IMG/VR virus record: IMGVR_UViG_3300025809_001850 | From: a virus | Taxonomy: Duplodnaviria; Caudoviricetes | DNA: 64,000 bases | Reading direction: 5' to 3' (one strand) | In this document: in pieces, positions 1-64,000 of the stretch | Position numbering within the stretch: position 1 is the stretch's first letter | How the letters are laid out: every line of letters begins with the position of its first letter | The notes under the pieces: generated by a model | Told to the model about the DNA's origin: nothing | Databases searched by the model: none | The model's input: the letters and a program-made list of their open reading frames with translations, nothing else | Position numbers and translations under genes: made by a program

Positions 1-2055
1 CCTCATGTAAGCATCAAGGTTCTCGGAAAAGAAGTAAACGGAACATACATCAGAGACCTTCTTGGTAGTCCAAAATACACCGACTCCCAACGGGTTGAAG
101 CATTTGAGGAACTCTTTGGTTGGTATGACGAAAAAATTTATGTGTATCTAAAAAAGAAATTCAGCACGTTATACGAAAACGAAGAACTATTTGAATCTTT
201 CTTAAAAGAGTATCCTGGTTATGAAAAATCTATTCCGAAACTTTTAAATGAAGTTAGTTCAATTGCAAGATCGGGCATCCAACTTGTTGACGATGGTCCT
301 GGTTCCTTTTTTCCAGGTGATGTTTATGAAAAAGACAGTGATGTCCGTGTAAAACAACTTGGTTATGACTTAGTCGATTATGTTGTTGGAAAAAACGACC
401 TTGGTCGTAATATGGATTATCGTGAATGGGGAAAATATGCAGGACCGGTGCCTGCGGTAAGTTTTTATCCAGCAGGAGTTACAGACGAAACAACCGCAAA
501 TAATCAAATTTCGATTGTTAAAAGTAAATCTGCTCATGATCAATGGGTTGAATTTATTAACGGTATTGCAGAAACTTCCGGATATAAACTCATTGACTTT
601 GTCGGTTCGGAAGCATCCATCAGAAAAGATGATAAAACCGGTGAAGAGAATATAGACGGAAATACACTTGATATAGAAGACGAAGAAAAAGAAGATAAAA
701 TTGATAAGGGTGTTGAGGGCCAAGCAATCAAAGAAAAAATTGAATCTATACTCAATGACTACACAGAACTTTTAATTGAAGGAGGTGCAGCTGGTCATAT
801 GAGTCATCCATTTGACGATAAGGATTTAACGTTTGCCGATTTAAAAGAAATGATTCGTAGGTCACTTGCAGGTGAACTTAATGTTGAAAAGGAAGTTACT
901 GAAAAACTTGATGGTCAAAATTTGATGTTCTCTTGGAAAGATGGAAAGTTGGTCTCGGCGAGAAATCAAGGTCATTTGAAAAACGCAGGTGCGGCCGCAC
1001 CTGATGTTACTCAGTTTGAAAACATTTTTGCGGATCGTCCTGAGAACATTCGTGATGCGTTCGTAACAGCAGTCAAAGATTTAGAATCTGCTATTTCAAG
1101 TTTAAGTGATGCACAAAAGAATAAAGTATTTAAAGAAGGTGAAAGATTTATGAACATAGAGGTGATGACACCTGCAACACAGAATGTTATTCCTCAAAAT
1201 GTAGATATGTTGGTTTTCCACGGAACACAAGCATACGATTCCGCAGGAAAACCAGTTTCAGTAGACTCTGATGGAAACGACATAACAAGTGAATTAAAAG
1301 ATTCTGCTCGTATGCTAAGTGGTATGCTCAAGCAAATCAATGCGGATGTTCAAAGTCGTTATTCATTGAATGCACCAATTGTCGTGGAACTTCCTAAAAG
1401 TAAAACATTCGGAGATTCGTTTAAAAAGTATTCTGCGATGCTTGACAAACTCAAAAAAGAATTTAAATTAAAAGACAACGATAAAGTAATGAAGTATCAC
1501 GATTCTTGGTGGAGAAATCTTTTGAATAAACAACAAAGCAAATTAAAAGAAATATTTCCTGCAAAAGTATATGAAGCACTTATAGGTCGTTGGGCATACA
1601 ATGATAAATCAAATAAAATTACAACGATACGAATGGACTTATCTGAACAACCCAAGTTGAAAGATTGGGTAAACAAATTTGAAAAAGAAGATATCGTAAA
1701 ACAATTTGAAGCAAATATGTGGCCTTTCCAATTTATATTTTTGAAACTAGGAGCAGAAGTTCTTCAAAATGTAAAAGGATTTGTGGCAGCTGGTGGAAGT
1801 GATGACATAGCAAAAGCACTCGATGCACATACCAAAACATTAGAAAACAAAAAAATTAATTCGGTGGAATCACCTGATAAGTTCAAAAAAGATATGGCCA
1901 AACTACACAAAAATCTTGATCGTCTTACTGCAATTGGTGGAACGAAAGTAATCGCACCAAGTGAAGGAGTTGTATTTCAATATAAAGGTGGTACATATAA
2001 ACTCACCGGAACATTTGCTCCTATAAATCAAATTATGGGAATAATGAGGTTTTAG
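1..2055 (+). CDS. 5'-truncated multidomain protein; C-terminal ATP-dependent ligase/nucleotidyltransferase-like domain
   Basis: Frame 1 is open from position 1 (PHVSIKVLGKEVNGTYIRDLL...), so the start lies outside the window and 142 is not the true start. Motifs EKLDG (901-915), EGVVF (1963-1977) and YKLT resemble motifs I, IV and V of RNA/DNA ligases. Confidence 0.6.
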   Translation, partial: PHVSIKVLGKEVNGTYIRDLLGSPKYTDSQRVEAFEELFGWYDEKIYVYLKKKFSTLYENEELFESFLKEYPGYEKSIPKLLNEVSSIARSGIQLVDDGPGSFFPGDVYEKDSDVRVKQLGYDLVDYVVGKNDLGRNMDYREWGKYAGPVPAVSFYPAGVTDETTANNQISIVKSKSAHDQWVEFINGIAETSGYKLIDFVGSEASIRKDDKTGEENIDGNTLDIEDEEKEDKIDKGVEGQAIKEKIESILNDYTELLIEGGAAGHMSHPFDDKDLTFADLKEMIRRSLAGELNVEKEVTEKLDGQNLMFSWKDGKLVSARNQGHLKNAGAAAPDVTQFENIFADRPENIRDAFVTAVKDLESAISSLSDAQKNKVFKEGERFMNIEVMTPATQNVIPQNVDMLVFHGTQAYDSAGKPVSVDSDGNDITSELKDSARMLSGMLKQINADVQSRYSLNAPIVVELPKSKTFGDSFKKYSAMLDKLKKEFKLKDNDKVMKYHDSWWRNLLNKQQSKLKEIFPAKVYEALIGRWAYNDKSNKITTIRMDLSEQPKLKDWVNKFEKEDIVKQFEANMWPFQFIFLKLGAEVLQNVKGFVAAGGSDDIAKALDAHTKTLENKKINSVESPDKFKKDMAKLHKNLDRLTAIGGTKVIAPSEGVVFQYKGGTYKLTGTFAPINQIMGIMRF

Positions 2056-2057
2056 AA

Positions 2058-3104
2058 ATGGAAGTTGATGAACGAAATTTATCTCGACAGGCCAGAAGAA
2101 AACTCGCAATGGTTGCAAAACGAAGTGCAAAAAAACGACAAATAAAGAAAAAGATGTTTGCAAAGAGAATGAAGTCTCCTGCCAAGTTAAAAGCATCTTC
2201 TGAGAAAGCAGCCAAAAATCTTATAGTAAAGAAGATGCTTGGTGGAAAAAATTACTCTGATTTATCAATAGGTCAAAAAGAACTTATAGACAAAAAACTA
2301 TCTACCAAAAAAGGTTTAATAGCAAAGGTTGGTAAAAAACTTTTACCAAAGATTAAAAAAAAAGAAAAGGAACGACTTAAAAAGGTGAGAGCAAATAATC
2401 AAAACACAGAAGAATTATCCGAGGACACACATGGAGTTTTAACATTGAGTGTAAATGATTCACAACCAGAAGTATCTGCGAGATATGTAACTGGAAAACT
2501 AAAACCTTATGTATTTAAAACAAGAGAAGATGCAAAGCTACATTGTAAAAAAGTCGGTGGGAAACCGTTTGAATCAATTGACACGGGTCGGTTTTATGTA
2601 GAATTTACTAAACTTGATGGACCAGTAAATGAGAAGGTCGAATACAAGAACGCAAACGAAATAAAGAAACAATGGAAATTAGAATACCCAAGTGCCAAGT
2701 TTACTTTCAAAAAAGTTCGTGCAAAAGGAAACGAATTTTTGATGGTATTATCTCCAACGGGTGTTGAACTTGAGAAATATCAATTTGTACCAAAAACAGG
2801 ATGGACTGAAATGAACGAAAATAAAGATAACGAAGAAGATGTAAAAGAATTAAAAGCAATGCTTGATATTGCAAAACTGCTGAGTGATCAAAGTTCATAC
2901 TTTAAAGGTCGTGGTAGTAAAAAAGAATATATCAAGATGCTCGTTCATAAAATAAGAAACTTATCAGAAGCAAAAAAGAAAAAGTTTATGTCTAAAATGG
3001 ATGCTTACGCACGGGTAAGAAAATCAACTATGCCTAAAAGCAGACCAATGAAAAGCAAAAAATCATACAACCGAGTAGATTTAAAAAAAGGTAAATACGA
3101 TTAA
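2058..3104 (+). CDS. hypothetical protein with very basic N-terminal domain (putative internal head/DNA-binding protein)
   Basis: 348-aa ORF; K/R-rich first ~110 aa; abuts the previous gene. Confidence 0.6.
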   Translation: MEVDERNLSRQARRKLAMVAKRSAKKRQIKKKMFAKRMKSPAKLKASSEKAAKNLIVKKMLGGKNYSDLSIGQKELIDKKLSTKKGLIAKVGKKLLPKIKKKEKERLKKVRANNQNTEELSEDTHGVLTLSVNDSQPEVSARYVTGKLKPYVFKTREDAKLHCKKVGGKPFESIDTGRFYVEFTKLDGPVNEKVEYKNANEIKKQWKLEYPSAKFTFKKVRAKGNEFLMVLSPTGVELEKYQFVPKTGWTEMNENKDNEEDVKELKAMLDIAKLLSDQSSYFKGRGSKKEYIKMLVHKIRNLSEAKKKKFMSKMDAYARVRKSTMPKSRPMKSKKSYNRVDLKKGKYD

Positions 3105-3121
3105 TTTCGTAGATGTAGTTA

Positions 3122-3535
3122 TTGGAACGACGTGTGATTAGGTTGAATGGCAATGTTTATTTAACGGAAGACGAAATTGATGACATCGTTCACACCACAT
3201 TAAATCAATTTAGAACTTCTCATCGTGCAATACTTCCAAAAAAAATAACTTACCTTGATCGTGAATTTGTAGACGCATTGAAAGACGAAGCAAAACACGC
3301 AATATTGAGTGTATATTATTTATATGGATACGGAGAAAAATACGCACCCGTTAAAAAAATTACAAAAGCAATTTCAGATAGATTTAAAGAAACAGATCAA
3401 TGTTGTGAAAAGCTGTATTTTATGCAATATGACTTAACAGACACTCAACGCAAAAAATATAGAACTCAGTATGAAAACTTCTTAATCAACACATTACTGG
3501 AAGAGTGTATACAAAAATTTAAAAAGTTATCATAA
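3122..3535 (+). CDS. hypothetical protein
   Basis: 137-aa ORF filling the gap between flanking genes; TTG start, exact start uncertain. Confidence 0.5.
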   Translation: MERRVIRLNGNVYLTEDEIDDIVHTTLNQFRTSHRAILPKKITYLDREFVDALKDEAKHAILSVYYLYGYGEKYAPVKKITKAISDRFKETDQCCEKLYFMQYDLTDTQRKKYRTQYENFLINTLLEECIQKFKKLS

Positions 3536-3538
3536 TAT

Positions 3539-3567
3539 TTGACAAAATACAAAAAGAATGGAATAAT
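3539..3567 (+). promoter_or_regulatory. sigma70-like promoter
   Basis: TTGACA (3539-3544), 17 nt, AATAAT (3562-3567) with TGn extension, directly before the ATG at 3574. Confidence 0.55.
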
Positions 3568-3573
3568 AAGGTT

Positions 3574-4200
3574 ATGGCTAAAATGGATAAAGACGATTTG
3601 AAATATGTGATCGGTCGATCACGTAAGTTGTTCAAAGGAGAAGAAATTCCCAAGGTACATGGATACGAAGGAGAAGTTGAAGAACTTGTTATTCGTCAAC
3701 CCGGTGAAATCTGGACAGATAAAAACGGAAAAGAGTGGAAGCAAGTGGGTTCTAACTCAAAGGTAAGAACTGAAACTTTAATGGACAAAGTCAGAAAGAC
3801 TCTACGGGAAGCACCCAAGTGTCCAAAGAAAATGTGTACTGTTGATCCAACCAAGAATTTAGATAAAAGAATGCTTGCTATGCGAGGTATGTGTTTTGAT
3901 TGTGTTCAAGAGCATGAACAAAAACTAAAAGACGAAGGTAAGTATGAAGCATACGAAGCAAAGACAATGCTTGAAAATGAACTTAGTTTTTTGTCTGACA
4001 CCAAAAGTAAATTGGTTGAATCAAAAGAGCATATAACAAACGACCCTAAATTTCTGAATGAAGATGGTTCTCTTGAGCAATGGAACATTCCAAATAAAAA
4101 AGAACTTATGAAAGATTTGGAATCAGACTTGGAAGAGCTTGAAGCAAGACTTTCTGAAATTGAGGACAGGTTAACTGAGTATGCAGACATCAAGTTCTAA
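3574..4200 (+). CDS. conserved hypothetical protein upstream of terminase, with CxxC-like pairs and C-terminal coiled coil
   Basis: 208 aa; CPKKMC and CFDC; heptad-like C-terminus. Confidence 0.65.
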   Translation: MAKMDKDDLKYVIGRSRKLFKGEEIPKVHGYEGEVEELVIRQPGEIWTDKNGKEWKQVGSNSKVRTETLMDKVRKTLREAPKCPKKMCTVDPTKNLDKRMLAMRGMCFDCVQEHEQKLKDEGKYEAYEAKTMLENELSFLSDTKSKLVESKEHITNDPKFLNEDGSLEQWNIPNKKELMKDLESDLEELEARLSEIEDRLTEYADIKF

Positions 4201-4253
4201 AAGTTTCAACGATACCTTGAAACTTTTTATATTATAGAAAACTAAATACATAT

Positions 4254-4261
4254 ATATTTAT
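4254..4261 (+). promoter_or_regulatory. ATATTTAT putative late-promoter motif
   Basis: Exact motif ends 5 nt before the terminase ATG and recurs before many other genes (see findings). Confidence 0.55.
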
Positions 4262-4266
4262 CCTTA

Positions 4267-5868
4267 ATGGCAGATGGACAAAAGATGCCCTTACGGGAAA
4301 TAATAAAACAAGAGTATACTGAGTGTTTGAAGTCACCTATATACTTTATGAAAAAGTATTGTAAGATTCAACATCCTACATTGGGAACTATACCGTTTCA
4401 TTTATATCCATTTCAAGAAAAAACTTTAGAAAGTTTTAAAAACGAGCAATTTAATATCGTTCTCAAAGCAAGGCAGATGGGAATTTCGACTCTTGTATCT
4501 GGATATGCGTTGTGGTTGATGACATTTTTCACAGACAAATCTATATTGTGCATTGCCATCAATCAAGAAACGGCAAAGAACATTGTTACCAAGGTAACTC
4601 ATATGGCAGATTTTCTACCTTCGTGGTTACGAAGTGAGTGTACCGAGAAGAATAAACTTAGTATGCGTTTTAAAAATGGAAGTAACATCCGTGCAGCTTC
4701 AAGTAGTGTTGACGCATCTCGTTCATCTTCATTGAGTTTACTTATCGTTGACGAGTGTGCGTTTATTACAAATATGGAAGAAATCTGGACTGCTTCACAA
4801 TCAACGATTACAACTGGTGGTCGTTCTATATTACTATCAACTCCAAATGGTATTGGTAACTTCTTTCACAAAACATGGGTTGGAACTCAAGATGCATCAA
4901 ATGAATTTAATCCTATTAATTTACATTGGTCATTGCATCCAGACAGAGATCAAACTTGGAGAGATTTACAAACTAAAAACTTAGGTGAAAAAGACGCTGC
5001 TCAAGAATGTGATTGTGACTTTATATCTAGTGGTAGGTCTGTTGTTGATGCTAGTTTACTGGATTGGTATAAAGACAATCTTGCCAGTGAACCTGTTGAA
5101 AAACGGGGAGCAAATAAAGAGTATTGGATATGGGAGTATCCAAATCATACAAAGGATTATGTAGTCGCAGCTGATGTTGCTCGTGGAGACGGCCGTGATA
5201 AAAGTGCATTTCATGTATTTGATGTGGAAAACGTAAAACAAGTGGCCGAATTTAAAGGAGAAGTCGAAACCAAAGACTTCGGAAATCTTCTTGTTGCAGT
5301 TGCAAGTGAATTCAATGGAGCATTGCTTGTAGTGGAAAATGCAAACATAGGTTGGGCGGTTTTACAGCAAATAATAGATAAAGGGTATAGCAACCTGTAT
5401 TACACTCAACGAGATTTTCAATATATAGATGAATTTACGCAACATACCAATAAATTAAATCGACAAGAGAAAAAGCAAGTTCCTGGTTTTACAACATCAA
5501 TAAAAACTCGTCCACTTATTATCAGTAAAATGGAAAGTTACATTCGTGAAAAAGAAGTTGAAATTAGATCAGAACGAACTCTTGACGAACTGTTTACATT
5601 TGTATGGAATGGTCAAAAGGCCGAAGCAATGCAAGGATACAACGATGACTTGGTTATGAGTTTGTGTATTGCTTTGTGGGTTCGTGATACTGCACTTAGA
5701 TTTCGTTCTGAAAACATTGAAACACAAAAATCTTTATTTGATTACATGGGAAGTACGACCAATATGAGCAGTGGAGCAAACTATAGACATTCTGGTTTAG
5801 CATCAAATCCATATGAAATGAAAAATCAACATGGTCAAAGTGAAAATTTAGAATGGTTACTTGATTAA
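4267..5868 (+). CDS. terL: large terminase subunit (T4 gp17-like)
   Basis: Walker A-like LKARQMGIST, Walker B LLIVDECAF, coupling motif STPNG, nuclease acidic motifs ADVARGDGRDKS and NDDLVMS; next to portal. Confidence 0.95.
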   Translation: MADGQKMPLREIIKQEYTECLKSPIYFMKKYCKIQHPTLGTIPFHLYPFQEKTLESFKNEQFNIVLKARQMGISTLVSGYALWLMTFFTDKSILCIAINQETAKNIVTKVTHMADFLPSWLRSECTEKNKLSMRFKNGSNIRAASSSVDASRSSSLSLLIVDECAFITNMEEIWTASQSTITTGGRSILLSTPNGIGNFFHKTWVGTQDASNEFNPINLHWSLHPDRDQTWRDLQTKNLGEKDAAQECDCDFISSGRSVVDASLLDWYKDNLASEPVEKRGANKEYWIWEYPNHTKDYVVAADVARGDGRDKSAFHVFDVENVKQVAEFKGEVETKDFGNLLVAVASEFNGALLVVENANIGWAVLQQIIDKGYSNLYYTQRDFQYIDEFTQHTNKLNRQEKKQVPGFTTSIKTRPLIISKMESYIREKEVEIRSERTLDELFTFVWNGQKAEAMQGYNDDLVMSLCIALWVRDTALRFRSENIETQKSLFDYMGSTTNMSSGANYRHSGLASNPYEMKNQHGQSENLEWLLD

Positions 5869-5894
5869 TATATACTCAACCAGGATACCTCAAT

Positions 5895-6503
5895 ATGAAG
5901 AAAACGCCGATTATACTCACCCTCACGGGTCTATTATTACTAACAGGAGGTTGTGCAACACAATCGTTGCTACCTACTAGGGGAGTGTACACGGAGTCTT
6001 TGTATGATACATATAACGAAGTGGAGGTTGTTGTTAATGAGATTGTAGTGGGTAAGACATCATACTCCGATCTTGTTAAGATGGGACTTGATTTAGAAAA
6101 TATACCAAATGTAAAACGTTTAACATATCTTGATGTTATGAGTAAGTTTAAATTGGATAGTCCATCTAGATTTACTTTGTTTAATAAAATAGAACTACCT
6201 GCGGGTGTATTAAAAATGCTTGCATCACGTGAAAACGGACTAGCATATGAAATAAATTTGGAAAGACTTAAAAACAAACGAGAAGGAAGTGTACTTTTAG
6301 ATATGCTCAATTTCAGAAAAATAGTTCACACGACTGGATGGAAAATCAGTGTACTGATTCTTATCGTAGATGATACGGTTGAATATGTTTTGTACTCAGG
6401 TGAAAAGAACATTGATCGTTTAGAAAAAGAGAAAAACCCACTTGGTCCTTTCCAAGGATTTGATGGTGGTGATATTATTGGAGCTGCAAGTGAGTTTCAG
6501 TAA
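5895..6503 (+). CDS. putative lipoprotein
   Basis: MKK, hydrophobic stretch, then LLLTGGC (lipobox-like Cys20). Confidence 0.6.
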   Translation: MKKTPIILTLTGLLLLTGGCATQSLLPTRGVYTESLYDTYNEVEVVVNEIVVGKTSYSDLVKMGLDLENIPNVKRLTYLDVMSKFKLDSPSRFTLFNKIELPAGVLKMLASRENGLAYEINLERLKNKREGSVLLDMLNFRKIVHTTGWKISVLILIVDDTVEYVLYSGEKNIDRLEKEKNPLGPFQGFDGGDIIGAASEFQ

Positions 6504-6514
6504 TACATATAAGT

Positions 6515-6543
6515 TTGACATATACATATATATTTAATACAAT
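6515..6543 (+). promoter_or_regulatory. sigma70-like promoter upstream of portal
   Basis: TTGACA (6515-6520), 17 nt, TACAAT (6538-6543). Confidence 0.6.
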
Positions 6544-6565
6544 TATACACTTATAAACTTATATT

Positions 6566-8419
6566 ATGGCAGACGATCCAAAACAAAGCAAATTATTCGG
6601 AGCACTTAAAAAACTTTTTTCAAGTGGTGTCGTGGTTAGAAACATCGGTGGTAAAAAACTAAAAATCGCAGATACGGACAATTTACAATATTCCAAAAAA
6701 CGAGACGACAAGTACCAACGAATGCACACTTTGTATAGTGATTATGCAAATGGTTTCAATAATATTGGATTTCAATCTGCACGACTGGAATTGTTTAGTG
6801 ATTATGAAGTAATGGATACTGATCCAATTATATCAAGTGCCTTAGACATTTATGCGGATGAATCAACTACTAAAAGTGAGTTTGGTGAGATTCTTAAAAT
6901 TTCAAGTCCTGATTCAAATGTTAAAGGTATCCTTGAAAATTTATTTTACGATATATTGAATGTTGAATTTAATTTATGGGGTTGGATTCGCAATATGTGT
7001 AAATACGGAGATTTTTATCTTCATTTAGAAATAGAACCTGATTATGGGGTGTTAAATGTTAAACCCATTTCAACTTATGAAATGACTCGTATAGAAGACA
7101 TGGATCCAGATAATCCTCAGTTGGTTATGTTCAAACAAGAAGGTCAGTATCGTGTAGACTATGAGAACTATGAAGTTGCACACTTTAGATTACTAGGAGA
7201 TACAAATTATTTACCTTATGGAAAAAGTATGATAGAGGGTGGAAGACGAACATGGAAACAACTTCAGCTTATGGAGGATGCCATGCTCATTCATAGAATT
7301 ATGAGAGCACCTGAAAAACGAATGTTTTATATTGATATTGGTAACATTCCACCAAATGAAGTTGATAACTTTATGCAAAAGGTAATCAATAAAATGAAGA
7401 AAGTTCCGTTTGTTGATGAAAAAACAGGTGACTATAATCTCAAGTTCAATTTGCAAAACATGACCGAAGATTTCTTTTTACCTGTGCGTGGAGGAGATAG
7501 TGGTACACGAATTGAGAACTTAGGTGGAATGACTTACGATGGAACTGAAGATATCGAATATGTTAAAAACAAAATGATGGCTGCACTTAAAGTACCAAAA
7601 GCATTTTTAGGATACGATGAAAGCATAACAGGTAAAGCAACTCTGGCCGCAGAAGATATTAGGTTCGCACGAACAATTGAAAGATTACAAAGAATTACCG
7701 TAAGTGAACTTACTAAAATTGCTATAGTTCATCTTTATTCACAGGGATACACAGATGCCAAGTTGGTTGATTTTAGTTTAAAGTTGACTAATCCATCTAC
7801 AATTTTTGAAGAGGAACGGATACGAATTCTATCTGAAAAACTTAATACTGCCCGAGATATGGTAGACGCAAAAATGTTTTCTAAGGATTGGGTATATGAT
7901 AAGATATTCGGTCTTTCTGAAGATGAAGTTAATGATATTCGGAGTAATTTTGTAGATGATGCTAAGGAATTTTTTAGATTAGAAAGTATACAAAACGAAG
8001 GAAATGATCCGGCTGATCCAACTCAATCTACCGATTCCGAAGAAGAAGGAGACGGTTGGGGTTTCGGTGATTTTGAAAATATGTCTTCTGAAGAAAAAGA
8101 AGAAGCAATAAAACAACGCAAAAAAGAGGAAAAGAAACGTAAGAATGCGGGAAAGGTATATGATCATCCTGACGACAAACCAATGGGAAGAGACCCACAA
8201 GGAGCAGATGAAAGACGAGTAAGTGGGCGTGATTGGGGAGATAGTCCATTGAAGTTGGAATCTGATTTAGCAAAACTAGACGAATTTTTGAAACAAAAAC
8301 AACAAGTTAATCCGGAAACAAAATCAAAAATAATATGTGAAGCAGAAGAAACGTCACACGAATCAAAAGCCGATCCAATCACCGACTATTTAGACGATAA
8401 AAATATAATTAAAAAATAA
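6566..8419 (+). CDS. portal protein (T4 gp20-like)
   Basis: YGKSMIEGGRRTWKQLQLMEDAMLIHRIMRAPEKRMFYIDIGN and EDFFLPVRGGDSGTRIENL match the gp20-family pattern; follows terminase. Confidence 0.93.
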   Translation: MADDPKQSKLFGALKKLFSSGVVVRNIGGKKLKIADTDNLQYSKKRDDKYQRMHTLYSDYANGFNNIGFQSARLELFSDYEVMDTDPIISSALDIYADESTTKSEFGEILKISSPDSNVKGILENLFYDILNVEFNLWGWIRNMCKYGDFYLHLEIEPDYGVLNVKPISTYEMTRIEDMDPDNPQLVMFKQEGQYRVDYENYEVAHFRLLGDTNYLPYGKSMIEGGRRTWKQLQLMEDAMLIHRIMRAPEKRMFYIDIGNIPPNEVDNFMQKVINKMKKVPFVDEKTGDYNLKFNLQNMTEDFFLPVRGGDSGTRIENLGGMTYDGTEDIEYVKNKMMAALKVPKAFLGYDESITGKATLAAEDIRFARTIERLQRITVSELTKIAIVHLYSQGYTDAKLVDFSLKLTNPSTIFEEERIRILSEKLNTARDMVDAKMFSKDWVYDKIFGLSEDEVNDIRSNFVDDAKEFFRLESIQNEGNDPADPTQSTDSEEEGDGWGFGDFENMSSEEKEEAIKQRKKEEKKRKNAGKVYDHPDDKPMGRDPQGADERRVSGRDWGDSPLKLESDLAKLDEFLKQKQQVNPETKSKIICEAEETSHESKADPITDYLDDKNIIKK

Positions 8420-8480
8420 TTAGTTAAAATCTATTTTATATTTATATTTATACTCATATATATTACCACACCACAACGAT

Positions 8481-9350
8481 GTGAAAAAGTTAAAACATAG
8501 CAAATATAAGAATACCGGCATCCTGTTTGAATTACTTGTCAGACAAATAACCGCTGATATACTCGATGGCAATGCAGAATCACCTGCAAACAAATTGCTA
8601 AAGAAACATTTTTCTGAAAATACTTCGCTTGGAAAAGAGCAAAGATTATATCAGTTGTTGATAGAAGAATCTACAGGTGATTCGTCAAAAGCAGATACAC
8701 TTCTCGGTGTTGTGCTTGATTCCCACAAAAAACTTCTTCAAACGGAACTTGTAAATGCTAGATACGAGTTGGTTAAGGATATTAAAGAATCGTATCCAAT
8801 AAATGATTTATTTCGTTCCAAGATAAGAAACTATAAAACATACGCAAGTATTTTTAAATTGTTTGAAAGTCACAATCCAACTATATATTGTGACCCCAAG
8901 GAAATATACGAATCAAAAACAACTGTTCTACAGAATTTATGTTCTCGGGGTTCTGAAAAAAATGAGGTTGTAGATGTCAACGAATATGAAAAACAAAACG
9001 AAGATTTAAGACTAATTGCGTATAAATTGTTGGTCGATAATTTTAATAAAAAATACAGTACCCTTGACGATGCCCAGCAAAAACTTCTTAAAAATTACAT
9101 AAATAATATTTCAAATACGAATAGTTTGCGTGAATACATCAACAAGCAGGTTCCTTCAATCAAAAATCAAATCAACGAATACTCAGATTCAATAGAAGAT
9201 GATGTTGTTAAAATAAAGTTAAAAGAAGTAATTTCTCAACTTGACAAAACAACCGAAGGAAAAGTTGTAAAGGATTCTCAAGTATCAACACTTTTAATGA
9301 GTTACGAGTTGATAAAGGAGTTGAAGAAACACGCAAATGAAAAAAAGTAA
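8481..9350 (+). CDS. conserved hypothetical head-region protein
   Basis: 289 aa, GTG start (MKKLKHSKYKNTGILFELLVRQ); ATATTTAT twice upstream (8438-8451). Confidence 0.7.
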   Translation: MKKLKHSKYKNTGILFELLVRQITADILDGNAESPANKLLKKHFSENTSLGKEQRLYQLLIEESTGDSSKADTLLGVVLDSHKKLLQTELVNARYELVKDIKESYPINDLFRSKIRNYKTYASIFKLFESHNPTIYCDPKEIYESKTTVLQNLCSRGSEKNEVVDVNEYEKQNEDLRLIAYKLLVDNFNKKYSTLDDAQQKLLKNYINNISNTNSLREYINKQVPSIKNQINEYSDSIEDDVVKIKLKEVISQLDKTTEGKVVKDSQVSTLLMSYELIKELKKHANEKK

Positions 9351-9813
9351 TCTTAAAGACATCATAAGAACAATTCTTCAAGAACTTGAAGAAGAATCTA
9401 AATTGTCCGAAGTTAATACCACATCAAATGTAGATGGATACGAAACTCCTCATGCATTTAGTGGCAAGGATGAAGATGAACACGCAGAAGACATAAAGTC
9501 TAACGCAGAGGTGTTTGATTACAAGTCCACAGAAAATAAAAAAGCAAACACTATAAAACTAAACGAGGGCAGAAGTTTGTTTCACTTGTTCAGAGATCAT
9601 CCTGATTATACACCTGAGCAAAAAGTGGGAGTCGCGGTACGAGAAATAAATAAACTTATGACTGAAGTTGAAAAATTGTTAAAAGTTTCTACACGGTATA
9701 AAGCAGAGGCAAACGTGAACAATAGTAAAATGTGGAAAACGACAAATAGATTTTTATTAAAAATAGACGAAAAGATTAAACGCATTTCTTATAAAATAAA
9801 AGAAATGAAATAG
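9337..9813 (+). CDS. hypothetical (putative internal head) protein
   Basis: 158 aa; overlaps the previous stop, consistent with translational coupling. Confidence 0.65.
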   Translation: MKKSNLKDIIRTILQELEEESKLSEVNTTSNVDGYETPHAFSGKDEDEHAEDIKSNAEVFDYKSTENKKANTIKLNEGRSLFHLFRDHPDYTPEQKVGVAVREINKLMTEVEKLLKVSTRYKAEANVNNSKMWKTTNRFLLKIDEKIKRISYKIKEMK

Positions 9814-9822
9814 GAAAATGTT

Positions 9823-10206
9823 ATGAAAAATTGCCAACGATTAGATAATGTAAAAACCAATATGATTCCGTTTGAAGAATCAACAACCAAGTTACTCAAG
9901 AAAAACAAAGCAGCTGTCAAACTTAAAAAAAGCAAGAAAGGTTCGCAACTTGCAAATAAATTGGGGACTGAGTGGACTGCACTCGGAAGTTCGTGTGAGA
10001 TATCATCAACTAGCAATGAAATAACTTCGTATATTCGTGTTTCTCAAAATCCTAAAAATAACAATTATGAGTTTTCTTTAAGTTTTGATACTACTAAATT
10101 AAAAAACAAATCTTGTTCTAGTTTTGACGAATTAAGACAATCAATAAGTGATACACTTGTTGACGCAGTTAGATCACTTGCTGAGTCTGGTAACAAACTA
10201 GGATAA
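9823..10206 (+). CDS. hypothetical protein
   Basis: 127-aa ORF in operon context. Confidence 0.55.
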   Translation: MKNCQRLDNVKTNMIPFEESTTKLLKKNKAAVKLKKSKKGSQLANKLGTEWTALGSSCEISSTSNEITSYIRVSQNPKNNNYEFSLSFDTTKLKNKSCSSFDELRQSISDTLVDAVRSLAESGNKLG

Positions 10207-10210
10207 TGAA

Positions 10211-11038
10211 ATGTGTGAGTGTGGATGTGGAAGTTGTGAAGTTGTAGAATCGGAATCCAATGCCGATCCAAGTATAGACAACTATAAATTGGCACTTAAA
10301 AATCTAGGTGGTGCAATTAAATCTGCACACAAAACGGAAGAAGGAAAAAAACTCTCTGCTGAGTATTGGCTTGATATAGTTAGTTTACTCAAAAAAGCAA
10401 AACTTGGTGTTTCTATGATGGAACTCGGAATTGATGACGAAGAAGAAATCAAAAACACGCACGATACATCCATTAAAAAAGTAAAACCAACACCAGATGG
10501 AGAAAAAGGTGAAGGTGGTCCACGTGACGGGGAATCATCTGATTCAGATAAATCTACATCCGAAGGTATAATTGAAAAGTCTGCATCAAAATCACAACAA
10601 AGATTGTTTGGTATGGTTCATGCATATAACAAAGGTGATCTTAAAAAAAGTGATGTAGATTCTGATTTGTATGATAAAGTAAAAAAAATTGCAAGTGGGA
10701 TGACAAAAACAGACGCAGAGGATATGGCCAAAACGGATCACTCTGATTTACCTGAAACAATTCCAACTGACGAATTTTACGACACAATGAATCATCTTAA
10801 CATTTTATTGTCAGAGTATTCATTTGATAAGATAGAAAGTGGTGGGTCACAGGTTAGCATAGATACCAATGATCGCAAATTCACTATAAAGTTTGATGAT
10901 AAGTTTTATATGGTTTCTCCGGATTACAACTTTGAACTCGGAAATATATCCGATTTGAATGAAGTTGTAGAGAAATTTGTCAAATTAACAAAACAATCAG
11001 AATTTTTGTTAAAAACAGAGTATGAAGCATCTGTTTAA
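10211..11038 (+). CDS. hypothetical (putative internal head) protein
   Basis: 275 aa; CECGCGSC N-terminus; central SASKSQQRLFGMVHAY segment reminiscent of DUF3008-like motifs. Confidence 0.6.
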   Translation: MCECGCGSCEVVESESNADPSIDNYKLALKNLGGAIKSAHKTEEGKKLSAEYWLDIVSLLKKAKLGVSMMELGIDDEEEIKNTHDTSIKKVKPTPDGEKGEGGPRDGESSDSDKSTSEGIIEKSASKSQQRLFGMVHAYNKGDLKKSDVDSDLYDKVKKIASGMTKTDAEDMAKTDHSDLPETIPTDEFYDTMNHLNILLSEYSFDKIESGGSQVSIDTNDRKFTIKFDDKFYMVSPDYNFELGNISDLNEVVEKFVKLTKQSEFLLKTEYEASV

Positions 11039-11096
11039 TCAGTTTGATTCATTAAACAATAATTAAATTAAGATACGTATATACTTATTTATTGAT

Positions 11097-11726
11097 ATGG
11101 CAAAAAAATTATTAGTATCCACCATGCCCTTTGAATTCAGTCCTGAGCAAATAAGTGAAAGTATTGAAAAAAACTCGGGTAAACTTCTTGTAAGGGGAAT
11201 TCTACAAAAAGCAACTGAACAAAATCAAAATGGTCGTGTTTATACACGGTCACTGTTGGAACGAGAGGCGGGCAAATATAACGAACTGATAAATGATAGA
11301 CGTGCACTGGGAGAACTTGATCATCCAGAAAGCAGTGTAGTTAATTTACAGAATGTAAGTCACAATGTTAAAAAGATGTGGTGGGAAGGTGATAGTCTTC
11401 TTGGTGACGTTGAAGTTTTAGGAACTCCGTCTGGTAATATTTTAAAAGAATTGTTTAAGGCTGGTATCACACTTGGTATAAGTTCAAGGGGAATGGGAAC
11501 TACTCGTGAAAGTGAAGGAAAAACTATGGTCAATGATGATTTTGAATTGGTGGCATTTGATTTTGTTAGCAATCCATCAACCAGAGGTGCTTTTTTAGAA
11601 CCTGTGAATTTAAACGAATCAGTTTCACCTGAACTTAAAGTCATAACCGAAGACCGAGTGTGTACCAAATATTGTAAACTTGAGGGAATCGTACATGAAA
11701 TACTCGGAGAGATTGGAGAAATGTAA
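11097..11726 (+). CDS. prohead core protease (T4 gp21-like)
   Basis: GILQKATEQNQNGRVY, ALGELDHP (catalytic His), LGISSRGMG (catalytic Ser), FDFVSNPST. Confidence 0.93.
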   Translation: MAKKLLVSTMPFEFSPEQISESIEKNSGKLLVRGILQKATEQNQNGRVYTRSLLEREAGKYNELINDRRALGELDHPESSVVNLQNVSHNVKKMWWEGDSLLGDVEVLGTPSGNILKELFKAGITLGISSRGMGTTRESEGKTMVNDDFELVAFDFVSNPSTRGAFLEPVNLNESVSPELKVITEDRVCTKYCKLEGIVHEILGEIGEM

Positions 11727-12187
11727 TGAATAAAGAAATCTCTAAATTAATCAAGTCTACGATTTTAGAAGTTCTCAAAGAAGAACGAACTAAACAAATC
11801 AATGAATTTAATCCAAAAACAGGTAGGTTTGAAGACGAAGGTTTGTCAGCTGACCAAAAAAAGTTAACATCTGAGAAAATTTCTAAGTTCGGAAATTATC
11901 AGTCATATATCACTCACGAAGCAAAAGATACGGACATAGCAGAAGATATATGTAATATCGTTGAAAATGCATCTAAGTATATTCTCAATGAAACAGATGA
12001 TTGGTTTGATGCAATGAGTGTAAAACGTAATCTAAAAGAAATCAAAACTCTTGCTAAAGAATTTCACAAAACTGCAAACGAAAGACAAGTATACACACAG
12101 CGTATGCAAAGTTTGTATGAAGATATGGGTAATATCTTAAACAGATATTTTGAAATAAACGGAGAAACTACCAATGAACAAACGTGA
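11726..12187 (+). CDS. hypothetical head-region protein
   Basis: 153 aa; TAATG overlap with the protease stop. Confidence 0.65.
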   Translation: MNKEISKLIKSTILEVLKEERTKQINEFNPKTGRFEDEGLSADQKKLTSEKISKFGNYQSYITHEAKDTDIAEDICNIVENASKYILNETDDWFDAMSVKRNLKEIKTLAKEFHKTANERQVYTQRMQSLYEDMGNILNRYFEINGETTNEQT

Positions 12188-12902
12188 ACTTAAAAACTAT
12201 ATAACGAAAGTATTGCTTGAGAAGTTAGAACAAACTCCGGTGGTTTTCGGTAAACTTGTAAAGAAAACAATTAGTTTCAGTGGAATACAACGTGAAATTG
12301 TCTGCGAAGGCAATGTTACAGATGCAAACGAATACGCAACACAAAACAAATTAACATTTACATCAGAAGAAACTGCACACTTCGGAGGTCACTTTAATAA
12401 CGAAATGACTTCATATGAATTCCACCCAAATCCAGAGTTCTACGGAGAACTCATGGAAACGTCTATGTCTGCACGTGAACAACTTGCACGTATATGTGGA
12501 ACGAACGACCAAGTACTAACTGAGGTACACGTACAAAACGCAGAAACTCTGGTTAACTTTGTTTGTACAAACGAGTTATTTCGTGAAGAACGAACAAACA
12601 TGGTGTTTGAGCAAATCAATAGTAGTATAAAAGGTTGTTTGTATGACAAAACTCAATTTACAAAATTATTTGAATATCTAGTAAAACAATCGTGTATATC
12701 ATATACAGAAGATAAAATAGAATTATCTGAATCTGAATTTGAGTATGCGACTACACTTCTTTCCAAACGTTTTTTTGAGAATCAAGAAGAACTAGAAGAA
12801 CTAGAAGAAGATAAAACCAAGTGTGGAAAAAAATCATTTAAAACAGGTAGTGCATTTGAAAATATGCAAAGAATAAAATCAGGTCACCAAATGTTCCTAT
12901 AA
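12174..12902 (+). CDS. hypothetical protein
   Basis: 242 aa; overlaps the previous gene end. Confidence 0.6.
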   Translation: MNKRELKNYITKVLLEKLEQTPVVFGKLVKKTISFSGIQREIVCEGNVTDANEYATQNKLTFTSEETAHFGGHFNNEMTSYEFHPNPEFYGELMETSMSAREQLARICGTNDQVLTEVHVQNAETLVNFVCTNELFREERTNMVFEQINSSIKGCLYDKTQFTKLFEYLVKQSCISYTEDKIELSESEFEYATTLLSKRFFENQEELEELEEDKTKCGKKSFKTGSAFENMQRIKSGHQMFL

Positions 12903-12914
12903 GGAAATATAATT

Positions 12915-13637
12915 ATGAAAATTACAAAAAAAGAACTAAGAGAAGTTATCCAAGAAGTCGCAGAAGAACTTGGACTATTTGAAGGCTTAACAGCCGCACA
13001 AGAAAAATTACCAGAACCTTTGAAAAAAGCAATTCTTAAAAAGCAAGGTAATTCCGATTCATCTGATGATGAAACAGAAGATGTTGAAGAGGGATTAACA
13101 GCCGCACAAGAAAAATTACCAGAACCTTTAAAAAAAGCAATTCTTAAAAAGCAAGGTAATACTGAAGAATCGGATGATGATTCGGAAGAAGAGTCAATTG
13201 AAGAAGGCAATGCTTTCGGTGCGGCCGTAAAAGCTGCTCGTGAAAACGGAGACAAAGAGTTTGAAGTTGCGGGTAAGAAATACAAACTAAAAGAAAAGAA
13301 AGAAATTACCGAACAAGAAGACACCGAAGAATTTACAGGTGAAGACGAAGACGATGTAGAAGAAGGTAACGCATTTGGTGCAGCTGTAAAAAAAGCAAAA
13401 GAAGACGGAGACACAGAATTTCAAGTTGACGGAAAAACTTACAAGGTAAGTGAAGACTGGTCTAAAATAAAAGAAGTCTCTGATTGTTCGTATGAAGAAG
13501 ACGATGAAGACATCGAAGAAACGGTAGATGCAGAATTCGAAGTTGGTGGCAAAACATACAAGGTTCGTGAAAACTGGACCAAGATAACCCTTGCCGAAAA
13601 ACTAGACAGAATACTCGGAAATCGCAAAATTTTGTAA
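12915..13637 (+). CDS. acidic repeat-containing protein (putative internal head protein)
   Basis: Two copies of EGLTAAQEKLPEPLKKAILKKQGN; two full copies and one partial copy of EEGNAFGAAVK..A.E.GD.EF.V.GK.YK. Confidence 0.7.
   Translation: MKITKKELREVIQEVAEELGLFEGLTAAQEKLPEPLKKAILKKQGNSDSSDDETEDVEEGLTAAQEKLPEPLKKAILKKQGNTEESDDDSEEESIEEGNAFGAAVKAARENGDKEFEVAGKKYKLKEKKEITEQEDTEEFTGEDEDDVEEGNAFGAAVKKAKEDGDTEFQVDGKTYKVSEDWSKIKEVSDCSYEEDDEDIEETVDAEFEVGGKTYKVRENWTKITLAEKLDRILGNRKIL
12987..13160 (+). repeat. 66-bp direct repeat, two copies
   Basis: 12987-13052 and 13095-13160 differ at one synonymous position (TTG/TTA). Confidence 0.85.
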
Positions 13638-13666
13638 AATAAATCAACAAAAACAACTTAAAACAC

Positions 13667-13695
13667 AAAAAAAGAGAAGAATCTTCTCTTTTTTT
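13667..13695 (+). terminator. intrinsic terminator (possibly bidirectional)
   Basis: AAAAAAAGAGAAGA-A-TCTTCTCTTTTTTT inverted repeat right after the 13637 stop. Confidence 0.65.
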
Positions 13696-13842
13696 ATAAA
13701 TTTTTATATATTTTCGGATATAAGTATATATTTATTAATCAAAATGTTTTCACTTTATTGAAAACCAAGTTTAAGGTTTTAATTATTTGAAGTCCTATTA
13801 AAATGACTTTATCAAACTAAACACAAAAAAGGATAATTAACC

Positions 13843-15111
13843 ATGAGTAAATTACTAAAAGAAGCTATTGCAGATGCGAAAGCAGTTCGTGAAACAGCTC
13901 TTGCAAATGCAAGACTTGCCCTCGAAGAAGCTTTCGCACCACGTTTGCAAAGTATGCTTACAAAAAAACTCAAGGAAGAAGAATTAGAAGACGAAGAATC
14001 AGAAGTTGAAGTTTCTGATGAAGTTGAAGAAGGTTCTTACTCCGAAGAGGACGAAGAAGTCGCAGTTGAAGACGATGAAATAGAAGTTGCCGATGAAGCA
14101 CCAGTTGAAGAACCGGCTGCTGAAGAAGCACCTGCTGAAGAAGCACCTGCTGAAGACGAAATTGACGTTGAACCAGAAGTCGAAGGTGACTATTCTGAAG
14201 AAGACGAAGATGCAGTTGAAGAAGATGCGTTCGATTTAGATTCCATCATCAAGGAACTTGAAGATGAAATGGCAGTCGAAGACGATGAAGAAGAGTTGGA
14301 AGAACAATCCGACTCATCTGAATTAGGCACAGGTGGAGAAGAACACGTAAACGTTGCTGATAGTGACGATGAAGAACTTCCTGCTGAAACTGAAACTGTT
14401 GCTGGTGATCCAGGAACTGAAGGCGAAGAAGAAAAAGTTGCTGATATTGACGAAGATATTGATATTGAAATCGTAGAAGAATCCGAAGAAGAATCCGAAG
14501 AAGAATCCGAAGAAGATTCTGACGAAGATTCTGACGAAGATTCTGACGAAGTTGAATCAATTGACGAGTCTGAAGAAGATGAATCTGAAGAAGATGATGA
14601 AGAAATCAACTTAGAAGAAATCCTCAAGGAACTTGAAGACGAGTCGGCAGACGTGGAATCTGAAGAAGACGAGTCCTCTGAAGAACTAGCAGAACTTAAA
14701 ACTGCAAATACTAAACTTCAACAAGAAAATGATGAATACCGCAAAGTTTACAAATTTTTGCGAGGTAAGTTAAATGAAGTTAATCTTCTTAATGCAAAAT
14801 TGCTTTACACAAATAAGTTGTTTAAGGCACACGTATTAAATGAAGATCAAAAACTAAAGGTTGTAGAAAGTTTTGACCTTACGAAGAATGTTCGTGAAGC
14901 AAAATTAGTATATGCCACACTTGGAGAGAGTTTCAGAACTCAAACACCAGAAGTAAAGGTAAAATCAAAACCTGTAAAGGCTGAGAAAAACCCTTTGACT
15001 GAAGGAATTGCATCCAAGGCAATCAAATCAACAAAACCTTCCAAGAAGATTTTATCTGAGGGCAACGAACTTGCTAACAGATTCAAGAAACTTGCAGGTA
15101 TAAAATCATAA
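13843..15111 (+). CDS. prohead core scaffolding protein
   Basis: Extremely acidic 422-aa protein between protease and MCP; conserved-looking ends (MSKLLKEAIADAKAVRETALANA; LNEVNLLNAKLLYTNKLF; FKKLAGI); AAGGA RBS. Confidence 0.85.
   Translation: MSKLLKEAIADAKAVRETALANARLALEEAFAPRLQSMLTKKLKEEELEDEESEVEVSDEVEEGSYSEEDEEVAVEDDEIEVADEAPVEEPAAEEAPAEEAPAEDEIDVEPEVEGDYSEEDEDAVEEDAFDLDSIIKELEDEMAVEDDEEELEEQSDSSELGTGGEEHVNVADSDDEELPAETETVAGDPGTEGEEEKVADIDEDIDIEIVEESEEESEEESEEDSDEDSDEDSDEVESIDESEEDESEEDDEEINLEEILKELEDESADVESEEDESSEELAELKTANTKLQQENDEYRKVYKFLRGKLNEVNLLNAKLLYTNKLFKAHVLNEDQKLKVVESFDLTKNVREAKLVYATLGESFRTQTPEVKVKSKPVKAEKNPLTEGIASKAIKSTKPSKKILSEGNELANRFKKLAGIKS
14476..14547 (+). repeat. 12-bp in-frame tandem repeats
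   Basis: (GAAGAATCCGAA)x3 then (GAAGATTCTGAC)x3, encoding EESE/EDSD. Confidence 0.85.
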
Positions 15112-15144
15112 CAAAAACAAAATCTAATATATAGGAAAATTATA

Positions 15145-16569
15145 ATGAGTGAAATAGGCAAATTATTAAAAGAAAGTCAGAATCCTCAAGAACGTCTTAT
15201 GTCCGAAACCCGTGGTTTAGTAACTAAATGGGAAAAGACAGGACTTCTCGAAGGAATTTCTACTGACACAGAAAAGAGTGGTATGTCCATTCTTTTAGAA
15301 AATCAAGCAAAGCAGTTGATCGATGAATCATCACGCACCGGTACAGGTGGAGGCAACGAAGAGTGGAGTGGAGTAGCACTTCCTTTAGTACGTCGTGTGT
15401 TCGCAGAAATCGCATCAAAGGAATTCGTTTCCGTTCAACCAATGAATCTTCCCTCCGGATTGATCTTTTACTTAGACTTTAAGTATGGAACAGGTCAATC
15501 ACTTCAAGGTGGTGGAAGTCTTTTCGGTGGATCATCAGACGCAAAACTCGGTTCAACCGATGAAGCAACAGGTGGTCTTTACGGAGCAGGTCGTCACGGT
15601 TACTCACTCAATGACAAGCAAATCGCTGTCGAGGTAGGTGCGGCTATCCCAGCTGATGCAGACTTAGAAGGTGTTCGTGCGTTTAAAGTTGTTGCAGCTG
15701 ACGGAAGTGAATCTCAACTTGACGGTGAAAACAAAGCAATCGCAGCCGGAACATTACATTACCATGCGGCTACAACCGCAGAAAATCGTGGTGATTTTGA
15801 AGACAATCTTGGTAATTCCGAAGACGCAGCTGACACAGGAATTCAAAAAGATGTCGGTATCCCCGAAGTTAACTTGGAACTCAAAAGTGAACCAATCGTT
15901 GCAAAGACACGTAAGTTGAAAGCAGTTTGGACACCCGAGTTGGCACAAGACCTTAACGCATATCATAGTATTGATGCAGAAGCAGAATTGACTTCTCTTC
16001 TTTCCGAGTACGTTTCAATGGAAATTGATTTGGAAATTCTCGATATGCTTATCGTTAACGCACATACTGTAGGTACTGAATTTGATGCGACTACTGCTCT
16101 TACGGGTGGTGAGACTCAAGGAACATTGTTCCAGAAACTCGGCACAAGTATTCAAAAGGTGAGTAACACAATTCATCAATTGACACTTCGTGGTGGTGCA
16201 AACTTCTTGGTTTGTTCTCCAACGGTTGCTACAATTCTTGAAAGTATCCCAGGATACGCAGCTGACACAGACGGAAATCAGTCTCAGTTCGCAATGGGTG
16301 TTACTAAAGTAGGTGCGTTAAACAATCGTTTCCAGGTTTACAAGAATCCATACATGACGAGTGGTGACATTCTCATCGGATTCCGTGGAACAAACTTCCT
16401 CGAAACTGGTGCAGTTTATGCTCCGTACATTCCGTTAATCCAAACTCCATTGGTATACGATCCGGTCAACTTTACTCCACGTCGTGGTGTAATGACCCGT
16501 TATGCCAAGAAGATGGTTCGTCCTGAATTCTACGGTAAACTTACCGTTAAGAATGCAGAGAATCTGTAA
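15145..16569 (+). CDS. major capsid protein (T4 gp23-like)
   Basis: KWEKTGLLEG, VSVQPMNLPSGLIFYLDF, AKTRKLKAVWTPELAQDLNAYH, YAPYIPL, PRRGVMTRYA. Confidence 0.96.
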   Translation: MSEIGKLLKESQNPQERLMSETRGLVTKWEKTGLLEGISTDTEKSGMSILLENQAKQLIDESSRTGTGGGNEEWSGVALPLVRRVFAEIASKEFVSVQPMNLPSGLIFYLDFKYGTGQSLQGGGSLFGGSSDAKLGSTDEATGGLYGAGRHGYSLNDKQIAVEVGAAIPADADLEGVRAFKVVAADGSESQLDGENKAIAAGTLHYHAATTAENRGDFEDNLGNSEDAADTGIQKDVGIPEVNLELKSEPIVAKTRKLKAVWTPELAQDLNAYHSIDAEAELTSLLSEYVSMEIDLEILDMLIVNAHTVGTEFDATTALTGGETQGTLFQKLGTSIQKVSNTIHQLTLRGGANFLVCSPTVATILESIPGYAADTDGNQSQFAMGVTKVGALNNRFQVYKNPYMTSGDILIGFRGTNFLETGAVYAPYIPLIQTPLVYDPVNFTPRRGVMTRYAKKMVRPEFYGKLTVKNAENL

Positions 16570-16594
16570 TTCTGATCGGAATAACACAAAATTT

Positions 16595-16624
16595 AAGAGG
16601 GGTTCGTTTGAACCCCTCTTTTAT
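16595..16624 (+). terminator. intrinsic terminator after MCP
   Basis: AAGAGGGGTTC-GTTT-GAACCCCTCTT followed by TTATTT. Confidence 0.85.
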
Positions 16625-16661
16625 TTATAACGATTACCATAAGTAATGTATATTTATAGAC

Positions 16662-18008
16662 ATGGACGACAATGACAACGTAGAAGAGAATACAGAACTA
16701 GAAAGAATCAGGTGGGAGGGTGTTGTTACATCACCTGTAGGAAAAACACCGTTTGGATTCTTCGACGCAGATCCAGCGTTCGTTGAATTTGCTCCAAGGG
16801 CAGCTGATTGGGCAGCTAAAAGATTAGGTTATCCAATTGTAGATGTAGAAATGATCGATGTTCAATTTTATACTTGCTTTGAAGAAGCAGTAACCGAATA
16901 CAGTGCACAAATAAATCAATTTTCAATCAAGCAAAATTTATATAGTTTAAAAGGAACTTCGACTAGTGTAAATCTAACAACGTCAGTTTTACGCACACAA
17001 CCACTTCCATTTTATTTAAAATTGTCAGAGGCATACGGAGCAGAGGTTGGTGTGGGTGGTAATGTTGACTGGAGAAAACAAAGTTTAAGTGTAAAGGCGG
17101 GAGTTCAAACCTATGATTTACAAGGATTGTTTAATCAATACTATATTGATCCAAAAACAGGTGAAAAGAAAATTGAAAGAATTGAAGTTAAACGAATATT
17201 TCACCATCCACCACCTGCATTAAATAAAATATACGATCCAATGTCAAACTCGGGTATGTCTGTTTCTAATATGTTAAGTGAGTTTGGTTGGAGTGGTATG
17301 TCTCCGGTAGGTACTCAATTTTTGCTCAGGCCGGTAAATGAAGACTTGATGAGATTGCAAGCAATTGAGTTCAACGAACAGATACGAAGAAGTGCGTATG
17401 GATTTGAGTTGGTAAATAACAAACTAACTGTATTTCCAATACCAACAAAAGATTTCACACTATGGTTTGATTATATATTCAAACGAGAACGAGATATCGC
17501 AGCTGTACAAGGATATGTTGATGCAGATGAATTCAATACAATGCCAAAGACTCAGACACAAGTGACTGAGGAAACTACTCAACAAGTTGTAGCAGATAAC
17601 ACACAAACAGGATTACCACCCGAGTCGACCAGGCCTTCACGTCAATTGGCATCATCACCTGACTCAATAACCGACGTTAGTAATGCACCTTATGAATTTC
17701 ATAGTTTTTCTGCTATAAACGATGTTGGTAAACGATGGATAATGAAATATTATCTATCAACTTGTAAAGAATTACTCGGTGCGATCCGTGCAAAATATCA
17801 AAGTATTCCGATACCTGGTGGAGAAACATCACTAGATGGTGACGCACTAAGAGCAGAAGCACAAACAGAAAAAGAACAACTGATAACTGAACTTCGAGAA
17901 GATTTGGAAGTAACAAGCAAAAGCACTACAAGTGAACAACTAAATCAGGTATCTGATAACTTGCAAGAAAACCTTAAAAAAGTTCCAAACTTTTTATACA
18001 TAGGATAA
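16662..18008 (+). CDS. neck/head-completion protein (gp13-like)
   Basis: Immediately after MCP; RLGYPIVDVEM, CKELLGAIRAKYQSIPIPGGETSLDGDALR; ATATTTAT at 16650-16657. Confidence 0.7.
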   Translation: MDDNDNVEENTELERIRWEGVVTSPVGKTPFGFFDADPAFVEFAPRAADWAAKRLGYPIVDVEMIDVQFYTCFEEAVTEYSAQINQFSIKQNLYSLKGTSTSVNLTTSVLRTQPLPFYLKLSEAYGAEVGVGGNVDWRKQSLSVKAGVQTYDLQGLFNQYYIDPKTGEKKIERIEVKRIFHHPPPALNKIYDPMSNSGMSVSNMLSEFGWSGMSPVGTQFLLRPVNEDLMRLQAIEFNEQIRRSAYGFELVNNKLTVFPIPTKDFTLWFDYIFKRERDIAAVQGYVDADEFNTMPKTQTQVTEETTQQVVADNTQTGLPPESTRPSRQLASSPDSITDVSNAPYEFHSFSAINDVGKRWIMKYYLSTCKELLGAIRAKYQSIPIPGGETSLDGDALRAEAQTEKEQLITELREDLEVTSKSTTSEQLNQVSDNLQENLKKVPNFLYIG

Positions 18009-18012
18009 CCCA

Positions 18013-18474
18013 ATGTCACGAGGAAGATATTTCACACGAAGAGATGTCCGACTGATGAACAGTTTGAATGGAGAACTTCTTACTGACATTGTAGAACAGA
18101 AGGTTATTGTGTATAAAATTAGTCCTGATGAAACTGAATCAAATATTTATGGGGAAAGTTTAGATAAAGTTTATTATCCTGGTATAGAAATAAGTTGCTT
18201 AGTTGAAACTGATCCACAAAGTACATTGTACGAAGGGTTCGGACCAGATGTTAAAAAAGGAACATTGTTTAGATTTCACCAAAAATTATGCGAGCTAAAG
18301 GAATTGTATCCACAAATTTCTGATATAGTTGAATGGGAAAATGCTCATTTTGAAATAAGTAATGTGGTTGAAAATCAATTTCTCGGTGGCCAGCCAGAAA
18401 AAAATTATAGTCTCGTGTGCAATGCTCACATGAGTAGAAAAAGTCGATTAAATATTTTGGATAGAGAAGTGTAA
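18013..18474 (+). CDS. neck/head-closure protein (gp14-like)
   Basis: 153 aa; NIYGES and P..SDIVEWEN..FEI pattern; synteny. Confidence 0.55.
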   Translation: MSRGRYFTRRDVRLMNSLNGELLTDIVEQKVIVYKISPDETESNIYGESLDKVYYPGIEISCLVETDPQSTLYEGFGPDVKKGTLFRFHQKLCELKELYPQISDIVEWENAHFEISNVVENQFLGGQPEKNYSLVCNAHMSRKSRLNILDREV

Positions 18475-19700
18475 TGAATTACGATGGAGTAAATAATCCG
18501 TTTATCACTCTGAAGAAGTTATCAGGAGACGATTCAACTGAGTTTAAGGCTAAATTAAATACCAGTCCTCCTTCATTGGCAAACGACACATATATGTCAA
18601 ATAAGAAGAAATCAGAACACGCATTATACTCTGACAATCGTTCCGACAAAATGCGTTCTGATGATGATGAAATTTCATTTGAAAATTATGCAATAACCTT
18701 GATGGACATTGACAATATTCTATACGAGTATTTTGTTAATGTAATCAATCCACAGGTTGATGATACCGGAGGTGGTATTCTAACCGTTCCAGTTCGTCAT
18801 GCTTCACCTGAACGATGGAGTTCAATTTTAAACGATGGAGTTTATCGTGACGATAAAGGACAGGTACAAAAACCTATGATAATTTTTACAAGAACGAGTG
18901 TATCAAAAGATGATTCGTTTGTGTATTTTAATCGTTATTTATCTGTTCCGTTTGTCAAGAAGTTTGATAAAAAGAATATGTACGACAAGTTTAGTTCGTT
19001 GACCAACTCAAATCGTCAAGTAGAAGTTCATAATATTACTTTTCCTGATCATGTTATATTGAATTACGATTTCACAATGTCAACTGAGTATGTTCAGCAA
19101 ATGAATTCGTTGGTAGAACGAATAAATTGGGTTAGCAATGATTATTGGGGTGATCCTGCACGATTTAAATTTCGTGCATCGGTTGATTCATTTTCAAATA
19201 GTGTGGAAGTGCCTACGGACGATGACAGAATTGTATCAACCACATTCTCATTAACAGTAAATGCGTATTTGTTACCAGAGGTATTTGATAATACCAAAAC
19301 ATCAAAACGAAATCTTACCAATAGAAAAGTTGTATTCGGAACAGAGATTATCTCCGATAAAGCAGTAAACGGATTAGAGTCATCTGGTGACCGAACAAAG
19401 TTCGTATTAAACAGAAAAACACGTGAGTTGTATATTGCAGGAGATATTGGAGATGAAACTGAAATTCGTATATGGAATGATGAAGAATATTATGCGATTT
19501 ATATAAATGATAAAAAGTTTGAAATTGGAATAGATGTAGACGATGACGCAAATGATTTCTTGATGTGGAATAAATCATCCGAGAATGAAATTAAACTGTT
19601 TAAAAATGAAACGGTACACGTGGAAGTTGGTAACAAGAAAGTACTTATAGAAACACACGAACATACTGTTGAAATAATTAAAATAAAATATATAACTTGA
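18474..19700 (+). CDS. tail completion/terminator-like protein (gp15-like)
   Basis: VPVRHASPERW, KPMIIF, FPDHVILNYDF, MNSLVE; position before sheath. Confidence 0.55.
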   Translation: MNYDGVNNPFITLKKLSGDDSTEFKAKLNTSPPSLANDTYMSNKKKSEHALYSDNRSDKMRSDDDEISFENYAITLMDIDNILYEYFVNVINPQVDDTGGGILTVPVRHASPERWSSILNDGVYRDDKGQVQKPMIIFTRTSVSKDDSFVYFNRYLSVPFVKKFDKKNMYDKFSSLTNSNRQVEVHNITFPDHVILNYDFTMSTEYVQQMNSLVERINWVSNDYWGDPARFKFRASVDSFSNSVEVPTDDDRIVSTTFSLTVNAYLLPEVFDNTKTSKRNLTNRKVVFGTEIISDKAVNGLESSGDRTKFVLNRKTRELYIAGDIGDETEIRIWNDEEYYAIYINDKKFEIGIDVDDDANDFLMWNKSSENEIKLFKNETVHVEVGNKKVLIETHEHTVEIIKIKYIT

Positions 19701-19725
19701 TTTTTTACTTTTATTAGTGTATTAT
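19697..19725 (+). promoter_or_regulatory. sigma70-like promoter
   Basis: TTGATT (19697-19702), 17 nt, TATTAT (19720-19725) with TG extension. Confidence 0.5.
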
Positions 19726-19732
19726 TATTTTA

Positions 19733-20014
19733 ATGAAAAATAATCAAGTAGAATTAACTAGTGATGAACTAGCTGAGATTTTATCATTGAACAACGAGTA
19801 TCAAGAAATATTAATAAGTCTTGGCCAAATCAATTTAAGACGAGATTCTATTGAAAAAGAAGAGGCGGCATTAAAAATCACAGAATCAGAACATTACAAT
19901 TCGTATGATGAAACTCAAAAGAAAGAAGCAAACTTCAAACAACGTATAGTGCGTAAATACGGAGAAGGTGAAATTAATCTGGAATCAGGTGTTTACACTA
20001 AATCAAAAAAATAA
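19733..20014 (+). CDS. small coiled-coil hypothetical protein
   Basis: 93 aa, ending KYGEGEINLESGVY. Confidence 0.7.
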   Translation: MKNNQVELTSDELAEILSLNNEYQEILISLGQINLRRDSIEKEEAALKITESEHYNSYDETQKKEANFKQRIVRKYGEGEINLESGVYTKSKK

Positions 20015-20112
20015 TCATTAAATATACAATTTTCAAATTTTCAAAACATATTTATGATAAAAGTCAAACATTTCCAAAATTCAACCCATAACAACAAAGG
20101 AGACTATATAAG

Positions 20113-22764
20113 ATGGCAGAAAGAATTGTAAGCCCAGCAGTTTTCACCAACGAAATCGATCAAACATTCCTGACACAAGGTATCTCACAAATAGGTGGAG
20201 CAGTTGTTGGACCATTCAAAAAAGGTCCGGCATATGCACCAACGATTGTAAGAACTCACGCAGAACTTGAAGATTTATTTGGTGTTCCCCAAGGAAACTA
20301 TTATCAACCATTCACCGCACGTGAATACTTAACGCACCAAGGTGTTGTTACAATCGTTCGTGTCGGTGCTTTAGGTGGATATAAACAAGACAACGCACTT
20401 GTCATTAAAGCAAAGGTAACAGATGTACCTGCAGATTTAAGTGGATCACTAGGAAGTGGTTCTCTTGGAGTTGCAGTTGGTAACGAAGTTGTTATCGGTG
20501 TTTTGGCAAATACACTTTACGAAGGAGTCACAGATGATTCCGGATTTGAAGGTTCGTCAATCGATAACGACACATCTGTTTTGTATCACGATACAGAAAG
20601 TGTTGATCCAGAAACAGGTGAAACTGTTTCAGTAGGTAATCTCGAAACTACTTTGTATCTTAGAAAAACAGTAAGACTTGCAGATGAGTTCACAGGTGAC
20701 ATTATTGAAACTGTTCAAAGTTTGAAAGACGATTATGATTCTGATTATGTTTTTAACATTGATCCTAAAGAACCAGATAGTCTTCAAAACATATTCGGAA
20801 GAGCACCCAAGAAAAACTTGGAACCTGCATATTTCTATACATACTTTGAAAACTCACAAGAAGAAGTTTTCAATAACATCATGAGTGGTGTTAAGTATAA
20901 AATAGAAGTTGATACTTCAAGTGAAGCAATGGTATTTGAAACACGTGATAGTGTTACAGGTGAACTTGATGATGATCCTTGGAAACCAGGTGAGGCTGCA
21001 TTCAGTTGCAGACCTGCAGAAACTCCTTATATTAAGTCACAAGAAATAAGTGGCAGACGATATGATTTGTTTAAAGTATGGACACGCAACATGGGATCAG
21101 ATGCAAATCGTGAAATTAAGATTGCGATCTATAATGTTAGAACTCCTGGTTCAATCCAAGATTCCGATTACGCAACATTTAGTTTGATGGTTCGTTCGTT
21201 TAACGACAACGATAAATCTCCCGAGATTGTTGAAAATTATGATGGAGTTACACTTGACCCATTAAGTCCTCGTTATCTTCCACGTGTTATCGGTGATCGT
21301 TTTACTACCATCGATTCTAAAGGAAAGATCATTGACTATGGTGATTATGTAAACTCAAGTAACTGGATTCGTATTGAAATGCCAGCAGAAAGTACTGCAC
21401 CTGCAAATGCTATGCCTTATGGTCATGCTCCTTATCGTTCACCACTTGGTGGAATTGATGTAGGAACACCTGAGTATAGTTATGCTTCTCAGTATGCACG
21501 TTCACTTGGTAGATTCTTCAATGGTGCAGTTTTCAATCAAACATCACCTGATGGAATTCTTGAACTTCCAAATTCAGGAAGAGATACTTCGGAACTTTTC
21601 CGACCACTTCCTGCGAATCCTGGAGATGCCGGCCGTGGTTTTTACATGGACAGTTCTAAAAATGTAGAATGGAATGCAACTTATGTAGAAGAAGTGGATG
21701 GTGCAACTGATGTATTTGATGTTGATCCAATTCCAACTAATCCATCAACTGCTGACGAATTGCTTGTTGCAAAACTTCGTAGATTTGTTGTTGGATTCCA
21801 AGGTGGATTTGACGGACAATCTCCTGCACATCCAATCGCACTCGGAAAAGACATCACAGAGAATAATGCTCAAGGTCTTGATTGTAGTAGAGAATTCAGT
21901 TCAGGTACAAAGGGATACAAACGTGCGTTTGCAGCTCTTAGTAACCAAGACGAATTTGATATCAATCTTCTTGTAACACCCGGTTTGAGTCTTGATCTTC
22001 ATAGATCAGTTATCAATCGTGGTGTTGATTTGTGCGAACAACGTGAAGATTGTTTCTACATTCTTGATTGTGTAAGTGCAAATAACCAACCCGGTCGTGT
22101 AGATGATGCAGTTCAGCAAGTTGCTACTATTGATAGTAACTATGCCGCTACATACTACCCTTGGGTTAAGATTATTGATCCTGCAACAAACGTATTGCAA
22201 CCATATCCACCATCATCACTTATGATGGCAGTATATGCGGCCAACGATAAAAGTGCGGCTGAATGGTTTGCTCCTGCTGGTTTGAATCGTGGTGGAATTG
22301 AATCTGCGGTTGCGGTCATGGATCGTCTTAACTTCGCAGAAAGAGATACACTTTACGAAGGTAAGGTTAATCCAATTGCGGCTTTCCCTGGTCAAGGTAT
22401 TGTTGCTTTCGGTCAAAAGACCTTACAACGTCGTGCAAGTGCATTAGACAGAGTTAACGTACGTCGTTTGCTTATCACACTTAAAAAGTTCATTGCGAGT
22501 TCTGCAAGATTCTTGCTTTTCGAACAAAATGTGGCATCAACACGTAACCGTTTCCTTAGTATCGTTAATCCATACTTAGAAAACGTTCAACAACGTCATG
22601 GTCTGTATGCATTCCGTGTTATCATGGATGAGTCTAACAACACACCTGATCTCATTGATAGAAATATCCTGTATGGTCAGATATTCCTACAACCTGCACG
22701 TGCAGTTGAATTTATCATTCTTGACTTTAATCTTACACCAACTGGTGCAAGTTTCGAAGCATAA
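20113..22764 (+). CDS. contractile tail sheath protein (gp18-like)
   Basis: VSPAVFTNEIDQT, AVVGPFKKGPA, WFAPAGLNRGG, FGQKTLQ, LDRVNVRRLL, LLFEQN; AAGGAG RBS. Confidence 0.95.
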   Translation: MAERIVSPAVFTNEIDQTFLTQGISQIGGAVVGPFKKGPAYAPTIVRTHAELEDLFGVPQGNYYQPFTAREYLTHQGVVTIVRVGALGGYKQDNALVIKAKVTDVPADLSGSLGSGSLGVAVGNEVVIGVLANTLYEGVTDDSGFEGSSIDNDTSVLYHDTESVDPETGETVSVGNLETTLYLRKTVRLADEFTGDIIETVQSLKDDYDSDYVFNIDPKEPDSLQNIFGRAPKKNLEPAYFYTYFENSQEEVFNNIMSGVKYKIEVDTSSEAMVFETRDSVTGELDDDPWKPGEAAFSCRPAETPYIKSQEISGRRYDLFKVWTRNMGSDANREIKIAIYNVRTPGSIQDSDYATFSLMVRSFNDNDKSPEIVENYDGVTLDPLSPRYLPRVIGDRFTTIDSKGKIIDYGDYVNSSNWIRIEMPAESTAPANAMPYGHAPYRSPLGGIDVGTPEYSYASQYARSLGRFFNGAVFNQTSPDGILELPNSGRDTSELFRPLPANPGDAGRGFYMDSSKNVEWNATYVEEVDGATDVFDVDPIPTNPSTADELLVAKLRRFVVGFQGGFDGQSPAHPIALGKDITENNAQGLDCSREFSSGTKGYKRAFAALSNQDEFDINLLVTPGLSLDLHRSVINRGVDLCEQREDCFYILDCVSANNQPGRVDDAVQQVATIDSNYAATYYPWVKIIDPATNVLQPYPPSSLMMAVYAANDKSAAEWFAPAGLNRGGIESAVAVMDRLNFAERDTLYEGKVNPIAAFPGQGIVAFGQKTLQRRASALDRVNVRRLLITLKKFIASSARFLLFEQNVASTRNRFLSIVNPYLENVQQRHGLYAFRVIMDESNNTPDLIDRNILYGQIFLQPARAVEFIILDFNLTPTGASFEA

Positions 22765-22786
22765 GAATAATTTAATTCTAAACTTT

Positions 22787-22820
22787 AAAGACCTCTCTGT
22801 TCGCAGAGAGGTCTTTTTTT
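22787..22820 (+). terminator. intrinsic terminator after sheath
   Basis: AAAGACCTCTCTG-TTCG-CAGAGAGGTCTTT plus T-tract. Confidence 0.9.
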
Positions 22821-22844
22821 TGTGTTGATATATATTTATTTAAA

Positions 22845-23549
22845 ATGGAAATCTCACTTACTGATATATTACATGAATTACAATATGAAGAATTTTGTAA
22901 ATTTGTAAAAGAAAATAAACTTGACTCTGATGTATGTACATTGAATGAGTTTGCAATACCTGGTAGATTAAAAAAGATTTGGTCATTTTTGAAAGAATTA
23001 AAAGATATAATCAAGGTTAAGATCATGGACTTGGCAAAATTATTTATGAACAAACTTGTATTTAAGTTCTTCGCAAAAATAAAATTCAGTATGAAGTATT
23101 TATTTGATCTGGTTAAAAAAGGATTCAAGGCATATAAAGAGGTGATAAAGGCAATAGGAGACTACTTATCCAAAACTAAAGTAGGACGATGGACTGAAGA
23201 CAAACTAAAAGATTTGGATGCGTTCTTGGCAACGCATCCGAAGACTAAAAGAATTGCAGGTATGGCAGTTGCCGGTATATTGATTTATATTTGGTTAAAC
23301 ATGACATTCACAGGAAATGCAGATTATGATTTTGATATGGGTGATATGATTCTTGCACTTGGTGGTGGGTTCACATTATCTACTTTATTTGCCGGACCAG
23401 AAGGAATGGCACTATTAACATTATTTGTAACTGGTGTCATCGGATTGTCGTTTCCATGGCCAGGTCCTCAACACTTTCAATTCATAGGAGCCATTGTATA
23501 TGGTTCTGCAAAACTAGTTGGTCAGAAACTAAGAAAAGACAAAACATAA
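22845..23549 (+). CDS. putative membrane protein
   Basis: 234 aa; several hydrophobic segments in the C-terminal half; ATATTTAT at 22832-22839. Confidence 0.6.
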   Translation: MEISLTDILHELQYEEFCKFVKENKLDSDVCTLNEFAIPGRLKKIWSFLKELKDIIKVKIMDLAKLFMNKLVFKFFAKIKFSMKYLFDLVKKGFKAYKEVIKAIGDYLSKTKVGRWTEDKLKDLDAFLATHPKTKRIAGMAVAGILIYIWLNMTFTGNADYDFDMGDMILALGGGFTLSTLFAGPEGMALLTLFVTGVIGLSFPWPGPQHFQFIGAIVYGSAKLVGQKLRKDKT

Positions 23550-23667
23550 ATAAATATATTTTTTAATTTGGTAACTATTTATACTTGTTGATTGAAAAAA
23601 CAAGTTTTTGAATTTTTAATCAATATTTATTACTAAAAGTTAATCATTAAACTGGAGAACAACAAAA

Positions 23668-24159
23668 ATGGCACAAGTTATTTCAACCGAAGAAATGTTT
23701 TTTACGGCATTTGAACCGAAAACAGCAAATCGTTTTATCATGTATATGGACGGAGTTCCTGCATATCTTATCAAGAGTGTTACTCGTCCGAATCTTAACA
23801 TTGAAGTTCAGACCCTCGACCACATCAACATCAAAAGAAAATTGAGAGGTGGTAAAGCAGAGTGGCAGGACATTACAATGACACTTTATGATCCAATCGT
23901 ACCAAGTGGCGCACAGGTTGCTATGGAATGGGTACGTCTTTCTCACGAATCAGTTACAGGTAGAAATGGTTATGCCGACTTCTACAAAAAAGACCTTGTT
24001 ATTAATACTCTCGGTCCTGTAGGTGATTTAGTTGAAGAATGGACAATCAAGGGTGCTTGGTGTCAAGCAACCAACATGGGAACACTTGATTGGTCAACCA
24101 GTGAATTTATGACTGTTGAACTTACCGTGTCTTACGACTACGCAATTCTTCAATACTAA
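23668..24159 (+). CDS. tail tube protein (gp19-like)
   Basis: FEPKTANRF, LYDPIVPSGAQVAMEW, GPVGDLVEEWTIKGAW, LTVSYDYA; GGAG RBS; ATATTTAT at 23623-23630. Confidence 0.9.
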   Translation: MAQVISTEEMFFTAFEPKTANRFIMYMDGVPAYLIKSVTRPNLNIEVQTLDHINIKRKLRGGKAEWQDITMTLYDPIVPSGAQVAMEWVRLSHESVTGRNGYADFYKKDLVINTLGPVGDLVEEWTIKGAWCQATNMGTLDWSTSEFMTVELTVSYDYAILQY

Positions 24160-24185
24160 TTTTTACATAATATTCAGTTTAATTT

Positions 24186-24219
24186 AAAAAAAACTCCCTT
24201 CTCGGGAGTTTTTTTTTTT
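24186..24219 (+). terminator. intrinsic terminator after tail tube
   Basis: AAAAAAAACTCCC-TTCTC-GGGAGTTTTTTTT plus extra T residues. Confidence 0.9.
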
Positions 24220-24242
24220 CGACATATATATTTATTGATACA

Positions 24243-24584
24243 ATGAATTCTGAAAAACTAAAAACACAAGTCCTTGATATATTTGAGGAAATTAAACACG
24301 ATAGGCAAGGTGAACTCCAACTTGAGGGATTAAGTGGTGCGTATTCTAAACTAGCAAAGTTTCTGTTAAATCAAGTAAAGGCAGGTAAATTTCTAAGAAA
24401 TTATGATATTGATACGGATAGTGGAAGATTTATGTTTCAAACAGGAAGTGGAAAAAAGATTGTGTTTAACGACATGAAACTTGGTGTTACACTAAATAAG
24501 ACATGGAAGGGTAAAAAGGATAGTGAGTTTTTCAGTTACGGTGATCATAAGAAAATATTAAGTTTTGCTTTAGCAGACATTTAA
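24243..24584 (+). CDS. hypothetical protein
   Basis: 113 aa; ATATTTAT at 24228-24235. Confidence 0.65.
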   Translation: MNSEKLKTQVLDIFEEIKHDRQGELQLEGLSGAYSKLAKFLLNQVKAGKFLRNYDIDTDSGRFMFQTGSGKKIVFNDMKLGVTLNKTWKGKKDSEFFSYGDHKKILSFALADI

Positions 24585-24684
24585 TATACTGAAAAACATT
24601 CTATTTTCCCCAAAAAGTTTTTTCTTGTATATGTATATATATTAGTATATATTATTACTAATATCTTAATTAAAGGTTACAATT

Positions 24685-25620
24685 ATGAATGAAAATGAAT
24701 CAGTAGATATGCCTCCTGAGGTAAAACAAGCATTACAACGTGATGCAAACGAACAACGTGCGACTAATCAAAGTGTTAAAAACGAAACAAGTACGCAATC
24801 AACGCAGTCGCAACCAAATCCTGCGTTTTCTCAAGCAACAGATACTCCCAAGAAATTTGAGTTTCCAAGTGAGGTAGTTGATCTACCGAGTCAAGGTCAC
24901 TTTTACGATCCAACCTCTCCGTTGGCAAATGGAAAAATTGATATTAAATACATGACTGCACGTGAGGAAGATATTCTTACAAGTCAAAATCTTATCAAAA
25001 AGGGTGTAGTTTTAGACAAGTTGCTTGAAGCACTTATCGTTACTCCTGGTGCACAACTTGATGATATTTTGGTCGGAGATAAAAATGCTATTTTTGTGGC
25101 AGCTCGTATTCTTGCGTATGGAAAAGACTATAAAGTAAAATTTAAAGACCCATCAAACAATGAAGATGTTGAAGACACTATTGATTTGTCACAAATAGAA
25201 CCAAAAGAATTTGATTTTGAAAAGTATGATCGTGGAAGCAATATGTTTTCGTTTGAACTTCCTTTTAGTAAAAAGAATATTCATTGGAGTTTGCTAACAC
25301 ATCGTGACGAACAAAACATTGATGCTGAACTTAAAAGCATGAAAAAGTTTTCCAAGAATAAAAACGAAACAACTGAAGTTACCACTCGTTTGAAGTATGT
25401 TATCAAAGCAATTGACGGAGACGAAGATAAATCAAAAATCAAAAGTTTCGTTGATCGTGATCTTCTTGCACGTGATAGTTTGGCATTTCGTGAGTATATT
25501 AAAGATAATACTCCTGATCTGGATATGACATTCAACTTTGAATCAGAAGATACCGGTTATACTGAAAGGATGACGATCCCATTAGGGGTCGACTTTTTTT
25601 ACCCTTCCAGCCGAGTATAA
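24685..25620 (+). CDS. baseplate hub assembly / tail assembly chaperone (gp26-like, gpG position)
   Basis: VDLPSQGHFY, YMTAREEDILTSQNLIKKG, LVGDKNAIFVAARILAYGKDY, IPLGVDFFYP; lies between tube and tape measure. Confidence 0.75.
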   Translation: MNENESVDMPPEVKQALQRDANEQRATNQSVKNETSTQSTQSQPNPAFSQATDTPKKFEFPSEVVDLPSQGHFYDPTSPLANGKIDIKYMTAREEDILTSQNLIKKGVVLDKLLEALIVTPGAQLDDILVGDKNAIFVAARILAYGKDYKVKFKDPSNNEDVEDTIDLSQIEPKEFDFEKYDRGSNMFSFELPFSKKNIHWSLLTHRDEQNIDAELKSMKKFSKNKNETTEVTTRLKYVIKAIDGDEDKSKIKSFVDRDLLARDSLAFREYIKDNTPDLDMTFNFESEDTGYTERMTIPLGVDFFYPSSRV

Positions 25621-25843
25621 GGTTCAACTTCACGAAGAGATTTTCAATCTCTCTTATTACAGTCAAGGTGGTTTTACGCAAGATATTGCGTATAATTTAC
25701 CTGTATACCTTCGTAGATTTTATCTTAGAAAACTCGTTGATGTTAGAAATAAAGAAAATGAGGAAGTTGAAAAGGCAAGGTCTAAGACATCGTCTTCCAG
25801 CGCACCTACACGCAGACCACCACCTAAACGAACATATAGATAA
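25586..25843 (+). CDS. start-less ORF; probable frameshift extension (gpT-like) of 24685..25620
   Basis: The +1 frame is open from TAG(25583) to TAA(25841), reading FFTLPAEYKVQLHEEIFNLSYYSQGGF...; no ATG/GTG/TTG near its 5' end; overlaps a T7 run at 25594-25600. Confidence 0.7.
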   Translation, partial: GSTFFTLPAEYKVQLHEEIFNLSYYSQGGFTQDIAYNLPVYLRRFYLRKLVDVRNKENEEVEKARSKTSSSSAPTRRPPPKRTYR

Positions 25844-25865
25844 AAACAAAGTTAACTAAACTTAT

Positions 25866-25904
25866 ATTGTCGTATATTTATCAATATATACGACAATTTT
25901 TTTT
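25866..25904 (+). terminator. intrinsic terminator-like hairpin containing an ATATTTAT motif
   Basis: ATTGTCGTATAT (25866-25877) pairs with ATATACGACAAT (25886-25897); T8 at 25897-25904. Confidence 0.6.
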
Positions 25905-25918
25905 ATAACACACATATA

Positions 25919-26233
25919 ATGGAAAACAATAAACAAAAAGATAAAGAACTTCTAAAAGAAGTAGTTGGGTGGCTTGTAAAAGGGTTATTCAATAGAAGTG
26001 TAAAAGCAGCTGAAACATTTATGAAAAACGACCCACGCGTTAGAAAAGCAGTTATGGATGCAGCCAAGTCAATGAAAAAAGCAGAGGATGATTTGCATAA
26101 TGCACTTGAAAGCAGATATGGAGGTACACCTGAAGAAATTGCCGATAACGCAAGAAAGGTCGGTATGTCAGTTGAAAAATATGCTAGGTTAGTTCTACTC
26201 AAAAATAAAGATGGAAGTAGACGACGTGCTTAA
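25919..26233 (+). CDS. hypothetical protein
   Basis: 104 aa immediately before the tape measure. Confidence 0.65.
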   Translation: MENNKQKDKELLKEVVGWLVKGLFNRSVKAAETFMKNDPRVRKAVMDAAKSMKKAEDDLHNALESRYGGTPEEIADNARKVGMSVEKYARLVLLKNKDGSRRRA

Positions 26234-26246
26234 TTTGAAATAGCAT

Positions 26247-29200
26247 ATGGCAACAATTGATGAGTCTGATTTTACTAACAAGCAAGTAGATGTAAAAGAT
26301 CACTTCGCTGCTTTGCAGCGGACTATGATCAATGTACAGAAAATTGATACCGAAACAATTGCTTCTCAATTATCTTCTCTTTCTGAGGTTATGGGAAGTT
26401 CGATGGAGGCACTTGCGGAAGGTAAGTTAGAAGATAAAGATCACCTCGATTTACAAAAGTATTTGGACAAATTGGGATTGATGGCAGAAGAAGGTGCAAA
26501 CGTTATTAAAGCATTTAATGCTTATACAAAAGAAGTTGCCAATTCAAAAGATGAAGAAGAAGCACTTGGAAAAGTGATAGATGCAAATCAAGCATCCATG
26601 AAAAAAATAAATGCTCTTGAAACAGAACGTGAAGAATTAATAAATAAAGTAAATAATCACAATAGCATTACTGAAGAATTATCCAACAAAATTAATAATG
26701 TATTAGAACGTAGAGAGCAATATCAAGAAACTTCTAATAATCTGGTTCAAAAATATAACGATAAAATAGAACAGGTAGAACAAAAATTAAAAGCAGAAAA
26801 TTCAAGTCAACAAGACATAGCAAAATTACAACAAGAAAAAATAAACCTTGAAACAAAGATTGGTGATGTTAAGGATAGAACAAACAGATTTTTAGACAAT
26901 TCGTTATCATTACATGAAGATTTAAAAACAAAACTTGAACAACAACAACAATTATACGAGGATGCACCAAATAAGATTGAGAGTATAAATTCTAAATTAA
27001 GACAAGAAATAGCATTTAATGATATTATTAAAAAAGATTTAGAAAATTTTTCCGAGGGAATGGAAAAATTTGGGTTGATGACGGACAAATCAAGAAAAGC
27101 AGTAGAAAAAGTGCTTGGTATTGATAAAGATATAAATAAAGAATTAAAAACATCCATTGATAATCAAGATAAACTCACTGGTAAAATTGATAAAACACAT
27201 CAAAATTCAAAAAATGTGTTGCAAACATTAGAAAATAGTGTGGAACGTACGGAATTGTTGATATCCGATACAACTGATTTTGCAAATGAAATGGGTCGGG
27301 CTGCGGATGAAGCAGAAAGACTGTTGGCCGCAACGCTTGCTATGCAAGTTGGTGGAAGAAGAAGAAGAACAGCAGCTGCAGAACCCAATCCATTTTCAAT
27401 TAATGATTCAGGTCAAGCAGAAATGCAAACCCCAGGTGGATATACAACAACCGTCTCCAAAGGTTTTGCCGCTGCCGCCACGGCAGGCATGACACTCCAG
27501 GCAAGTGCAATGAATTCAGGAGGATATATATCAGGTCCAGCTGGAATAGATGTAATTCCTGCTATGTTAACTAACGGAGAATATGTTGTAAATGCGTCTG
27601 CAACAAAAAAGTTTTTGCCTTTACTTGAAAAAATAAACTCTGGTCAAAGTCAGTCATTTGCAAGTGGTGGTGTGGTCGGTAATAATCCGTGGACAACCGC
27701 AGCCCATATAGAAGTCCCAAAATATTTGTCGGACATTGAAAAACATTTGAAAGAACTGCTGGGCCTCAGCAAAGAAGATGCAAGTAACTCCCAAAAAGAC
27801 ATCGTGAACCAAAGTCTTTATGAAGAGATGGTCCGTAATATACTCCAGTCAAAAGACCAATTATTTGGTCATCAAACTAACATCAACAATGGGCCCGGAA
27901 AAGAGAAAGGTCGTTTCGTATTACGCGATGAAAAAACGGGTAATTTTGATATGCCATCCTTTAAATCATCATACCCCACGGGTCGGCCCCAACTTAAGGA
28001 TCACGAATTCTGGGCAGCCGATAAAAAACACTTCCTGGAAGGTCCTGGAGATATTTATAAAGATCTGCAACAGGAAACAATTAAAGTTTTTATGGAAAAC
28101 CTTCACAATAATGGTACAGATTTTAGTAAGGTTGACGAAAAAACAATTAAAGCTGATATTGCTAAACAAATCCAAATTAATTTAAAAGCATTTGAAACAT
28201 TATATAAAGGAATTGAAAAAGAAAATAAGGTTACTAATAAGATACAAGGATATCAGTTAGAACAAGGTGAAGCTGCGGGTGCAAGTCCCGAGAGAAAATC
28301 TGATCTCGTGGACGCATTAAAACAACAAGCAGACTCAATGGAGTTCTTAAAAAACGCAGGAGTCATAGGTGATGACTTTGGACAGCGAGTTGAAGATACA
28401 AAAAGAGATCAACTTGTGAACTCGGTATTTTTATATGGCCTTCGCGATGAGTTAACCACTGCAATTAAAGAAGGACTGTATAACGATGTTGGTGATATTA
28501 GAAAAATGCTTGCCCAATACAAATCACCGGCAGAATTGACGGAATTGGCACAATTGGGTAAAACCGACGTGAGAAGCACAGACTGGACAGGCAGGGAAAA
28601 ACCTGCATTTCTTCAAGCTCTGGACAACCTTGAAAAAAATAAAAATCTTACTCCCGATTTCGCCGAGGTGAGTGCAAATCAAGAACGTCAGAAGGGTAAA
28701 ACCCCGATAAGCTTGGGAACACATATAACACAACAAATTGAGAAATTAAGAGTAAAAGAAGATGCAACCAAACCCGGTAAATCCAAACCTCCTCGAGCTC
28801 GTGGTGGGGGTATGTCCGGTTCTGGTGGTATTAGGCCTGGTGATGGAGATCAAGAGTATTTACAACATTTCAATAAATCAATTGATGTTATATCAAACGC
28901 ACGACAAAAAGCAAATAACGAAATTTTTGAAATAACAGGAGATGCAGCTAAATTCGGTGCAACTTCGGTTGCTGATTTTAATTCTCACATACAATCATTT
29001 TGGGACTCTTCTACGGAAGCTTTAAATGAGGGACAACAACATCTTAAAAAAGCTATGGTAGCAGTTGCGGAAACAGGTGAAGCAGGAATACGAAAATTAG
29101 AACAACTTGCAATGCAGACAACTCAGACATTTTCTTTAGTTGGAAATGATTTACCAACCAATTTATTGAACGTAAGAGATGCTACAATTGATACACTTAC

Positions 29201-32200
29201 TTCATTGAAAGATGCTACTAAAGGTGGTTCATTACTTGATATGGACCTAGATAGTGAAATTAATAAATTAGAGGAACTTCAAAAAGATCAACATCAAAAT
29301 ATAGATTCAGTACTTTCGGCAATGGCGAACTTAACAAGTATGTCTAATAGTGGAGTGCTGAATACGATGGCTTCTGAAAACAAAACAGAACGATCATCTG
29401 CAATTTCTAACCTATATGATATGATGGCAAATCAGTTGCAAGGTAAGCAAGATAAAAGCCGACGTTTGTCCAAAAACGTCGGCATTGACAAGGCAACAAC
29501 CGCGGTAAACTCCTTGTCAACAGGTGGATTTGTAAGTGGACCTATGGGAAAAGACGTAATTCCTGCAATGTTAACGGACGGAGAGTATGTAATAAGAGCA
29601 GATGTTGCAAAAAACTGGCGAGGTTTTCTTGAGCATTTAAATACCAACGGCCACCTTGGATTGCATCGTGGTGGACCTGTAATGCTTGCTGACGGTGGTG
29701 CTCCTGGTGGGGGTTCTGGAGGAGGAGGAGGAGGAGGAGGGGGTGGTGGAAGTGGTCCTGATCTATCTGCAATGCTATCTCAGTTAAGTAAAAACAATGC
29801 AGAGGTACAGGGTATGTCACATATTTTTAGTGAAATTGTTGAGTCCGTCAAAAAAGCTAACGAAGAAGGAAAAACCGCAGAACAACTTCAAGCATTAATA
29901 AACATCAAAGTATCTGATATGCAGAAAATGTTAGATTCGGAACTTGAAATGCAGGGAGACTTACTTAATGTAACCACGAAGCGACTCGGACAACTGAAAG
30001 CAATGAAAGACCTAAAACTATCAGGAGTGCATGACGCAGTATTAGGAGCATTTACTGCGGTAGAAGACAAAATTGATGGAATTTTATCTAGCATACCGTT
30101 CGTTGGTTCTGCACTCGCAATGAGTATAAAAGCATCGACTGGTCCTGCTTTTGATGAACTAAGAGAAGGAGCATCTGAGGCATTTTTAGCTATGGCAGAT
30201 GAAATTAATAACAACGGTAGGGATATAGATAGTGCAATGGTTGTTGGAATGGATAGATTCAAAGAAAGTGCAACTAAAGCAGGAGAGCATATGGAAATGG
30301 TAGGTTCGTTTGCCAAAAAAATAGGTCCGGGTATGATAGCAGCCGGAGCAGCTGCTTTAGGTTTTGTTGCGTTATTAGGAATGGCATTAAAAAGATTTTT
30401 TGATTTAGAAGCAAAATCACTTGAATTTCGTCAAGAACTTGGATTGGCTGCATCGTCCACGAAACATATAGAATCAGCAGCTGCCGAGGTAAACCAAGAA
30501 ATGGCAGGATATGGTGTAAATCTTGATCAAGCATATGAAGCCGCAACTGCTTTAACAAAAGAACTTGGTTCTACAATGCTTGTTACCAAAGACCAAATAA
30601 AAATGGTTGCTATGATGAATGCAGGTTTAGGAATATCTGCGGATAGTGCAGTTGGTGTTTATGAAACCTTCAAAAATCTAAGTGGTGGTTCGTCTGAAGT
30701 TGCAAAGAATTTAAGTTTAACAACGGTAGCATTAAGTACCGCAGCGGGAGTTCCATTGGATCAAGTAATGGGTGACATCGCAGGAGCATCTGAAACAGTT
30801 TATGCAATGTCACAAGGAACAGGTGTAGAATTGGCAGTTGCCGCTATTGAAGCACGACGTTTAGGAACAAACATTGAAAGCATTTCAAGTTCAATGGAAT
30901 CTGCGCTTGATTTTGAAAGTAGCATTTCCAACGAAATGAAAATGGCAAGTATGCTTGGACGTCATATAAGCATGGATGCAATGCGACAGGCTGCATTTGC
31001 AGGTGACCAAGTGAAGTACATGGAAGAACAACAAAAGGTGATGGGTGAGATTGGTGATTTATCTGAAATGAATATGCACCAAAGAAAATCCATTGCAGCT
31101 GCTATGGGAATGGAAGTTGGTGAGTTGATGAAAATGCAAACTCAAACCAAAGCATTGGCTGCATTAGAAAATGGAACAGTTGCACAAAAAGAAGCACTTG
31201 CTAAATATCAAAAACAAAGAAATGCCGCGTTGAATGGAGAAACAAAAAGTCTTGAAGAACAAGGCATGGAAATTCTCAAGCAACAAAATGCAGAAAATGT
31301 AAAAGCAGATATAATGGCAAAGATTAATTCATTAATGACGGATCTAGGTGAAGTATTGCTACCTGTAATTCAAGCAGGTTTTAAAATACTAATGCCTATA
31401 TTGGATGCAATATTCTTTGTACTTAAAGGAGTAGTTAAGGTTGTTGATTTTATTCTTACACCATTTACATTGATTGCTGACGTAATATCTGCAATAAATG
31501 ATGATTCGGATGCGTTGAAAGCACGTTTCGATGGAATTGTTCCGACATTAATTACTATATCAGGAGTAATCGCAGGCATAGGAGCATTATTTTTAGGCAT
31601 GGGCCCAATGATTGGTAAATTATTTAGTGGTATGGTGACCGGTGCAAAGAAAGCATTTGGTTTCATGCAAAAAGGAGCAAAGGGTGCATTTGGTATGTTA
31701 ACTGGAAAAGATGGAGCTCCTACTGGAGCAGATGTAACTGATAAAATAAAAGGAATGTTCGGTGGTGACAAAACAAAGAGTGGTGATCTAGTTCCTGATG
31801 TTGATCCAAAAAAGGGTGACAAATTTAAAAAGTTCTTAGATGCTTTCAACAAAATTGATATGTCAAAAATTGTTAAAGCTGCAGCTGCACTATTAATATT
31901 ATCCGGTGCGTTGTGGGTCTCGGCGAAAGCATTCCAAGAATTTTCCAAAGTTAGTTGGGATGGTGTAGCAAAAGGAATTATAGGATTAACTGCACTTGTT
32001 GTAGCTGCAAAGTTCTTAGAAAAAGGTTCAACATCTATGATAAAAGGAGCAGCTGCAATTGGAATTCTTGGTCTTGCATTGTTGCCCGCTGCATTGGCAT
32101 TCCAGATGTTTAGTGATGTTAGTTGGGGAGGAGTATTAGCAGGAATGATTGCTCTTGGGGCGTTGGCAGTTGTAGCAATGGTTCTTGGAAATCTTATTGT

Positions 32201-33398
32201 TCCAATCGCACTGGGAGCAGCTGCAATTGCGTTACTTGGTATTGCATTAATTCCGTTTGGTGTTGCGGCTATTTTTGCGGGAGTAGGTGCAATGTTGATT
32301 GCAACTGCATTTACCGTAATGGTATCTGCGTTACAATTATTAACATTTGAAGATATAGCAAAAATTGCGTTGTTAGGAGCAACTTTTGTGGGACTTGGTG
32401 TAATGATACCATTTGTTATATTAGGAGCAGCTGCACTTGGAATAATGGGAGCCGCACTTCTTGCCTTTAGTGTTAGTGCATTATTTGCAAGTGTAGGAAT
32501 TACGGCATTAGCAATAGGTTTTGCAATATTATCTGCTTCTATTGCAACAATGGGTGAAAATAGTATAGCAGTATTGTTGTCACTTGGAATGATTGGTTTA
32601 TTAGCACCTATGTTCTTTATTGCATCGGCCGGAATACTTATGTTGGCAGGTGCAATTGCAGTAATGAGTGCGGCTTTGCTTGGAGCAAGTATAATGAGTA
32701 TGTTCTCAAGTGATGATCCATTTGCGATGTATATTAATTTAGGTGAAAATGCAGATAAATTAGATAAGGCTGCCAATGGTCTTAAAAATATTGCTTGGTC
32801 TATGTCTGCTTTATCAAATGTAGATGCAGAAGATATTCTAGGGGACATTGCAGATGGTATGGAAGAACTATTTGACGAAATTGAAGATATAGAAATTGAT
32901 GCAATAAATAAGTTCGTTTCTATCGGAACTAGTTTTGGTTTGATTGGTGCTGGAATGAACGAAATCAAAACTGGAATTGGTCCATTTAAAGAAATGCTTA
33001 CATTAATCAGTGATCCTGCTAACTACGAGGCCGCAATTGTCGGTATTAACTCATTAACTCTTGCTTTAACTGATTTGTGTAGTGTAATTCAAAGTTTAGG
33101 TGAATCTGAACTAGGAATCTTGGAAGTATCATCTGCCGAAGGAGGAGGAGGAGAAGCTCCTACCACCCAAGAAATGGCAGGAGGAGGTGCTGGTGCAGTA
33201 CCAATGACCACTGTGGTTCAACAAGTTGCATCTGTACCAGCTACATCTGGTGTAGCAATGAATTCTGCCGGTGGAGCAAGTAGCAATGGAGTTGAAACCC
33301 GACTTGATGAATTAATTTCATTAATGAAGTCTGGAAAGATAGGTGTTAACTTAGATGGTAAAAAAGTAGAGTCACAACTTGCGAAAACAGCACCATAA
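26247..33398 (+). CDS. tape measure protein
   Basis: 2383 aa; helical/coiled-coil, Ala/Gly-rich, periodic hydrophobic block near aa 1900-2150; canonical position after chaperone and before baseplate genes. Confidence 0.9.
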   Translation: MATIDESDFTNKQVDVKDHFAALQRTMINVQKIDTETIASQLSSLSEVMGSSMEALAEGKLEDKDHLDLQKYLDKLGLMAEEGANVIKAFNAYTKEVANSKDEEEALGKVIDANQASMKKINALETEREELINKVNNHNSITEELSNKINNVLERREQYQETSNNLVQKYNDKIEQVEQKLKAENSSQQDIAKLQQEKINLETKIGDVKDRTNRFLDNSLSLHEDLKTKLEQQQQLYEDAPNKIESINSKLRQEIAFNDIIKKDLENFSEGMEKFGLMTDKSRKAVEKVLGIDKDINKELKTSIDNQDKLTGKIDKTHQNSKNVLQTLENSVERTELLISDTTDFANEMGRAADEAERLLAATLAMQVGGRRRRTAAAEPNPFSINDSGQAEMQTPGGYTTTVSKGFAAAATAGMTLQASAMNSGGYISGPAGIDVIPAMLTNGEYVVNASATKKFLPLLEKINSGQSQSFASGGVVGNNPWTTAAHIEVPKYLSDIEKHLKELLGLSKEDASNSQKDIVNQSLYEEMVRNILQSKDQLFGHQTNINNGPGKEKGRFVLRDEKTGNFDMPSFKSSYPTGRPQLKDHEFWAADKKHFLEGPGDIYKDLQQETIKVFMENLHNNGTDFSKVDEKTIKADIAKQIQINLKAFETLYKGIEKENKVTNKIQGYQLEQGEAAGASPERKSDLVDALKQQADSMEFLKNAGVIGDDFGQRVEDTKRDQLVNSVFLYGLRDELTTAIKEGLYNDVGDIRKMLAQYKSPAELTELAQLGKTDVRSTDWTGREKPAFLQALDNLEKNKNLTPDFAEVSANQERQKGKTPISLGTHITQQIEKLRVKEDATKPGKSKPPRARGGGMSGSGGIRPGDGDQEYLQHFNKSIDVISNARQKANNEIFEITGDAAKFGATSVADFNSHIQSFWDSSTEALNEGQQHLKKAMVAVAETGEAGIRKLEQLAMQTTQTFSLVGNDLPTNLLNVRDATIDTLTSLKDATKGGSLLDMDLDSEINKLEELQKDQHQNIDSVLSAMANLTSMSNSGVLNTMASENKTERSSAISNLYDMMANQLQGKQDKSRRLSKNVGIDKATTAVNSLSTGGFVSGPMGKDVIPAMLTDGEYVIRADVAKNWRGFLEHLNTNGHLGLHRGGPVMLADGGAPGGGSGGGGGGGGGGGSGPDLSAMLSQLSKNNAEVQGMSHIFSEIVESVKKANEEGKTAEQLQALINIKVSDMQKMLDSELEMQGDLLNVTTKRLGQLKAMKDLKLSGVHDAVLGAFTAVEDKIDGILSSIPFVGSALAMSIKASTGPAFDELREGASEAFLAMADEINNNGRDIDSAMVVGMDRFKESATKAGEHMEMVGSFAKKIGPGMIAAGAAALGFVALLGMALKRFFDLEAKSLEFRQELGLAASSTKHIESAAAEVNQEMAGYGVNLDQAYEAATALTKELGSTMLVTKDQIKMVAMMNAGLGISADSAVGVYETFKNLSGGSSEVAKNLSLTTVALSTAAGVPLDQVMGDIAGASETVYAMSQGTGVELAVAAIEARRLGTNIESISSSMESALDFESSISNEMKMASMLGRHISMDAMRQAAFAGDQVKYMEEQQKVMGEIGDLSEMNMHQRKSIAAAMGMEVGELMKMQTQTKALAALENGTVAQKEALAKYQKQRNAALNGETKSLEEQGMEILKQQNAENVKADIMAKINSLMTDLGEVLLPVIQAGFKILMPILDAIFFVLKGVVKVVDFILTPFTLIADVISAINDDSDALKARFDGIVPTLITISGVIAGIGALFLGMGPMIGKLFSGMVTGAKKAFGFMQKGAKGAFGMLTGKDGAPTGADVTDKIKGMFGGDKTKSGDLVPDVDPKKGDKFKKFLDAFNKIDMSKIVKAAAALLILSGALWVSAKAFQEFSKVSWDGVAKGIIGLTALVVAAKFLEKGSTSMIKGAAAIGILGLALLPAALAFQMFSDVSWGGVLAGMIALGALAVVAMVLGNLIVPIALGAAAIALLGIALIPFGVAAIFAGVGAMLIATAFTVMVSALQLLTFEDIAKIALLGATFVGLGVMIPFVILGAAALGIMGAALLAFSVSALFASVGITALAIGFAILSASIATMGENSIAVLLSLGMIGLLAPMFFIASAGILMLAGAIAVMSAALLGASIMSMFSSDDPFAMYINLGENADKLDKAANGLKNIAWSMSALSNVDAEDILGDIADGMEELFDEIEDIEIDAINKFVSIGTSFGLIGAGMNEIKTGIGPFKEMLTLISDPANYEAAIVGINSLTLALTDLCSVIQSLGESELGILEVSSAEGGGGEAPTTQEMAGGGAGAVPMTTVVQQVASVPATSGVAMNSAGGASSNGVETRLDELISLMKSGKIGVNLDGKKVESQLAKTAP

Positions 33399-33435
33399 TC
33401 TTTAAAAAAAATATATAGTTATATTTATATATAAC

Positions 33436-35976
33436 ATGGCTACACCTAGTTGGATTTCAAATATGTTTCCCGATCTCTTTAGTAACGGAGGACCAAAACC
33501 TAAGCCAAACGGAGAATTCACAGAGTTTACTGATCAAAGCAGTAGAACTAGTATGAAGTCAGGACGTGGATCAATGGAAGAAAAACTTGATCGTGGTCAA
33601 ACTATATATCGTGACGGAGCTCCGGTTCCTGGAGGAACATCAAAAAGTATCGATGACCAAACAAGAAATTTAGATGACAGAGGTACAGGTCAAGGTGTTA
33701 ATTTTTTCGGATATGGAAATACAACAAAGAAAAACCCATTTCTAAGTGGAAAACGTTCTGATGAATTGAATATAACCACAAACGCCAATTCAACTGGCCA
33801 GGTGGAAATCGGTGGATTTACCACAAAAAGCACTCCAATGATGGATTCTGATTATGGAAACGGAAATGTAAATTCCGCATCTGAGAATAGTTTTTATCGT
33901 AATAAAATGGATGTTACGAAATATGGAGATCAATACAAAGCACTTGGTAATCCGAATATAATTAGACTTACTCTTGGAGGTGAAGCAACAGAGAGACAAG
34001 AAGTTAAACCAGCAATAAACGGTGACCCACTTGGTTCAGTTCCACGGAAACTACCAAACTCAGATACGCAATTGGCAGGTCGTGGTAAAGGTGGTGGAGA
34101 TGCGTGGTTGAGCAAGTATTATTTTGATCAAACATATGGTGATCCTTATTCTCCTGTTAACATTGAGTCAAAAGTTGCGTATCCTGCACAAGGAAATGTT
34201 GCATCTGATAAATATATAACTCGTTTGCAAAATACTACCAACGAATCTCTTGATAACATTAGTGTCAGTAAACTAGGTGGACAACTTGATAAGTCATCGG
34301 GTGGAGGTAAAAACCAATCTTCGTCTGAAAAAAATATCATTCGTACGGTTACAATGAGTGGTACATTACCTGCACATAAAGGTGGAGGTATGGTATCAGG
34401 TGCATTGCAAATTGATAGTGGTAGTTTGTCTAACGCATCTCCGTTGTTGTCTGGACGAAGTGATATATCACCTGAACTAAACAAAAATTTTAAGGACATG
34501 GTATCAAACGGATTGTATGATACTCCAACAAGTGAAGGAAGAGACGGTAGTTCCGATAACTTAATTAACGGAAAACTTGACAAACTTCCTAATGATAAGC
34601 AGTTTGCTTCTAAAATTTCATCTAGACTCGGCATGGGTCTCGATGCTAGACGAAATGCTCCGTATCATCCCAATCCATCGAAACCACCCAACATACCTGG
34701 ACAAGACGAACTCACTCCTAATTCAGAAGAAAATTCACTTCCAAGAAGCAAGCAAATTTCGTATGTTGATGGTGTAGGTAAATCAACGGGAACCGTAAGT
34801 CTGGAAGATTCACTGGAACAATTCAATAAAGATTATAGTCAACGATTAAAAAGTATAGGAGAACTAAATTCACAAGATGATTTGAAAGTTTCTAATGACA
34901 TCAAAAATTTAGTTGATTTAAAAAAATTCGCAGATGACTCGTTTGAGAGAAGAACCAAAGAAGGACCAAGTTCGGGTGCTGAAGTTAAAACTTATGGTCA
35001 AAGATTTTATGATAATCCACTTCATTTAAACAAACGAAAACTTCCAAATTATAGTGGAGTTCCTAGTGGAGAAAACCCAGTAGACAATCCGAGAAAAGAC
35101 CCATTTAATATAAGAGGAGTGCTTGACGCAGAAAATCATTCATTATCAGCTGAACCAGATTTCGCATCGGAGGATTTTATTCCTTTGTATTTCCATGACT
35201 TGGTAAATAAAAAATATATCCCGTTTCGTGCATTGATACAAGGTACAACCGATCAATCTGATAGTAAGTGGTCTTCTACTCAATATTTAGGCCGTGCAGA
35301 CGAAGTTCATGTATACACAGGATTTACACGAACTCTGAGTATAGATTTTCAAGTAGTTGCACTTAGTGTTGAAGAACTACATCCAATGTGGCAACGAATA
35401 AATTATATGGTCGGTTTAACACATCCTGCCAAATACACAGAACATGATTTCATCGTTCCTCCATTCGTGAGATTTAATTTGGGTGACATATACAGAAATC
35501 AACCTGTACTGATCACATCAGTTTCAACCTCGATTCCGTCTGAAGTATCATGGGAACTTGTAAACAATGAAAAAAATAATGGAACACTCGAAAGAAATAA
35601 ATACGAATACGCAAACGGAGATATTAAACGAAAAGATGTCAAGGTGGCAAGATATCCAACTTCGTGTAATTTGCAAGTTTCAATGATAGTATTACAAAAA
35701 CATAGTCCCGAAACAAAGCAAAATCACTTTGGAGATAGTCCACTGCATAGTGATGGTAAAGGAAATTCTACCTTCAATGAAACTTTATCAACTTACACAG
35801 AAACATCTAAGGCTACACCTCCAAGTAAAGACGAACAAAGTTCTAGAAGTCGTGGACTAACGGCAGACACAGATGCAAAATCACAACGCAGTGCAGACGA
35901 ACGAGCAGGTGCGTTGTCAAAAAGTTCTAGAAGACAAGCACTTCAAAATTCTCTCGGTGGTCCTTTTAATTTATGA
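33436..35976 (+). CDS. baseplate/tail-tube initiator-like protein with long low-complexity N-terminus
   Basis: C-terminal FIPLYFHDLVNKKYIPFRA...YLGRADEVHVYTGFTRTLSIDFQVVA tube-like fold pattern; ATATTTAT at 33421-33428. Confidence 0.6.
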   Translation: MATPSWISNMFPDLFSNGGPKPKPNGEFTEFTDQSSRTSMKSGRGSMEEKLDRGQTIYRDGAPVPGGTSKSIDDQTRNLDDRGTGQGVNFFGYGNTTKKNPFLSGKRSDELNITTNANSTGQVEIGGFTTKSTPMMDSDYGNGNVNSASENSFYRNKMDVTKYGDQYKALGNPNIIRLTLGGEATERQEVKPAINGDPLGSVPRKLPNSDTQLAGRGKGGGDAWLSKYYFDQTYGDPYSPVNIESKVAYPAQGNVASDKYITRLQNTTNESLDNISVSKLGGQLDKSSGGGKNQSSSEKNIIRTVTMSGTLPAHKGGGMVSGALQIDSGSLSNASPLLSGRSDISPELNKNFKDMVSNGLYDTPTSEGRDGSSDNLINGKLDKLPNDKQFASKISSRLGMGLDARRNAPYHPNPSKPPNIPGQDELTPNSEENSLPRSKQISYVDGVGKSTGTVSLEDSLEQFNKDYSQRLKSIGELNSQDDLKVSNDIKNLVDLKKFADDSFERRTKEGPSSGAEVKTYGQRFYDNPLHLNKRKLPNYSGVPSGENPVDNPRKDPFNIRGVLDAENHSLSAEPDFASEDFIPLYFHDLVNKKYIPFRALIQGTTDQSDSKWSSTQYLGRADEVHVYTGFTRTLSIDFQVVALSVEELHPMWQRINYMVGLTHPAKYTEHDFIVPPFVRFNLGDIYRNQPVLITSVSTSIPSEVSWELVNNEKNNGTLERNKYEYANGDIKRKDVKVARYPTSCNLQVSMIVLQKHSPETKQNHFGDSPLHSDGKGNSTFNETLSTYTETSKATPPSKDEQSSRSRGLTADTDAKSQRSADERAGALSKSSRRQALQNSLGGPFNL

Positions 35977-36266
35977 GATATACAAACACAAATACAAAAA
36001 AACTAGATTCTGGAAAAACAGCTTCCGAGACAACTTTATTATCTAAGTTTAAAGAAAGACCAACTGATGTTTATTTGGTGATAGTTGAACGAACCAGATT
36101 AGACCATCTATCTCATAAATTTTATGATAATCCAAATTACTGGTGGATTATTGCTCTTTCAAACGACATAAAAGGAACTATGTATGTTCAACCTGGTACC
36201 AAAATAAGATTACCTGCAAATATAAACGAAGCAATGGTAGATCATTCTAAAATAAATAATAGATAG
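35973..36266 (+). CDS. LysM/tail-X-like baseplate wedge protein (gp53-like)
   Basis: RLDHLSHKFYDNPNYWWIIALSN...PGTKIRLP. Confidence 0.8.
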   Translation: MRYTNTNTKKLDSGKTASETTLLSKFKERPTDVYLVIVERTRLDHLSHKFYDNPNYWWIIALSNDIKGTMYVQPGTKIRLPANINEAMVDHSKINNR

Positions 36267-36278
36267 GCATATATAGAT

Positions 36279-39200
36279 ATGATACCAAAAAGTGTTAGTG
36301 GGTTGTTAAAAAAGAAAGCATCAGACATGATGCCATCTGGATTTGATTTTGGTCCACAAGAAAAGGAAGAAGAAGATTCTGACATTTCAAGTTTTTTAGA
36401 TAATAAGGATTTGAATCCGTTTTCTAAAATGAATAAACCGGATGCAAATTCAGTTAAAGACTTAATATCAGGTGGAGGAAGTTCAGGTGGAGGTGGTCTT
36501 GCGGGTGGATTTTCAAGTATGGTTGGAGGAGCTCTTGGTGCATTTGGACTGAGTGGTGGTTCGGCCAAAGATTTTAACGAAAAGATAACAAGTGAAACAA
36601 CCGCATCGGGTGGTGAAAAACCTTTACATGAAAGTAAAGACTCGGCAAAAGTAGAATTGCTATCAGAACAAGCTGACCCACCACCAAAAGGAACTCCGAT
36701 GGACGAATCGTTTCCGTCAGGAAACGCATCTCAATTCGGAACAACACACATCCGACCTTGGGTTCGGCATGAATTCATGAGACGAGAACGAAACATCGGT
36801 ATGAATTATACTGACAATGGAGAATATTCATCCCACTCAGGAGCTCCTATGGCCGGTGACGATGGTGAATTTTCTGAAAGTTATGAAGATACATTATATC
36901 GTGGTCCAAAAACAGCATGGATGCGTGTAGTTTCTAATTCAGTTGCTCCGGATCCAGATGATCCGACTGGAAGTAAACACATTTACGGATTTGAACTAGG
37001 TGGAGTTGCAAACTCAAATGCCAACACAGAAAGTGGTGCTGACCGATATGATTCGTTTGAGCAAATGTATGGATTTGATAAAAAAACAGGACAAGGAACA
37101 GGAAAAACATTCATGGGTTGGGGATATGATTCATCTGATAAGGGGAAAAAAATTCCTCATATGGTTGAAGAAGCAGATTTTTTTCATCGACCTTCACCGG
37201 GTATAAACTCAATCAAGTCAGAAGACAAAACACCAGGTGCAAATATCCGAGAAACAACCATATCATTTACTGTATTTAGTCGGTCACAACTTGATTATAT
37301 AGATGATTACTTTTTTAAACCAAGTTCAACTATGATTGTAGAGTGGGGTTGGAATACATATCCAAGAACCAACGCAGTAGATTATAGTATATTAGGTGAC
37401 ATTCCTGTAATGAAAAAAGGAAGTGAAGTTAAAAAAGACAAACTATTGGATAAGGTTAATTCACTTAGACTCATACATGAACAAAAAAAAGACCGATTAA
37501 CATACAAAGATTTAGAAGACGATGTAGAGTATTGTACAAAACGGGGAACTGGATTACTTGCATTATGGAATGATGCAGTTCATGTTAATAACAAACTAAA
37601 AGCTGGAAAAGGAAATTATGGATTTGCCGTTGGTGCGGTTAATAGTTATAGTTTTAATTTACGAGATGACGGTGGATATGATTGTGAAGTCAAGATATGC
37701 TCAATGGCAGCTTTTGGTATGATGACAAGTAATGATTCTTCTGCTAAAAAAGGTAAAAAAGAAAAAGATAAAAAGAAGGATCAAAACAAAGAAGACTTTA
37801 AGTATTTTATTGAAAACAAGTTGGATGAAATTCTTGCAGACGAAGGAGATGGAAATGATTGGTGGGATTGGGGAGATTCTGATGATCAAGAAAAACACGC
37901 TGCTAAAATGGCCAGTTCTGCGTATGGAAGATTTTTCCAATTTGATCAAAGTATTGGAGGTAAAGACGCATGGCACTCTGATCGTGAAGATTGTTATATA
38001 ACATTTGGTTATTTTATAGATATTGTTAATTTCTTTTTCTCAAAAAAAATGTCCGATTCAAAGGCCCAAGTTTTTCAATTTTCTGTGGGAGGTTGTAGGT
38101 GTGTTGCCCATCCTAATATAAAATCAACAGACGGAAAAGTGTTGCTTATACCAAATGCGATGTCACCTAGATACAATAAAGCAAAAAGTGGTGGATATAA
38201 AATGGGTGAAGGCAGTTACAAATCAGATGTAGAAGGAGTTATATCAGATGAATTATTTTCATCCGACACCTCTGGCAACGTACAAGATAGTTTTTTACAG
38301 GTGGTAAGTGCCGAAATAAATGAAGACGGGGGAAGTGCCAAGGTCAGATCATTAAGTGATGCTTTAAATGCGTCTCCACGTGATGATTTGTTTAGTTTGT
38401 TGAGTGCAGCTGCCAAACGAGCAGTTGAAAAGGGTGATTTACCTGACGGTGTCACCGAGTGTATGGTTAGACCGTTTCCTGATTATGCTACAATAGATAA
38501 ACAATCAACTGATGGATTTAGTGGTAGAATAAAAGATTTGTTTATCAACTATAATGTAATAAAAGACTCGGTTATAAACGGCCAGAATATAAAACAGATA
38601 ATTAAAGATGTATTGAAAAAGGTATCAACTGCAGCTGGAGGGATATGGGATTTTGATTTAGTAGGAGCAGATACAGCAACCGCAAATAGCACCACGATTT
38701 TAATTGTAGATAAACGATATGCAGGTTTAACTAATACATACGATTTGCAAAAAGAATCCCAAACTTGGAAATTTAAATCACACACTAAGAATAGTATCGT
38801 TAAATCATTATCTTTGGATATATCAATCTCCGATGAAACTGCAGCTCAGGCAATGTATCCTGAAGAAGAGCAAGGATCACAAGCAAACTTTCATTCACGT
38901 GGACGAAAAGACAGAATTTTAGATGGAACTGCTCAACAAATCGAGGCCTCCAAACCCGATAAAGATAAACCACCGGAAGATGAGGACGAGGACGAAGATG
39001 ACATAGAATCGGAAGAAAAATTCATCATCGGGCAACGCGTAGGTGCCCGTTGGATTGACATAGAATGTGTTGATCCGGATAAAAACAGAATGTTGAGTGG
39101 TATGAAAAAGGACAACAACAAAAAGAATAGTGTCAAAAACAATATTCCACTTGATGGATGTGAAGTGTCACTTGAATTAGACGGAATAGAAGGAGTGCGA

Positions 39201-39362
39201 ATACTTGACGTATTTACGTGTACTGGTGTACCAACAAGATATTATATGAATGGTCATTGGAGAGCACAAGAGGTATCACATGAAATATCAGACAATGATT
39301 GGAAAACAACAATAAAGGGTGAGTATCTACCAAGTCCAGATACAACTAATAAAGATGGATAA
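36279..39362 (+). CDS. large baseplate hub-like protein
   Basis: 1027 aa after the LysM gene; PSPGINSIKS, IVEWGWN, DGGYDCEVKI, WKTTIKG; synteny. Confidence 0.55.
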   Translation: MIPKSVSGLLKKKASDMMPSGFDFGPQEKEEEDSDISSFLDNKDLNPFSKMNKPDANSVKDLISGGGSSGGGGLAGGFSSMVGGALGAFGLSGGSAKDFNEKITSETTASGGEKPLHESKDSAKVELLSEQADPPPKGTPMDESFPSGNASQFGTTHIRPWVRHEFMRRERNIGMNYTDNGEYSSHSGAPMAGDDGEFSESYEDTLYRGPKTAWMRVVSNSVAPDPDDPTGSKHIYGFELGGVANSNANTESGADRYDSFEQMYGFDKKTGQGTGKTFMGWGYDSSDKGKKIPHMVEEADFFHRPSPGINSIKSEDKTPGANIRETTISFTVFSRSQLDYIDDYFFKPSSTMIVEWGWNTYPRTNAVDYSILGDIPVMKKGSEVKKDKLLDKVNSLRLIHEQKKDRLTYKDLEDDVEYCTKRGTGLLALWNDAVHVNNKLKAGKGNYGFAVGAVNSYSFNLRDDGGYDCEVKICSMAAFGMMTSNDSSAKKGKKEKDKKKDQNKEDFKYFIENKLDEILADEGDGNDWWDWGDSDDQEKHAAKMASSAYGRFFQFDQSIGGKDAWHSDREDCYITFGYFIDIVNFFFSKKMSDSKAQVFQFSVGGCRCVAHPNIKSTDGKVLLIPNAMSPRYNKAKSGGYKMGEGSYKSDVEGVISDELFSSDTSGNVQDSFLQVVSAEINEDGGSAKVRSLSDALNASPRDDLFSLLSAAAKRAVEKGDLPDGVTECMVRPFPDYATIDKQSTDGFSGRIKDLFINYNVIKDSVINGQNIKQIIKDVLKKVSTAAGGIWDFDLVGADTATANSTTILIVDKRYAGLTNTYDLQKESQTWKFKSHTKNSIVKSLSLDISISDETAAQAMYPEEEQGSQANFHSRGRKDRILDGTAQQIEASKPDKDKPPEDEDEDEDDIESEEKFIIGQRVGARWIDIECVDPDKNRMLSGMKKDNNKKNSVKNNIPLDGCEVSLELDGIEGVRILDVFTCTGVPTRYYMNGHWRAQEVSHEISDNDWKTTIKGEYLPSPDTTNKDG

Positions 39363-39786
39363 CGAAAAATACGGTGAAGATATAGTTGAATCAGCTGCCT
39401 ACAAGTTGTTGCTAGATCGATCAGGATCGTTGAAATCTAATGTTTTTAAAGCTTTTCCAACTGATAAAGTTATTACTCCATCAAAAGATGACTATGATAA
39501 AGGTATGATGACACGATACTTTGTTGCCAAGTCAAATGATATGCATTCTCAGATTTTTGAAGTAGATGCGTCTGGATATAAGCAATTTCAAAAGAACCCA
39601 TTTTATGTTGTTGCTCAAATGAGATGGAAAATTACAGGTCCTGTTAGAAGTGTATATGATCGTGGTATTTTAAAAAATCGTGGAGTAACTGATTTTAATA
39701 TGGTGTCGTATGAACAAATTCAACTAACGATGCCTAAAATTGACACCAAAATATCTTCGTTACTTCAATTTTACAAATCAGATTGA
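39355..39786 (+). CDS. conserved hypothetical protein
   Basis: Likely start at ATG 39355 (MDNEKY...), overlapping the previous stop; RYFVAK...RWKITGP. Confidence 0.6.
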   Translation: MDNEKYGEDIVESAAYKLLLDRSGSLKSNVFKAFPTDKVITPSKDDYDKGMMTRYFVAKSNDMHSQIFEVDASGYKQFQKNPFYVVAQMRWKITGPVRSVYDRGILKNRGVTDFNMVSYEQIQLTMPKIDTKISSLLQFYKSD

Positions 39787-39811
39787 CAAACGGAGTTCGA
39801 TATAGTATATT
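39783..39811 (+). promoter_or_regulatory. sigma70-like promoter upstream of DNA polymerase
   Basis: TTGACA (39783-39788), 17 nt, TATATT (39806-39811). Confidence 0.7.
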
Positions 39812-39817
39812 AAGTGA

Positions 39818-41116
39818 ATGTCAATTTATGTTGAGTCGTTGAATGATTTACAAGAATATCAATCAATTGTAACACACGGAACTTGTTTTTTTCATTTTAT
39901 ATACAATGAAAAAATACATCCTTCAAAAACTTCACCTATTGTGTTGTTTGTTCACCACTTTGATACACATGAGACATATGTATTTTCGTTTTCTCATCCT
40001 GATATAATTTGTATTAATCCAGACATTTTACAAATTGTACTGAATGTTCCGTGTAAAAAACTAATTTTTGACAAAAAAAATGCCAGACATTTTGCAAACT
40101 TGAATAATTTTATTGATATCAAGTTTGATAATTATGCAAAGACATTAAACGAATTGTATGTTAAATTACCAAATGTAACTGACATAAGATCGTGTCCAAT
40201 TATGATCATTAAAAAAAGTTTCAACGATACCTTGGAACTTTTAAAAAATAAAATAGAATATGTTGATATAGAGCAATGTGAGTTTGAAGACGATTTCTCA
40301 AAGCAATTATCTATGATTGAGTCAAATGGCATTCATGTTGATAGACGCACATTTAATTTAGCAGATCATGTGGTAATTGATGAACAAGATTGTGTACATA
40401 GTCAGTACAATATGCTTACCCCAACCTACAGACCAAGCAACCGATTTGCAAAAATCAATTTTGCAGCTTTGAATAAAAAGAAAAATGAAAGAGATTGTAT
40501 TTGTAGTAGGCACGATGAGGGTGCGATAGTTATGATTGATTATGAAAGTTATCACTTACGACTATTTGGAACTCAGGTTGGATTTGATTTACCCAAAACA
40601 TCTTTACATGAGTATCTTGGTTGTTTGTATCACGACAAAGATACACTAACAGAAGAGGAATACGAACTTTCAAAAAAGATAACTTTTAATATAATGTACG
40701 GAGGAGTGTCTGATGATATTAAAGAAAATATTCCGTTTATGAACCAGATCGCATTGTATGTAGAAAAATTGTGGAGAGAATATAATTCACTTGGATATGT
40801 TAAAACGTGGTTTTACAAAAAGAAACTTAGAAAATCTACATACGGAGAATTAAATCCATATAAACTTTTTAACTATGTATTACAGAATGCCGAAACAGAA
40901 CGAAATTGTTTAATGATGAAGAAAATTAATGAAGAAATTAAATCTACCGACATTAAATTTATTTTATATCACTATGACGCATTTATATTTGATATGAAAT
41001 TTTCCGACTTTCATTATGTTGAAAATATTAAAAATTCATTGATAGATGATGGAATGTATCCTGTGAAAATATACGCAGGTGGTAACTACGGAGATTTAAA
41101 ATTAATCAATGTTTAG
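39818..41116 (+). CDS. polA: compact family A DNA polymerase
   Basis: RPSNRF, motif A MIDYESYHLRL, motif B SKKITFNIMYG, motif C LYHYDAFIFD; only 432 aa. Confidence 0.8.
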   Translation: MSIYVESLNDLQEYQSIVTHGTCFFHFIYNEKIHPSKTSPIVLFVHHFDTHETYVFSFSHPDIICINPDILQIVLNVPCKKLIFDKKNARHFANLNNFIDIKFDNYAKTLNELYVKLPNVTDIRSCPIMIIKKSFNDTLELLKNKIEYVDIEQCEFEDDFSKQLSMIESNGIHVDRRTFNLADHVVIDEQDCVHSQYNMLTPTYRPSNRFAKINFAALNKKKNERDCICSRHDEGAIVMIDYESYHLRLFGTQVGFDLPKTSLHEYLGCLYHDKDTLTEEEYELSKKITFNIMYGGVSDDIKENIPFMNQIALYVEKLWREYNSLGYVKTWFYKKKLRKSTYGELNPYKLFNYVLQNAETERNCLMMKKINEEIKSTDIKFILYHYDAFIFDMKFSDFHYVENIKNSLIDDGMYPVKIYAGGNYGDLKLINV

Positions 41117-41171
41117 AACTTCGAGTGATATTTATATACATATATTAATTTTTAAATGGTTATATAATTTT

Positions 41172-41570
41172 ATGAAAACACAGCTCCTTTGCACATTCTC
41201 CGATATAAAAAATTACAGAAACGTTGCAGGAAATATAGATACATTCTACAAAATAGTTTTTGGTAAGATATATGTTTTACAAAACACAGATGATGTTGAC
41301 GAAGTGTTGCTGACATATAATATAGATGCTACTACATCACCATCTAACTCTTTCTTTCCAAACACAATAAGTGTTCACAGAAAAAAAGATTCCAACACAC
41401 TATACACAATAAATTCATTAAATGAGTTGATTAAAAAACTCAATAATGATGTGTTGGACACACATTTTTTAGTAAATTGGAAAGATTACTTCAATTCAAT
41501 ATTACTAACTGATCCGGTGCATGGAGTAAGAATTGTACCAACAAAACTACATCAAATAATAAAAATTTGA
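41172..41570 (+). CDS. conserved hypothetical protein
   Basis: Likely start at ATG 41172 (MKTQLLCTF...); NTISVHRKKDSNTLYTINSLN; ATATTTAT at 41128-41135. Confidence 0.65.
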   Translation: MKTQLLCTFSDIKNYRNVAGNIDTFYKIVFGKIYVLQNTDDVDEVLLTYNIDATTSPSNSFFPNTISVHRKKDSNTLYTINSLNELIKKLNNDVLDTHFLVNWKDYFNSILLTDPVHGVRIVPTKLHQIIKI

Positions 41571-41578
41571 TTTAATAT

Positions 41579-41607
41579 TTGACTCACTAACAAAAAAAAT
41601 ATAAGGT
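41579..41607 (+). promoter_or_regulatory. sigma70-like promoter upstream of prkA operon
   Basis: TTGACT (41579-41584), 17 nt, TAAGGT (41602-41607). Confidence 0.5.
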
Positions 41608-41608
41608 A

Positions 41609-43717
41609 ATGGTTATGGAAAATAAAAAGAGACACGAAAAGCAAACAGAAAAGAGTAAAAACACTCTCGAATCGTTAATTAGGTCTGACAATGATGATTC
41701 AGTAAAAACATACGAATCTTTGAATTGGACAGGTACTTTTTGGGATTACATTGAATTGTTGGAGCAGAATCCAAAGATTGCTCGTAATTCGTATCAAAGA
41801 TTGTACGACATGGTTATGTCACATGGTACAGAAGAATTTACATATTGTAAACGTAAACACATCAAATATAAATTCTTTGAAGGTCTCGGCGATATTTCTA
41901 TTTATGGTCTAGAAGAAAACTTGATGGAGTTTATGGATATTTTAAAAAGTGCAAGTCGGCACTACGGACCAGAACGAAGAGTTATATTATTACATGGACC
42001 TGTAGGTAGTAGTAAGTCAACAATTGTAACTGCACTCAAGAAGGGGCTAGAGCATTACACCCGAACCGAAGAGGGGTCATTGTACTCTTTTAGTTGGAAA
42101 CTAACTGATAAAGACGGCAATGACATCGTAGTTCCATGTCCGATGAACGAAGAACCTTTAAAACTTTTACCTGACGAGGTTCGTACTGAAATTATCAGTA
42201 ATCTAAATTCCAAAGCATCTGATGACGATTACAAATTGAAATTGGATGGTGCGTTGAATCCAGTAAACGAGTTTTACTACAATCAACTCATGGAAATGCA
42301 CAAAGGTGACTATCGTAAAGTGCTTGAACATATTGTTATACGTCGTGTGTCTCTATCCGAAAAGAATCGTGTCGGCATTGGTACGTTCCAACCAAAAGAT
42401 GAAAAATCACAAGACGCAACTGAACTCACAGGTGATATCAATTACCGAAAGTTAGCAGAGTATGGAAGTGAAAGTGATCCACGTGCATTTGATTTTGATG
42501 GTGAGTTTTTGGTTGCTAATCGTGGACTTATTGAATTTCAAGAAATTCTCAAGTTACAAACCGAGTTTCTATATGATCTTCTTGGAGCAACTCAAGAGCA
42601 TCGTGTTAAACCACGTCGTTTCAACCAAGTACCAATTGACGAAGTTATTCTTGGTCATACTAACAATGCTGAGTTTGAAAAGTTAACCAACAATAAGTTC
42701 ATGGAAGCACTTCGTGATAGAACAATTAAAATCGACATTCCTTATCTTTTGAAGATTGACGAAGAAAAGAAGATTTATGATCACTTCTATAATACAAGCA
42801 CCGTAAACAAGCATATTGCTCCTCATACAACTTATTTGGCTGCGTTATTTGCAGTTGTAAGTCGTTTAGAAGAAAGTTCCAAGCAAGATATGGGTATCAT
42901 TCAGAAAGCAAAACTTTACAACGGCCAAAGTGTGCATGGATTCACAGATGAACACGTAAAGGAAATGCAAGAAGAATCTCCGAAAGAAGGATTATATGGT
43001 GGAGTTTCTGCACGATTTATTCAGAATCAGTTTTCCAACGCAATCGTCAATCCTAGAATGGGTGCAAAAAGTTTGAATCCGTTTATGTTGTTTGCTCAAA
43101 TTCGAGAAGGCCTTAAAAGTTATAGTGGATTCAATAACGAAGATGACAAAAAGAATATGATGGAACGACTTGAGTCTGTAGAAAAAGAATACGATAGAAT
43201 TGTTAAACGAGAAGTTCAACAAGCACTTAGTAGCAGTGAAGAAGCAATAAAAGCAACTTGTACAAACTATATTGATAACATCGTTGCGTATATTCAAGAC
43301 GAAAAAGTTACTAATCTGGTTACCGGTAAAGAAGAAACTGCAAACGAACAACTTATGCGTAGCATAGAAGAAAAAATTGGTATTTCCAATGGCATGAAGG
43401 ACGATTTCCGTAGAGAGATTATGAATTACATGGGTGGACTTGCCGCTAAGGGTAAAGAGTTTAAATACGACTCTAACGAGCAATTATACAAAGCACTTGA
43501 AAAGAAGTTGTTTGAAGATACCAAAGATAGCATAAAGTTATCTGCTCTTGCTCAAGATACCGCAACTGTTGTTGACAAAGAACTTCTTGAAAAGATTGAT
43601 GCTTTGAAGCAACGACTTATTACTTCATTTGGATATGATACAGATAGTGCTTCAGATGTTCTTACTTATGTTGGAAGTATTTTTGCGAGAGGTGATGCGG
43701 ACGAAGACGAAGATTAA
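41609..43717 (+). CDS. prkA: PrkA/YeaG family AAA+ 'serine protein kinase'
   Basis: ARNSYQRLYDMV, Walker A LLHGPVGSSKST, FQPKDEKSQDATELTG, SDPRAFDFDGEFLVANRGLIEFQEILK, MEALRDRTIKIDIPY; start could be 41615. Confidence 0.93.
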   Translation: MVMENKKRHEKQTEKSKNTLESLIRSDNDDSVKTYESLNWTGTFWDYIELLEQNPKIARNSYQRLYDMVMSHGTEEFTYCKRKHIKYKFFEGLGDISIYGLEENLMEFMDILKSASRHYGPERRVILLHGPVGSSKSTIVTALKKGLEHYTRTEEGSLYSFSWKLTDKDGNDIVVPCPMNEEPLKLLPDEVRTEIISNLNSKASDDDYKLKLDGALNPVNEFYYNQLMEMHKGDYRKVLEHIVIRRVSLSEKNRVGIGTFQPKDEKSQDATELTGDINYRKLAEYGSESDPRAFDFDGEFLVANRGLIEFQEILKLQTEFLYDLLGATQEHRVKPRRFNQVPIDEVILGHTNNAEFEKLTNNKFMEALRDRTIKIDIPYLLKIDEEKKIYDHFYNTSTVNKHIAPHTTYLAALFAVVSRLEESSKQDMGIIQKAKLYNGQSVHGFTDEHVKEMQEESPKEGLYGGVSARFIQNQFSNAIVNPRMGAKSLNPFMLFAQIREGLKSYSGFNNEDDKKNMMERLESVEKEYDRIVKREVQQALSSSEEAIKATCTNYIDNIVAYIQDEKVTNLVTGKEETANEQLMRSIEEKIGISNGMKDDFRREIMNYMGGLAAKGKEFKYDSNEQLYKALEKKLFEDTKDSIKLSALAQDTATVVDKELLEKIDALKQRLITSFGYDTDSASDVLTYVGSIFARGDADEDED

Positions 43718-43737
43718 TAGTCAACGAATACATCATT

Positions 43738-44892
43738 ATGCCATCACGCAGAATCAGAGAAGACCACGGTGAGTACAGAGATATCGTCAAGGGAAATGTT
43801 GACGAGAAACTCAAAAAGCACATCAAAGGTGGTCAAAAAATAACACGAAGAGGAAAAGACTTTGTTGTTGTTCGTGTACCTCATGTAGAACTTCCAAGTT
43901 TTCGCTACGGAGCTCCATCCGATGGTGGTGGTATTGGTAACGGAGAGGCTGGTATAGGAGACGAGGTAGGTGAAGGACCACCTCAAGGGCAGGGTCAAGG
44001 TGGCCAACCTGGTGAAGGTGGTGAAGGAGAGGGTGACGGTCACGACATTGATGTGGGTATAAGCATGGATTCTTATTTTGATATGATCGGTGAAGAACTG
44101 CGTCTACCAAATCTTCTGCCCAAAGAAAATGGGGAAATGATCAAAGAAAAAATCAAATGGAATCGTATTGCTAAAGTTGGAAACAATAGTTTATTACACA
44201 AACGAAAAACTCTAAAAAATGCATTCAAACGATTAATAGCATCAGATGATTATGATCCTAAAGATTTGTCTAATTTTTATCCTATTAAAGATGACAAAGA
44301 GTTTAGAAGTTGGAGTTCAGTTGAAGTACCTGATACAAACGCCGCAATCTTTTTTGTATCGGATATATCTGCAAGTATGGATGATGAAAAACGTTCGTTG
44401 ATTCGTGAATTATGTTGGTATCTTGAAAATTGGATTGAACGATTTTACCAAGAAACTCAAATCAAGTATATCGTCCACGATCACCATGCACAAGAAGTTG
44501 ATAAAGAAAAGTTCTACAAATACCAAAGTGGAGGAGGAACAAAAATCAGTAGTGCATTTGAATTGGTAAACGATGTAATTGAAAAAGCATTTCCCTTGAA
44601 TGAATGGAACATTTATGTATTTTATTTGAGTGATGGAGAAAACTTTGGTTCTGACAATGATTTGTGTGTTGAACATTTAAAAAAAATGCAGACTTATGCA
44701 AATCTAGTAGGAATAACAGAAGTTAAAGCAGTAAGAAGTTGGGCAACATTTCTTCCCCATATTCAATCACAACTTACAACGGGGAATCTAGACCCTAACA
44801 AGATAGTAACCGCATCAATGCAGGATGGTTCGGATGTTTTTAAAACACTTCAAAAGTTATTAACACCTGCCGGAGAAGAAGTACCTTTTTAA
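43738..44892 (+). CDS. yeaH: YeaH/YhbH (DUF444) vWA-domain protein
   Basis: Gly-rich GQGQGGQPGEGGEG linker, LRLPNLLPK, MIDAS DISAS, GGGTKISSAF, YLSDGEN. Confidence 0.92.
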   Translation: MPSRRIREDHGEYRDIVKGNVDEKLKKHIKGGQKITRRGKDFVVVRVPHVELPSFRYGAPSDGGGIGNGEAGIGDEVGEGPPQGQGQGGQPGEGGEGEGDGHDIDVGISMDSYFDMIGEELRLPNLLPKENGEMIKEKIKWNRIAKVGNNSLLHKRKTLKNAFKRLIASDDYDPKDLSNFYPIKDDKEFRSWSSVEVPDTNAAIFFVSDISASMDDEKRSLIRELCWYLENWIERFYQETQIKYIVHDHHAQEVDKEKFYKYQSGGGTKISSAFELVNDVIEKAFPLNEWNIYVFYLSDGENFGSDNDLCVEHLKKMQTYANLVGITEVKAVRSWATFLPHIQSQLTTGNLDPNKIVTASMQDGSDVFKTLQKLLTPAGEEVPF

Positions 44893-44896
44893 TATT

Positions 44897-46462
44897 ATGG
44901 GAATTGCATGGGAAGTAGATAGTTTAAACGAAGGAGTATGTCCAGAGTTGGCAGCTCTTATACCTGAATGCTTAAAGGCGTGTTACGATAATGGACTTGA
45001 TCCATATCCGTTGTGTATTGAAGAATTTGATGCAGATGAAATAGTTGAGATTGCCGCTTATGGTGGTTTTCCTGTTCGTTATCCACACTTTAATTTCGGA
45101 CAACAATTTGAGCAATTGCATCATCAGTATCACTCTGGTATGGGCAAGATTTATGAGATGGTTGTAAATACCGATCCAACTTATATGTATCTTCAACGAA
45201 ACAATCCTATCGTTGATAATCTTACCGTTGTTGCACACGCAACTGCACATAGTGATTTTTTCAAAAACAACATTATGTTCAAGCACACGAATCGTAATAT
45301 GATGAATGTGATGGCAAATCATAGTGATAAAATTCGTATGTATATGGATCGGTTTGGTCGCAAAAAAGTTAAAGACTTTTTGAATGCAGCTCTTGCAATT
45401 GATGATTTAATTGATCCATCACTTTGTTATCGTGAAAGTAATTTAAAGAAAGCAACTAAATTCAACTTTGAAGATCGTCAACCAAGAGAACACGTTTCTC
45501 GTATGGAAACGAAAGAATATATGCAGAAGTATGTTAATCCTGCACATTATATTGAAAAGCAAAGACGAGAGCGTGAAGAACGAACAAAGTTAGCAGAAAA
45601 CAAATTTCCACTTCGACCTGAACGAGATATTATGTTGATGATTATCAACCATTGTCGTTTAGAACCCTGGCAACAGAATGTGCTTAGTATGATTCGTGAT
45701 GAATCTATTTATTATCGTCCACAAGGAATGACAAAAGTTCTCAACGAAGGATGGGCAAGTTATTGGGATTCTTATATCATGGCAAGTTGTAACTTTGCGG
45801 GAGACGAAGGAATCTTTGATTACGCAAAACACCACGCAGGAGTTCTTGGTGGAAAATACAATATGAACAATCCATATAAACTTGGAAATACTTTATTGCG
45901 TGACATCGAAGATCGTTGGAACAAAGGAAAGTTTGGTAAAGAATATGAAAATTGCGACAACGGAGATGAAAAAAGATATTGGAACAAACATCTTGGTCTT
46001 GGTCGTGAAAAACTTTACGAAGTTCGTGAAATGTATAATGATGTAACATTTCTTAATGAATTTTTCACAAAAGATTTCTGTGAAAAATATGAATACTTTG
46101 AATATGCACTTGATAAATCAACCAACAAATATGTAGTTGTAAGTAAAGACTACAAATCAATCAAACAGAAGTTAGTTGAACGTCATGTTAATATGGGACG
46201 ACCTGTCATATACATGGAAAACATGAAATACAAAAATACAGAAATTTTACTTAGACACGATTTTGATGGCAGACCACTTGATATTAAATACGCAACGGGT
46301 ACAATGGCATACCTTCATGAGATTATGAAAAAACCAATTAACATCCTTACATACGATGTAGAATCAGAAGGATATGGAAATGAAAAAGAGTCAGTTGAAG
46401 TAGAAGTTCGTTATCGTTACAATAATGGAGAAATGAAACGATACGAAGGTGGTAAAGTTTGA
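44897..46462 (+). CDS. spoVR: SpoVR/YcgB family protein
   Basis: GGFPVRYPHFNFG, GKIYEMVVN, VVAHATAHSDFFKNN, TKVLNEGWASYW, NPYKLG. Confidence 0.93.
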   Translation: MGIAWEVDSLNEGVCPELAALIPECLKACYDNGLDPYPLCIEEFDADEIVEIAAYGGFPVRYPHFNFGQQFEQLHHQYHSGMGKIYEMVVNTDPTYMYLQRNNPIVDNLTVVAHATAHSDFFKNNIMFKHTNRNMMNVMANHSDKIRMYMDRFGRKKVKDFLNAALAIDDLIDPSLCYRESNLKKATKFNFEDRQPREHVSRMETKEYMQKYVNPAHYIEKQRREREERTKLAENKFPLRPERDIMLMIINHCRLEPWQQNVLSMIRDESIYYRPQGMTKVLNEGWASYWDSYIMASCNFAGDEGIFDYAKHHAGVLGGKYNMNNPYKLGNTLLRDIEDRWNKGKFGKEYENCDNGDEKRYWNKHLGLGREKLYEVREMYNDVTFLNEFFTKDFCEKYEYFEYALDKSTNKYVVVSKDYKSIKQKLVERHVNMGRPVIYMENMKYKNTEILLRHDFDGRPLDIKYATGTMAYLHEIMKKPINILTYDVESEGYGNEKESVEVEVRYRYNNGEMKRYEGGKV

Positions 46463-46465
46463 TAA

Positions 46466-47221
46466 GTGAGTCCAAACACAAATCAAGTATATCAATTAGA
46501 TAATTTAGAGTTACTTGGTAGATTAGATACCGAGTCTATAAATTTAATTTATTGTGACATCTTATACGGAACAGGTAAAAAGTTTAAAGATTATCAAGAT
46601 TTACCGGCTGAACGACATACCATAGATTCTCATTATATTCCTCGGTTACATGAAATGAAACGAGTATTGAAATCAAACGGAACAATTTATTTACAAATGG
46701 ATTTACGTATAGTTCACTGGATTCGCATGATTATGGATAATGTGTTTGGATATGAAAATTTCAGAAATCAAATTGTGGTAAAGTTTAATATAGGTGGTCG
46801 TGGCAAACGAGAGTTTGCCAAAAAGCACGATTACATTATAGTGTATACAAAATCTGATGAATTTGTGTTTAATGATCTTGATATACGAGTTCCGTATAAA
46901 TCTGTCATAAGCAAAAAACAGACTAGACCTAATATTACCGAAGAGAAATTAAAAATTGGAACGATACCTACAAATGTTTGGGATGATATTCCATCTGGAT
47001 TAAAAGTGAAGAAGGCAACTGACTATTATAGTGAGAAACATCCTAAGATTTTAGAAAGAATTATCAAAGCAAGTAGTAACGAAGGTGATGTGGTAGGTGA
47101 CTTTTATTGTGGAAGTGGCACTACGTTGGCAGTTGCCAAGTCGTTGAATCGCAACTTTATCGGTTGTGATATTAATGCAGATGCTGTTCGTATTTCCACC
47201 GAACGAATGTTGCAAAAATAG
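46466..47221 (+). CDS. amino (N6-A/N4-C) DNA methyltransferase, beta-class order
   Basis: GTG start; motif IV variant YCDILYGTG, LKSNGTIY, EKHPKILERIIKASSNEGDVVGDFYCGSGTT (motif I), FIGCDIN. Confidence 0.85.
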   Translation: MSPNTNQVYQLDNLELLGRLDTESINLIYCDILYGTGKKFKDYQDLPAERHTIDSHYIPRLHEMKRVLKSNGTIYLQMDLRIVHWIRMIMDNVFGYENFRNQIVVKFNIGGRGKREFAKKHDYIIVYTKSDEFVFNDLDIRVPYKSVISKKQTRPNITEEKLKIGTIPTNVWDDIPSGLKVKKATDYYSEKHPKILERIIKASSNEGDVVGDFYCGSGTTLAVAKSLNRNFIGCDINADAVRISTERMLQK

Positions 47222-47333
47222 TTCAAATATTTGTCTTGAAAACGACACAAAATTGAGTTAGAATATATTTATATATAAGCATTAATTCGTTAATGTTTAT
47301 CACACACACAAGCACACAAAAATCTATTAATAA

Positions 47334-47564
47334 ATGACTAATAACAATAATAACTTAAATGCCTACGGCATTCGATTGGAGGTACTAAAAAACGCAAAAG
47401 AGATGGTTTGGGACTCTTGGCATATGGAAAACAATGAAGCAAAAGATAGTGCTACATTTGAGAAAATTCCATACGAAATTCCACCACTTCCAACTACGCA
47501 GGATGTTTTAGCAACTGCAGCTGAATTTTACGATTTCGTACAAAATCACGGAAAAAATTCTTAA
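47334..47564 (+). CDS. small hypothetical protein
   Basis: 76 aa (NAYGIRLEVLKNAKE...PTTQDVLATAAEFYDFV); ATATTTAT at 47265-47272. Confidence 0.65.
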   Translation: MTNNNNNLNAYGIRLEVLKNAKEMVWDSWHMENNEAKDSATFEKIPYEIPPLPTTQDVLATAAEFYDFVQNHGKNS

Positions 47565-47579
47565 TAAATATAATTCTTA

Positions 47580-47608
47580 TTGACTAATGTCGAAACGAAT
47601 AGTATTAT
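47580..47608 (+). promoter_or_regulatory. sigma70-like promoter upstream of SSB
   Basis: TTGACT (47580-47585), 17 nt, TATTAT (47603-47608). Confidence 0.7.
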
Positions 47609-47658
47609 ATTAAGAATATTATTAAACAATAAAAACAATAAAAACTAAGGAATAAAAA

Positions 47659-48489
47659 ATGGCAATTGACCTAGACAAAATCAAAGCAAAACTTACCAAT
47701 CTCTCTCAGAGTAATAACCGTAAGAATTATCAATGGAAACCTCAACCCGGTAAGCAACAGGTTCGTATCGTACCTTATATGCATCAACCAGATAATCCCT
47801 TTATTGAACTATATTTTCATTATGGTATCAACAATCGGACTTATCTTTCTCCCAAGTCATTTGGTCGTCCTGACCCAATCGTAGAGTTCGCAGAAAAGTT
47901 GACTCGTAGTGGAGATAAAGATGATTATCGCATGGGACGTTCCCTTATGCCAAAAATGAGAACTTTTGTTCCAGTCATCGTTCGTGGTGAAGAAGCAGAA
48001 GGAGTTCGTTTTTGGGGATTTGGTAAAGAAGTTTACCAAGAACTATTGGGAGTTATTGCAGATCCCGATTATGGAGACATTACTGATCCGACCAACGGAA
48101 GAGACATCACTATTGAGTTTCTTTCTGCGGAAGAAGCAGGTAGATCATTTCCCAAGACTAACATTCGTGTTAAACCAAATACAACACCTGTATCTGACAA
48201 TAAGAATATTGCTGATTCAGTTGCTAACAATCAAGCAGAAATTACTGAAATCTATCAAGAACTCGGTTATGATGACTTGAAAGATGCACTTGAAAAATGG
48301 GTGAGTGGAGAATCTGAAGAAGATGCTCCACCTGCGGAATCAGTTGGTTCTAATAAAGTAGTTGTTGAGTCAACACAACAAGAAGTAAAGCAACCAACGG
48401 TTGCAAGTGCAACTTCTGAACAAAGTAAACCAAACGCAACTTCCACCGAAGATGTTGAGGCTGCTTTTGAAGAGTTGTTCAAGTCTTAA
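47659..48489 (+). CDS. single-stranded DNA-binding protein (gp32-like)
   Basis: WKPQPGKQQVRIVP, NPFIELYFHY, GVRFWGFGKEVYQELL, DYGDITDPTNGRDI, acidic C-terminus (DVEAAFEELFKS); upstream of recA. Confidence 0.85.
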   Translation: MAIDLDKIKAKLTNLSQSNNRKNYQWKPQPGKQQVRIVPYMHQPDNPFIELYFHYGINNRTYLSPKSFGRPDPIVEFAEKLTRSGDKDDYRMGRSLMPKMRTFVPVIVRGEEAEGVRFWGFGKEVYQELLGVIADPDYGDITDPTNGRDITIEFLSAEEAGRSFPKTNIRVKPNTTPVSDNKNIADSVANNQAEITEIYQELGYDDLKDALEKWVSGESEEDAPPAESVGSNKVVVESTQQEVKQPTVASATSEQSKPNATSTEDVEAAFEELFKS

Positions 48490-48501
48490 AGAAGAAAAAA
48501 A

Positions 48502-48543
48502 GAACCACACGTGTGGTAGGGCAACTCCCTACCACACAGGTTC
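48502..48543. other. GC-rich stem-loop between SSB and recA
   Basis: GTGTGGTAGGG (48511-48521) pairs with CCCTACCACAC (48527-48537); outer GAACC/GGTTC; A-tract upstream, no T-tract downstream. Confidence 0.7.
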
Positions 48544-48564
48544 GCAAAATAAAAATTATTAAAT

Positions 48565-49725
48565 ATGGCAAAGAAAAAAGAAGTAAAAGCAACAAGTAAG
48601 TCAGATGACTTGGCAAGTGTTCTCGCAGATAGTTTAAATACTGCATATAAAGATGAAGGCAAAGTTGCGTTCTTTTTAAGTGAAGGTGATGATCCTTCAT
48701 TGATTTCAGATTGGATTCCGACAGGAAGTAGTGTTCTTGATCTTGCCATTTCCAATCGTCCTAATGGTGGAATACCAGCAGGCCGAATCACAGAACTTAC
48801 CGGACTTGAACAAAGTGGTAAAAGTTTAATTTCAGGACACATTCTTGCGGAAACTCAAAAGAAGGGAGGTGTTGCGGTATTAATAGATACCGAGACCAGT
48901 GTATCCATTGAGTATTTAAAAGCAATAGGTGTTGATACTGACAAGTTATTGTATGTTCACGTTGATACGGTTGAAGATATATTCGCAACGATTGATAATA
49001 TCATCGCAACGGTACGTAAATCAAACAAAGATAAACTCGTAACGATTGTAACAGATAGTGTATCAGCTGCATCAACTAAAATTGAGATGGCAGCCGATTA
49101 CGCAAAGGATGGTTATGCAACCACCAAAGCAATTTTAATTAGTAAAGCAATGCGTAAGTTAACTTCAACAATTGGAAGACAAAAAATCGCATTGGTATTC
49201 ACTAACCAACTTCGTCAAAAGATGGGAGTTATGTTTGGTGATCCGTGGACAACGAGTGGTGGTAAAGCACTTGCGTTTCACGCAAGTGTTCGCATTCGTC
49301 TTAAAAGTATGGGGCAAATTAAAAAAGGTGCAACCACGGAAGTTATCGGTGGAAAGTGCGAAGCAACCATTGTAAAAAATAGAATGGGCCCTCCACAACG
49401 AAAAGCATCGTTTGAAATTTATTTTAATCGTGGAGTTGATGATGTTGGAAGTTGGATAACCACACTCAAAACTCACAAAATCTTGAAACAGGGTGGTGCG
49501 TATTATTCATTTACAGATTCCAAAGGAAAAGACTATAAGTTCATGGCAAAAGAATTTCCTGAAATGTTGAAAGATGTAGAATTAAAAGAAGAATTGTATC
49601 AACATATATGCGACAATCTTATTATGGAATATCAATCAGCAAACAGTGTCATAGACGAAGATGTAGAGTTTACTGATAATGCTGAAATTGAAGATGCTGA
49701 ATTGGCATCAGTTTCAAATGAGTGA
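48565..49725 (+). CDS. recA: RecA/UvsX recombinase
   Basis: GRITELTGLEQSGKS, VLIDTE, VTDSVSA, VFTNQLR, TTSGGKALAFHASVRIRL, VKNRMGPP. Confidence 0.95.
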   Translation: MAKKKEVKATSKSDDLASVLADSLNTAYKDEGKVAFFLSEGDDPSLISDWIPTGSSVLDLAISNRPNGGIPAGRITELTGLEQSGKSLISGHILAETQKKGGVAVLIDTETSVSIEYLKAIGVDTDKLLYVHVDTVEDIFATIDNIIATVRKSNKDKLVTIVTDSVSAASTKIEMAADYAKDGYATTKAILISKAMRKLTSTIGRQKIALVFTNQLRQKMGVMFGDPWTTSGGKALAFHASVRIRLKSMGQIKKGATTEVIGGKCEATIVKNRMGPPQRKASFEIYFNRGVDDVGSWITTLKTHKILKQGGAYYSFTDSKGKDYKFMAKEFPEMLKDVELKEELYQHICDNLIMEYQSANSVIDEDVEFTDNAEIEDAELASVSNE

Positions 49726-50797
49726 CAAAAAAAAGATATTTAGTTTATTTCAGGAGTTTTCAGCTGAACAAAAAGAAGAACTAGATGTAGATCGGAATAT
49801 AAATTCTGATACACTTTTAATTGACGGCATGAACACGTTCATGCGGGTTTGGAGTATGTATCCAACCACGAACGACAATGGTGATCACATCGGTGGATAT
49901 ACCGGGTTTTTAAAAAGCATAGGTCACGCAATTAGATTACGAAAACCGACACGATGTGTTGTCATCTTTGATGGAAAAGGTGGAAGTGCAAGAAGACGCA
50001 AAATCTTTCCCGACTATAAAATGAAAAAGAATGTTCGGTTTCGGGTAAACCGTGCATTAAGTTTAGACTTGGATCAAACTGAAGAATCAAGTTCAATGAA
50101 GTATCAGATAGTTAAATTGATACAATATTTGAATATGCTTCCTGTTACTACTATATGTATGGATAATGTAGAGGCAGATGATGTTATGGCACTTCTCGCA
50201 AGATCATATTTCAGTGGTCTTGGTAAAAAGTGTACTATAATGAGTACAGACAAAGACTTTCTACAACTCGTTGACGAAGACGTAACGGTTTATAGTCCTA
50301 CTAAACGAACAATTTATACTCCTGAAAAAGTTTCGTTGGAGTACGGAATTCATCCAAATAATTTTCTATTATACAGAACCATTGACGGTGATCGTGGAGA
50401 TAACATAGATGGAATGAAAGGTGTAGGTGAAAAAAAACTCAAAACGGCGTTTCCTGAACTTGCAGAAACCACCCCATTGAACAGAGAAGACTTAATAAAA
50501 ATTTCAGAAGATAAACTCAAAGAAATGCCTTTGTACAAAAACTTTTTAAAAGAAGATAATCAACAATTGCTAAAACGAAATTATGATCTAATGCAATTAA
50601 AAGATAGTATTCTTCCTGCGAGTATGCAGACCAAAATCTTTGATCATATTGATTCTTCAGTCACAGAACTTAATAAATTTGAATTTAGTAAAAAGTTCGC
50701 AGAAGATCAACTATGGGCAGCCTTTCCTAATCACCATAACTGGCTTATGGAAACGTGGACCGTTCTAAACAACTATGCAATTACAAGTAATTCGTAG
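49718..50797 (+). CDS. 5'-3' exonuclease (PolI N-terminal / T4 RNase H-like)
   Basis: LLIDGMNTF, FDGKGGSARRRKIFPDYK, VEADDVMA, STDKDFLQL, GDRGDNIDGMKGVGEK; likely start at ATG 49718 overlapping the recA stop. Confidence 0.9.
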   Translation: MSDKKKIFSLFQEFSAEQKEELDVDRNINSDTLLIDGMNTFMRVWSMYPTTNDNGDHIGGYTGFLKSIGHAIRLRKPTRCVVIFDGKGGSARRRKIFPDYKMKKNVRFRVNRALSLDLDQTEESSSMKYQIVKLIQYLNMLPVTTICMDNVEADDVMALLARSYFSGLGKKCTIMSTDKDFLQLVDEDVTVYSPTKRTIYTPEKVSLEYGIHPNNFLLYRTIDGDRGDNIDGMKGVGEKKLKTAFPELAETTPLNREDLIKISEDKLKEMPLYKNFLKEDNQQLLKRNYDLMQLKDSILPASMQTKIFDHIDSSVTELNKFEFSKKFAEDQLWAAFPNHHNWLMETWTVLNNYAITSNS

Positions 50798-50814
50798 TTT
50801 TTTTATAAATAGAC

Positions 50815-50843
50815 TTGATTCATTTGGAATCATCTGATAAAGT
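50815..50843 (+). promoter_or_regulatory. sigma70-like promoter upstream of helicase
   Basis: TTGATT (50815-50820), 17 nt, TAAAGT (50838-50843). Confidence 0.5.
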
Positions 50844-50852
50844 TTATTAAAT

Positions 50853-52268
50853 ATGACGGAGACTAATAATAATAATGTGGACACCCTACAAAAGTTTGGG
50901 ACTGCATTTCAAAGTAAAACAATTCGTGCTTTAATTGATGATAAAAAATTCTTGGATAGAACGCATGATATCATTGAAACGGAGTATTGGGAAAGTGAAG
51001 CACACAAATGGATTGTTGACGAAATTTTAACGCATCATCAAAAATACAAAAAGACTGCAACATTAGATGTATTCAAAATAAAATGTGATGACGTAGGAAT
51101 TGATTCTTTAAAGGCTGCAATTGTAGATCAACTAAGAAATATATTTACACAAGTTGATTTGAATGATACCGAGTTTGTTAAAAACGAATTTTTAGATTTT
51201 TGTAAAAATCAAAAGTTGAAGAATGCAATTATGCAAAGTGTTGACTTTCTTAAAGGTGGTCAATACGATTCAATCAAACGAATTGTTGATGATGCTTTAA
51301 AAGCAGGAACTGCACGTGATATGGGTCACGATTATGCACGTGACATTGAACTTAGAATGTCAGAAACTGCACGTGATACCGTAGGTACGGGATGGGATGT
51401 AATTGATGATTTAACAAACGGAGGTTTGGGACCAGGAGAACTTGGTGTTATTATCAGTAGTGCCGGTGGAGGAAAAAGTTGGTGTTTGGCATCACTTGGA
51501 AAGTCGGCAATGAAAGCAGGTAAAAATGTTTTGCATTATACAATGGAACTTAACGAGTGCTATGTAGGTCTTCGTTATGATAGTTGTTTTACAGGTATTC
51601 CGTTTCAAGATATCGTTGAACATGAAGAAACTGTAAAAAATGTTGTAGCAAACATCAAAGGAAAACTTCTTATTAAAGAATATCCAACAAAAAGTGTAGG
51701 AGTTAGTACAATTCTTGCTCATGCAAGTTTAGCAAATACAATGGGGTATCCCGTTGATATGGTTGTGATTGATTATGCAGATATTTTATCTCCTGGTAAT
51801 CACGGAAATAATGCCAACAGTTATGTTGAGCAAGGAGGAATTTATGAGGATCTCCGAGGCCTTGCGGGCGAACTCGGAGTACCTGTGTGGACTGCATCAC
51901 AAGCAAGTCGTTCATCGTTAGAAGATAATATTATTGAAGCACAAAAAGTTGCGGATAGTTATCGGAAAATAATGACGGCAGATTTTGTGATAAGTTTGTC
52001 TAGAAAAGCAACTGACAAAGTCAGTAGCACAGGTAGATTTCATGTCATTAAAAATCGGTTTGGACCCGATGGTTTGACATTTCCAAGTAGAGTTGACACG
52101 TCTTCGGGTGTTATTGAAATATATGATGAAAAAAGTACAAAGGGTGCGGAAATAATGGTGGAAATGAGTGATTCTGAGAATGGCGCAAAGAATCTACTTA
52201 AATCCAAGTACGACCAAATGAACAGTAAAAAATCATATAATAACGAAGATGTGTCGGATATTGGGTAA
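50853..52268 (+). CDS. dnaB: replicative DnaB/gp41-like helicase
   Basis: GGLGPGELGVIISSAGGGKSW, LHYTMEL, VVIDYADIL, VWTASQASR, ADSYRKIMTAD, IKNRFGPDG. Confidence 0.92.
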   Translation: MTETNNNNVDTLQKFGTAFQSKTIRALIDDKKFLDRTHDIIETEYWESEAHKWIVDEILTHHQKYKKTATLDVFKIKCDDVGIDSLKAAIVDQLRNIFTQVDLNDTEFVKNEFLDFCKNQKLKNAIMQSVDFLKGGQYDSIKRIVDDALKAGTARDMGHDYARDIELRMSETARDTVGTGWDVIDDLTNGGLGPGELGVIISSAGGGKSWCLASLGKSAMKAGKNVLHYTMELNECYVGLRYDSCFTGIPFQDIVEHEETVKNVVANIKGKLLIKEYPTKSVGVSTILAHASLANTMGYPVDMVVIDYADILSPGNHGNNANSYVEQGGIYEDLRGLAGELGVPVWTASQASRSSLEDNIIEAQKVADSYRKIMTADFVISLSRKATDKVSSTGRFHVIKNRFGPDGLTFPSRVDTSSGVIEIYDEKSTKGAEIMVEMSDSENGAKNLLKSKYDQMNSKKSYNNEDVSDIG

Positions 52269-52370
52269 AAAATTTAGTGTAGGTAGTATGTATTTTTACG
52301 AACATTTCGTAGAAATATTTTCTATAATATTAATATAATGTTTATATAAAATTCTAACAAAAGGTTACAA

Positions 52371-54857
52371 GTGAAAGTAAAAAAACGCAACGGACGTCTC
52401 GAAAATTTTAATGTTGATAAAATCAATATGTGTGCAGAGCGTGCGTGTAGAAATCTCGAAAATGTAAGTGCAAGTGAAGTGCTTATTGATGCAAAAATAA
52501 AGTTATACGATAAAGTAACAACCGATGAGATAGACAAATCTCTTATTATGAGTGCCAGGTCTAAAATTGAGTTTGAACCGAATTATACTTATATGGCCGC
52601 ACGGATGCTTCTCAATACAATTTACAAGGAAGTATTTGGTGAGGGAGTAGACAGTGATGCGTTTGAACTTCAGTATCGCAAGAGTTTTATTACAAACATG
52701 AGAAAACTCGTTCGTGAGGAAATCTTAAACGAAGAACTACTTGAAAGTTTTGATTTACGTGAGTTGAGTGATAAACTCAATATAGACCGTGAAAAAGATT
52801 GGAAGTATCTTGGCATACAAACAATTTATGATCGTTATCTTTTGCATATAGAAGGACGTCGCATGGAAACACCGCAGGCAATGTGGATGCGTATTGCAAT
52901 GGGATTGGCACTAAATGAGAAACCGGCCGAACGTCAAGCATACGCATTGAAGTTTTACGAAACACTAAGTCAGTTTGATGTAGTTAGTTCTACACCTACG
53001 TTGTTTAATAGTGGAACAACTCATAGTCAATTAAGCAGTTGTTATCTAAATACATTTGATGATTCCATTGATGGTATCTTTGATGGTATCTGGCAAGAAG
53101 CAAGAAAAAGCAAGTTTGCAGGTGGTCTTGGTTTTGACATCTCAAATTTTCGTGCAAGAGGAAGTTACATCAAAGGAACAAACGGAATCAATCAAGGGCC
53201 GGTTTACTTTTGGAAACTTTACAATGATATGCTCGTTGCAGTAAATCAAGGTGGAAAACGAAAAGGTGCGGGGTGTGCATATCTTGAAACATGGCACGCT
53301 GATATTGAAGACTTTTTAGCATTAAGAAAATCTGTAGGTGACGAACGAATGCGTTGTCACGATATGAATACTGCAAACTGGATTCCTGACTTGTTTATGA
53401 AGCAAGTTGAATCGGATGGTCCTTGGTATTTGTTTAGTCCAAACGAAGTTCCTGAACTTCACGAAACATTTGGTGAAAAATTTGAAAAGATTTATTGGGA
53501 ATATGTGAAAAAAGGTCAAGACGGAGAACTTAGTGTTTTTCGTGAAGTAAAAGCAAAAGACATTTGGAAAAAAATGCTTAAAAGTATCTTTGAAACAGGC
53601 CATCCGTGGGTAACATTTAAAGACCCAAGTAACATTCGGTATAGTAATCAGCACGTAGGAACGGTGCATAGCAGTAATTTGTGTACAGAGATTCTTCTTC
53701 ACACAAAACCAACCATTCACAATGATGATGGAACTCGTTCAGTTAAAGAATACGGAGAAACTGCAACTTGTAATTTAGCAAGTATCAACTTAAAACGTCA
53801 TGTGGGAGTTGATAAGCACGGAGAAAAGTTTATTGATTATGGTAAGTTAGAAAAAAGCACAAAACTTGCAATGCGTATGCTTGATAATGTGATTGATCTT
53901 AATTATTATCCAACCGAAGAAGCACGTAAAAGTAATATGACTCATCGTCCTGTTGGATTAGGAACAATGGGTTGGCATGATATGTTTTATGAGTTTGGTG
54001 TAAATTACGGAAGTGGTGATGCGATTCGTATTAGTGATGAAATTTATGAAAACATTTCCTACTTTGCAATTGAGTCATCATCTGACATGGCAAGGGATCG
54101 TGAAACATATGAATCATATTCAGGAAGTCTGTGGGATCAAGGAAAATTCCCAATAGACACATATTCAGAACTTATGAAACTGCGTGGATCACCAAAGAAA
54201 GTTGATGTAAGAAAAGATTGGACTAAACTTAAAAAGAAAATTGCCAAAAACGGAATGCGTAACAGTAACACAATGGCCATTGCACCAACTGCAACTATTA
54301 GTTACATCGCAGGATGTTCACAGAGCATTGAACCTAACTTCGGAGTTATTTTTGTGTATTCAACATTAAGTGGTGAATTTACCATGATGAACGAATACTT
54401 TGTAAATGATATGAAGTCCGAGGGAATTTGGACAAAAGAACTTGCCAACCTTGTTAAAAGTGTAGACGGAGATTTGAATAAACTAAATGGTTCTATTCCT
54501 CAATGGATAAAAGAAAAATATGTAACTGCGTTTCAACAAGACCAATTTAAACTTATTGATTGTGCAGCTGCACGTCAAAAGTGGATTGATCAAGGACAAA
54601 GTTTAAATCTTTACAACGATAAAAGTAGCATGAAGTTTTTGAATGACATTTATTTTCATGCGTGGAGAAGTGGATTAAAAACAACTTACTATTTGCGTAA
54701 TTTGGCGGCAAGTGCAATTGAAAAATCAACGGGATCAAATGTAGAAGAACACAATGCTGATAATACAGATACAGAAAATTCACAAGAAACCGAAGAACCT
54801 TCGTTGTGTAGTTTGGAAGCAAAAATGCGTGGTGAAACCTGTGAAAGTTGCCAATAG
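52371..54857 (+). CDS. nrdA: ribonucleotide reductase class I alpha subunit with ATP cone
   Basis: GTG start; VKKRNG ATP cone, STPTLFNSGT, QLSSCYL, SNLCTEI, TCNLASINL, LKTTYYLR, C-terminal CESCQ. Confidence 0.97.
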   Translation: MKVKKRNGRLENFNVDKINMCAERACRNLENVSASEVLIDAKIKLYDKVTTDEIDKSLIMSARSKIEFEPNYTYMAARMLLNTIYKEVFGEGVDSDAFELQYRKSFITNMRKLVREEILNEELLESFDLRELSDKLNIDREKDWKYLGIQTIYDRYLLHIEGRRMETPQAMWMRIAMGLALNEKPAERQAYALKFYETLSQFDVVSSTPTLFNSGTTHSQLSSCYLNTFDDSIDGIFDGIWQEARKSKFAGGLGFDISNFRARGSYIKGTNGINQGPVYFWKLYNDMLVAVNQGGKRKGAGCAYLETWHADIEDFLALRKSVGDERMRCHDMNTANWIPDLFMKQVESDGPWYLFSPNEVPELHETFGEKFEKIYWEYVKKGQDGELSVFREVKAKDIWKKMLKSIFETGHPWVTFKDPSNIRYSNQHVGTVHSSNLCTEILLHTKPTIHNDDGTRSVKEYGETATCNLASINLKRHVGVDKHGEKFIDYGKLEKSTKLAMRMLDNVIDLNYYPTEEARKSNMTHRPVGLGTMGWHDMFYEFGVNYGSGDAIRISDEIYENISYFAIESSSDMARDRETYESYSGSLWDQGKFPIDTYSELMKLRGSPKKVDVRKDWTKLKKKIAKNGMRNSNTMAIAPTATISYIAGCSQSIEPNFGVIFVYSTLSGEFTMMNEYFVNDMKSEGIWTKELANLVKSVDGDLNKLNGSIPQWIKEKYVTAFQQDQFKLIDCAAARQKWIDQGQSLNLYNDKSSMKFLNDIYFHAWRSGLKTTYYLRNLAASAIEKSTGSNVEEHNADNTDTENSQETEEPSLCSLEAKMRGETCESCQ

Positions 54858-54867
54858 ACATTAAACA

Positions 54868-54896
54868 TTGACCTAAAAGTGCGTTTGGGTTAATAT
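54868..54896 (+). promoter_or_regulatory. sigma70-like promoter
   Basis: TTGACC (54868-54873), 17 nt, TAATAT (54891-54896); GGAGG RBS before 54939. Confidence 0.6.
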
Positions 54897-54938
54897 ATAT
54901 AAATATATTATTAATCTCATCCAGGAGGATATTTCAAC

Positions 54939-55940
54939 ATGAACGCAAGCAAACTTCTTTTAGTAGTGGCCTTATCGGCAATTTCAATTAACATTTCAAC
55001 AGGAGCACCAAGTGCTAAACAAGTACGAGAAGTTGCAGACCATTTACAAGATGTATCGGTCACTATAAAAGCAAAAGCAAAGTATAGTAGTTCAGAAGGC
55101 TCTGGTGCTATGATCATTCGTGAAGTAGACGGAAAAAAAGTTACGTTTGTTTGGACGGCCGCACACGTTGTTGATAATCTTCGCAAGGTAAGAAGTGTTA
55201 TTGAAGGTGGTAGACCCATTAAAATTGTGGAATTTGAAGATGCATCTATTGTAAAAGAACTCGTAGAAAAAGGCAGACGGGTTGGTGAAATGAAAATGGA
55301 TGCGAAAGTAATCAAATATTCAGATTACAACGATGGTCACGATTTGGCACTTCTTATGGTTCGTGCTACTGATTATGCGAAAGAAGGAGTTGAATTTAAT
55401 TTAAGTGATGCTAATGATGGTATTGTACCAATTGGAACAAGTTTATTTCATGTTGGTTCGTTGCTTGGTCAGATGGGTGCAAACTCAATGACAACTGGTA
55501 TCATTTCTCAAGTAGGAAGAACACTTGATAAATACGAATACGATCAAACAACGGTTACTGCATTCCCAGGAAGTTCAGGAGGTGGAGTTTATTTGCAAAA
55601 TGGAAAGTATGTAGGAATGATTGTTCGTGGAGCAGGAGAAGGATTCAATTTAATGGTTCCTGTTCGTAGAATGAAAGCATGGGCAAAAAAGAATGATATT
55701 ATGTGGGCAATTGATCCAAAGGAAGATATGCCAAGCATGGATGATATCCTTGGAATGCAAATTGAAGACTCTGGAGTTATTCGTAGTGCAGACGATGACG
55801 AGGACGATGAAAAATCAATTCAAAGGCATTTTCCGTTTCGCATTAAAATTCTTCCAAATCAACGAGAACGAAATCCGGAGAGAGTATTAAAACAATTACC
55901 TCTTGAAGATTTCACTCCTAAATTTGAGTTGAAGTATTGA
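54939..55940 (+). CDS. exported trypsin-like serine protease
   Basis: Signal-peptide-like N-terminus; catalytic triad motifs TAAHV, DLALL, PGSSGGG. Confidence 0.88.
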   Translation: MNASKLLLVVALSAISINISTGAPSAKQVREVADHLQDVSVTIKAKAKYSSSEGSGAMIIREVDGKKVTFVWTAAHVVDNLRKVRSVIEGGRPIKIVEFEDASIVKELVEKGRRVGEMKMDAKVIKYSDYNDGHDLALLMVRATDYAKEGVEFNLSDANDGIVPIGTSLFHVGSLLGQMGANSMTTGIISQVGRTLDKYEYDQTTVTAFPGSSGGGVYLQNGKYVGMIVRGAGEGFNLMVPVRRMKAWAKKNDIMWAIDPKEDMPSMDDILGMQIEDSGVIRSADDDEDDEKSIQRHFPFRIKILPNQRERNPERVLKQLPLEDFTPKFELKY

Positions 55941-56410
55941 GACTGATTAGGTCTATTTTAAAGGTTACATTTTTATTTTTATCACCCTTGGTGCTTTATT
56001 GTGCCAAGGGTGATGGGTTTATAAAGGAAGACGATAAAACTTGGATGGACATTATCGATCCAAGATTACAAGCATCATACGAAGCATACGAAAAAGATAA
56101 ACGAGAAAAAGCAAAGTTTTCTAAAGACATTGCAAGATTTGCTACGTTAAAAAAATCACAATTAGATTTGGCAGTAATGGTTCATCAATACGACTTAAAA
56201 GGACCTCATTACGATCCGAATAAATTTGATGAATATACCAAGTGGATGAGAACATACGAAAAAGAAATTTCAATCGCACGGGACAATTATGATGCAGCTG
56301 CTTATGTCTTCTTTTTTGAGGAATTTGTAAAACTTACATTCAATCGTGCAGGTATGATAAATCCCGATTGTAAGATAAAAGATTGCGAATGTGCGACATA
56401 TAAAAATTAA
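55937..56410 (+). CDS. hypothetical protein with N-terminal hydrophobic segment
   Basis: 157 aa; TTG start overlapping the protease stop; Cys-rich tail (CKIKDCECA). Confidence 0.55.
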   Translation: MRLIRSILKVTFLFLSPLVLYCAKGDGFIKEDDKTWMDIIDPRLQASYEAYEKDKREKAKFSKDIARFATLKKSQLDLAVMVHQYDLKGPHYDPNKFDEYTKWMRTYEKEISIARDNYDAAAYVFFFEEFVKLTFNRAGMINPDCKIKDCECATYKN

Positions 56411-56427
56411 AACCAATATTTATAAAG

Positions 56428-56526
56428 ATGGAATGTTTAAAAAAAATAGTCTGTAAAATTAAATGCTTTTTTGTTAAATGTTGCAAAGACAACAAATGTG
56501 AGTGTCTTTGTCACGACAAAAAATAA
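56428..56526 (+). CDS. 32-aa cysteine-rich peptide (metallothionein-like composition)
   Basis: My translation: MECLKKIVCKIKCFFVKCCKDNKCECLCHDKK*; ATATTTAT at 56416-56423; exactly fills the intergenic gap; below the ORF-track size cutoff. Confidence 0.6.
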   Translation: MECLKKIVCKIKCFFVKCCKDNKCECLCHDKK

Positions 56527-56535
56527 TTTAATTAC

Positions 56536-56564
56536 TTTACGTATACAATAAAGTGTGGTATATT
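56536..56564 (+). promoter_or_regulatory. sigma70-like promoter
   Basis: TTTACG, 17 nt, TATATT with TGn extension; AAGGAG RBS at 56577-56582. Confidence 0.45.
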
Positions 56565-56590
56565 GATTCTTTAAATAAGGAGAATTATAT

Positions 56591-56920
56591 ATGAAACATT
56601 TATTGATATTATTATGCGTAACCACCTTTGCATCGTGTGGTATTAAGGATAAGTTACTAAACTCATCTAGTGGTGCGTTTGGAGTACCCAAACAACCACC
56701 ACAAAATACAATAAATGTAGTTGACGGTCCTGTTGTAAATCAACAAGTCCGACCAAACACATCCGATACTAAAATCAAACCAATAATACGACCAGATGCA
56801 CAAACTAATACATCCAATGAACCTTTTGTTAATTGGTATTATGTGCTACCATTTGTTGGTCTTGTTATTCTCGGACTTCTTGTGTATCGTTTAAAACAAC
56901 AAAATTTGAAATCATTATAA
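56591..56920 (+). CDS. putative lipoprotein with C-terminal transmembrane helix
   Basis: MKHLLILLCVTTFASC lipobox-like; P/Q/N/T-rich linker; WYYVLPFVGLVILGLLVYR. Confidence 0.65.
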   Translation: MKHLLILLCVTTFASCGIKDKLLNSSSGAFGVPKQPPQNTINVVDGPVVNQQVRPNTSDTKIKPIIRPDAQTNTSNEPFVNWYYVLPFVGLVILGLLVYRLKQQNLKSL

Positions 56921-56955
56921 ACCTTTTTAACAATTAAATCGTTATATATACTATT

Positions 56956-57963
56956 ATGAAAACTGGTGAACTATTAGGAACAGAATCGGAGGGAGTAAAT
57001 CAAATACTTCCTCATAAACATAAATGGGCTTGGGATCTGTATGAACAGGGTGTCAAAAATAACTGGGTACCAACTGATGTACCAATGACAACTGATGTAC
57101 AAAATTGGAAATCCTCTCCCGATGATGCGTTAAGTGAAGATGAACGTTTGGTTATCAAGAGATGTCTTGGTTTCTTCGCAGGTAGTGAAAGTTTGGTTGC
57201 CAACAACCTTATGACATTATCTCAGTATATTACTGATCCTGAGTGTAGGCAGTATATGGCAAGGCAGATGTATGAAGAGTGTTTACACAACCACACGGTG
57301 GTTTATATATGTGATAGTTTAGACTTGGATATAGGTGAGGTATACGAAGCATATCAAACGGTTCCGTCTATCAAAGCAAAAGATGATTTTCTTATGGAAG
57401 TCACCGGAGGACTCAAATCGGCAAATATTGATACATCTACCATTGAAGGAAAACGGGAGTTGTATAAAGCTGCGTTTACATATTGGATTGTATGTGAAGG
57501 AACATTCTTTTTCAGTGGATTTGCAATGTTACTTGCATTAAGTGACAAGATACCTGGTATCGCAGAACAAATTCAATATACACTTCGTGATGAAAGTATT
57601 CACATCAAATTTGGAACAACTCTGCTGAATAAAATACGAGAACAAAATCCTGATTTAATGACCGACAAGTTTGAAACTGAGTTGACAGAAGTTTTGAAAC
57701 GAGCAGTTGAACTTGAAATTGAATATGCTAAAGATGTATTACCAAGAGGCATTCTTGGATTAAATTCTGAAATGTTTGTTGAGTATATGCAGTTCATTGC
57801 AAATCGTAGATTGGAAAATCTAAATATGAAATATCGTTATGATAGTGATAACAATCCGTTTCCTTGGTTGAGTGAAGTTATTGATATTCGCAAACAAAAG
57901 AACTTTTTTGAAACAAGAGTCATTGATTATCAAGATGAATCTGCATTAGTTGACGATTTTTAA
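56956..57963 (+). CDS. nrdB: ribonucleotide reductase beta subunit, class Ic-like (no radical Tyr)
   Basis: GFFAGSESLVANN (E78), EECLHNHTV (E108, H111, V115), VCEGTFFFSGF, RDESIH, NFFETRVIDY. Confidence 0.93.
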   Translation: MKTGELLGTESEGVNQILPHKHKWAWDLYEQGVKNNWVPTDVPMTTDVQNWKSSPDDALSEDERLVIKRCLGFFAGSESLVANNLMTLSQYITDPECRQYMARQMYEECLHNHTVVYICDSLDLDIGEVYEAYQTVPSIKAKDDFLMEVTGGLKSANIDTSTIEGKRELYKAAFTYWIVCEGTFFFSGFAMLLALSDKIPGIAEQIQYTLRDESIHIKFGTTLLNKIREQNPDLMTDKFETELTEVLKRAVELEIEYAKDVLPRGILGLNSEMFVEYMQFIANRRLENLNMKYRYDSDNNPFPWLSEVIDIRKQKNFFETRVIDYQDESALVDDF

Positions 57964-57987
57964 TTGATATGTACATATATATAGTTA

Positions 57988-58209
57988 GTGGATTACGACC
58001 AAGAGCTATACGAAAACAGTTTATATTATCGTCACGTTGTGGATGAAACCAACGAAATTGATAAGCATAAATGGATTGAATCTGAAAAAGTCGGAGAAGA
58101 TATAGGCAAAGACAAAGCAAGGTGGTCGTGGATATATAATCACAAAAACAATTGGCATTCTCACTGGATTTCAGAAAATCTCGATAGTTTAAACAATAAA
58201 ACAGAATAG
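57988..58209 (+). CDS. small protein with KHKWIESEK.G.DIG motif (DUF4032-like)
   Basis: GTG start; EIDKHKWIESEKVGEDIG. Confidence 0.6.
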   Translation: MDYDQELYENSLYYRHVVDETNEIDKHKWIESEKVGEDIGKDKARWSWIYNHKNNWHSHWISENLDSLNNKTE

Positions 58210-58227
58210 TTTTTATATTTATTCTGT

Positions 58228-58638
58228 ATGGAGAACGATGAAAATATAACAGAACCTTCTGACGAAAAAAGGTTTCTTAGATTTTTACCAACCAATCCGT
58301 TGCGACATCTTAAACTACTTGTAGTAGTTCTATTACATTGGGCAGTTGTAATTGGCAACTTTAGTGCATTTTTTATACTTGCAGTTCAGGGATTAACACC
58401 GATTGGTTATCCTTGGTATGTATGTTTACCTTTATGTTCGTTTATTATATTAATTTCATTTTCAAGAGTATTAGATTGCCCAATGACACGTTATGAAAAT
58501 AAATTAAGAGTGCAGATAGGTAAACCAACTATCAAGGGATTTATTGGTCATTATTTTCTGAAACCGTATGTTCGTAGGAAAATAAGAAAAGCACGTGAGA
58601 TTAGAAAATCAAAAGAGCAAAATGAAAATAAAACTTAA
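58228..58638 (+). CDS. DUF2784-like membrane protein
   Basis: Two hydrophobic helices, then CPMTRYENKLRVQIG...GFIGHY; ATATTTAT at 58215-58222. Confidence 0.65.
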   Translation: MENDENITEPSDEKRFLRFLPTNPLRHLKLLVVVLLHWAVVIGNFSAFFILAVQGLTPIGYPWYVCLPLCSFIILISFSRVLDCPMTRYENKLRVQIGKPTIKGFIGHYFLKPYVRRKIRKAREIRKSKEQNENKT

Positions 58639-59698
58639 AGATGCAATTGAATTTGCGAAGTGGGTATTTGAAAAAAATCAAGTACCAAGCAAATATTCAA
58701 GTGTATGTGCAGATGTATTATTAAGTGCTGATGAACTTGGATTTAAGTCTCACGGATTAAGCAGACTTGGTTATTATATAAAACGAATTCAAGATGGAGT
58801 GATTGATGTAAATGCAACTCCTGAAATTGTGCGTGACAACAAGGCTTGTGTAACGATTGATGGTCACAATGCTCTTGGTCAAATCGTTGGTAAATACGCA
58901 ATGAATCAAGCAATTGCAAAAACTCAAGAACATGGAATCAGTTGCGTTGCAGTTAAAAATTCTTCACATTACGGAATCGCAAGTTATTATAGTCGGTATG
59001 CAACTGATCATAATTTAGTGGGAATGAGTTTTACAAACGCACGACCTGCGGTTGCACCATTCAACGGAGCAGAACCAAAAATGGGTACGAATCCATATGC
59101 AATCGCATTTCCATCCGATGAAAAATATCCATTTAGTATTGATTGTGCAACATCAGTTTATCAAAGAGGTGACTTGGAATTAATGGCAAGAAAAACACCA
59201 GACAACTATGTTCCAAATTGTGCGATAGTTTCTCAAAATGAAAATCTTACATTCGAAAGATCACTGCGTTGGTTGGAACGGGGAATAGCAGCGTTGACAC
59301 CAATTGGGGGCCATAAAGGTTCTGGATTAAGTATTGCAATAGAATTAATGTGTTCGGCATTTCAAAGTGGTGCTTATATGAGCAAACTAAGTGGACTTTA
59401 CGAAGGAGATACCAAAAACCCAAATTATGATATTGGTCATTTCTTTATTTGCATTGATCCAGAAAACTTTGCAGACTTAAAAGATTTCAAAAAAAATGTT
59501 GGTGATGTGATGCGTGAAATAAAATCAAGCAACAGTATTAAAGGTGAAGAAATTTTAGTTCCAGGAGAAGTAGAATATAATACATCTATCGATGTTCATA
59601 AAAACGGAATCGAAATTTCAGATGTGTTGCTTGAAGAATTAAAAAAACTTGGATTTGATTCATGGCAAAAGCAACACACGATAAACAATTTGAAATAG
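58622..59698 (+). CDS. Ldh_2 family (type-2 malate/L-lactate, AllD/ComC/DpkA-like) NAD(P)H oxidoreductase
   Basis: ADELGFKSHGLSRL, IDGHNALGQ, VAVKNSSHYGIA, GTNPYAIAFP, GGHKGSGL, GHFFICIDP, VPGE; likely start at ATG 58622. Confidence 0.9.
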   Translation: MKIKLKDAIEFAKWVFEKNQVPSKYSSVCADVLLSADELGFKSHGLSRLGYYIKRIQDGVIDVNATPEIVRDNKACVTIDGHNALGQIVGKYAMNQAIAKTQEHGISCVAVKNSSHYGIASYYSRYATDHNLVGMSFTNARPAVAPFNGAEPKMGTNPYAIAFPSDEKYPFSIDCATSVYQRGDLELMARKTPDNYVPNCAIVSQNENLTFERSLRWLERGIAALTPIGGHKGSGLSIAIELMCSAFQSGAYMSKLSGLYEGDTKNPNYDIGHFFICIDPENFADLKDFKKNVGDVMREIKSSNSIKGEEILVPGEVEYNTSIDVHKNGIEISDVLLEELKKLGFDSWQKQHTINNLK

Positions 59699-59913
59699 TC
59701 ATTGCAATATTAGGAATAATAGGAGGTGGAATAATTCCTTTTCCTGAACTGATCGGTTGGGGGTTTGTTGTTTTTGCGATTGTTAATTTTTTAAGTATCT
59801 TCTTTTTCGCAGGAAGAAAAATGTATTGGCTGGCAGCTCTTGCGTTTTATTTTGTGGTGGTAGATTCAATTGGAATATGGATTCATGTTATAGAAAAACA
59901 TTTTCTAAATTAA
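59662..59913 (+). CDS. small membrane protein
   Basis: 83 aa with about three hydrophobic segments. Confidence 0.55.
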   Translation: MAKATHDKQFEIVIAILGIIGGGIIPFPELIGWGFVVFAIVNFLSIFFFAGRKMYWLAALAFYFVVVDSIGIWIHVIEKHFLN

Positions 59914-59947
59914 TATAAACCATATCGTTATTATATTCGTTATATAC

Positions 59948-59977
59948 TTGACGATATGTACAAATTTGTGATATATT
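59948..59977 (+). promoter_or_regulatory. sigma70-like promoter upstream of beta-oxidation operon
   Basis: TTGACG (59948-59953), 18 nt, TATATT (59972-59977) with TGn extension. Confidence 0.55.
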
Positions 59978-59990
59978 TAATGTAACGGTT

Positions 59991-61238
59991 ATGAAAAAAA
60001 ATGTATATTTAGTAGATGGTACTCGGACTCCTTTTTGTAAAATGGGTACGACCTTCGCAAATACTTCAGCTGCAGACCTCGGTGTTTCTGCAACAAAGGC
60101 ACTATTTGCAAAGATAAATTTGAATCCGGATGTTATTGACGAAAGTGTAATGGGATGCGTATGTCAACCTGCTGATACTGCTAACATCACACGTGTAATT
60201 GCACTCAAATCGGGAGTACCTAAATGTGTTCCTGCGTATACGGTTCATCGTAATTGTGCAAGTGGTTTTGAATCAATTACACAAGCATCTGATAAAATTA
60301 ATGCTGATCGTGGAAGTGTATATTTAAGTGGTGGAACAGAGAATATGACACAAGCACCATTTTTGTACTCTAAAAGTGCAGTTGACAAATTTACCAAGTT
60401 GAGTAAGTGTAGAACATTTCGTGATCGTCTTCATACGATATTAAGTTTTCGTCCAAAAGATTTCGCACCAATAATTAGTTTACGATTAGGATTAAGTGAT
60501 ATTACCATTGGAATGAATATGGGTGAAACTGCTGAATTGATTGCACGAGAAAGTGGAGTGACACGATATCATCAAGATAAATTTGCGTTAGAATCTCATT
60601 TGAAAGCATTTGTAGCAATAGAAAAATTATCATCCGAGATTTCCCCATTTTATTTTACAGATGGAACATTTGTTGATGCCGACAACGGAATTCGTGGTGA
60701 ACAAAGTATGGGTGCTTTGGAAAAACTTAAACCTGTGTTTGATCGTAAACAAGGAACGGTAACTGCTGGCAATGCATCACAAATTACAGACGGAGCAGTA
60801 TCTTTATTGATTGCCGATGAAAAGGCAGTAAAGCAAAACAATTGGAATCCACTTGGTAGAATTTCAGCATATGCATACGCAGGTTGTGATCCTGAAAGAA
60901 TGGGATTGGGACCAGTATACGCAATTGAAAAAGTGTGCGAAGAAACTGGATACAAATTGAGTGACTTTGATTTAATTGAAATCAACGAAGCATTCGCTGC
61001 TCAAGTTCTTGCAGTTTGTAAACAACTCAAAAAAACCACAGACTTAGGTGAAGTTGATGATTCAATATTGAATGTCAATGGAGGAGCAATTGCTCTTGGT
61101 CATCCAGTTGGATCAAGTGGGTCACGCATCGCACTTACTACTTTGAAGGAACTTGAACGTCGTGGTGGTAAACGAGCATTAATTTCACTTTGTATCGGTG
61201 GAGGTCAAGGTGGTGCAATAATTTTGGAAAGAGATTAA
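59991..61238 (+). CDS. fadA: acetyl-CoA C-acyltransferase (3-ketoacyl-CoA thiolase)
   Basis: TVHRNCASG (catalytic Cys), VTAGNASQITDGA, NEAFAAQV, GAIALGHPVGSSG, SLCIGGGQG. Confidence 0.96.
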   Translation: MKKNVYLVDGTRTPFCKMGTTFANTSAADLGVSATKALFAKINLNPDVIDESVMGCVCQPADTANITRVIALKSGVPKCVPAYTVHRNCASGFESITQASDKINADRGSVYLSGGTENMTQAPFLYSKSAVDKFTKLSKCRTFRDRLHTILSFRPKDFAPIISLRLGLSDITIGMNMGETAELIARESGVTRYHQDKFALESHLKAFVAIEKLSSEISPFYFTDGTFVDADNGIRGEQSMGALEKLKPVFDRKQGTVTAGNASQITDGAVSLLIADEKAVKQNNWNPLGRISAYAYAGCDPERMGLGPVYAIEKVCEETGYKLSDFDLIEINEAFAAQVLAVCKQLKKTTDLGEVDDSILNVNGGAIALGHPVGSSGSRIALTTLKELERRGGKRALISLCIGGGQGGAIILERD

Positions 61239-61239
61239 T

Positions 61240-63315
61240 ATGAGCAATTCAATTAAACGAGAAGAATTTGGTGATGTTGTCACGATAACATTTGATCAAG
61301 AAAATTCAATTGCAAACGTATTCAATGAGAAAATGTTTTCGGAATTAAACGAACAACTTGATTTTATAGAAGATAATCAAGAATCAGTTAAAGGGGTTGT
61401 ATTTAATAGTGCAAAACCAAGTATCTTCATAGCAGGTGCTGATTTAAAATCATTTGCTGATGACCCATCACCTGAACGAATTTCACATTTAATAACTCTT
61501 GGTCAAAATACATTCAATCGAATTGAAGATTTACGAATTCCAAGTGTGGCCGCAATTCACGGTGCGTGTGTTGGTGGTGGATATGAGTTGGCACTTGCGT
61601 GTGACCATCGTGTTGCTACTTTAGATTCTGCAACTAAAATTGGATTACCTGAAACGATGCTTGGAATTATTCCTGCGTGGGGTGGATCAACAAGATTACC
61701 ACGAATGATTGGTTTACCTGGTGCAATGGGAATTATCCTTGCAGGTAAAATTGTTGTTCCAAAGTTGGCACTTAAACTCGGAATGGTTGATCGTGTAGTG
61801 TACAAAGAAAATTTAGATGCTTCTGCAAAAGCAATGTTGCTTAATGGCAAAAAGAAATACAAGTCTCATTTGTTAAATAGATTTCCGTTGAAATATATTG
61901 CCAAATCAAAAGCAATTAAGAATGTAATGAAAACAACAGGTGGAGTTTATCCTGCTCCATTAAAAGCAATTGATGTAATGATTAAGGGTCTTGGTTTAAG
62001 TCGTGACGAATCTTTAAAACTCGAAGAACAAGCATTCACGGAATTGCTCAACTCGGATGTAGCGAGTAATTTGGTCAACATATTTTTCCTGCAAGAACGA
62101 AGCAAAAAAACAAAAAGTGACAAAGAATTCAAAGTAAATAATACTGCGGTTATAGGTGCGGGAGTTATGGGAGCAGGAATCGCACAATGGATTAGTTCAA
62201 GAGGAATTAAAGTATTGCTTAAAGATATTAAACCAGAGTTTGTAGCAAAAGGAATTGCAAGCATAAACAAGTTGTACTCGGCAGCTGTCAATAAACGAGT
62301 AATGACCAAAGCAGAAGCATCTTCCAAGTTTAACAATGTTACACCAATCACGGAGTCATTGCCAATGAAGAACATTGACTTGGTGGTAGAAGCTGCAATT
62401 GAGCAACTTGATGTTAAACAGAATTTATTTGTGGAACTTGAAACACTTGTTCGTGATGATACAATTTTAGCAACTAACACATCAGCACTGAGCATCGTTG
62501 ATATTGCCGAGAAAATGCAACATAAAGAACGAGTTGTGGGTATTCACTATTTTAATCCTGTTCACAAAATGAAATTAGTGGAAGTGGTTCGTGGAGAATG
62601 TACAAGTGAAGAAACGATTCTTAAAGCAACTCAGTTTGTAAAGAAAACAGGTAAACTTCCTGTGATCGTAAAAGATTCACCTGGTTTTTTGGTAAATCGT
62701 ATTTTGATGCCTTATTTAATTGAAGCAGTAAATTTAGCAAATCACGGAGTTAGCATAGAACACACCGACAAACTTCTTCGTAAATTTGGAATGCCAATGG
62801 GACCATTTCGTTTGATTGACGAAGTTGGTGGTGATGTATGCCAACACGTTGCAGACGACTTATTAAATCGTCTTGAAACGAAGTTTCCAAATAGTAATCT
62901 TCTTAGACGAATGATTGAAGAAGGAAATCTCGGAAAGAAAACCGGCCAAGGATTTTACAAATACTCAAATGGAAAATCCAAGGGTGTGTGTGATGTTCCG
63001 GTGAATGATAACTTTAACACCGATTGTGAAAACGAAGAAATTGTTGATAGATTAATTTTAATTATGGTCAATGAAGCAATTCGTTGTTTACAAGAAAAAG
63101 TTGTAGAAAGTCCAAAAGATGTTGATTTTGGTATGATAATGGGAACAGGTTGGGCTCCGTTTCGTGGAGGACCTATTTCGTATTGTGATAATCTTGGTGC
63201 AGAAGAAGTTGTTAAAAAACTTAATAAACTTGCAACAAAAAACAAATACTTTGAACCATGTGAATTGTTGATTGAACACGCAAACAAAAATAAAAAATTC
63301 TACGGAGAAAAATAA
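61240..63315 (+). CDS. fadJ: multifunctional enoyl-CoA hydratase / 3-hydroxyacyl-CoA dehydrogenase (FadJ/FadB-type)
   Basis: FIAGADL, GGGYELALAC, GLPETMLGIIPAWGG (both crotonase Glu), VIGAGVMGAGIA, ATNTSAL, GIHYFNPV, PGFLVNRIL, PMGPFRLIDEVG. Confidence 0.96.
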   Translation: MSNSIKREEFGDVVTITFDQENSIANVFNEKMFSELNEQLDFIEDNQESVKGVVFNSAKPSIFIAGADLKSFADDPSPERISHLITLGQNTFNRIEDLRIPSVAAIHGACVGGGYELALACDHRVATLDSATKIGLPETMLGIIPAWGGSTRLPRMIGLPGAMGIILAGKIVVPKLALKLGMVDRVVYKENLDASAKAMLLNGKKKYKSHLLNRFPLKYIAKSKAIKNVMKTTGGVYPAPLKAIDVMIKGLGLSRDESLKLEEQAFTELLNSDVASNLVNIFFLQERSKKTKSDKEFKVNNTAVIGAGVMGAGIAQWISSRGIKVLLKDIKPEFVAKGIASINKLYSAAVNKRVMTKAEASSKFNNVTPITESLPMKNIDLVVEAAIEQLDVKQNLFVELETLVRDDTILATNTSALSIVDIAEKMQHKERVVGIHYFNPVHKMKLVEVVRGECTSEETILKATQFVKKTGKLPVIVKDSPGFLVNRILMPYLIEAVNLANHGVSIEHTDKLLRKFGMPMGPFRLIDEVGGDVCQHVADDLLNRLETKFPNSNLLRRMIEEGNLGKKTGQGFYKYSNGKSKGVCDVPVNDNFNTDCENEEIVDRLILIMVNEAIRCLQEKVVESPKDVDFGMIMGTGWAPFRGGPISYCDNLGAEEVVKKLNKLATKNKYFEPCELLIEHANKNKKFYGEK

Positions 63316-63317
63316 TT

Positions 63318-64000
63318 ATGAGTGAAATAGATACATCAAAAATGTCCAAGGGTAAAGCAGATGCCTTGGAAGCAGCTGAAGCTGCAAGAGATACCGGTAA
63401 AAAAGGTGTAAAAAGTTTTAGTGGTGGATTGTTCACCGGAGAAGCAAACTACGATTTGATTTATCCGTTTCCAAAACAAAAAGATGAAGACAAAGCAAAA
63501 GGAGATGATTTTCTTGGACAACTAAATGAAGTAATAGATAAGCACGTTGATGCAGATGCAATTGATCGTGAAGGAGAAATTCCTGACAAAGTATTTGAAG
63601 AACTCGCAAAGATTGGTGCATTTGCAATTAAAATTCCAACTGAATATGGTGGTCGTGGATTGTCACAAACCAACTACTCAAGAGCGGCAATGAGATTAGG
63701 AGAAGTGTGTGGTAATATTACTGCATTAGTATCAGCACATCAAAGTATCGGTGTTCCTCAACCACTGTTGTTATTTGGAACAGACGAACAAAAGAAAAAG
63801 CATCTTCCTCGTTTTGCTAAAGGTGAAATTAGTGCATTTGCGTTGACCGAAGAAACTGTAGGAAGTGATCCTGCTCAAATGGCAGTTTATGCAGAATTGT
63901 CGGAAGATAAAACTCATTATGTTTTGAACGGAGAAAAACTTTGGTGTACAAACGGAGTTAAAGCAAGTGTGATTATTGTAATGGCAAGAACACCTGATAC
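63318..64000 (+). CDS. fadE: acyl-CoA dehydrogenase (3'-truncated by window end)
   Basis: Absent from the ORF track. My translation starts MSEIDTSKMSKGKADALEAAEAAR and contains IPTEYGGRGLS, LVSAHQSIG, FGTDEQKKKHLPRFAKGEISAFALTEETVGSD and LNGEKLWCTNG. Confidence 0.93.
   Translation, partial: MSEIDTSKMSKGKADALEAAEAARDTGKKGVKSFSGGLFTGEANYDLIYPFPKQKDEDKAKGDDFLGQLNEVIDKHVDADAIDREGEIPDKVFEELAKIGAFAIKIPTEYGGRGLSQTNYSRAAMRLGEVCGNITALVSAHQSIGVPQPLLLFGTDEQKKKHLPRFAKGEISAFALTEETVGSDPAQMAVYAELSEDKTHYVLNGEKLWCTNGVKASVIIVMARTPD

Follow-up and report, generated by a model that had tools for sequence, protein, structure and literature searches.

A probable +1 frameshift on a U7 run preceded by an RNA hairpin in the T4 gp26-type tail assembly chaperone gene of a marine Caudoviricetes phage

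Introduction

The 64-kb stretch of viral DNA analysed here as a whole (hereafter the window; IMG/VR record IMGVR_UViG_3300025809_001850, Caudoviricetes) contains a gene that lies before the tape measure gene and stops six codons after a run of seven T residues, while a second reading frame stays open past the same run. This arrangement raises the question of whether the gene encodes one tail protein or two and, if two, by which route the second frame is read.

Short and long products of a single tail assembly gene are known as gpG and gpGT in phage lambda, and a conserved tail-chaperone frameshift of long-tailed phages is described in PMC5009743 with reference to Levin 1993 and Xu, Hendrix, Duda 2004, 2013 and 2014. 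The account in PMC5009743 also notes that T4-type phages have long been listed as an exception to the two-product rule. According to Vladimirov, Gautam, Davidson 2022 (Virology 566:9), as cited in PMC10885494 and PMC12846349, gp26 and gp51 of phage T4, which are baseplate hub assembly proteins, are the TAC-N and TAC-NC proteins. Structures upstream of a slippage site have been implicated in two other settings. In the Roseiflexus IS630 element (Penno et al. 2015, as summarized in PMC5009743), T5C5 is immediately preceded by a hairpin with a 6-bp GC stem and a loop of 4 nt, and transcripts lack one base. Hairpins engineered upstream of a shift site promote +1 and reduce -1 frameshifting (Cho et al. 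2013, PMC3639245; Huang, Cho, Chang 2018, PMC6321510), and when such a hairpin adjoins the E site, 70S ribosomes shift to +1 more often (PMC6321510).

Here we report a computational analysis of this gene and its relatives, which indicates that a short and a long protein are very probably made from it by a one-base forward slip on the U7 run.

Results

Identity and neighbourhood of the gene

The features of the locus are as follows.

20113..22764, + strand, tail sheath protein, upstream (PF04984, PF17482, phrog_23)
23668..24159, + strand, tail tube protein, gp19-like, upstream (PF06841, phrog_4542)
24685..25620, + strand, frame-0 ORF of 311 aa, the short chaperone form (TAC-N), T4 gp26-like (ORF list, PF12322 match, phrog_150)
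24685..25843, + strand, whole recoded gene with the predicted long form (TAC-NC) of 385 aa, 305 + 80 (natural in-frame equivalents carry the PF12322 domain and the C domain in one ORF)
25574..25591, + strand, RNA hairpin CGAUCCC-AUUA-GGGGUCG, candidate stimulator, also terminator-like with the U tract (folding, relatives)
25594..25600, + strand, slippery run TTT TTT T, two in-frame Phe codons and a T, candidate +1 shift site
25601..25843, + strand, +1-frame extension of 80 codons and TAA, the C domain of the long form (conserved alignment, profile matches, codon phase)
25618..25620, + strand, frame-0 stop TAA, six codons past the T7 run
25866..25904, + strand, intrinsic-terminator-like hairpin (12 pairs) with T8, following the extension stop and not the frame-0 stop
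26247..33398, + strand, tape measure protein of 2383 aa, downstream (phrog_25241, tail length tape measure, E 2e-15)

The gene order sheath, tube, chaperone, tape measure is the same in phages immuto, Mel-JY01, SP-15, LIS04, and HSE3. The frame-0 protein matches PF12322 (T4_baseplate) over residues 81-257 with 35.1 bits against a cut-off of 24.5, as well as phrog_150 (baseplate hub), and its matches in BFVD include many proteins named 'baseplate hub subunit/assembly', with E-values down to 4e-21. An AF2 model of this protein (pLDDT 83) was aligned exhaustively with 48,161 PDB representatives. The best three were HK97 gp13 (2OB9), YqbN (3KLU), and Rbstp2171 (3FGX), the three tail assembly chaperones given as solved in PMC9603447; these matches are weak (Z 5.8 over 101 aligned residues, 5.3 over 84, and 4.8 over 96), lying below the safe level of the tool and barely above the next rows. 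A Foldseek search of the model against the PDB gave no significant match, and no sequence similarity of the chaperone to lambda G was found. On sequence grounds, the gene is a tail assembly chaperone of the T4 gp26 type (PF12322), usually named 'baseplate hub subunit'. The preliminary description had called it a tail-assembly chaperone of the G/GT kind with two products and a +1 shift; the general assignment is borne out by the position between the tube and tape measure genes and by the conserved domain in the extension, and its specific identity is now that of the gp26 family.

Two overlapping reading frames

At the T7 site, frame 0 reads GAC TTT TTT TAC CCT TCC AGC CGA GTA TAA. In the +1 frame, a TAG at 25583-25585 is followed by an open stretch that starts at 25586 and runs to a TAA at 25841-25843, which leaves 80 codons past the slip codon. 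The ORF list and the translation of the window reveal no ATG, GTG, or TTG in this extension frame, and its peptide has no Met. The layout agrees with the preliminary description, which had given the TAG at 25583, the frame-0 TAA at 25618, 80 open codons without a usable start, and a fusion of ~385 aa (305 + 80). The junction peptide predicted for a +1 slip is GVDFFTLPAEYK (...GVDFF-TLPAEYK...). The -1 frame at the site was considered as the extension frame of the window and rejected, being open yet reading as junk. By itself the T7 run is unremarkable, since the + strand of the window has nine T runs of at least seven, several of them within ORFs; it is conservation that raises the run and its two frames above chance. 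In the analyses below, the long form was represented by its C-terminal 237 aa (P0123) and by natural fusions.

Conservation of the extension and of the slippery site

A homologous extension lies in the +1 frame at 65 of the 67 related loci, and the same arrangement recurs in the cultured phages immuto, Mel-JY01, SP-15, LIS04, HSE3, and GXN1, as well as in a 484-kb uncultured phage. Codon-position entropy follows frame 0 on the 5' side of the run (0.26, 0.12, 0.84) and the +1 phase on its 3' side (0.44, 0.24, 1.02). The alignment of the extension has nine invariant residues, and protein conservation begins at the first codon past the run with (T/G)L..EY. Searched by itself, the extension matches nothing in Pfam or PHROG; its profile matches 1029 protein clusters. 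Among the best 150 of these, 139 are orphan ORFs of at most 126 aa and ten are proteins of 237-318 aa; seven of the ten were scanned against Pfam, and all carry PF12322 (above the cut-off in six, below it in the seventh), followed by the C domain at the C-terminal end. The C domain is fused in frame to the PF12322 domain in independent lineages. The best 120 homologues of the frame-0 protein are all 246-320 aa long, with none near 385 aa. In public records of relatives the extension is either left unannotated or entered as an orphan ORF, as anticipated by the earlier statement that standard ORF calling misses the fusion.

The T7 run is invariant in all 32 unique close relatives, where both Phe codons are always TTT while nearby Phe codons vary. 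Other relatives have TTTCTTT, TTCTTTC, TTTTTTC/A, or TTTCTA at this position, and all of these variants keep an in-frame UUU followed by a pyrimidine. Such a UUU_Y site, within T7 or otherwise, is present at all 65 +1 loci and in the six cultured phages. The homopolymer is broken as TTT CTT TGG in immuto and L062/63, as TTC TTT CGT in HSE3 and GXN1, and as TTT CTA in L072, so that the T run at the site does not exceed T3 in at least five +1 lineages; strong hairpins accompany three of the broken-run lineages. A -2 shift, which the preliminary description had offered as an alternative and which would place three Phe in the junction peptide (GVDFFFTLPAEYK), is rejected because relatives carry broken runs (TTT CTT T, TTC TTT C, TTT CTA) with which it is incompatible.

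An error of homopolymer sequencing, which had been named as a possible refutation, is ruled out by the 65 independent loci and by contigs from one DNA run and from the RNA libraries of three studies, which agree on T7 and span it without gaps. In run X20, contigs end at 25593, as would be expected from a strain bubble and not from variation in run length.

A hairpin upstream of the run

The RNA hairpin at 25574-25591 has a 7-bp stem (-11.3 kcal/mol) and ends 2 nt (AC) 5' of U7. Its stem is invariant and its loop variable in the 32 close relatives; elsewhere, a U-G pair of the stem is replaced with U-A in L024, and the stem is spelled differently in L034/L039. A search for a common structure with RNAalifold in 15 anchored sequences found none, because the hairpin registers differ slightly among relatives. 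For the same reason, each sequence was scored against windows of its own gene. In this test, the fold was among the lowest 5% of same-gene windows in 23 of 25 distinct upstream 30-mers; as these include related sequences, the number of independent cases is given by the stem designs, of which there are about nine, and not by the 23. Measured from the end of the run, the base of the stem is 7-10 nt upstream in most clades. In immuto, L032, GXN1, LIS04, and SP-15 there is a weak hairpin or none, and the hairpin is not notable at loci with two genes, at the junction of one fused gene, or at the locus with a -1 shift (L073). The retention of UUU plus a pyrimidine in every +1 lineage and the association of the hairpin with +1 loci are new observations of this study.

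The sequence AGGGG at 25584-25588 lies 5 nt 5' of the T7 run and 8 nt 5' of the second UUU. The preliminary description had placed it correctly and had likened it to the stimulator of prfB, and this second part does not hold: a prfB-like Shine-Dalgarno (SD) sequence was rejected as the conserved stimulator, many clades having the hairpin and no SD-like sequence. Since it is the hairpin that other clades keep, AGGGG is more likely its 3' arm than an SD element.

Other routes to a long form

At L044/L045, L075, and L076, a short gene is followed in tandem by a full fused gene. The slippery run has been lost in L044 and L075 (TTC TTC TGG), and L076 retains TTC TTT T. At L073, the long form would be produced by a -1 shift. 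The PF12322 genes of phage T4 number two, 26 and 51; in relatives of the window there is one (in contigs of 161 and 170 kb, 80-84% complete). Both T4 proteins match PF12322 and are paralogues of each other (BLASTP E 2e-6), and gp51 consists of a PF12322 domain and a 48-aa tail, which follows the logic of a long form. Comparison of the C domain with the gp51 tail by BLASTP, hhalign, and hmmsearch gave no significant match, with a weak local resemblance at gp51 residues 237-248, and a shape search in the ESM Atlas was of no help. The T4 genes differ from the window in being two divergently transcribed genes, located away from the tube gene and expressed without recoding; the window has a single gene in the order sheath, tube, chaperone, tape measure, with a +1 shift. 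Taken across these genomes, one gene family appears to have three interchangeable solutions, namely a +1 shift, a -1 shift, or two genes.

Discussion

We consider it highly likely that some form of programmed +1 recoding makes the fusion, and it is with moderate confidence that we take the mechanism to be a +1 ribosomal frameshift of tRNA-Phe helped by the hairpin. The sequences themselves show the two frames and their conservation, the extension as a protein domain, its fused and two-gene equivalents in nature, and the association of the hairpin with +1 loci; the shift and its level, the ribosome as its agent, the role of the hairpin, and the binding partners are inferred from these. Standard reading would give the 311-aa short form ending at the stop at 25618, and in a minority of decoding events the ribosome would move one base forward on U7 (25594-25600) and add the 80 residues that make the 385-aa long form. 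The peptidyl-tRNA-Phe on the in-frame UUU would re-pair with the overlapping UUU or UUC of the UUU_Y site, a weak UUU in the E site may aid the slip, and the hairpin would refold behind the ribosome, much as the internal SD duplex does in prfB. On the model of lambda G/GT, the N domain common to both forms would coat the tape measure protein, and the tube protein would be recruited by the C domain. A complex prediction for the tube protein and the C domain gave a score of 0.00, which is uninformative either way on binding.

That lineages with a broken homopolymer still keep UUU in frame, with T or C after it, favours the ribosome over the polymerase as the agent of the slip. Other observations point the other way: the frame-0 codon in the A site (UAC here; UGG, CAC, AGU, CGU, and CUA in relatives) is neither a stop nor obviously slow, in contrast to prfB and the majority of known +1 sites, the hairpin is missing or weak in some +1 lineages, the strict conservation of T7 in most lineages exceeds what a UUU_Y site needs, and the geometry of hairpin, 2 nt, and U7 is that of an intrinsic terminator and of the Roseiflexus slippage site.

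Programmed transcriptional slippage is a serious rival, although we judge it unlikely to be the actual route. In this reading, as RNA polymerase completes U7, the nascent hairpin would form 9 nt behind the transcript 3' end and melt the RNA-DNA hybrid at its upstream side, and what is left, an rU:dA hybrid, would slip forward. A fraction of the mRNAs would then have U6, and ordinary translation would make from them a 385-aa fusion identical to the product of the ribosomal slip. The hairpin with AC and U7 was scored as terminator-like, its architecture matches the Roseiflexus IS630 site (PMC5009743), the one-base deletion is in the required direction, and both the intact T7 with exclusive use of TTT in close relatives and the spacing of the stem base from the run end would suit a slipping polymerase. 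However, the broken-run lineages have T3 at most, three of them together with strong hairpins, and a one-base slip on T3 is unlikely, whereas UUU_C or CUU_U slips by the ribosome fit all of these lineages. RNA-library contigs from the three studies contain only U7, with the reservation that contigs miss minority transcripts and may hold DNA, and a ribosome following close behind the polymerase would hinder folding of the hairpin.

Two further explanations were weighed, and both are very improbable. In one, the downstream frame is a separate small gene with a non-canonical start of its own and no fusion is made. Gene callers often report an orphan ORF of 47-126 aa here, and the annotation of Mel-JY01 uses a TTG start 5' of the run; on the other hand, the +1 frame of the window lacks all three common start codons noted above, conservation sets in right after the run, the same domain is fused in frame to PF12322 in independent lineages, and conservation of the T run and of the hairpin extends to synonymous sites. 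The other, that hairpin and U7 form an internal partial terminator lowering expression of the tape measure gene and that the +1 frame is a decaying remnant of a fused gene or an assembly error, accords with the terminator-like signature and with AT-rich DNA keeping frames open by chance, as the junk -1 frame illustrates, but is opposed by purifying selection on the +1 frame (invariant residues, +1-phase periodicity, 1029 matching clusters), by the agreement of independent DNA and RNA-library contigs on T7, by the second, stronger terminator after the extension stop (25866-25904), and by the fact that termination within the run would leave mRNAs without a stop codon.

Under the favoured ribosomal slip, the locus resembles lambda G/GT in several respects. 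The gene directly precedes the one for the tape measure, both products have the N-terminal part in common, no start codon belongs to the second frame, slippage is placed close to the 3' end, and neither product is expected in the virion. It differs from the lambda system in the direction of the shift (+1 and not -1), in the slippery site (UUU_U and not G GGA AAG), in the candidate stimulator, which is a 5' hairpin, and in the size of the N domain (~250 aa with PF12322 vs roughly 130 aa). Like Escherichia coli prfB, which encodes RF2 and shifts at CUU UGA C with an internal SD, the site combines a P-site slip onto an overlapping UUU with a duplex-forming element just 5' of the E and P sites, and immuto and L062/63 have exactly the CUU_U of prfB, followed by GG. 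In contrast to prfB, the A site holds a sense codon and not a stop, there is no autoregulatory logic, and the upstream element is mostly an mRNA hairpin; the SD of prfB lies 3 nt before the P-site codon, and AGGGG here lies 8 nt before the second UUU.

With the Roseiflexus IS630 site, the locus has in common a GC-rich hairpin, its loop 4 nt long, that immediately precedes a slippage-prone run, the loss of one base as the outcome that would be needed, and a terminator-like appearance; it differs in its run (U7 vs U5C5) and in that several homologous loci have no run at all. As with the engineered hairpins, a stable hairpin lies beside the E-site codon and the predicted shift is +1, and the one -1 locus examined has no notable hairpin. 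The engineered designs had 12 bp and acted on CUUUGA without RF2, whereas the stems here are natural, have 6-8 bp, and precede UUU_Y. We know of no natural upstream-hairpin stimulator of +1 shifting in bacteria or phages. Tentatively, and as a possibility somewhat short of even, we propose that a hairpin 2-3 nt before the run acts in nature as a 5' stimulator of +1 slippage and is widely conserved as such, across thousands of phages that are marine or belong to Firmicutes hosts, and that the same need is met in this family by a +1 shift with a hairpin, by a -1 shift without one, or by gene duplication. If this is true and the ribosome is the agent, the engineered 'refolding upstream hairpin', which mimics the SD duplex of prfB, would have its first counterpart in nature; if RNA polymerase is the agent, Roseiflexus IS630 would be joined by a second natural example of stem-loop-dependent transcriptional slippage.

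For annotation, the public records of immuto, Mel-JY01, SP-15, LIS04, and HSE3 and metagenome gene calls miss the long form and contain spurious orphans or gaps in its place; a simple rule for finding it would combine a PF12322 gene upstream of the tape measure gene with UUU_Y in frame and a +1 frame that stays open. The conserved 5' hairpin offers a testable natural model of how a ribosome or polymerase is pushed forward by structures behind it. The two-product tail chaperone is among the most conserved cases of phage recoding, and the gp26/gp51 family follows this rule: the probable +1 slip with a hairpin in this chaperone gene is a conserved version of a strategy already familiar from phages, and T4 obtains both forms from two separate genes.

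Chaperone gene and its two reading frames

The studied gene lies between the tube and tape measure genes, which is the classical place of a tail assembly chaperone gene. Its parts and neighbors are as follows.

20113-22764, + strand, tail sheath gene (upstream)
23668-24159, + strand, gp19-like tube protein gene (upstream)
24685-25620, + strand, frame-0 ORF of 311 aa with the 3' end GAC TTT TTT TAC CCT TCC AGC CGA GTA TAA
25574-25591, + strand, 18-nt RNA hairpin CGAUCCC-AUUA-GGGGUCG, ending 2 nt 5' of the T7 run
25594-25600, + strand, T7 run, read from the sequence
25586-25843, + strand, +1 frame, open after TAG (25583-25585) and closed by TAA (25841-25843)
26247-33398, + strand, tape measure protein gene, 2383 aa (downstream)

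Direct re-reading of the window confirmed the site as the preliminary description had given it. The open +1 frame contains no ATG, GTG, or TTG in the window, and a +1 slip would yield a 385-aa product (305 + 80) that reads GVDFFTLPAEYK across its junction (conceptual translation). At a window G+C content of 35.6%, the T7 run alone is nothing unusual, and the -1 frame is also open at the site, although it reads as junk; the case therefore depends on comparison with relatives.

The frame-0 protein (P0001) scores 35.1 bits on Pfam PF12322 (T4_baseplate, the gp26/gp51 family; cut-off 24.5) and also matches phrog_150 'baseplate hub'. When its AlphaFold model (28 sequences, pLDDT 83) was aligned against 48,161 PDB representatives, the top three matches were YqbN (3KLU, Z 5.8), Rbstp2171 (3FGX, Z 5.3), and HK97 gp13 (2OB9, Z 4.8), which make up the full set of tail assembly chaperones with solved structures (PMC9603447). 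Because these Z values are modest, the chaperone fold of the modeled protein is suggested, not proven. In a model of a natural fusion, the C domain encoded by the extension forms three helices following the PF12322 domain. By analogy with lambda (PMC5009743), we infer the tape measure protein as the expected partner of the N domain, and the tube protein as that of the C domain.

Residues ~1-58 of P0001 are mostly modeled with low confidence, except for a predicted helix at 11-28. The protein has zero cysteines, while distant relatives and T4 gp26/gp51 carry zinc-ribbon-like CxxC pairs right before the FF motif. By the standard of contractile-tailed phages, 2383 aa is very long for a tape measure protein, and its match to a tape measure PHROG is confined to residues 397-480; in front of its gene stands an unexplained ORF of 104 aa (25919-26233) without a family match. 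A strong terminator-like hairpin (25866-25904; 12 pairs, loop of 8, followed by T8) lies 23 nt past the extension stop, just before this ORF. The transcription unit is thus arranged around the long form. Between the tube gene and a 113-aa ORF (24243-24584), the A8 and T11 runs at 24186-24219 may represent a further terminator, or a regulatory element that fixes the tube-to-chaperone ratio.

Conservation of the +1 extension

On five lines of evidence, the two-frame arrangement is real and selected. The frame-0 product has over 7600 protein matches, the best 120 of which are all 246-320 aa long, none reaching ~385 aa. The homolog alignment proposed in the preliminary description, covering 67 loci (65 on viral contigs, two in cultured phages, and the window), placed a homologous extension in the +1 frame at 65 of them. 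Before the run, variability is highest at the third codon position of frame 0 (0.26, 0.12, 0.84 for the three positions); past it, the maximum is at the third codon position in the +1 phase (0.44, 0.24, 1.02).

Nine residues are invariant among 15 diverse extensions, and a profile built from these matched 1029 clusters among 1.84 billion proteins. Orphan ORFs of 47-126 aa account for 139 of the best 150 clusters, and 10 more are proteins of 237-318 aa with the extension domain at the C terminus; a Pfam scan of seven of those ten found PF12322 above the cut-off in six (293-318 aa) and only below it in P0178 (237 aa). The profile also matches the +1 extensions of Bacillus phages SP-15 and HSE3, Listeria phage LIS04, Streptococcus phage GXN1, and a 484-kb uncultured phage, and the -1-frame extension of a 595-kb uncultured phage.

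A homopolymer error joining the frames had been named as a possible refutation, with the T count to be confirmed in raw reads. Checked on assembled contigs, T7 is crossed without any indel both in an independent DNA run and in RNA libraries of three studies, which rules out an assembly error in the run length and places U7 in the bulk of any RNA.

No frameshift is annotated in the public records of relatives. In those of immuto (L001, extension at 3654-3877), Mel-JY01 (L002, 3663-3899), SP-15 (L068, 3214-3413), LIS04 (L070, 3202-3433), and HSE3 (L071, 3234-3404), the extension is unannotated or part of it is a small hypothetical protein, and no ribosomal slippage is marked.

Slip site and upstream hairpin

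Slip sites at the +1 loci
Close relatives (all): GAC TTT TTT TAC C
More distant marine clades: TTT TTT TGG CC
immuto, L062, and L063: TTT CTT TGG
HSE3 and GXN1: TTC TTT CGT
SP-15: TTT TTT CAC
LIS04: TTT TTT AGT
L072: TTT CTA

All +1 sites share a single feature: a UUU in frame with a pyrimidine after it (UUU_Y), or a CUU with U after it, the arrangement of prfB. The P-site tRNA on UUU_Y (or CUU_U) can re-pair one base forward. The -2 shift offered as an alternative in the preliminary description is compatible with unbroken runs only and fails at the broken runs of relatives.

The AGGGG before the T run, previously likened to the prfB stimulator, forms the 3' arm of the hairpin, a more probable role for it than that of a Shine-Dalgarno-like element. 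The stem is unchanged in all 32 distinct close relatives, and the loop, a Leu codon, is free to vary; synonymous third positions of the Gly, Asp, and Phe codons of the site are never altered, and that of the Val codon seldom. A stem U-G pair becomes U-A in L024, and L034 and L039 spell the stem otherwise (UCUGCCC/GGGUAGA). Unrelated stems occupy the same place in L043 (AUACCG/CGGUAU), the L046 group (GUGCCG/CGGUAC), L062 (AACGGUC/GACCGUU), L072 (GCAUCC/GGAUGC), and HSE3 (CUGGAGUU/GACUCCAG).

Of 25 distinct upstream 30-mers, 23 have a fold energy within the lowest 5% of same-gene windows, and the folds of L072 and HSE3 are at 0%; in terms of independent stem designs, the count is about nine instead of 23. 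The hairpin is absent or weak in immuto, L032, GXN1, LIS04, and SP-15. No notable hairpin was seen in any control: two-gene loci (fractions 0.25, 0.06, 0.46), a fused-gene junction (1.0), and a -1 locus (0.23). RNAalifold found no common structure because the hairpin registers differ.

Two-gene and -1 variants

Four loci, L044 (1465-3233), L045, L075, and L076 (3118-4891), encode a short chaperone followed by a full fused one. These pairs are the T4 solution (genes 26 and 51) arisen within a frameshifting clade. The short gene of L044 and L045 ends in NFFWPN, with TTC TTC TGG replacing the run, and the GTG start of the second gene (304 aa, PF12322 plus C domain) overlaps the TGA stop of the short one. 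The T run is likewise TTC TTC in L075, and the slippery run is gone in two of three tandem-gene lineages. The first gene of L076 retains TTC TTT T, and the fused gene sits in its +1 frame, so that a slip there would run directly into it.

In L073 (LR756511, the 595-kb phage; ~3300-3580), it is the -1 frame that encodes the C domain, after GGT TTT TTC, which contains the canonical U_UUU_UUC heptamer and has no notable upstream hairpin. Shift direction therefore varies inside one gene family.

One PF12322 gene is found in relatives of the window (161- and 170-kb contigs) and in SP-15, and two in T4, where gp26 and gp51 both match the family and are paralogs (E 2e-6), gp51 having an extra 48-aa tail. 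According to PMC10885494, Vladimirov, Gautam and Davidson (2022) described the T4-like short and long chaperones as gp26/gp51, made from two genes and not by frameshifting; PMC12846349, which also cites that study, reports slippery poly-T sequences in the TAC-N (short form) genes of T4-like phages.

Mechanism of the shift

Some programmed +1 recoding is very probable. We favor a ribosomal +1 frameshift as its likely mechanism, above transcriptional slippage, because five homologous lineages without a run longer than T3 all keep UUU_Y, and three of the five keep strong hairpins. On 70S ribosomes, hairpins engineered beside the E site increase +1 shifting and weaken -1 shifting, imitating the Shine-Dalgarno duplex of prfB (PMC6321510); the window likewise combines a hairpin just 5' of the slip site with a probable forward shift.

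Polymerase slippage at the hairpin and U run would produce a U6 mRNA and an identical protein. The hairpin and U run score as terminator-like, and their terminator geometry, the strictly kept T7, the missing slow A-site codon, and the title of the 2022 study all speak for this reading. The layout also copies that of Roseiflexus IS630, in which a hairpin formed by the nascent RNA immediately before T5C5 causes the polymerase to skip one base (PMC5009743), the window hairpin being likewise just 5' of a slippage-prone run. The five lineages lacking a run above T3 argue against this explanation, which we consider a serious but less likely rival; both processes could contribute.

Implications

A tail chaperone with two products made by recoding is already known and, as far as can be told from the citing papers, the gp26/gp51 family was tied to two-product chaperones in 2022. 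New here are the UUU_Y rule across +1 lineages, the hairpin with its association with +1 loci, the occurrence of tandem-gene and -1 variants in one clade, the structural resemblance to solved chaperones, and the agreement of RNA-library contigs on the run.

Follow-up and report, generated by a model that had tools for sequence, protein, structure and literature searches.

A PrkA-YeaH-SpoVR gene block in marine T4-like phages and its possible part in host-protein turnover

Few bacterial modules that lack an agreed biochemistry are as widespread as PrkA (YeaG), YeaH and SpoVR, and the locus analysed here raises the question of what a phage does with the whole of it. The locus lies in a stretch of 64,000 nucleotides (hereafter the window) of the viral record IMGVR_UViG_3300025809_001850, whose source is a marine T4-like phage of about 200 kb with intact and strongly conserved copies of the three genes. 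Its carriers form a clade of marine T4-like phages of this size, in which the trio is a core gene block.

Organisation of the locus in the phage genome

Three full-length open reading frames (ORFs) on the + strand spanned positions 41609-46462 of the window (Table 1), with intergenic gaps of 20 nt between PrkA and YeaH and of 4 nt between YeaH and SpoVR. No + strand terminator was detected between the genes, which are adjacent, co-oriented and laid out as one unit. PrkA, YeaH and SpoVR each matched the Pfam profiles of their own family, and the motifs quoted in the initial annotation of this DNA were all present in the translations (GPVGSSKST, DISAS...GGGT...SDGEN and NEGWASYW), confirming its claim of a full-length trio. 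The methyltransferase gene that follows is syntenic in all close relatives; it is probably the last gene of the trio's transcription unit and is not part of the module itself.

Table 1. Features of the locus, with positions in the window
Feature	Position	Strand	Details
Small ORF upstream of PrkA	41109..41570	+	153 aa as listed; 132 aa from likely true start ATG 41172
TATTTATA motif, candidate phage promoter	41129..41136	+	head of transcription unit, before ATG 41172
Conserved intergenic element	41579..41608	+	invariant TTGAC, A-rich spacer, (T/A)ATAAGGT; 11 relatives aligned
PrkA/YeaG-family AAA+ ATPase with PrkA C-terminal domain	41609..43717	+	702 aa; PF08298, PF06798
YeaH/YhbH (DUF444)	43738..44892	+	384 aa; PF04285
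SpoVR/YcgB-family protein	44897..46462	+	521 aa; PF04293
N6/N4 DNA methyltransferase	46466..47221	+	PF01555, E 6.6e-44; 3 nt after spoVR
TATTTATA motif of next unit (orf76, gp32-like)	47266..47273	+	follows methyltransferase gene

Terminase, portal, major head protein and tail sheath genes were found upstream of the trio, and the methylase, a gp32-like protein, RecA and a 5'-3' exonuclease downstream, in DNA of uniform GC content (0.33-0.38). Flavobacterium phage immuto and Microcystis phage Mel-JY01 have major capsid proteins with about 52% identity to the one encoded here, and megablast of the locus against phage records returned zero matches. No tRNA genes were found in the window, which also encodes a trypsin-like peptidase together with a thiolase, a FadB-like enzyme and an acyl-CoA dehydrogenase, the last three being read as beta-oxidation genes. 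A polA gene had been proposed upstream of the trio; the ORFs at 36279-39362 and 39818-41116 and the small ORF directly before prkA matched no Pfam or PHROG family, and polA is therefore unsupported. This small ORF is syntenic in about 30 relatives (53-72% identity, dN/dS 0.20), and contigs from RNA libraries cross its junction with PrkA. Its identity with the zinc-ribbon gene that precedes prkA in a sister clade was considered and rejected, the two not being the same gene.

A single sigma70-like promoter, also proposed for the trio, found no support. The conserved intergenic element contains TTGACT (41579-84) and TATAAG (41600-05); with 15 nt between these hexamers, and with the second, -10-like one stopping 4-10 nt short of the start codon, the element is not a standard sigma70 promoter. 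No site of standard spacing occurred directly before prkA, and promoter-like matches in the region were fewer than expected by chance (36 versus 43.9 in shuffled sequences). The (T/A)ATAAGGT box, here TATAAGG, is at the same time the ribosome-binding site of PrkA, whose translation probably begins at the conserved start codon ATG 41615 rather than at 41609. The motif TATTTATA is a candidate phage promoter. This 8-mer occurred 14 times on both strands of the window versus 5.5 expected, and eight of its 11 + strand sites were intergenic or just before ORFs. In 13 of 29 relatives an exact copy preceded PrkA by 460-485 nt, and in 28 of the 29 the motif recurred 800-841 nt past the spoVR stop codon. 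The T4 late motif TATAAATA had only three sites on the + strand of the window, none of them near the trio.

Conservation, ancestry and other carriers

The order PrkA, YeaH, SpoVR was kept in every IMG/VR locus with enough DNA, and about 30 independent contigs from close relatives shared the flanks of the trio. Estimated dN/dS values were 0.046 for PrkA, 0.065 for YeaH and 0.049 for SpoVR, compared with 0.052 for gp32, 0.050 for RecA, 0.07-0.08 for the exonuclease gene (gaps left out) and 0.20-0.25 for the upstream ORFs, demonstrating that purifying selection on the trio is as strong as on gp32 and RecA. The whole trio was tiled at 90-99% identity by contigs from four metatranscriptome libraries (three studies), which suggests that it is expressed in the sea, although such contigs prove neither that transcription takes place nor when or from which strand. 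Coverage in these libraries was very uneven, gp32 being much deeper, which argues against DNA carry-over.

These data bear on the three grounds on which the initial annotation would have dismissed the locus, namely host contamination, lack of transcription and relaxed selection: they are countered by the shared flanks and the phage-like GC content, by the RNA-library contigs within the limit just given, and by the low dN/dS values, respectively. The trio might still be regarded as passenger DNA, either bacterial DNA misjoined to phage sequence during assembly or a neutral acquisition of recent date, and the bacterial ancestry of its genes, with nothing further, favours this explanation. It is refuted by the common flanks of the independent contigs, by at least 14 DNA runs containing 80-100% of the words of the stretch, by a GC content equal to that of the phage, by nearest cellular homologues only 52-56% identical and by dN/dS values of about 0.05, and its probability is practically nil. 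The view of a whole host-type module carried by a phage was borne out: the trio is intact, its composition has been ameliorated to that of the phage, and purifying selection on it is strong. With host-type genes, phage flanks and lineage-wide retention under selection, it constitutes an auxiliary, host-derived phage module.

A phylogeny against host copies, one of the checks proposed at the outset, placed PrkA of the window clade and of huge phages in a virus-only clade (SH-aLRT 99, FastTree 0.999), a monophyly of two branches that could be inflated by long-branch attraction. When the viral subclades were analysed separately, they joined different cellular branches, in each case weakly supported, so that no donor lineage can be named. 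The sister branch (LR756511 and IMG/VR contigs up to 572 kb) carries a Zn-ribbon-PrkA-YeaH-SpoVR-ClpP block and a related T4-like major capsid protein (41-46% identity). An FmdB-type zinc-ribbon gene lies upstream in 35 of its 43 loci and ClpP at most 1.5 kb after spoVR in 22 of the 43, whereas the window clade has neither this zinc-ribbon gene nor an adjacent ClpP. ClpP followed spoVR in none of 80 cellular loci; in the huge phages it adjoins a DNA polymerase III gene and is not in the head module.

The bacterial operon (E. coli yeaG-yeaH plus ycgB; B. subtilis prkA-yhbH plus spoVR) comprises the same three Pfam families, with the window's gene order in 51 of the 80 cellular loci and conserved catalytic-type residues. 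In contrast, the trio of the window belongs to a lytic-type T4-like phage, has about 36% GC and is at most 56% identical to cellular copies.

The suggestion that the trio is an undescribed phage system was not supported as regards its occurrence: phage-borne PrkA/YeaH/SpoVR trios had been recorded earlier, in phiYS40, other Thermus phages, RsoM2USA and huge phages, though they had never been studied. As an occurrence the phage trio is neither rare nor new. The co-occurrence survey of viral databases that had been proposed found SpoVR in 16 of 17 phage records with PrkA, and PHROG families exist for all three proteins. Carriers are mainly large or huge phages of about 150-600 kb, and also 70-kb Thermus phages; in marine viromes spoVR has been reported as the most abundant "sporulation" auxiliary metabolic gene (PMC8940887). 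The earliest phage record of the module is that of phiYS40 (2006). The cultivated Thermus phage phiYS40/TMA (YS40_056, 057, 059) also encodes DUF444, SpoVR and PrkA, but in the order DUF444-SpoVR-(unknown gene)-PrkA, with proteins only 21-32% identical to those of the window; its PrkA stands apart in the tree, which suggests a separate acquisition. The cultivated Ralstonia jumbo phage RsoM2USA holds a complete PrkA-DUF444-SpoVR operon (ORF30-29-28) in the window's order, of the YeaG/YcgB (gammaproteobacterial) type and 25-26% identical to that of the window. It was discussed by best BLAST hit only (PMC8504454), and its GenBank label is hypothetical.

The three proteins and a predicted SpoVR-YeaH complex

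PrkA matched PF08298 (E 2.6e-84) and PF06798 (E 1e-69) across nearly the full profiles. The solved chain 9xip_A is a close relative (E 6.5e-213, residues 30-694), and a literature search for a corresponding paper found none. The Walker A motif and the Walker B-type block NRGLIEFQE (NRGxIEFxE) are intact. Among 76 cellular homologues, 270 columns reach a conservation of 95% or more, and the window clade keeps 222 of them. In both viral branches PrkA ends in an acidic tail (ARGDADEDED in the window), versus the basic tail of cellular copies (ARGDVKS).

YeaH matched PF04285 as a whole (E 8.6e-66) and in its parts (residues 1-130, E 4e-12; residues 180-384, E 4e-47), and consists of a conserved N-terminal helix, a Gly/acid-rich linker and a C-terminal vWA domain with a MIDAS. 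Its AF2 model (pLDDT 74) gave 326 PDB matches in Foldseek at E <= 0.001, all of them vWA/I-domains, and the MIDAS residues D209, S211, S213, T268 and D299 were invariant among 48 sequences.

SpoVR matched PF04293 (E 1e-107), and its AF2 model (pLDDT 82) resembles a zincin-like metallohydrolase fold followed by a C-terminal alpha/beta domain. In the wide VIA-align search the top 50 matches were almost all zincins, with Z scores of 7-10.7, a range that the tool calls middling: DUF885 (10.7), M30 (9.8), M1 (8-9.5) and thermolysin (7.3), besides the YbeY zincin-like RNases. Foldseek of the same model against the PDB returned nothing significant, a search of AFDB clusters returned SpoVR-family entries only, and a permissive Pfam scan of sub-regions of YeaH and SpoVR found no peptidase family, its one result being a weak VWA_2 match (E 0.11). 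Residues H64, E87, H114, H118, E284 and NPY325-327 are invariant, phiYS40 and RsoM2USA copies included, the His/Glu cluster persisting even at 24-26% identity. The NEGWASYW block may resemble the third-ligand block of M1 peptidases. SpoVR was not filed as a zincin peptidase because the position of the HExxH glutamate is Ala across the family (H114-A-T-A-H118; consensus H-A-x-G-H). Our literature search found no publication linking SpoVR or YcgB to zincins or metallopeptidases.

Structure prediction, which had also been proposed as a check, was run on the SpoVR-YeaH pair and predicted that SpoVR binds the YeaH N-terminus, with an ipSAE of 0.80 versus 0.00 for the best control; this value is the model's own confidence, obtained from custom alignments. 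In the benchmark, 58 of 80 solved complexes and two of 110 mismatched pairs reached the mark of this pair. The runs agreed in at least 85% of contacts, with partner pLDDT of at least 73. In the predicted complex YeaH D9 lies against SpoVR H64 and the vWA MIDAS domain is left free.

Possible functions of the phage-borne module

The mechanism of the cellular module, initially described as unresolved, is less open than assumed. Cofitness puts the three genes in one pathway in six bacteria, with amino-acid-use phenotypes (bioRxiv 10.1101/072470), and E. coli YeaG was found in 2026 to be needed for starvation-induced global cytoplasmic proteolysis, which yields amino acids and ATP (PMC13684143). 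PrkA has been assigned to AAA+ clade III (PMC13001217). The B. subtilis protein showed ATP-dependent casein hydrolysis (PMC9512850), while in purified B. anthracis PrkA protease and kinase activity were undetectable, and the authors suggested that a contaminant may account for the casein hydrolysis seen earlier (PMC13001217).

Taken with the E. coli finding, the trio is best read as a means of phage-driven host-protein turnover. We infer, with a confidence that falls slightly short of even, that the locus is a bacterial prkA-yeaH-spoVR operon captured long ago, since adapted to the phage as a core block and driving this turnover. ClpP in the sister branch and the catabolic genes of the window favour this reading; the want of an adjacent ClpP in the window clade, the middling fold scores and missing HExxH glutamate of SpoVR and the result with B. 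anthracis PrkA weigh against it. PrkA, YeaH and SpoVR would form one ATP-driven protein-remodelling or degradation machine, in which PrkA would be a hexameric clade-III AAA+ motor, YeaH an adaptor clamping SpoVR with its N-terminal segment and offering its vWA/MIDAS domain to a second ligand (PrkA or substrate), and SpoVR the supplier of a metal-dependent hydrolase site. During infection the machine may replay the starvation programme that depends on YeaG (SpdA), in which cytoplasmic protein is broken down in bulk. Host protein would thereby yield the amino acids and energy from which phage is made in seawater poor in nutrients, and the phage's own beta-oxidation genes and peptidase may act alongside it. 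The PrkA of the window shares its domain architecture with YeaG, yet it is only about 26% identical to the RsoM2USA copy, which is of the YeaG type, and only about 26-32% identical to YeaG-type and Thermus-phage copies overall, so that carrying over the E. coli phenotype is an extrapolation. FtsH/YME1-type AAA+ metalloproteases and MoxR-vWA pairs offer a working analogy only (clade III motor, zincin-like module, vWA adaptor); in the phage the parts would be three separate polypeptides, and SpoVR has no HExxH glutamate. A bolder proposal, which we regard as doubtful, is that the trio is an unrecognised three-part ATP-dependent hydrolase, a viral counterpart of starvation-induced "bacterial autophagy" that liquidates the host proteome for building blocks. 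PrkA would then be the unfoldase, the invariant N-terminal segment of YeaH would complete or gate a degenerate zincin-like site in SpoVR, and large marine phages would use this virus-only lineage, in some of them extended by ClpP.

The first idea advanced for this locus, a takeover of signalling, appears unlikely. Here PrkA, as a Ser/Thr kinase or regulatory ATPase, would work with YeaH and SpoVR to rewire stationary-phase, nitrogen-starvation or dormancy regulation of the host without bulk proteolysis, and the infected cell would stay metabolically active or enter a favourable state. YeaG/PrkA proteins have long been described as kinases and tied to the RpoS and NtrC regulons, Price et al. 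proposed a conserved signalling pathway (bioRxiv 10.1101/072470), and deletion of prkA in B. anthracis alters sporulation-gene transcription, the pure protein being without protease activity (PMC13001217). However, kinase activity was not reproduced for B. subtilis (PMC9512850) or B. anthracis PrkA (PMC13001217), the E. coli phenotype was ascribed to global protein degradation (PMC13684143), and ClpP linkage in the sister phages and a hydrolase-like SpoVR fit catalysis on macromolecules better than a signalling relay.

AAA+/vWA pairs typically handle specific clients. A MoxR-vWA-like chaperone acting on a few of them, with SpoVR processing the client, would accord with the prevalence of the trio in phages of about 150-600 kb, with the free MIDAS of the predicted complex and with the variation of cellular phenotypes among species (bioRxiv 10.1101/072470); the clients would be intermediates in the assembly of large capsids, or else host proteins with a role in defence or regulation. 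We likewise give such targeted remodelling a low probability. Phage immuto, despite its related capsid protein, gave no PrkA match, which indicates that the trio is not needed for assembly of such a virion type; 70-kb Thermus phages also carry it, and no defence-related gene was seen around it. The substrate of SpoVR might alternatively not be protein at all: RNA, as for YbeY, or cell-wall precursors would lead to ribosome and RNA turnover or to envelope remodelling. The YbeY RNases, which also lack the HExxH glutamate, and a reported spore-cortex defect of B. subtilis spoVR mutants agree with this possibility. It is nevertheless improbable, as peptidases dominate the fold list and score higher there, the NEGWASYW block may be akin to that of M1 peptidases, the E. 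coli phenotype is a loss of protein (PMC13684143), and no signal peptides were seen by eye in PrkA, YeaH or SpoVR.

New in this work are the virus-only clade, with ClpP in the branch sister to the window clade, the zincin likeness of SpoVR, the predicted SpoVR-YeaH complex and the beta-oxidation genes. That large phages have long retained their own lineage of the trio under strong selection argues that the three proteins make up a machine sufficient in itself, with an output of use while a cell is turned into virions. The phage copies, the predicted complex and the SpoVR His/Glu cluster provide targets for mutagenesis, and the cultivable carriers phiYS40 and RsoM2USA make the question testable. 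If host-protein turnover is indeed the role of the trio, host protein would be a source of nutrients that marine phages tap, as would lipid in the present case, with a bearing on the course of infection in oligotrophic water.

Trio genes and their phage setting

The initial annotation had described three full-length, closely packed genes, and this was confirmed by profile searches, as the co-oriented open reading frames (ORFs) matched PrkA, YeaH and SpoVR over nearly the full profile lengths with E-values of about 1e-66 to 1e-107 and are separated by gaps of 20 and 4 nt. All the motifs reported for the trio were found in the translations. An N6/N4 DNA methylase gene starts 3 nt after spoVR. 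The terminase large subunit, portal, major head protein and tail sheath are encoded upstream of the trio, and a gp32-like protein, RecA, a 5'-3' exonuclease, a DnaB-like helicase and ribonucleotide reductase downstream; all genes lie on one strand and the GC content is even (0.33-0.38). The window is phage DNA. The proposed location between polA and ssb/recA held on the gp32-like/RecA side but found no support for polA, the large upstream ORFs matching no family. Three very large ORFs follow the tail genes; they showed no Pfam match, and a PHROG search covering those of 846 and 1027 aa returned no family. They presumably encode baseplate or fibre proteins.

In its major capsid protein the window shares about 52% identity with Flavobacterium phage vB_FspM_immuto and with Microcystis phage Mel-JY01, and 37% with Rhodothermus phage RM378. 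A full genome size of about 200 kb follows from the close relatives, which measure 161-170 kb and were rated 80-84% complete. DNA of the window was found in many marine metagenomes.

Coordinates of the features discussed in the text
Feature	Position	Strand	Remark
TATTTATA sites	8439, 8445, 16622, 16651, 23576, 33422, 41129, 47266, 56417	+	intergenic, 10-170 nt before ORF starts
Very large ORF, 2383 aa	26247-33398
ORF, 532 aa	31370-32968	-	antisense inside the 2383-aa ORF; probably spurious
Very large ORF, 846 aa	33436-35976
Very large ORF, 1027 aa	36279-39362
PrkA AAA domain and PrkA C-terminal domain	41609-43717	+	profile match
PrkA acidic tail ARGDADEDED	43690-43717	+	cellular counterpart, basic tail ARGDVKS
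YeaH/YhbH (DUF444)	43738-44892	+	profile match
SpoVR	44897-46462	+	profile match
Trypsin-like serine peptidase (PF13365/PF00089)	54939-55940		between two ribonucleotide reductase subunit genes
Ldh_2-family dehydrogenase	58595-59698
Thiolase	59991-61238
FadB-like bifunctional enoyl-CoA hydratase/3-hydroxyacyl-CoA dehydrogenase	61240-63315
Acyl-CoA dehydrogenase, start only	63318-63998		runs off the window

The suggestion that the trio might be an undescribed system could not be maintained as far as its occurrence is concerned. PrkA was detected by tblastn in 17 phage records, 16 of which also hold SpoVR. Thermus phage phiYS40, recorded in 2006, encodes DUF444, SpoVR, an unknown gene and PrkA, as confirmed by Pfam, and in Ralstonia jumbo phage RsoM2USA the genes for PrkA, DUF444 and SpoVR follow one another in operon order, SpoVR and PrkA having been given in the original paper by best BLAST hit only (PMC8504454). 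PHROGs families of unknown function exist for all three proteins. Among the "sporulation" auxiliary genes in viromes of a Pacific oxygen minimum zone, spoVR was reported to rank first in abundance, and it was interpreted as controlling sporulation (PMC8940887). A literature search returned no functional study of any phage copy of the trio. The one record lacking a SpoVR match, Enterobacter phage LAU1 (MN688132.1, 30.8 kb), has its "YeaG" gene at the very start (190-1821); this could represent host-derived DNA at the edge of a prophage or of the record.

Conservation, evolution and probable transcription of the locus

A scan of IMG/VR returned 168 viral stretches encoding relatives of the window PrkA. 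The co-occurrence of the three families, for which a survey of viral databases had been suggested, was seen in all 80 fetched loci with enough DNA, in the same order and on the same strand. About 30 loci share the whole neighbourhood of small ORF, trio, methylase, orf76, gp32, RecA and exonuclease; here the trio proteins are 80-98% identical, while the genes just upstream reach only 32-76%. Pairwise Nei-Gojobori dN/dS values between the window and 24-28 relatives were 0.046 for PrkA, 0.065 for YeaH and 0.049 for SpoVR, in the same range as gp32 (0.052) and RecA (0.050), thus arguing against the relaxed selection (dN/dS near 1) considered in the initial annotation. The exonuclease gene gave 0.07-0.08 and two upstream ORFs 0.20-0.25. 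Host contamination was excluded on the basis of the neighbourhood common to about 30 loci, the even GC content and the low dN/dS.

Of the 270 columns with at least 95% conservation among cellular homologues, the window PrkA retains 222, Walker A and the NRGxIEFxE block among them. Its nearest cellular relatives (one genome per species) are 52-56% identical and come from Myxococcota, Bdellovibrionota, Planctomycetota, Chloroflexota and other phyla, with the same three-gene order in 51 of the 80 nearest cellular loci. The comparison with host copies proposed earlier grouped 46 viral PrkA sequences as a single clade, to the exclusion of all 76 cellular sequences, in a maximum likelihood tree (SH-aLRT 99, FastTree 0.999), for which the tool warns of long-branch attraction. 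This clade comprises the window clade and a sister branch with the 595-kb phage LR756511 and IMG/VR contigs of up to 572 kb; the PrkA of phiYS40 and that of the RsoM2USA type are separate, more distant copies. When analysed singly, the viral branches attached to different cellular lineages with weak support, and therefore no donor can be named. PrkA ends in an acidic tail, ARGD-A/V-x-D-E-D, in both viral branches, whereas cellular PrkA ends in ARGDVKS or similar; as a derived character common to both branches, the tail favours a single viral origin. The T4-like capsid protein encoded by several huge contigs of the sister branch shares 41-46% identity with that of the window, and in a third group, with a complete 222-kb genome, the identity is 32%.

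In the sister branch (L039-L082 from IMG/VR and L002 from LR756511) the module is extended: 22 of 43 loci have ClpP on the same strand no more than 1.5 kb after spoVR, and 35 of 43 have an FmdB-type zinc-ribbon gene directly before prkA; neither arrangement occurred in the 80 cellular loci. The ClpP gene adjoins that of DNA polymerase III alpha and is not part of a head module. Some trio loci of this branch show insertions of 1-5 kb between the trio genes.

Alignment of 11 relatives showed that ATG 41615 is invariant and ATG 41609 variable, with (T/A)ATAAGGT conserved just ahead of the former and best read as a ribosome-binding site. The single sigma70-like promoter assigned to the trio was not borne out: the TTGACT hexamer at 41579 is conserved, but its only -10-like partner lies 15 nt off and overlaps the ribosome-binding site, a promoter scan found no standard sigma70 site upstream of prkA, and promoter-like sites were rarer in the region than in shuffled sequence. 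A candidate phage promoter motif is instead provided by TATTTATA, an 8-mer with 14 occurrences on both strands against 5.5 expected, over-represented on the + strand and mostly located in intergenic DNA just ahead of ORFs; several of the sites precede structural genes. One copy (41129) precedes the small ORF upstream of prkA and another (47266), conserved in 28 of 29 relatives, follows the methylase gene. Since these two copies flank the region, the small ORF, prkA, yeaH, spoVR and the methylase gene likely form one transcription unit. In one subgroup of the window clade (L024-L026, IMG/VR relatives) a perfect copy of TATTTATA is found some 15 nt ahead of yeaH, suggesting an internal promoter between prkA and yeaH in these phages.

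Expression of the trio is likely. Metatranscriptome contigs from four libraries and three studies cover all three genes at 90-99% identity, with coverage far higher on gp32 and nil on 39400-41000. This uneven coverage fits RNA better than carried-over DNA, although contigs cannot prove transcription, strand or timing.

Structural models of the trio proteins

A 692-residue "serine protein kinase" of solved structure (9xip, 9xiq and 9xir; 30 chains) is a close relative of the window PrkA (E 6.5e-213); it aligns with residues 30-694 of the phage protein, and a literature search found no paper on it. In YeaH, a conserved N-terminal helix and a Gly/acid-rich linker of low model confidence precede a confidently modelled C-terminal vWA domain, whose 326 PDB matches at E <= 0.001 were all vWA or I-domains. 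Its MIDAS residues D209, S211, S213, T268 and D299 are invariant, and the acidic viral PrkA tail is a possible MIDAS ligand.

A Foldseek search of the SpoVR model (pLDDT 82) against the PDB returned no match. The matches of an exhaustive VIA-align search were nearly all zincin metallopeptidases, with Z values, middling by the tool's scale, of 10.7 for DUF885 proteins, 9.8 for lugdulysin, 8-9.5 for M1 aminopeptidases and 7.3 for thermolysin, and with M61, collagenases, M32 and M3 also on the list; the resemblance provides a lead to a zincin-like fold rather than proof. H64, E87, H114, H118 and E284 are invariant across 53 sequences and are kept even by phiYS40 and RsoM2USA, whose copies are 24-26% identical. 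In the model, H114-x3-H118 lies on a long helix and E284 starts another within the NEGWASYW block, a predicted gluzincin-site layout. Alanine replaces the catalytic glutamate of HExxH, and SpoVR was therefore not filed as a zincin peptidase. A literature search found no paper in which SpoVR or YcgB is mentioned alongside zincin or metallopeptidase.

Co-folding of SpoVR with YeaH gave ipSAE values of 0.80, 0.82 and 0.79, while the best of three controls scored 0.00; the runs had at least 85% of contacts in common, and partner pLDDT was at least 73. In calibration, 58 of 80 solved complexes scored at this mark or above, as did 2 of 110 mismatched pairs; these counts hold only roughly, own alignments having been used. 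The predicted interface involves YeaH residues 2-16, 44-83 and 104-107 and SpoVR residues 47-80, 163-171, 320-325 and 398-472, leaving the vWA domain outside. It takes in a SpoVR loop disordered in the monomer model and bearing the invariant R61, P63, H64 and G68, with the invariant YeaH D9 set against H64. These predictions support the binding of SpoVR to YeaH without demonstrating it.

Possible functions of the module

In six bacteria the three genes show high mutual cofitness, their phenotypes centring on amino-acid use (bioRxiv 10.1101/072470). E. coli YeaG, renamed SpdA, is needed for the starvation-induced, largely non-specific degradation of cytoplasmic proteins, which yields amino acids and ATP for new synthesis (PMC13684143). 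B. subtilis PrkA was described as hydrolysing casein in an ATP-dependent manner and as not being a kinase (PMC9512850), while purified B. anthracis PrkA showed neither protease nor kinase activity (PMC13001217); next to these data, a takeover of host signalling by the phage appears unlikely. B. anthracis PrkA was placed in AAA+ clade III with FtsH and YME1 (PMC13001217). Remodelling of specific clients, or counter-defence, is similarly doubtful. Zincin-like YbeY RNases were among the VIA-align matches of SpoVR (Z 5.7-6.7), in a list made up nearly entirely of metallopeptidases, and a non-protein substrate for SpoVR seems improbable.

The best-supported reading, which we hold tentatively and at somewhat less than even confidence, is that the trio works as the phage's counterpart of the starvation proteolysis machine, in which PrkA would be the motor, YeaH the adaptor holding SpoVR, and SpoVR a metal-dependent hydrolase. 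The window also encodes a trypsin-like serine peptidase and, judging from the gene families, a run of catabolic host-type genes (58595-63998) amounting to a near-complete fatty-acid beta-oxidation set in a phage. The earlier interpretation of a whole host-type module stands for its intactness and selection in the phage, but not for its novelty as an occurrence, its promoter or polA. The locus is a well-supported member of a recorded, functionally unstudied class of phage modules, and it is of value for the leads on mechanism and the tie to the recently described starvation proteolysis programme rather than for its occurrence. Such a machine, with PrkA presumably in complex with the other two proteins and host protein as the putative substrate, would benefit the phage by converting that protein into precursors and energy in nutrient-poor water.

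What the first reader, a model, noticed from the sequence alone, without database searches (positions are those of the whole stretch)
59948..64000. Phage-encoded fatty-acid beta-oxidation operon covering all four reactions
Seen: thiolase, hydratase/3-hydroxyacyl-CoA dehydrogenase and acyl-CoA dehydrogenase genes spaced 1-2 nt apart under a sigma70-like promoter. All checkable catalytic residues are intact, and the AT-rich codon style matches the phage core genes. Knowledge: these three proteins make up the complete FadE-FadB/J-FadA/I spiral; beta-oxidation genes are known from eukaryotic giant viruses, but I know of no well-characterised complete operon in a bacteriophage. Inference: the phage burns host lipids or stored acyl chains for acetyl-CoA, reducing power and ATP, possibly together with the PrkA starvation module, to replicate in nutrient-starved cells.
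Basis: partly seen in the sequence, partly recalled or inferred. Interest (0 to 1): 0.88.

Follow-up and report, generated by a model that had tools for sequence, protein, structure and literature searches.

The report
Huge marine phage carries beta-oxidation operon
A widespread group of very large marine phages carries an intact, conserved three-gene operon for all four core reactions of fatty-acid beta-oxidation, apparently captured long ago from Verrucomicrobiota, which I found reported for no cultured phage and, per a 2022 review, for no giant virus.

Summary
Window 59991-64000 holds thiolase, a fused enoyl-CoA hydratase/3-hydroxyacyl-CoA dehydrogenase (FadB/FadJ-like) and an acyl-CoA dehydrogenase, 1 and 2 nt apart. 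The dehydrogenase is cut by the window end; it is 616 aa and VLCAD/ACAD9-like in identical contigs. Catalytic residues are intact.

The DNA is truly phage. The window is a T4-like myophage region from a genome of at least 332 kb. In related contigs the operon is followed by more metabolic genes and then phage-type genes, all on one strand.

The same synteny recurs in at least eight independent assemblies (66-100% aa identity). dN/dS is 0.05-0.19, and codon use matches the phage core genes (RSCU r = 0.96).

All three gene trees place a monophyletic phage clade inside Verrucomicrobiota, where the same three-gene order occurs (46-64% aa identity, GC3 0.59-0.86 against 0.20-0.24). This fits one old capture of the whole operon.

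No FadD, FadL or ETF was found in about 105 kb around the operon, so the phage depends on the host for activation and electron transfer.

The physiological role, boosting lipid catabolism for energy and acetyl-CoA, is inferred. RNA-library contigs cover the genes but do not prove transcription.

Virome reads for fadB were reported in 2013; I found no complete operon described in a phage genome.

The parts
59948..59977 (+). Promoter-like site TTGACG-18 nt-TATATT with a TG extension, 14 nt before the thiolase start codon
   Evidence: 10 of 12 matches; the site count in the region is not above chance. Both hexamers are identical in 5 of 6 related phage contigs (alignment A1). Function not tested.
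59991..61238 (+). 3-ketoacyl-CoA thiolase, 415 aa, FadI / trifunctional-enzyme beta-like
   Evidence: Pfam Thiolase_N and Thiolase_C. TIGR01930 scores 420 bits against a cut-off of 240.55, and the protein aligns full-length in one piece to FadI models. Cys (NCASG), Asn (NEAF), His (GHP) and Cys (CIGGGQG) are aligned to 4E1L/4C2J. dN/dS is 0.05-0.15.
61240..63315 (+). Fused enoyl-CoA hydratase / 3-hydroxyacyl-CoA dehydrogenase, 691 aa, FadJ/FadB / trifunctional-enzyme alpha-like
   Evidence: Pfam ECH_1, ECH_2, 3HCDH_N and 3HCDH. Best solved relatives are human TFP alpha (2.6e-130), P. fragi FadB and E. coli FadJ. GGGYE and PE glutamates, the GAGVMGAGIA NAD site, the GIHYFNPV His and the LVEVV Glu are all present. 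dN/dS is 0.05-0.19.
63318..64000 (+). Acyl-CoA dehydrogenase, first 227 of 616 aa (cut by the window end), VLCAD/ACAD9-like
   Evidence: Pfam Acyl-CoA_dh_N and _M. The full gene in L008/L009 is identical over the 227 aa. It has Acyl-CoA_dh_N/M/1 plus ACAD9-ACADV_C. Best solved relatives are human ACAD9 (2e-86) and VLCAD, with the catalytic Glu of IFEG present. dN/dS is 0.07-0.14.
59662..59913 (+). Conserved small ORF (83 aa, no family) between the Ldh_2 gene and the operon promoter
   Evidence: an 82-83 aa gene is called at the same place in L008, L009, L011 and L092. No Pfam or NCBIfam match. Function unknown; membership in the operon is doubtful.
58622..59698 (+). Ldh_2-family oxidoreductase (358 aa), upstream neighbour and first gene of the metabolic island; not a beta-oxidation enzyme
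   Evidence: Pfam Ldh_2 4.9e-102. The best NCBIfam match is L-sulfolactate dehydrogenase, 270 bits, below its cut-off of 500. Conserved at this position in all related contigs.

Best explanation
This is a genuine auxiliary metabolic operon of a very large T4-like marine phage (genome at least 332 kb). It encodes a FadI/HADHB-like thiolase, a FadJ/HADHA-like hydratase-dehydrogenase and a VLCAD/ACAD9-like acyl-CoA dehydrogenase. Together these are the enzymes for the four core reactions of long-chain fatty-acid beta-oxidation. The three genes were captured together from a Verrucomicrobiota-type operon, long enough ago to be fully recoded to phage codon use. They have since been inherited vertically under purifying selection in a cosmopolitan phage clade. 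Inferred mechanism: the genes are transcribed from their own conserved promoter and translated as a coupled unit. The products add capacity to the host's beta-oxidation during a long infection, turning acyl-CoA into acetyl-CoA, NADH and reduced flavin. They would rely on host acyl-CoA synthetase for activation and on host ETF and ETF-quinone oxidoreductase to reoxidise the dehydrogenase. The operon opens a wider catabolic island (Ldh_2, L-serine dehydratase, HGLS, aldehyde dehydrogenase and arginine succinyltransferase genes in relatives). This suggests the phage fuels replication from lipids and amino acids. Shown: gene identity, intact catalytic residues, phage context on both sides, conservation, selection and origin. 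Inferred: complex formation, substrate chain length, direction of flux and benefit to the phage.
For: Phage context: TerL, portal, Gp23, sheath, gp32, UvsX and RNR lie upstream on the same strand. In the 80-kb IMG/VR contig G001 the operon sits mid-contig. It is followed by serine dehydratase, a methylase, aldehyde dehydrogenase, M20, AstC-like, AstA and AstB. After those come a Dda/RecD-like helicase, DNA methylases, a TROVE-like protein, IF3 and peptide deformylase, all on one strand. The same RNR-small / DUF2784 / Ldh_2 / small ORF / thiolase / FadB / ACAD / serine dehydratase order occurs in JGI, ENA and IMG/VR assemblies from different samples, at 66-100% FadB identity. More than 100 protein clusters at 80% identity or above exist in metagenomes. 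Fourteen DNA runs hold most of the stretch, and run holders come from 18 studies. Depth is even across 50-64 kb in two independent runs, and one contig crosses into the thiolase with no differences. Function is retained: catalytic residues are intact and dN/dS is 0.05-0.19 with dS 0.2 to above 2. Origin: FadB, thiolase and ACAD trees each give a monophyletic phage clade (SH-aLRT 100) inside a Verrucomicrobiota clade (99-100). Six Verrucomicrobiota MAGs have the same contiguous gene order, and one cellular relative has FadL and FadD just upstream. Amelioration: GC3 is 0.20-0.24 against 0.59-0.86 in the cellular homologues. Contigs from metatranscriptome libraries of three studies lie on thiolase, FadB and the FadB/ACAD junction at 90-95% identity. 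Physiological logic: host fatty-acid degradation rises in phage-infected cells under P limitation (PMC11170926).
Against: No biochemical or infection data exist. No FadD, FadL or ETF was found in the window, G001 or three related fragments, so the pathway cannot run alone; the rest of the genome could not be read. The RNA-library contigs are relatives at 90-95% identity, and DNA carry-over was not controlled. IMG/VR labels G001 and two related fragments 'provirus'. NCBIfam equivalog cut-offs for FadJ/FadB, FadI and FadE are not reached. Rows for the trees were sampled by similarity to FadB, and the trees are quick searches. The host is not identified directly.
Confidence: 0.72

Rival explanations
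1. The phage-borne enzymes are active but serve another flux: short or branched acyl-CoAs from amino-acid catabolism (for example the lysine, glutaryl-CoA, crotonyl-CoA route), or the reverse direction to supply 3-hydroxyacyl or acyl units for envelope or glycan modification, rather than burning host long-chain lipids.
For: The neighbours are amino-acid catabolic genes: serine dehydratase, HGLS, aldehyde dehydrogenase, AstA/AstB and a class-III aminotransferase. No FadD or FadL is found nearby. The four reactions are reversible in principle (established biochemistry).
Against: All three proteins are most like long-chain machinery: TFP alpha/beta, FadJ/FadI and VLCAD/ACAD9, not glutaryl-CoA or butyryl-CoA dehydrogenases. 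The nearest cellular operon sits beside FadL and FadD.
Confidence: 0.15
2. The operon is bacterial DNA: a host flank of an integrated prophage, or an assembly chimera joined to a phage contig.
For: IMG/VR classes G001, G003 and G004 as 'provirus'. The genes are typical cellular metabolism. GenBank 'phage' records with fad genes turned out to be bacterial contigs.
Against: The same junctions occur in at least eight independent assemblies, with phage genes on both sides in G001. Depth is even in independent DNA runs. Codon use is identical to phage core genes, and the nearest cellular homologues are only 46-64% identical with very different GC. The phage copies are monophyletic and co-diverge with synteny.
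Confidence: 0.03
3. The genes are phage-borne passengers without benefit to the phage, kept by chance or decaying.
For: The ACAD is split in the 569-kb long-read contig L011. RNR and aldehyde dehydrogenase genes are split in G001.
Against: dN/dS is 0.05-0.19 over dS up to saturation in three genes. All catalytic residues are kept and the order is conserved down to 66-68% protein identity. The splits occur in single assemblies and may be sequencing errors.
Confidence: 0.05

Closest known systems
Verrucomicrobiota thiolase-FadB-ACAD operons (MAG loci L016, L017, L018, L024, L025, L026; also L093 with FadL-FadD upstream)
   Same: Same three genes, same order and contiguous. They are the nearest cellular relatives in all three trees (thiolase 54-59%, FadB 46-50%, ACAD 57-64% identity).
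   Different: The phage copies form their own clade, have GC3 0.20-0.24 against 0.59-0.86, lack adjacent FadL/FadD, and sit between phage RNR genes and a phage metabolic island.
Mitochondrial trifunctional protein (HADHA/HADHB) with VLCAD/ACAD9, and E. coli FadJ-FadI
   Same: These are the best solved-structure matches: TFP alpha 2.6e-130, FadJ 1.9e-126, FadI 1e-72, TFP beta 2.7e-65, ACAD9 2.1e-86, VLCAD 5.4e-73. Domain order is shared and catalytic residues are conserved.
   Different: NCBIfam equivalog cut-offs are not reached. Complex formation, membrane binding and chain-length preference are untested. E. coli FadE is a different, 814-aa type, with only a weak match.
fadB and fadL gene families in Pacific Ocean viromes (Hurwitz, Hallam and Sullivan 2013, PMC4053976)
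   Same: Virus-associated fatty-acid oxidation genes in the ocean, read as energy generation during infection.
   Different: That evidence was at read and gene-family level, without genome context. Here a complete three-gene operon sits in assembled phage genomes, with origin, selection and synteny shown.
Giant-virus lipid genes (Prymnesium kappa virus RF01 and marine Mimiviridae; review PMC9270025)
   Same: Viral acyl-CoA dehydrogenase and acyl-CoA synthetase are proposed to reprogram host beta-oxidation.
   Different: [quoted passage not shown] This phage has both plus the dehydrogenases, but no synthetase was found near the operon.
Flavobacterium phage vB_FspM_immuto, Microcystis phage Mel-JY01, uncultured huge phage LR756508 (nearest capsid relatives)
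   Same: T4-like Gp23 capsid at 51-54% identity.
   Different: None of them appears among the listed fad-gene matches in GenBank phage records (9 and 7 lower-ranked records were not listed). One search found no nucleotide match to the operon in that collection.

Membership tests
Thiolase (acetyl-CoA C-acyltransferase, Pfam Thiolase_N/C, TIGR01930) | Both thiolase domains above the curated cut-offs | tested here: met
   201.6 and 151.9 bits against cut-offs of 26.4 and 27. TIGR01930 scores 420.5 against 240.55.
Thiolase (acetyl-CoA C-acyltransferase, Pfam Thiolase_N/C, TIGR01930) | Catalytic Cys nucleophile, Asn, His and second Cys | tested here: met
   NCASG, NEAF, GHP and CIGGGQG are aligned to the same motifs of 4E1L and 4C2J.
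FadI (equivalog models NF006516, TIGR02446) | Score above the equivalog cut-off | tested here: not met
   345.6 against 560, and 276.6 against 711.55. The protein is FadI-like in its full-length single-piece alignment only.
Fatty-oxidation complex alpha subunit (FadB/FadJ/HADHA) | N-terminal crotonase domain fused to 3HCDH_N and 3HCDH domains | tested here: met
   ECH_1 at 12-199, 3HCDH_N at 302-479, and 3HCDH in 2 stretches from 482.
Fatty-oxidation complex alpha subunit (FadB/FadJ/HADHA) | Two hydratase glutamates, a Rossmann GxGxxG motif, and the dehydrogenase His-Glu pair | tested here: met
   alignment to human TFP alpha (6DV2) shows GGGYE, PE, GAGVMGAGIA, GIHYFNPV and LVEVV. The assignment of catalytic roles comes from established knowledge of FadB and HADHA.
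Fatty-oxidation complex alpha subunit (FadB/FadJ/HADHA) | NCBIfam equivalog cut-off for FadJ or FadB | tested here: not met
   FadJ scores 623.3 against 869, and FadB 596.8 against 870.
VLCAD/ACAD9-type acyl-CoA dehydrogenase | ACAD N, middle and C domains plus the extra ACAD9/ACADV C-terminal domain, about 600 aa | tested here: met
   on the full 616-aa gene of L008, L001 and L003. The window holds only residues 1-227, identical to L008.
VLCAD/ACAD9-type acyl-CoA dehydrogenase | Catalytic glutamate base in the FEG motif | tested here: met
   IFEGSSEI is aligned to IFEGTNEI of ACAD9 (8PHE).
VLCAD/ACAD9-type acyl-CoA dehydrogenase | Long-chain substrate preference, ETF as electron acceptor, membrane association | not testable with these tools
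   Needs enzyme assays.
Phage auxiliary metabolic gene cluster | Lies inside a phage genome with phage genes on both sides | tested here: met
   (upstream, in the window). (downstream, in related contig G001).
Phage auxiliary metabolic gene cluster | Cell-derived, conserved among related phages, under purifying selection | tested here: met
Phage auxiliary metabolic gene cluster | Expressed during infection | tested here: inconclusive
   contigs from RNA libraries cover the genes at 90-95% identity. There is no DNA-carry-over control and no strand information.
Self-sufficient beta-oxidation pathway (FadL, FadD, ACAD with ETF, FadBA) | Acyl-CoA synthetase, transporter and ETF encoded together with the core enzymes | tested here: not met
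   no AMP-binding, ETF, FadD or FadL match in the window, G001-G004 or other related loci. The remainder of the genome of at least 332 kb could not be searched.

The most novel reading that the evidence does not exclude
A cosmopolitan clade of huge marine phages, probably infecting Verrucomicrobiota, encodes the first complete viral core of beta-oxidation: acyl-CoA dehydrogenase, hydratase, hydroxyacyl-CoA dehydrogenase and thiolase. It is built like the mitochondrial VLCAD plus trifunctional-protein system. It opens a roughly 25-30 kb phage catabolic island for fatty acids, serine and arginine that, together with PrkA-YeaH-SpoVR, lets the phage run the infected cell's energy metabolism largely on its own enzymes.
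Probability: 0.45. Interest if true: 0.78.

Novelty: new member of a known kind. Interest (0 to 1): 0.66.

Why it matters
Phage auxiliary metabolic genes are usually single bottleneck enzymes. Here a whole catabolic spiral has been kept for a long evolutionary time in an abundant, globally distributed marine phage clade. This implies that lipid-derived energy or acetyl-CoA limits replication of very large phages in nature.

It gives a concrete, clonable test case for virus-driven rerouting of marine lipid carbon: three genes, with complementation possible in E. coli fad mutants. It offers a host clue (Verrucomicrobiota) for an uncultured huge-phage lineage. It also shows that automated 'provirus' or 'host region' calls can misjudge such metabolic islands.

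According to a 2022 review, not even giant viruses were known to carry the hydratase and thiolase steps.

Tried and rejected
- **Own genome:** no whole genome is held for the window, so ETF and FadD could not be sought genome-wide.
- **GenBank phages, nucleotide search:** nothing found.
- **GenBank phages, protein searches:** hits were only mislabelled bacterial contigs such as 'Acinetobacter phage MD-2021a' and Salmonella WGS records. The 'Microcystis phage MaAM05' acdA sits among fliM, pomA, murJ and bioD. None was accepted as a phage precedent.
- **IMG/VR exact-word search for the window's own contig:** it found only G001.
- **Capsid relatives in IMG/VR:** all are fragments of 115 kb or less. 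Five of them lack FadB, which is uninformative because they may not reach the locus.
- **Atlas look-ups of Ldh_2 and serine dehydratase:** gave family names but no host signal.
- **Promoter scan:** the number of sigma70-like sites equals chance. Only the conservation of the one site carries weight.
- **Two 'joints' in run X12:** each has 21-letter sides and was dismissed as spurious.
- **Complex prediction of thiolase with FadB:** not run. The pair exceeds the size limit uncut, and the claim is only an inference from homology.
- **Literature searches:** searches for a described phage beta-oxidation operon, for PrkA/SpoVR as phage AMGs, and for jumbo phages of Verrucomicrobiota found nothing relevant.

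Full report
**1. What is in the sequence**

The stretch 59991-64000 holds three co-oriented ORFs.
- 59991-61238 (415 aa) has both thiolase domains.
- 61240-63315 (691 aa) has an N-terminal crotonase domain fused to the NAD-binding and C-terminal 3-hydroxyacyl-CoA dehydrogenase domains.
- 63318-63998 is open at the window end and has the N-terminal and middle acyl-CoA dehydrogenase domains.

The junctions read TAA-T-ATG and TAA-TT-ATG, each with a GGAG-like motif upstream. A TTGACG-18-TATATT site with a TG extension lies at 59948-59977. Such sites are no more frequent here than in shuffled sequence. However, this one is identical in both hexamers in five of six related phage contigs, while their coding DNA has diverged to dS 0.4-1.0. 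The one caveat is that only a third of the third gene lies in the window.

**2. It is phage DNA**

All large ORFs of the window lie on the + strand. They include:
- structural genes: terminase large subunit, T4-type portal, prohead protease, Gp23 capsid, tail sheath and baseplate protein;
- the PrkA-DUF444-SpoVR trio and a DNA methylase;
- replication genes: gp32, a RecA/UvsX-like protein, a 5'-3' exonuclease, a DnaB-like helicase and both ribonucleotide reductase subunits.

The capsid is 51-54% identical to Flavobacterium phage immuto, Microcystis phage Mel-JY01 and an uncultured 484-kb phage. The scan's index places other windows of the same piece up to 268 kb before this one, so the genome is at least about 332 kb.

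**3. It is not a chimera or a host flank**

No whole genome is held for the window, so I used relatives.
- IMG/VR holds three contigs with FadB at 81-90% identity.
- In the 80-kb contig G001 the operon lies mid-contig. Downstream, on the same strand, come the full 616-aa acyl-CoA dehydrogenase, L-serine dehydratase, a DNA methylase, an HGLS fragment, aldehyde dehydrogenase, an M20 peptidase, a class-III aminotransferase, AstA and AstB.
- After those come a DUF2201 metallopeptidase, a RecD/Dda-like helicase, further methylases, a TROVE-like protein, IF3, peptide deformylase and repeat proteins.
- The protein database holds more than 100 clusters at 80-95% identity, from JGI, ENA, Tara and Logan assemblies.
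- Those I inspected have the same order: RNR small subunit, DUF2784, Ldh_2, small ORF, thiolase, FadB, ACAD, serine dehydratase. They include a 131-kb JGI contig identical to the window, a 569-kb long-read contig and a 68%-identical contig.
- In two independent DNA runs, contigs cover 50-64 kb at even depth, and one crosses from the small ORF into the thiolase without a difference.

IMG/VR's 'provirus' label for G001 and two related fragments is best explained by automated host-region calls on the metabolic island.

**4. The enzymes look active and are under selection**

- The thiolase keeps the Cys nucleophile, Asn, His and second Cys. It passes TIGR01930 and aligns in one piece to FadI and trifunctional-enzyme beta models.
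- The fused protein keeps both hydratase glutamates, the GxGxxG site and the dehydrogenase His and Glu. Its best solved relatives are human trifunctional protein alpha, P. fragi FadB and E. coli FadJ.
- The full acyl-CoA dehydrogenase is identical to the window's 227 residues. It is most like human ACAD9 and VLCAD, has their extra C-terminal domain, and keeps the catalytic Glu.
- Across six phage contigs, dN/dS is 0.05-0.19 for all three genes.
- NCBIfam equivalog cut-offs for FadI, FadJ/FadB and FadE are not reached. I therefore call the proteins FadI-like, FadJ-like and VLCAD-like rather than members of those equivalogs.

**5. Origin**

The nearest cellular FadB homologues among species-representative genomes are Verrucomicrobiota MAGs at 46-53% identity. 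In six of these, thiolase, FadB and a 616-aa-type ACAD are contiguous in the same order, at 54-59%, 46-50% and 57-64% identity. One metagenomic relative has FadL and FadD directly upstream.

Trees of all three proteins give a monophyletic phage clade (SH-aLRT 100) inside a clade that otherwise consists of Verrucomicrobiota (99-100). The phage genes have GC3 0.20-0.24 and an RSCU correlation of 0.96 with phage core genes. The cellular homologues have GC3 0.59-0.86. The simplest reading is one old capture of the whole operon, followed by vertical inheritance.

This also hints at a verrucomicrobial host. An unchecked note of this scan (e1-5363781) reports PVC-type DUF1549/DUF1553/DUF1501 genes and an acyl-ACP synthetase elsewhere in the genome. 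I could not verify that.

**6. What is missing**

No AMP-binding acyl-CoA synthetase, FadL or ETF is found in the window, in G001 or in three further related fragments. The Pfam scans of the larger ORFs show none either. As far as can be seen, the phage supplies the four core reactions but depends on the host for fatty-acid activation and for reoxidising the flavoprotein.

**7. Expression**

Six metatranscriptome runs hold small shares of the stretch. In four of them, contigs at 90-95% identity lie on Ldh_2, the thiolase and FadB, and one 1.4-1.6 kb contig spans the FadB/ACAD junction. These are relatives, and DNA carry-over was not controlled. This is suggestive, not proof.

**8. Mechanism and rivals**

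The best-supported reading (about 0.72) is an auxiliary metabolic operon that adds long-chain beta-oxidation capacity to the infected cell. It would yield acetyl-CoA and reducing power for a large phage with a costly, long infection. The catabolic neighbours fit this. So does published evidence that host fatty-acid degradation rises in phage-infected cells under P limitation (PMC11170926).

Rivals:
- another substrate or direction of flux (0.15);
- passenger genes without benefit (0.05);
- host DNA or chimera (0.03).

**9. Novelty**

fadB and fadL gene families were reported from Pacific Ocean viromes at read level in 2013 (PMC4053976). [quoted passage not shown] The listed fad-gene matches in GenBank phage records are bacterial contigs or unannotated, unverified fragments; none is a verified phage genome, and my literature searches found no description of such an operon. 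I rate it a new member of a known kind (phage auxiliary metabolic genes). It is of above-average interest because the set is complete, old, conserved and widespread.

Noticed in passing
L004-L005 (G001 contig 27394-33927) and L011:18760-22079: Relatives of this phage carry AstA, AstB, a class-III aminotransferase, aldehyde dehydrogenase and an M20 peptidase in a row. This is most of the arginine succinyltransferase pathway. An HGLS (2-oxoadipate dioxygenase/decarboxylase) gene and, in L011, a sulfotransferase lie alongside.
   Followed up: partly
L009:6738-8090, L001:13944-15296, L003:13929-15281: An L-serine ammonia-lyase (450 aa, passes TIGR00720) directly follows the acyl-CoA dehydrogenase in every related contig. 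In the window's genome it would lie just beyond base 64000.
   Followed up: partly
window 41609-46462: A complete PrkA, DUF444 (YeaH) and SpoVR (YcgB) trio with strong Pfam scores. The nearest phage PrkA relatives are an uncultured 595-kb phage (49%) and Thermus phages (about 32%).
   Followed up: partly
window 58622-59698: An Ldh_2-family oxidoreductase is conserved upstream of the operon. Its best model is L-sulfolactate dehydrogenase, but below the cut-off, so the substrate is unknown.
   Followed up: partly
L004 (G001 contig 6732-9207, 10752-12299); L003:17588-18217: Phage-encoded peptide deformylase, translation initiation factor IF3, a TROVE/Ro-like DUF2828-DUF7788 protein and a NusG-like protein lie downstream of the metabolic island.
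   Followed up: no
window 26247-33398: A 2383-aa ORF with no Pfam match lies in the tail/baseplate region, followed by 846-aa and 1027-aa ORFs also without matches.
   Followed up: no
L011:12082-13630; L001:1169-3327 and 19525-20896: Single assemblies show split genes: the ACAD in the 569-kb long-read contig, and the RNR large subunit and aldehyde dehydrogenase in G001. These may be sequencing errors or real frameshifts.
   Followed up: no
GenBank records CAKLQH02/CAKLQF02 ('Acinetobacter phage MD-2021a'), MW495066.1 (L096), AGRM01000003, AFYI01: Records filed as phages carry ordinary bacterial chromosome genes (fadB, fadJ, fadE, fliM, pomA, murJ, bioD). They look like bacterial contigs or contamination in the phage collection.
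   Followed up: partly
G001, G003, G004 (IMG/VR): Fragments of this T4-like huge-phage clade are classed as 'provirus' by IMG/VR, probably because of their many cell-like metabolic genes.
   Followed up: no
L092:4640-5293: The most distant phage relative (68% FadB identity) has an extra DUF1796 gene inserted between the small ORF and the thiolase, so the promoter region differs there.
   Followed up: no
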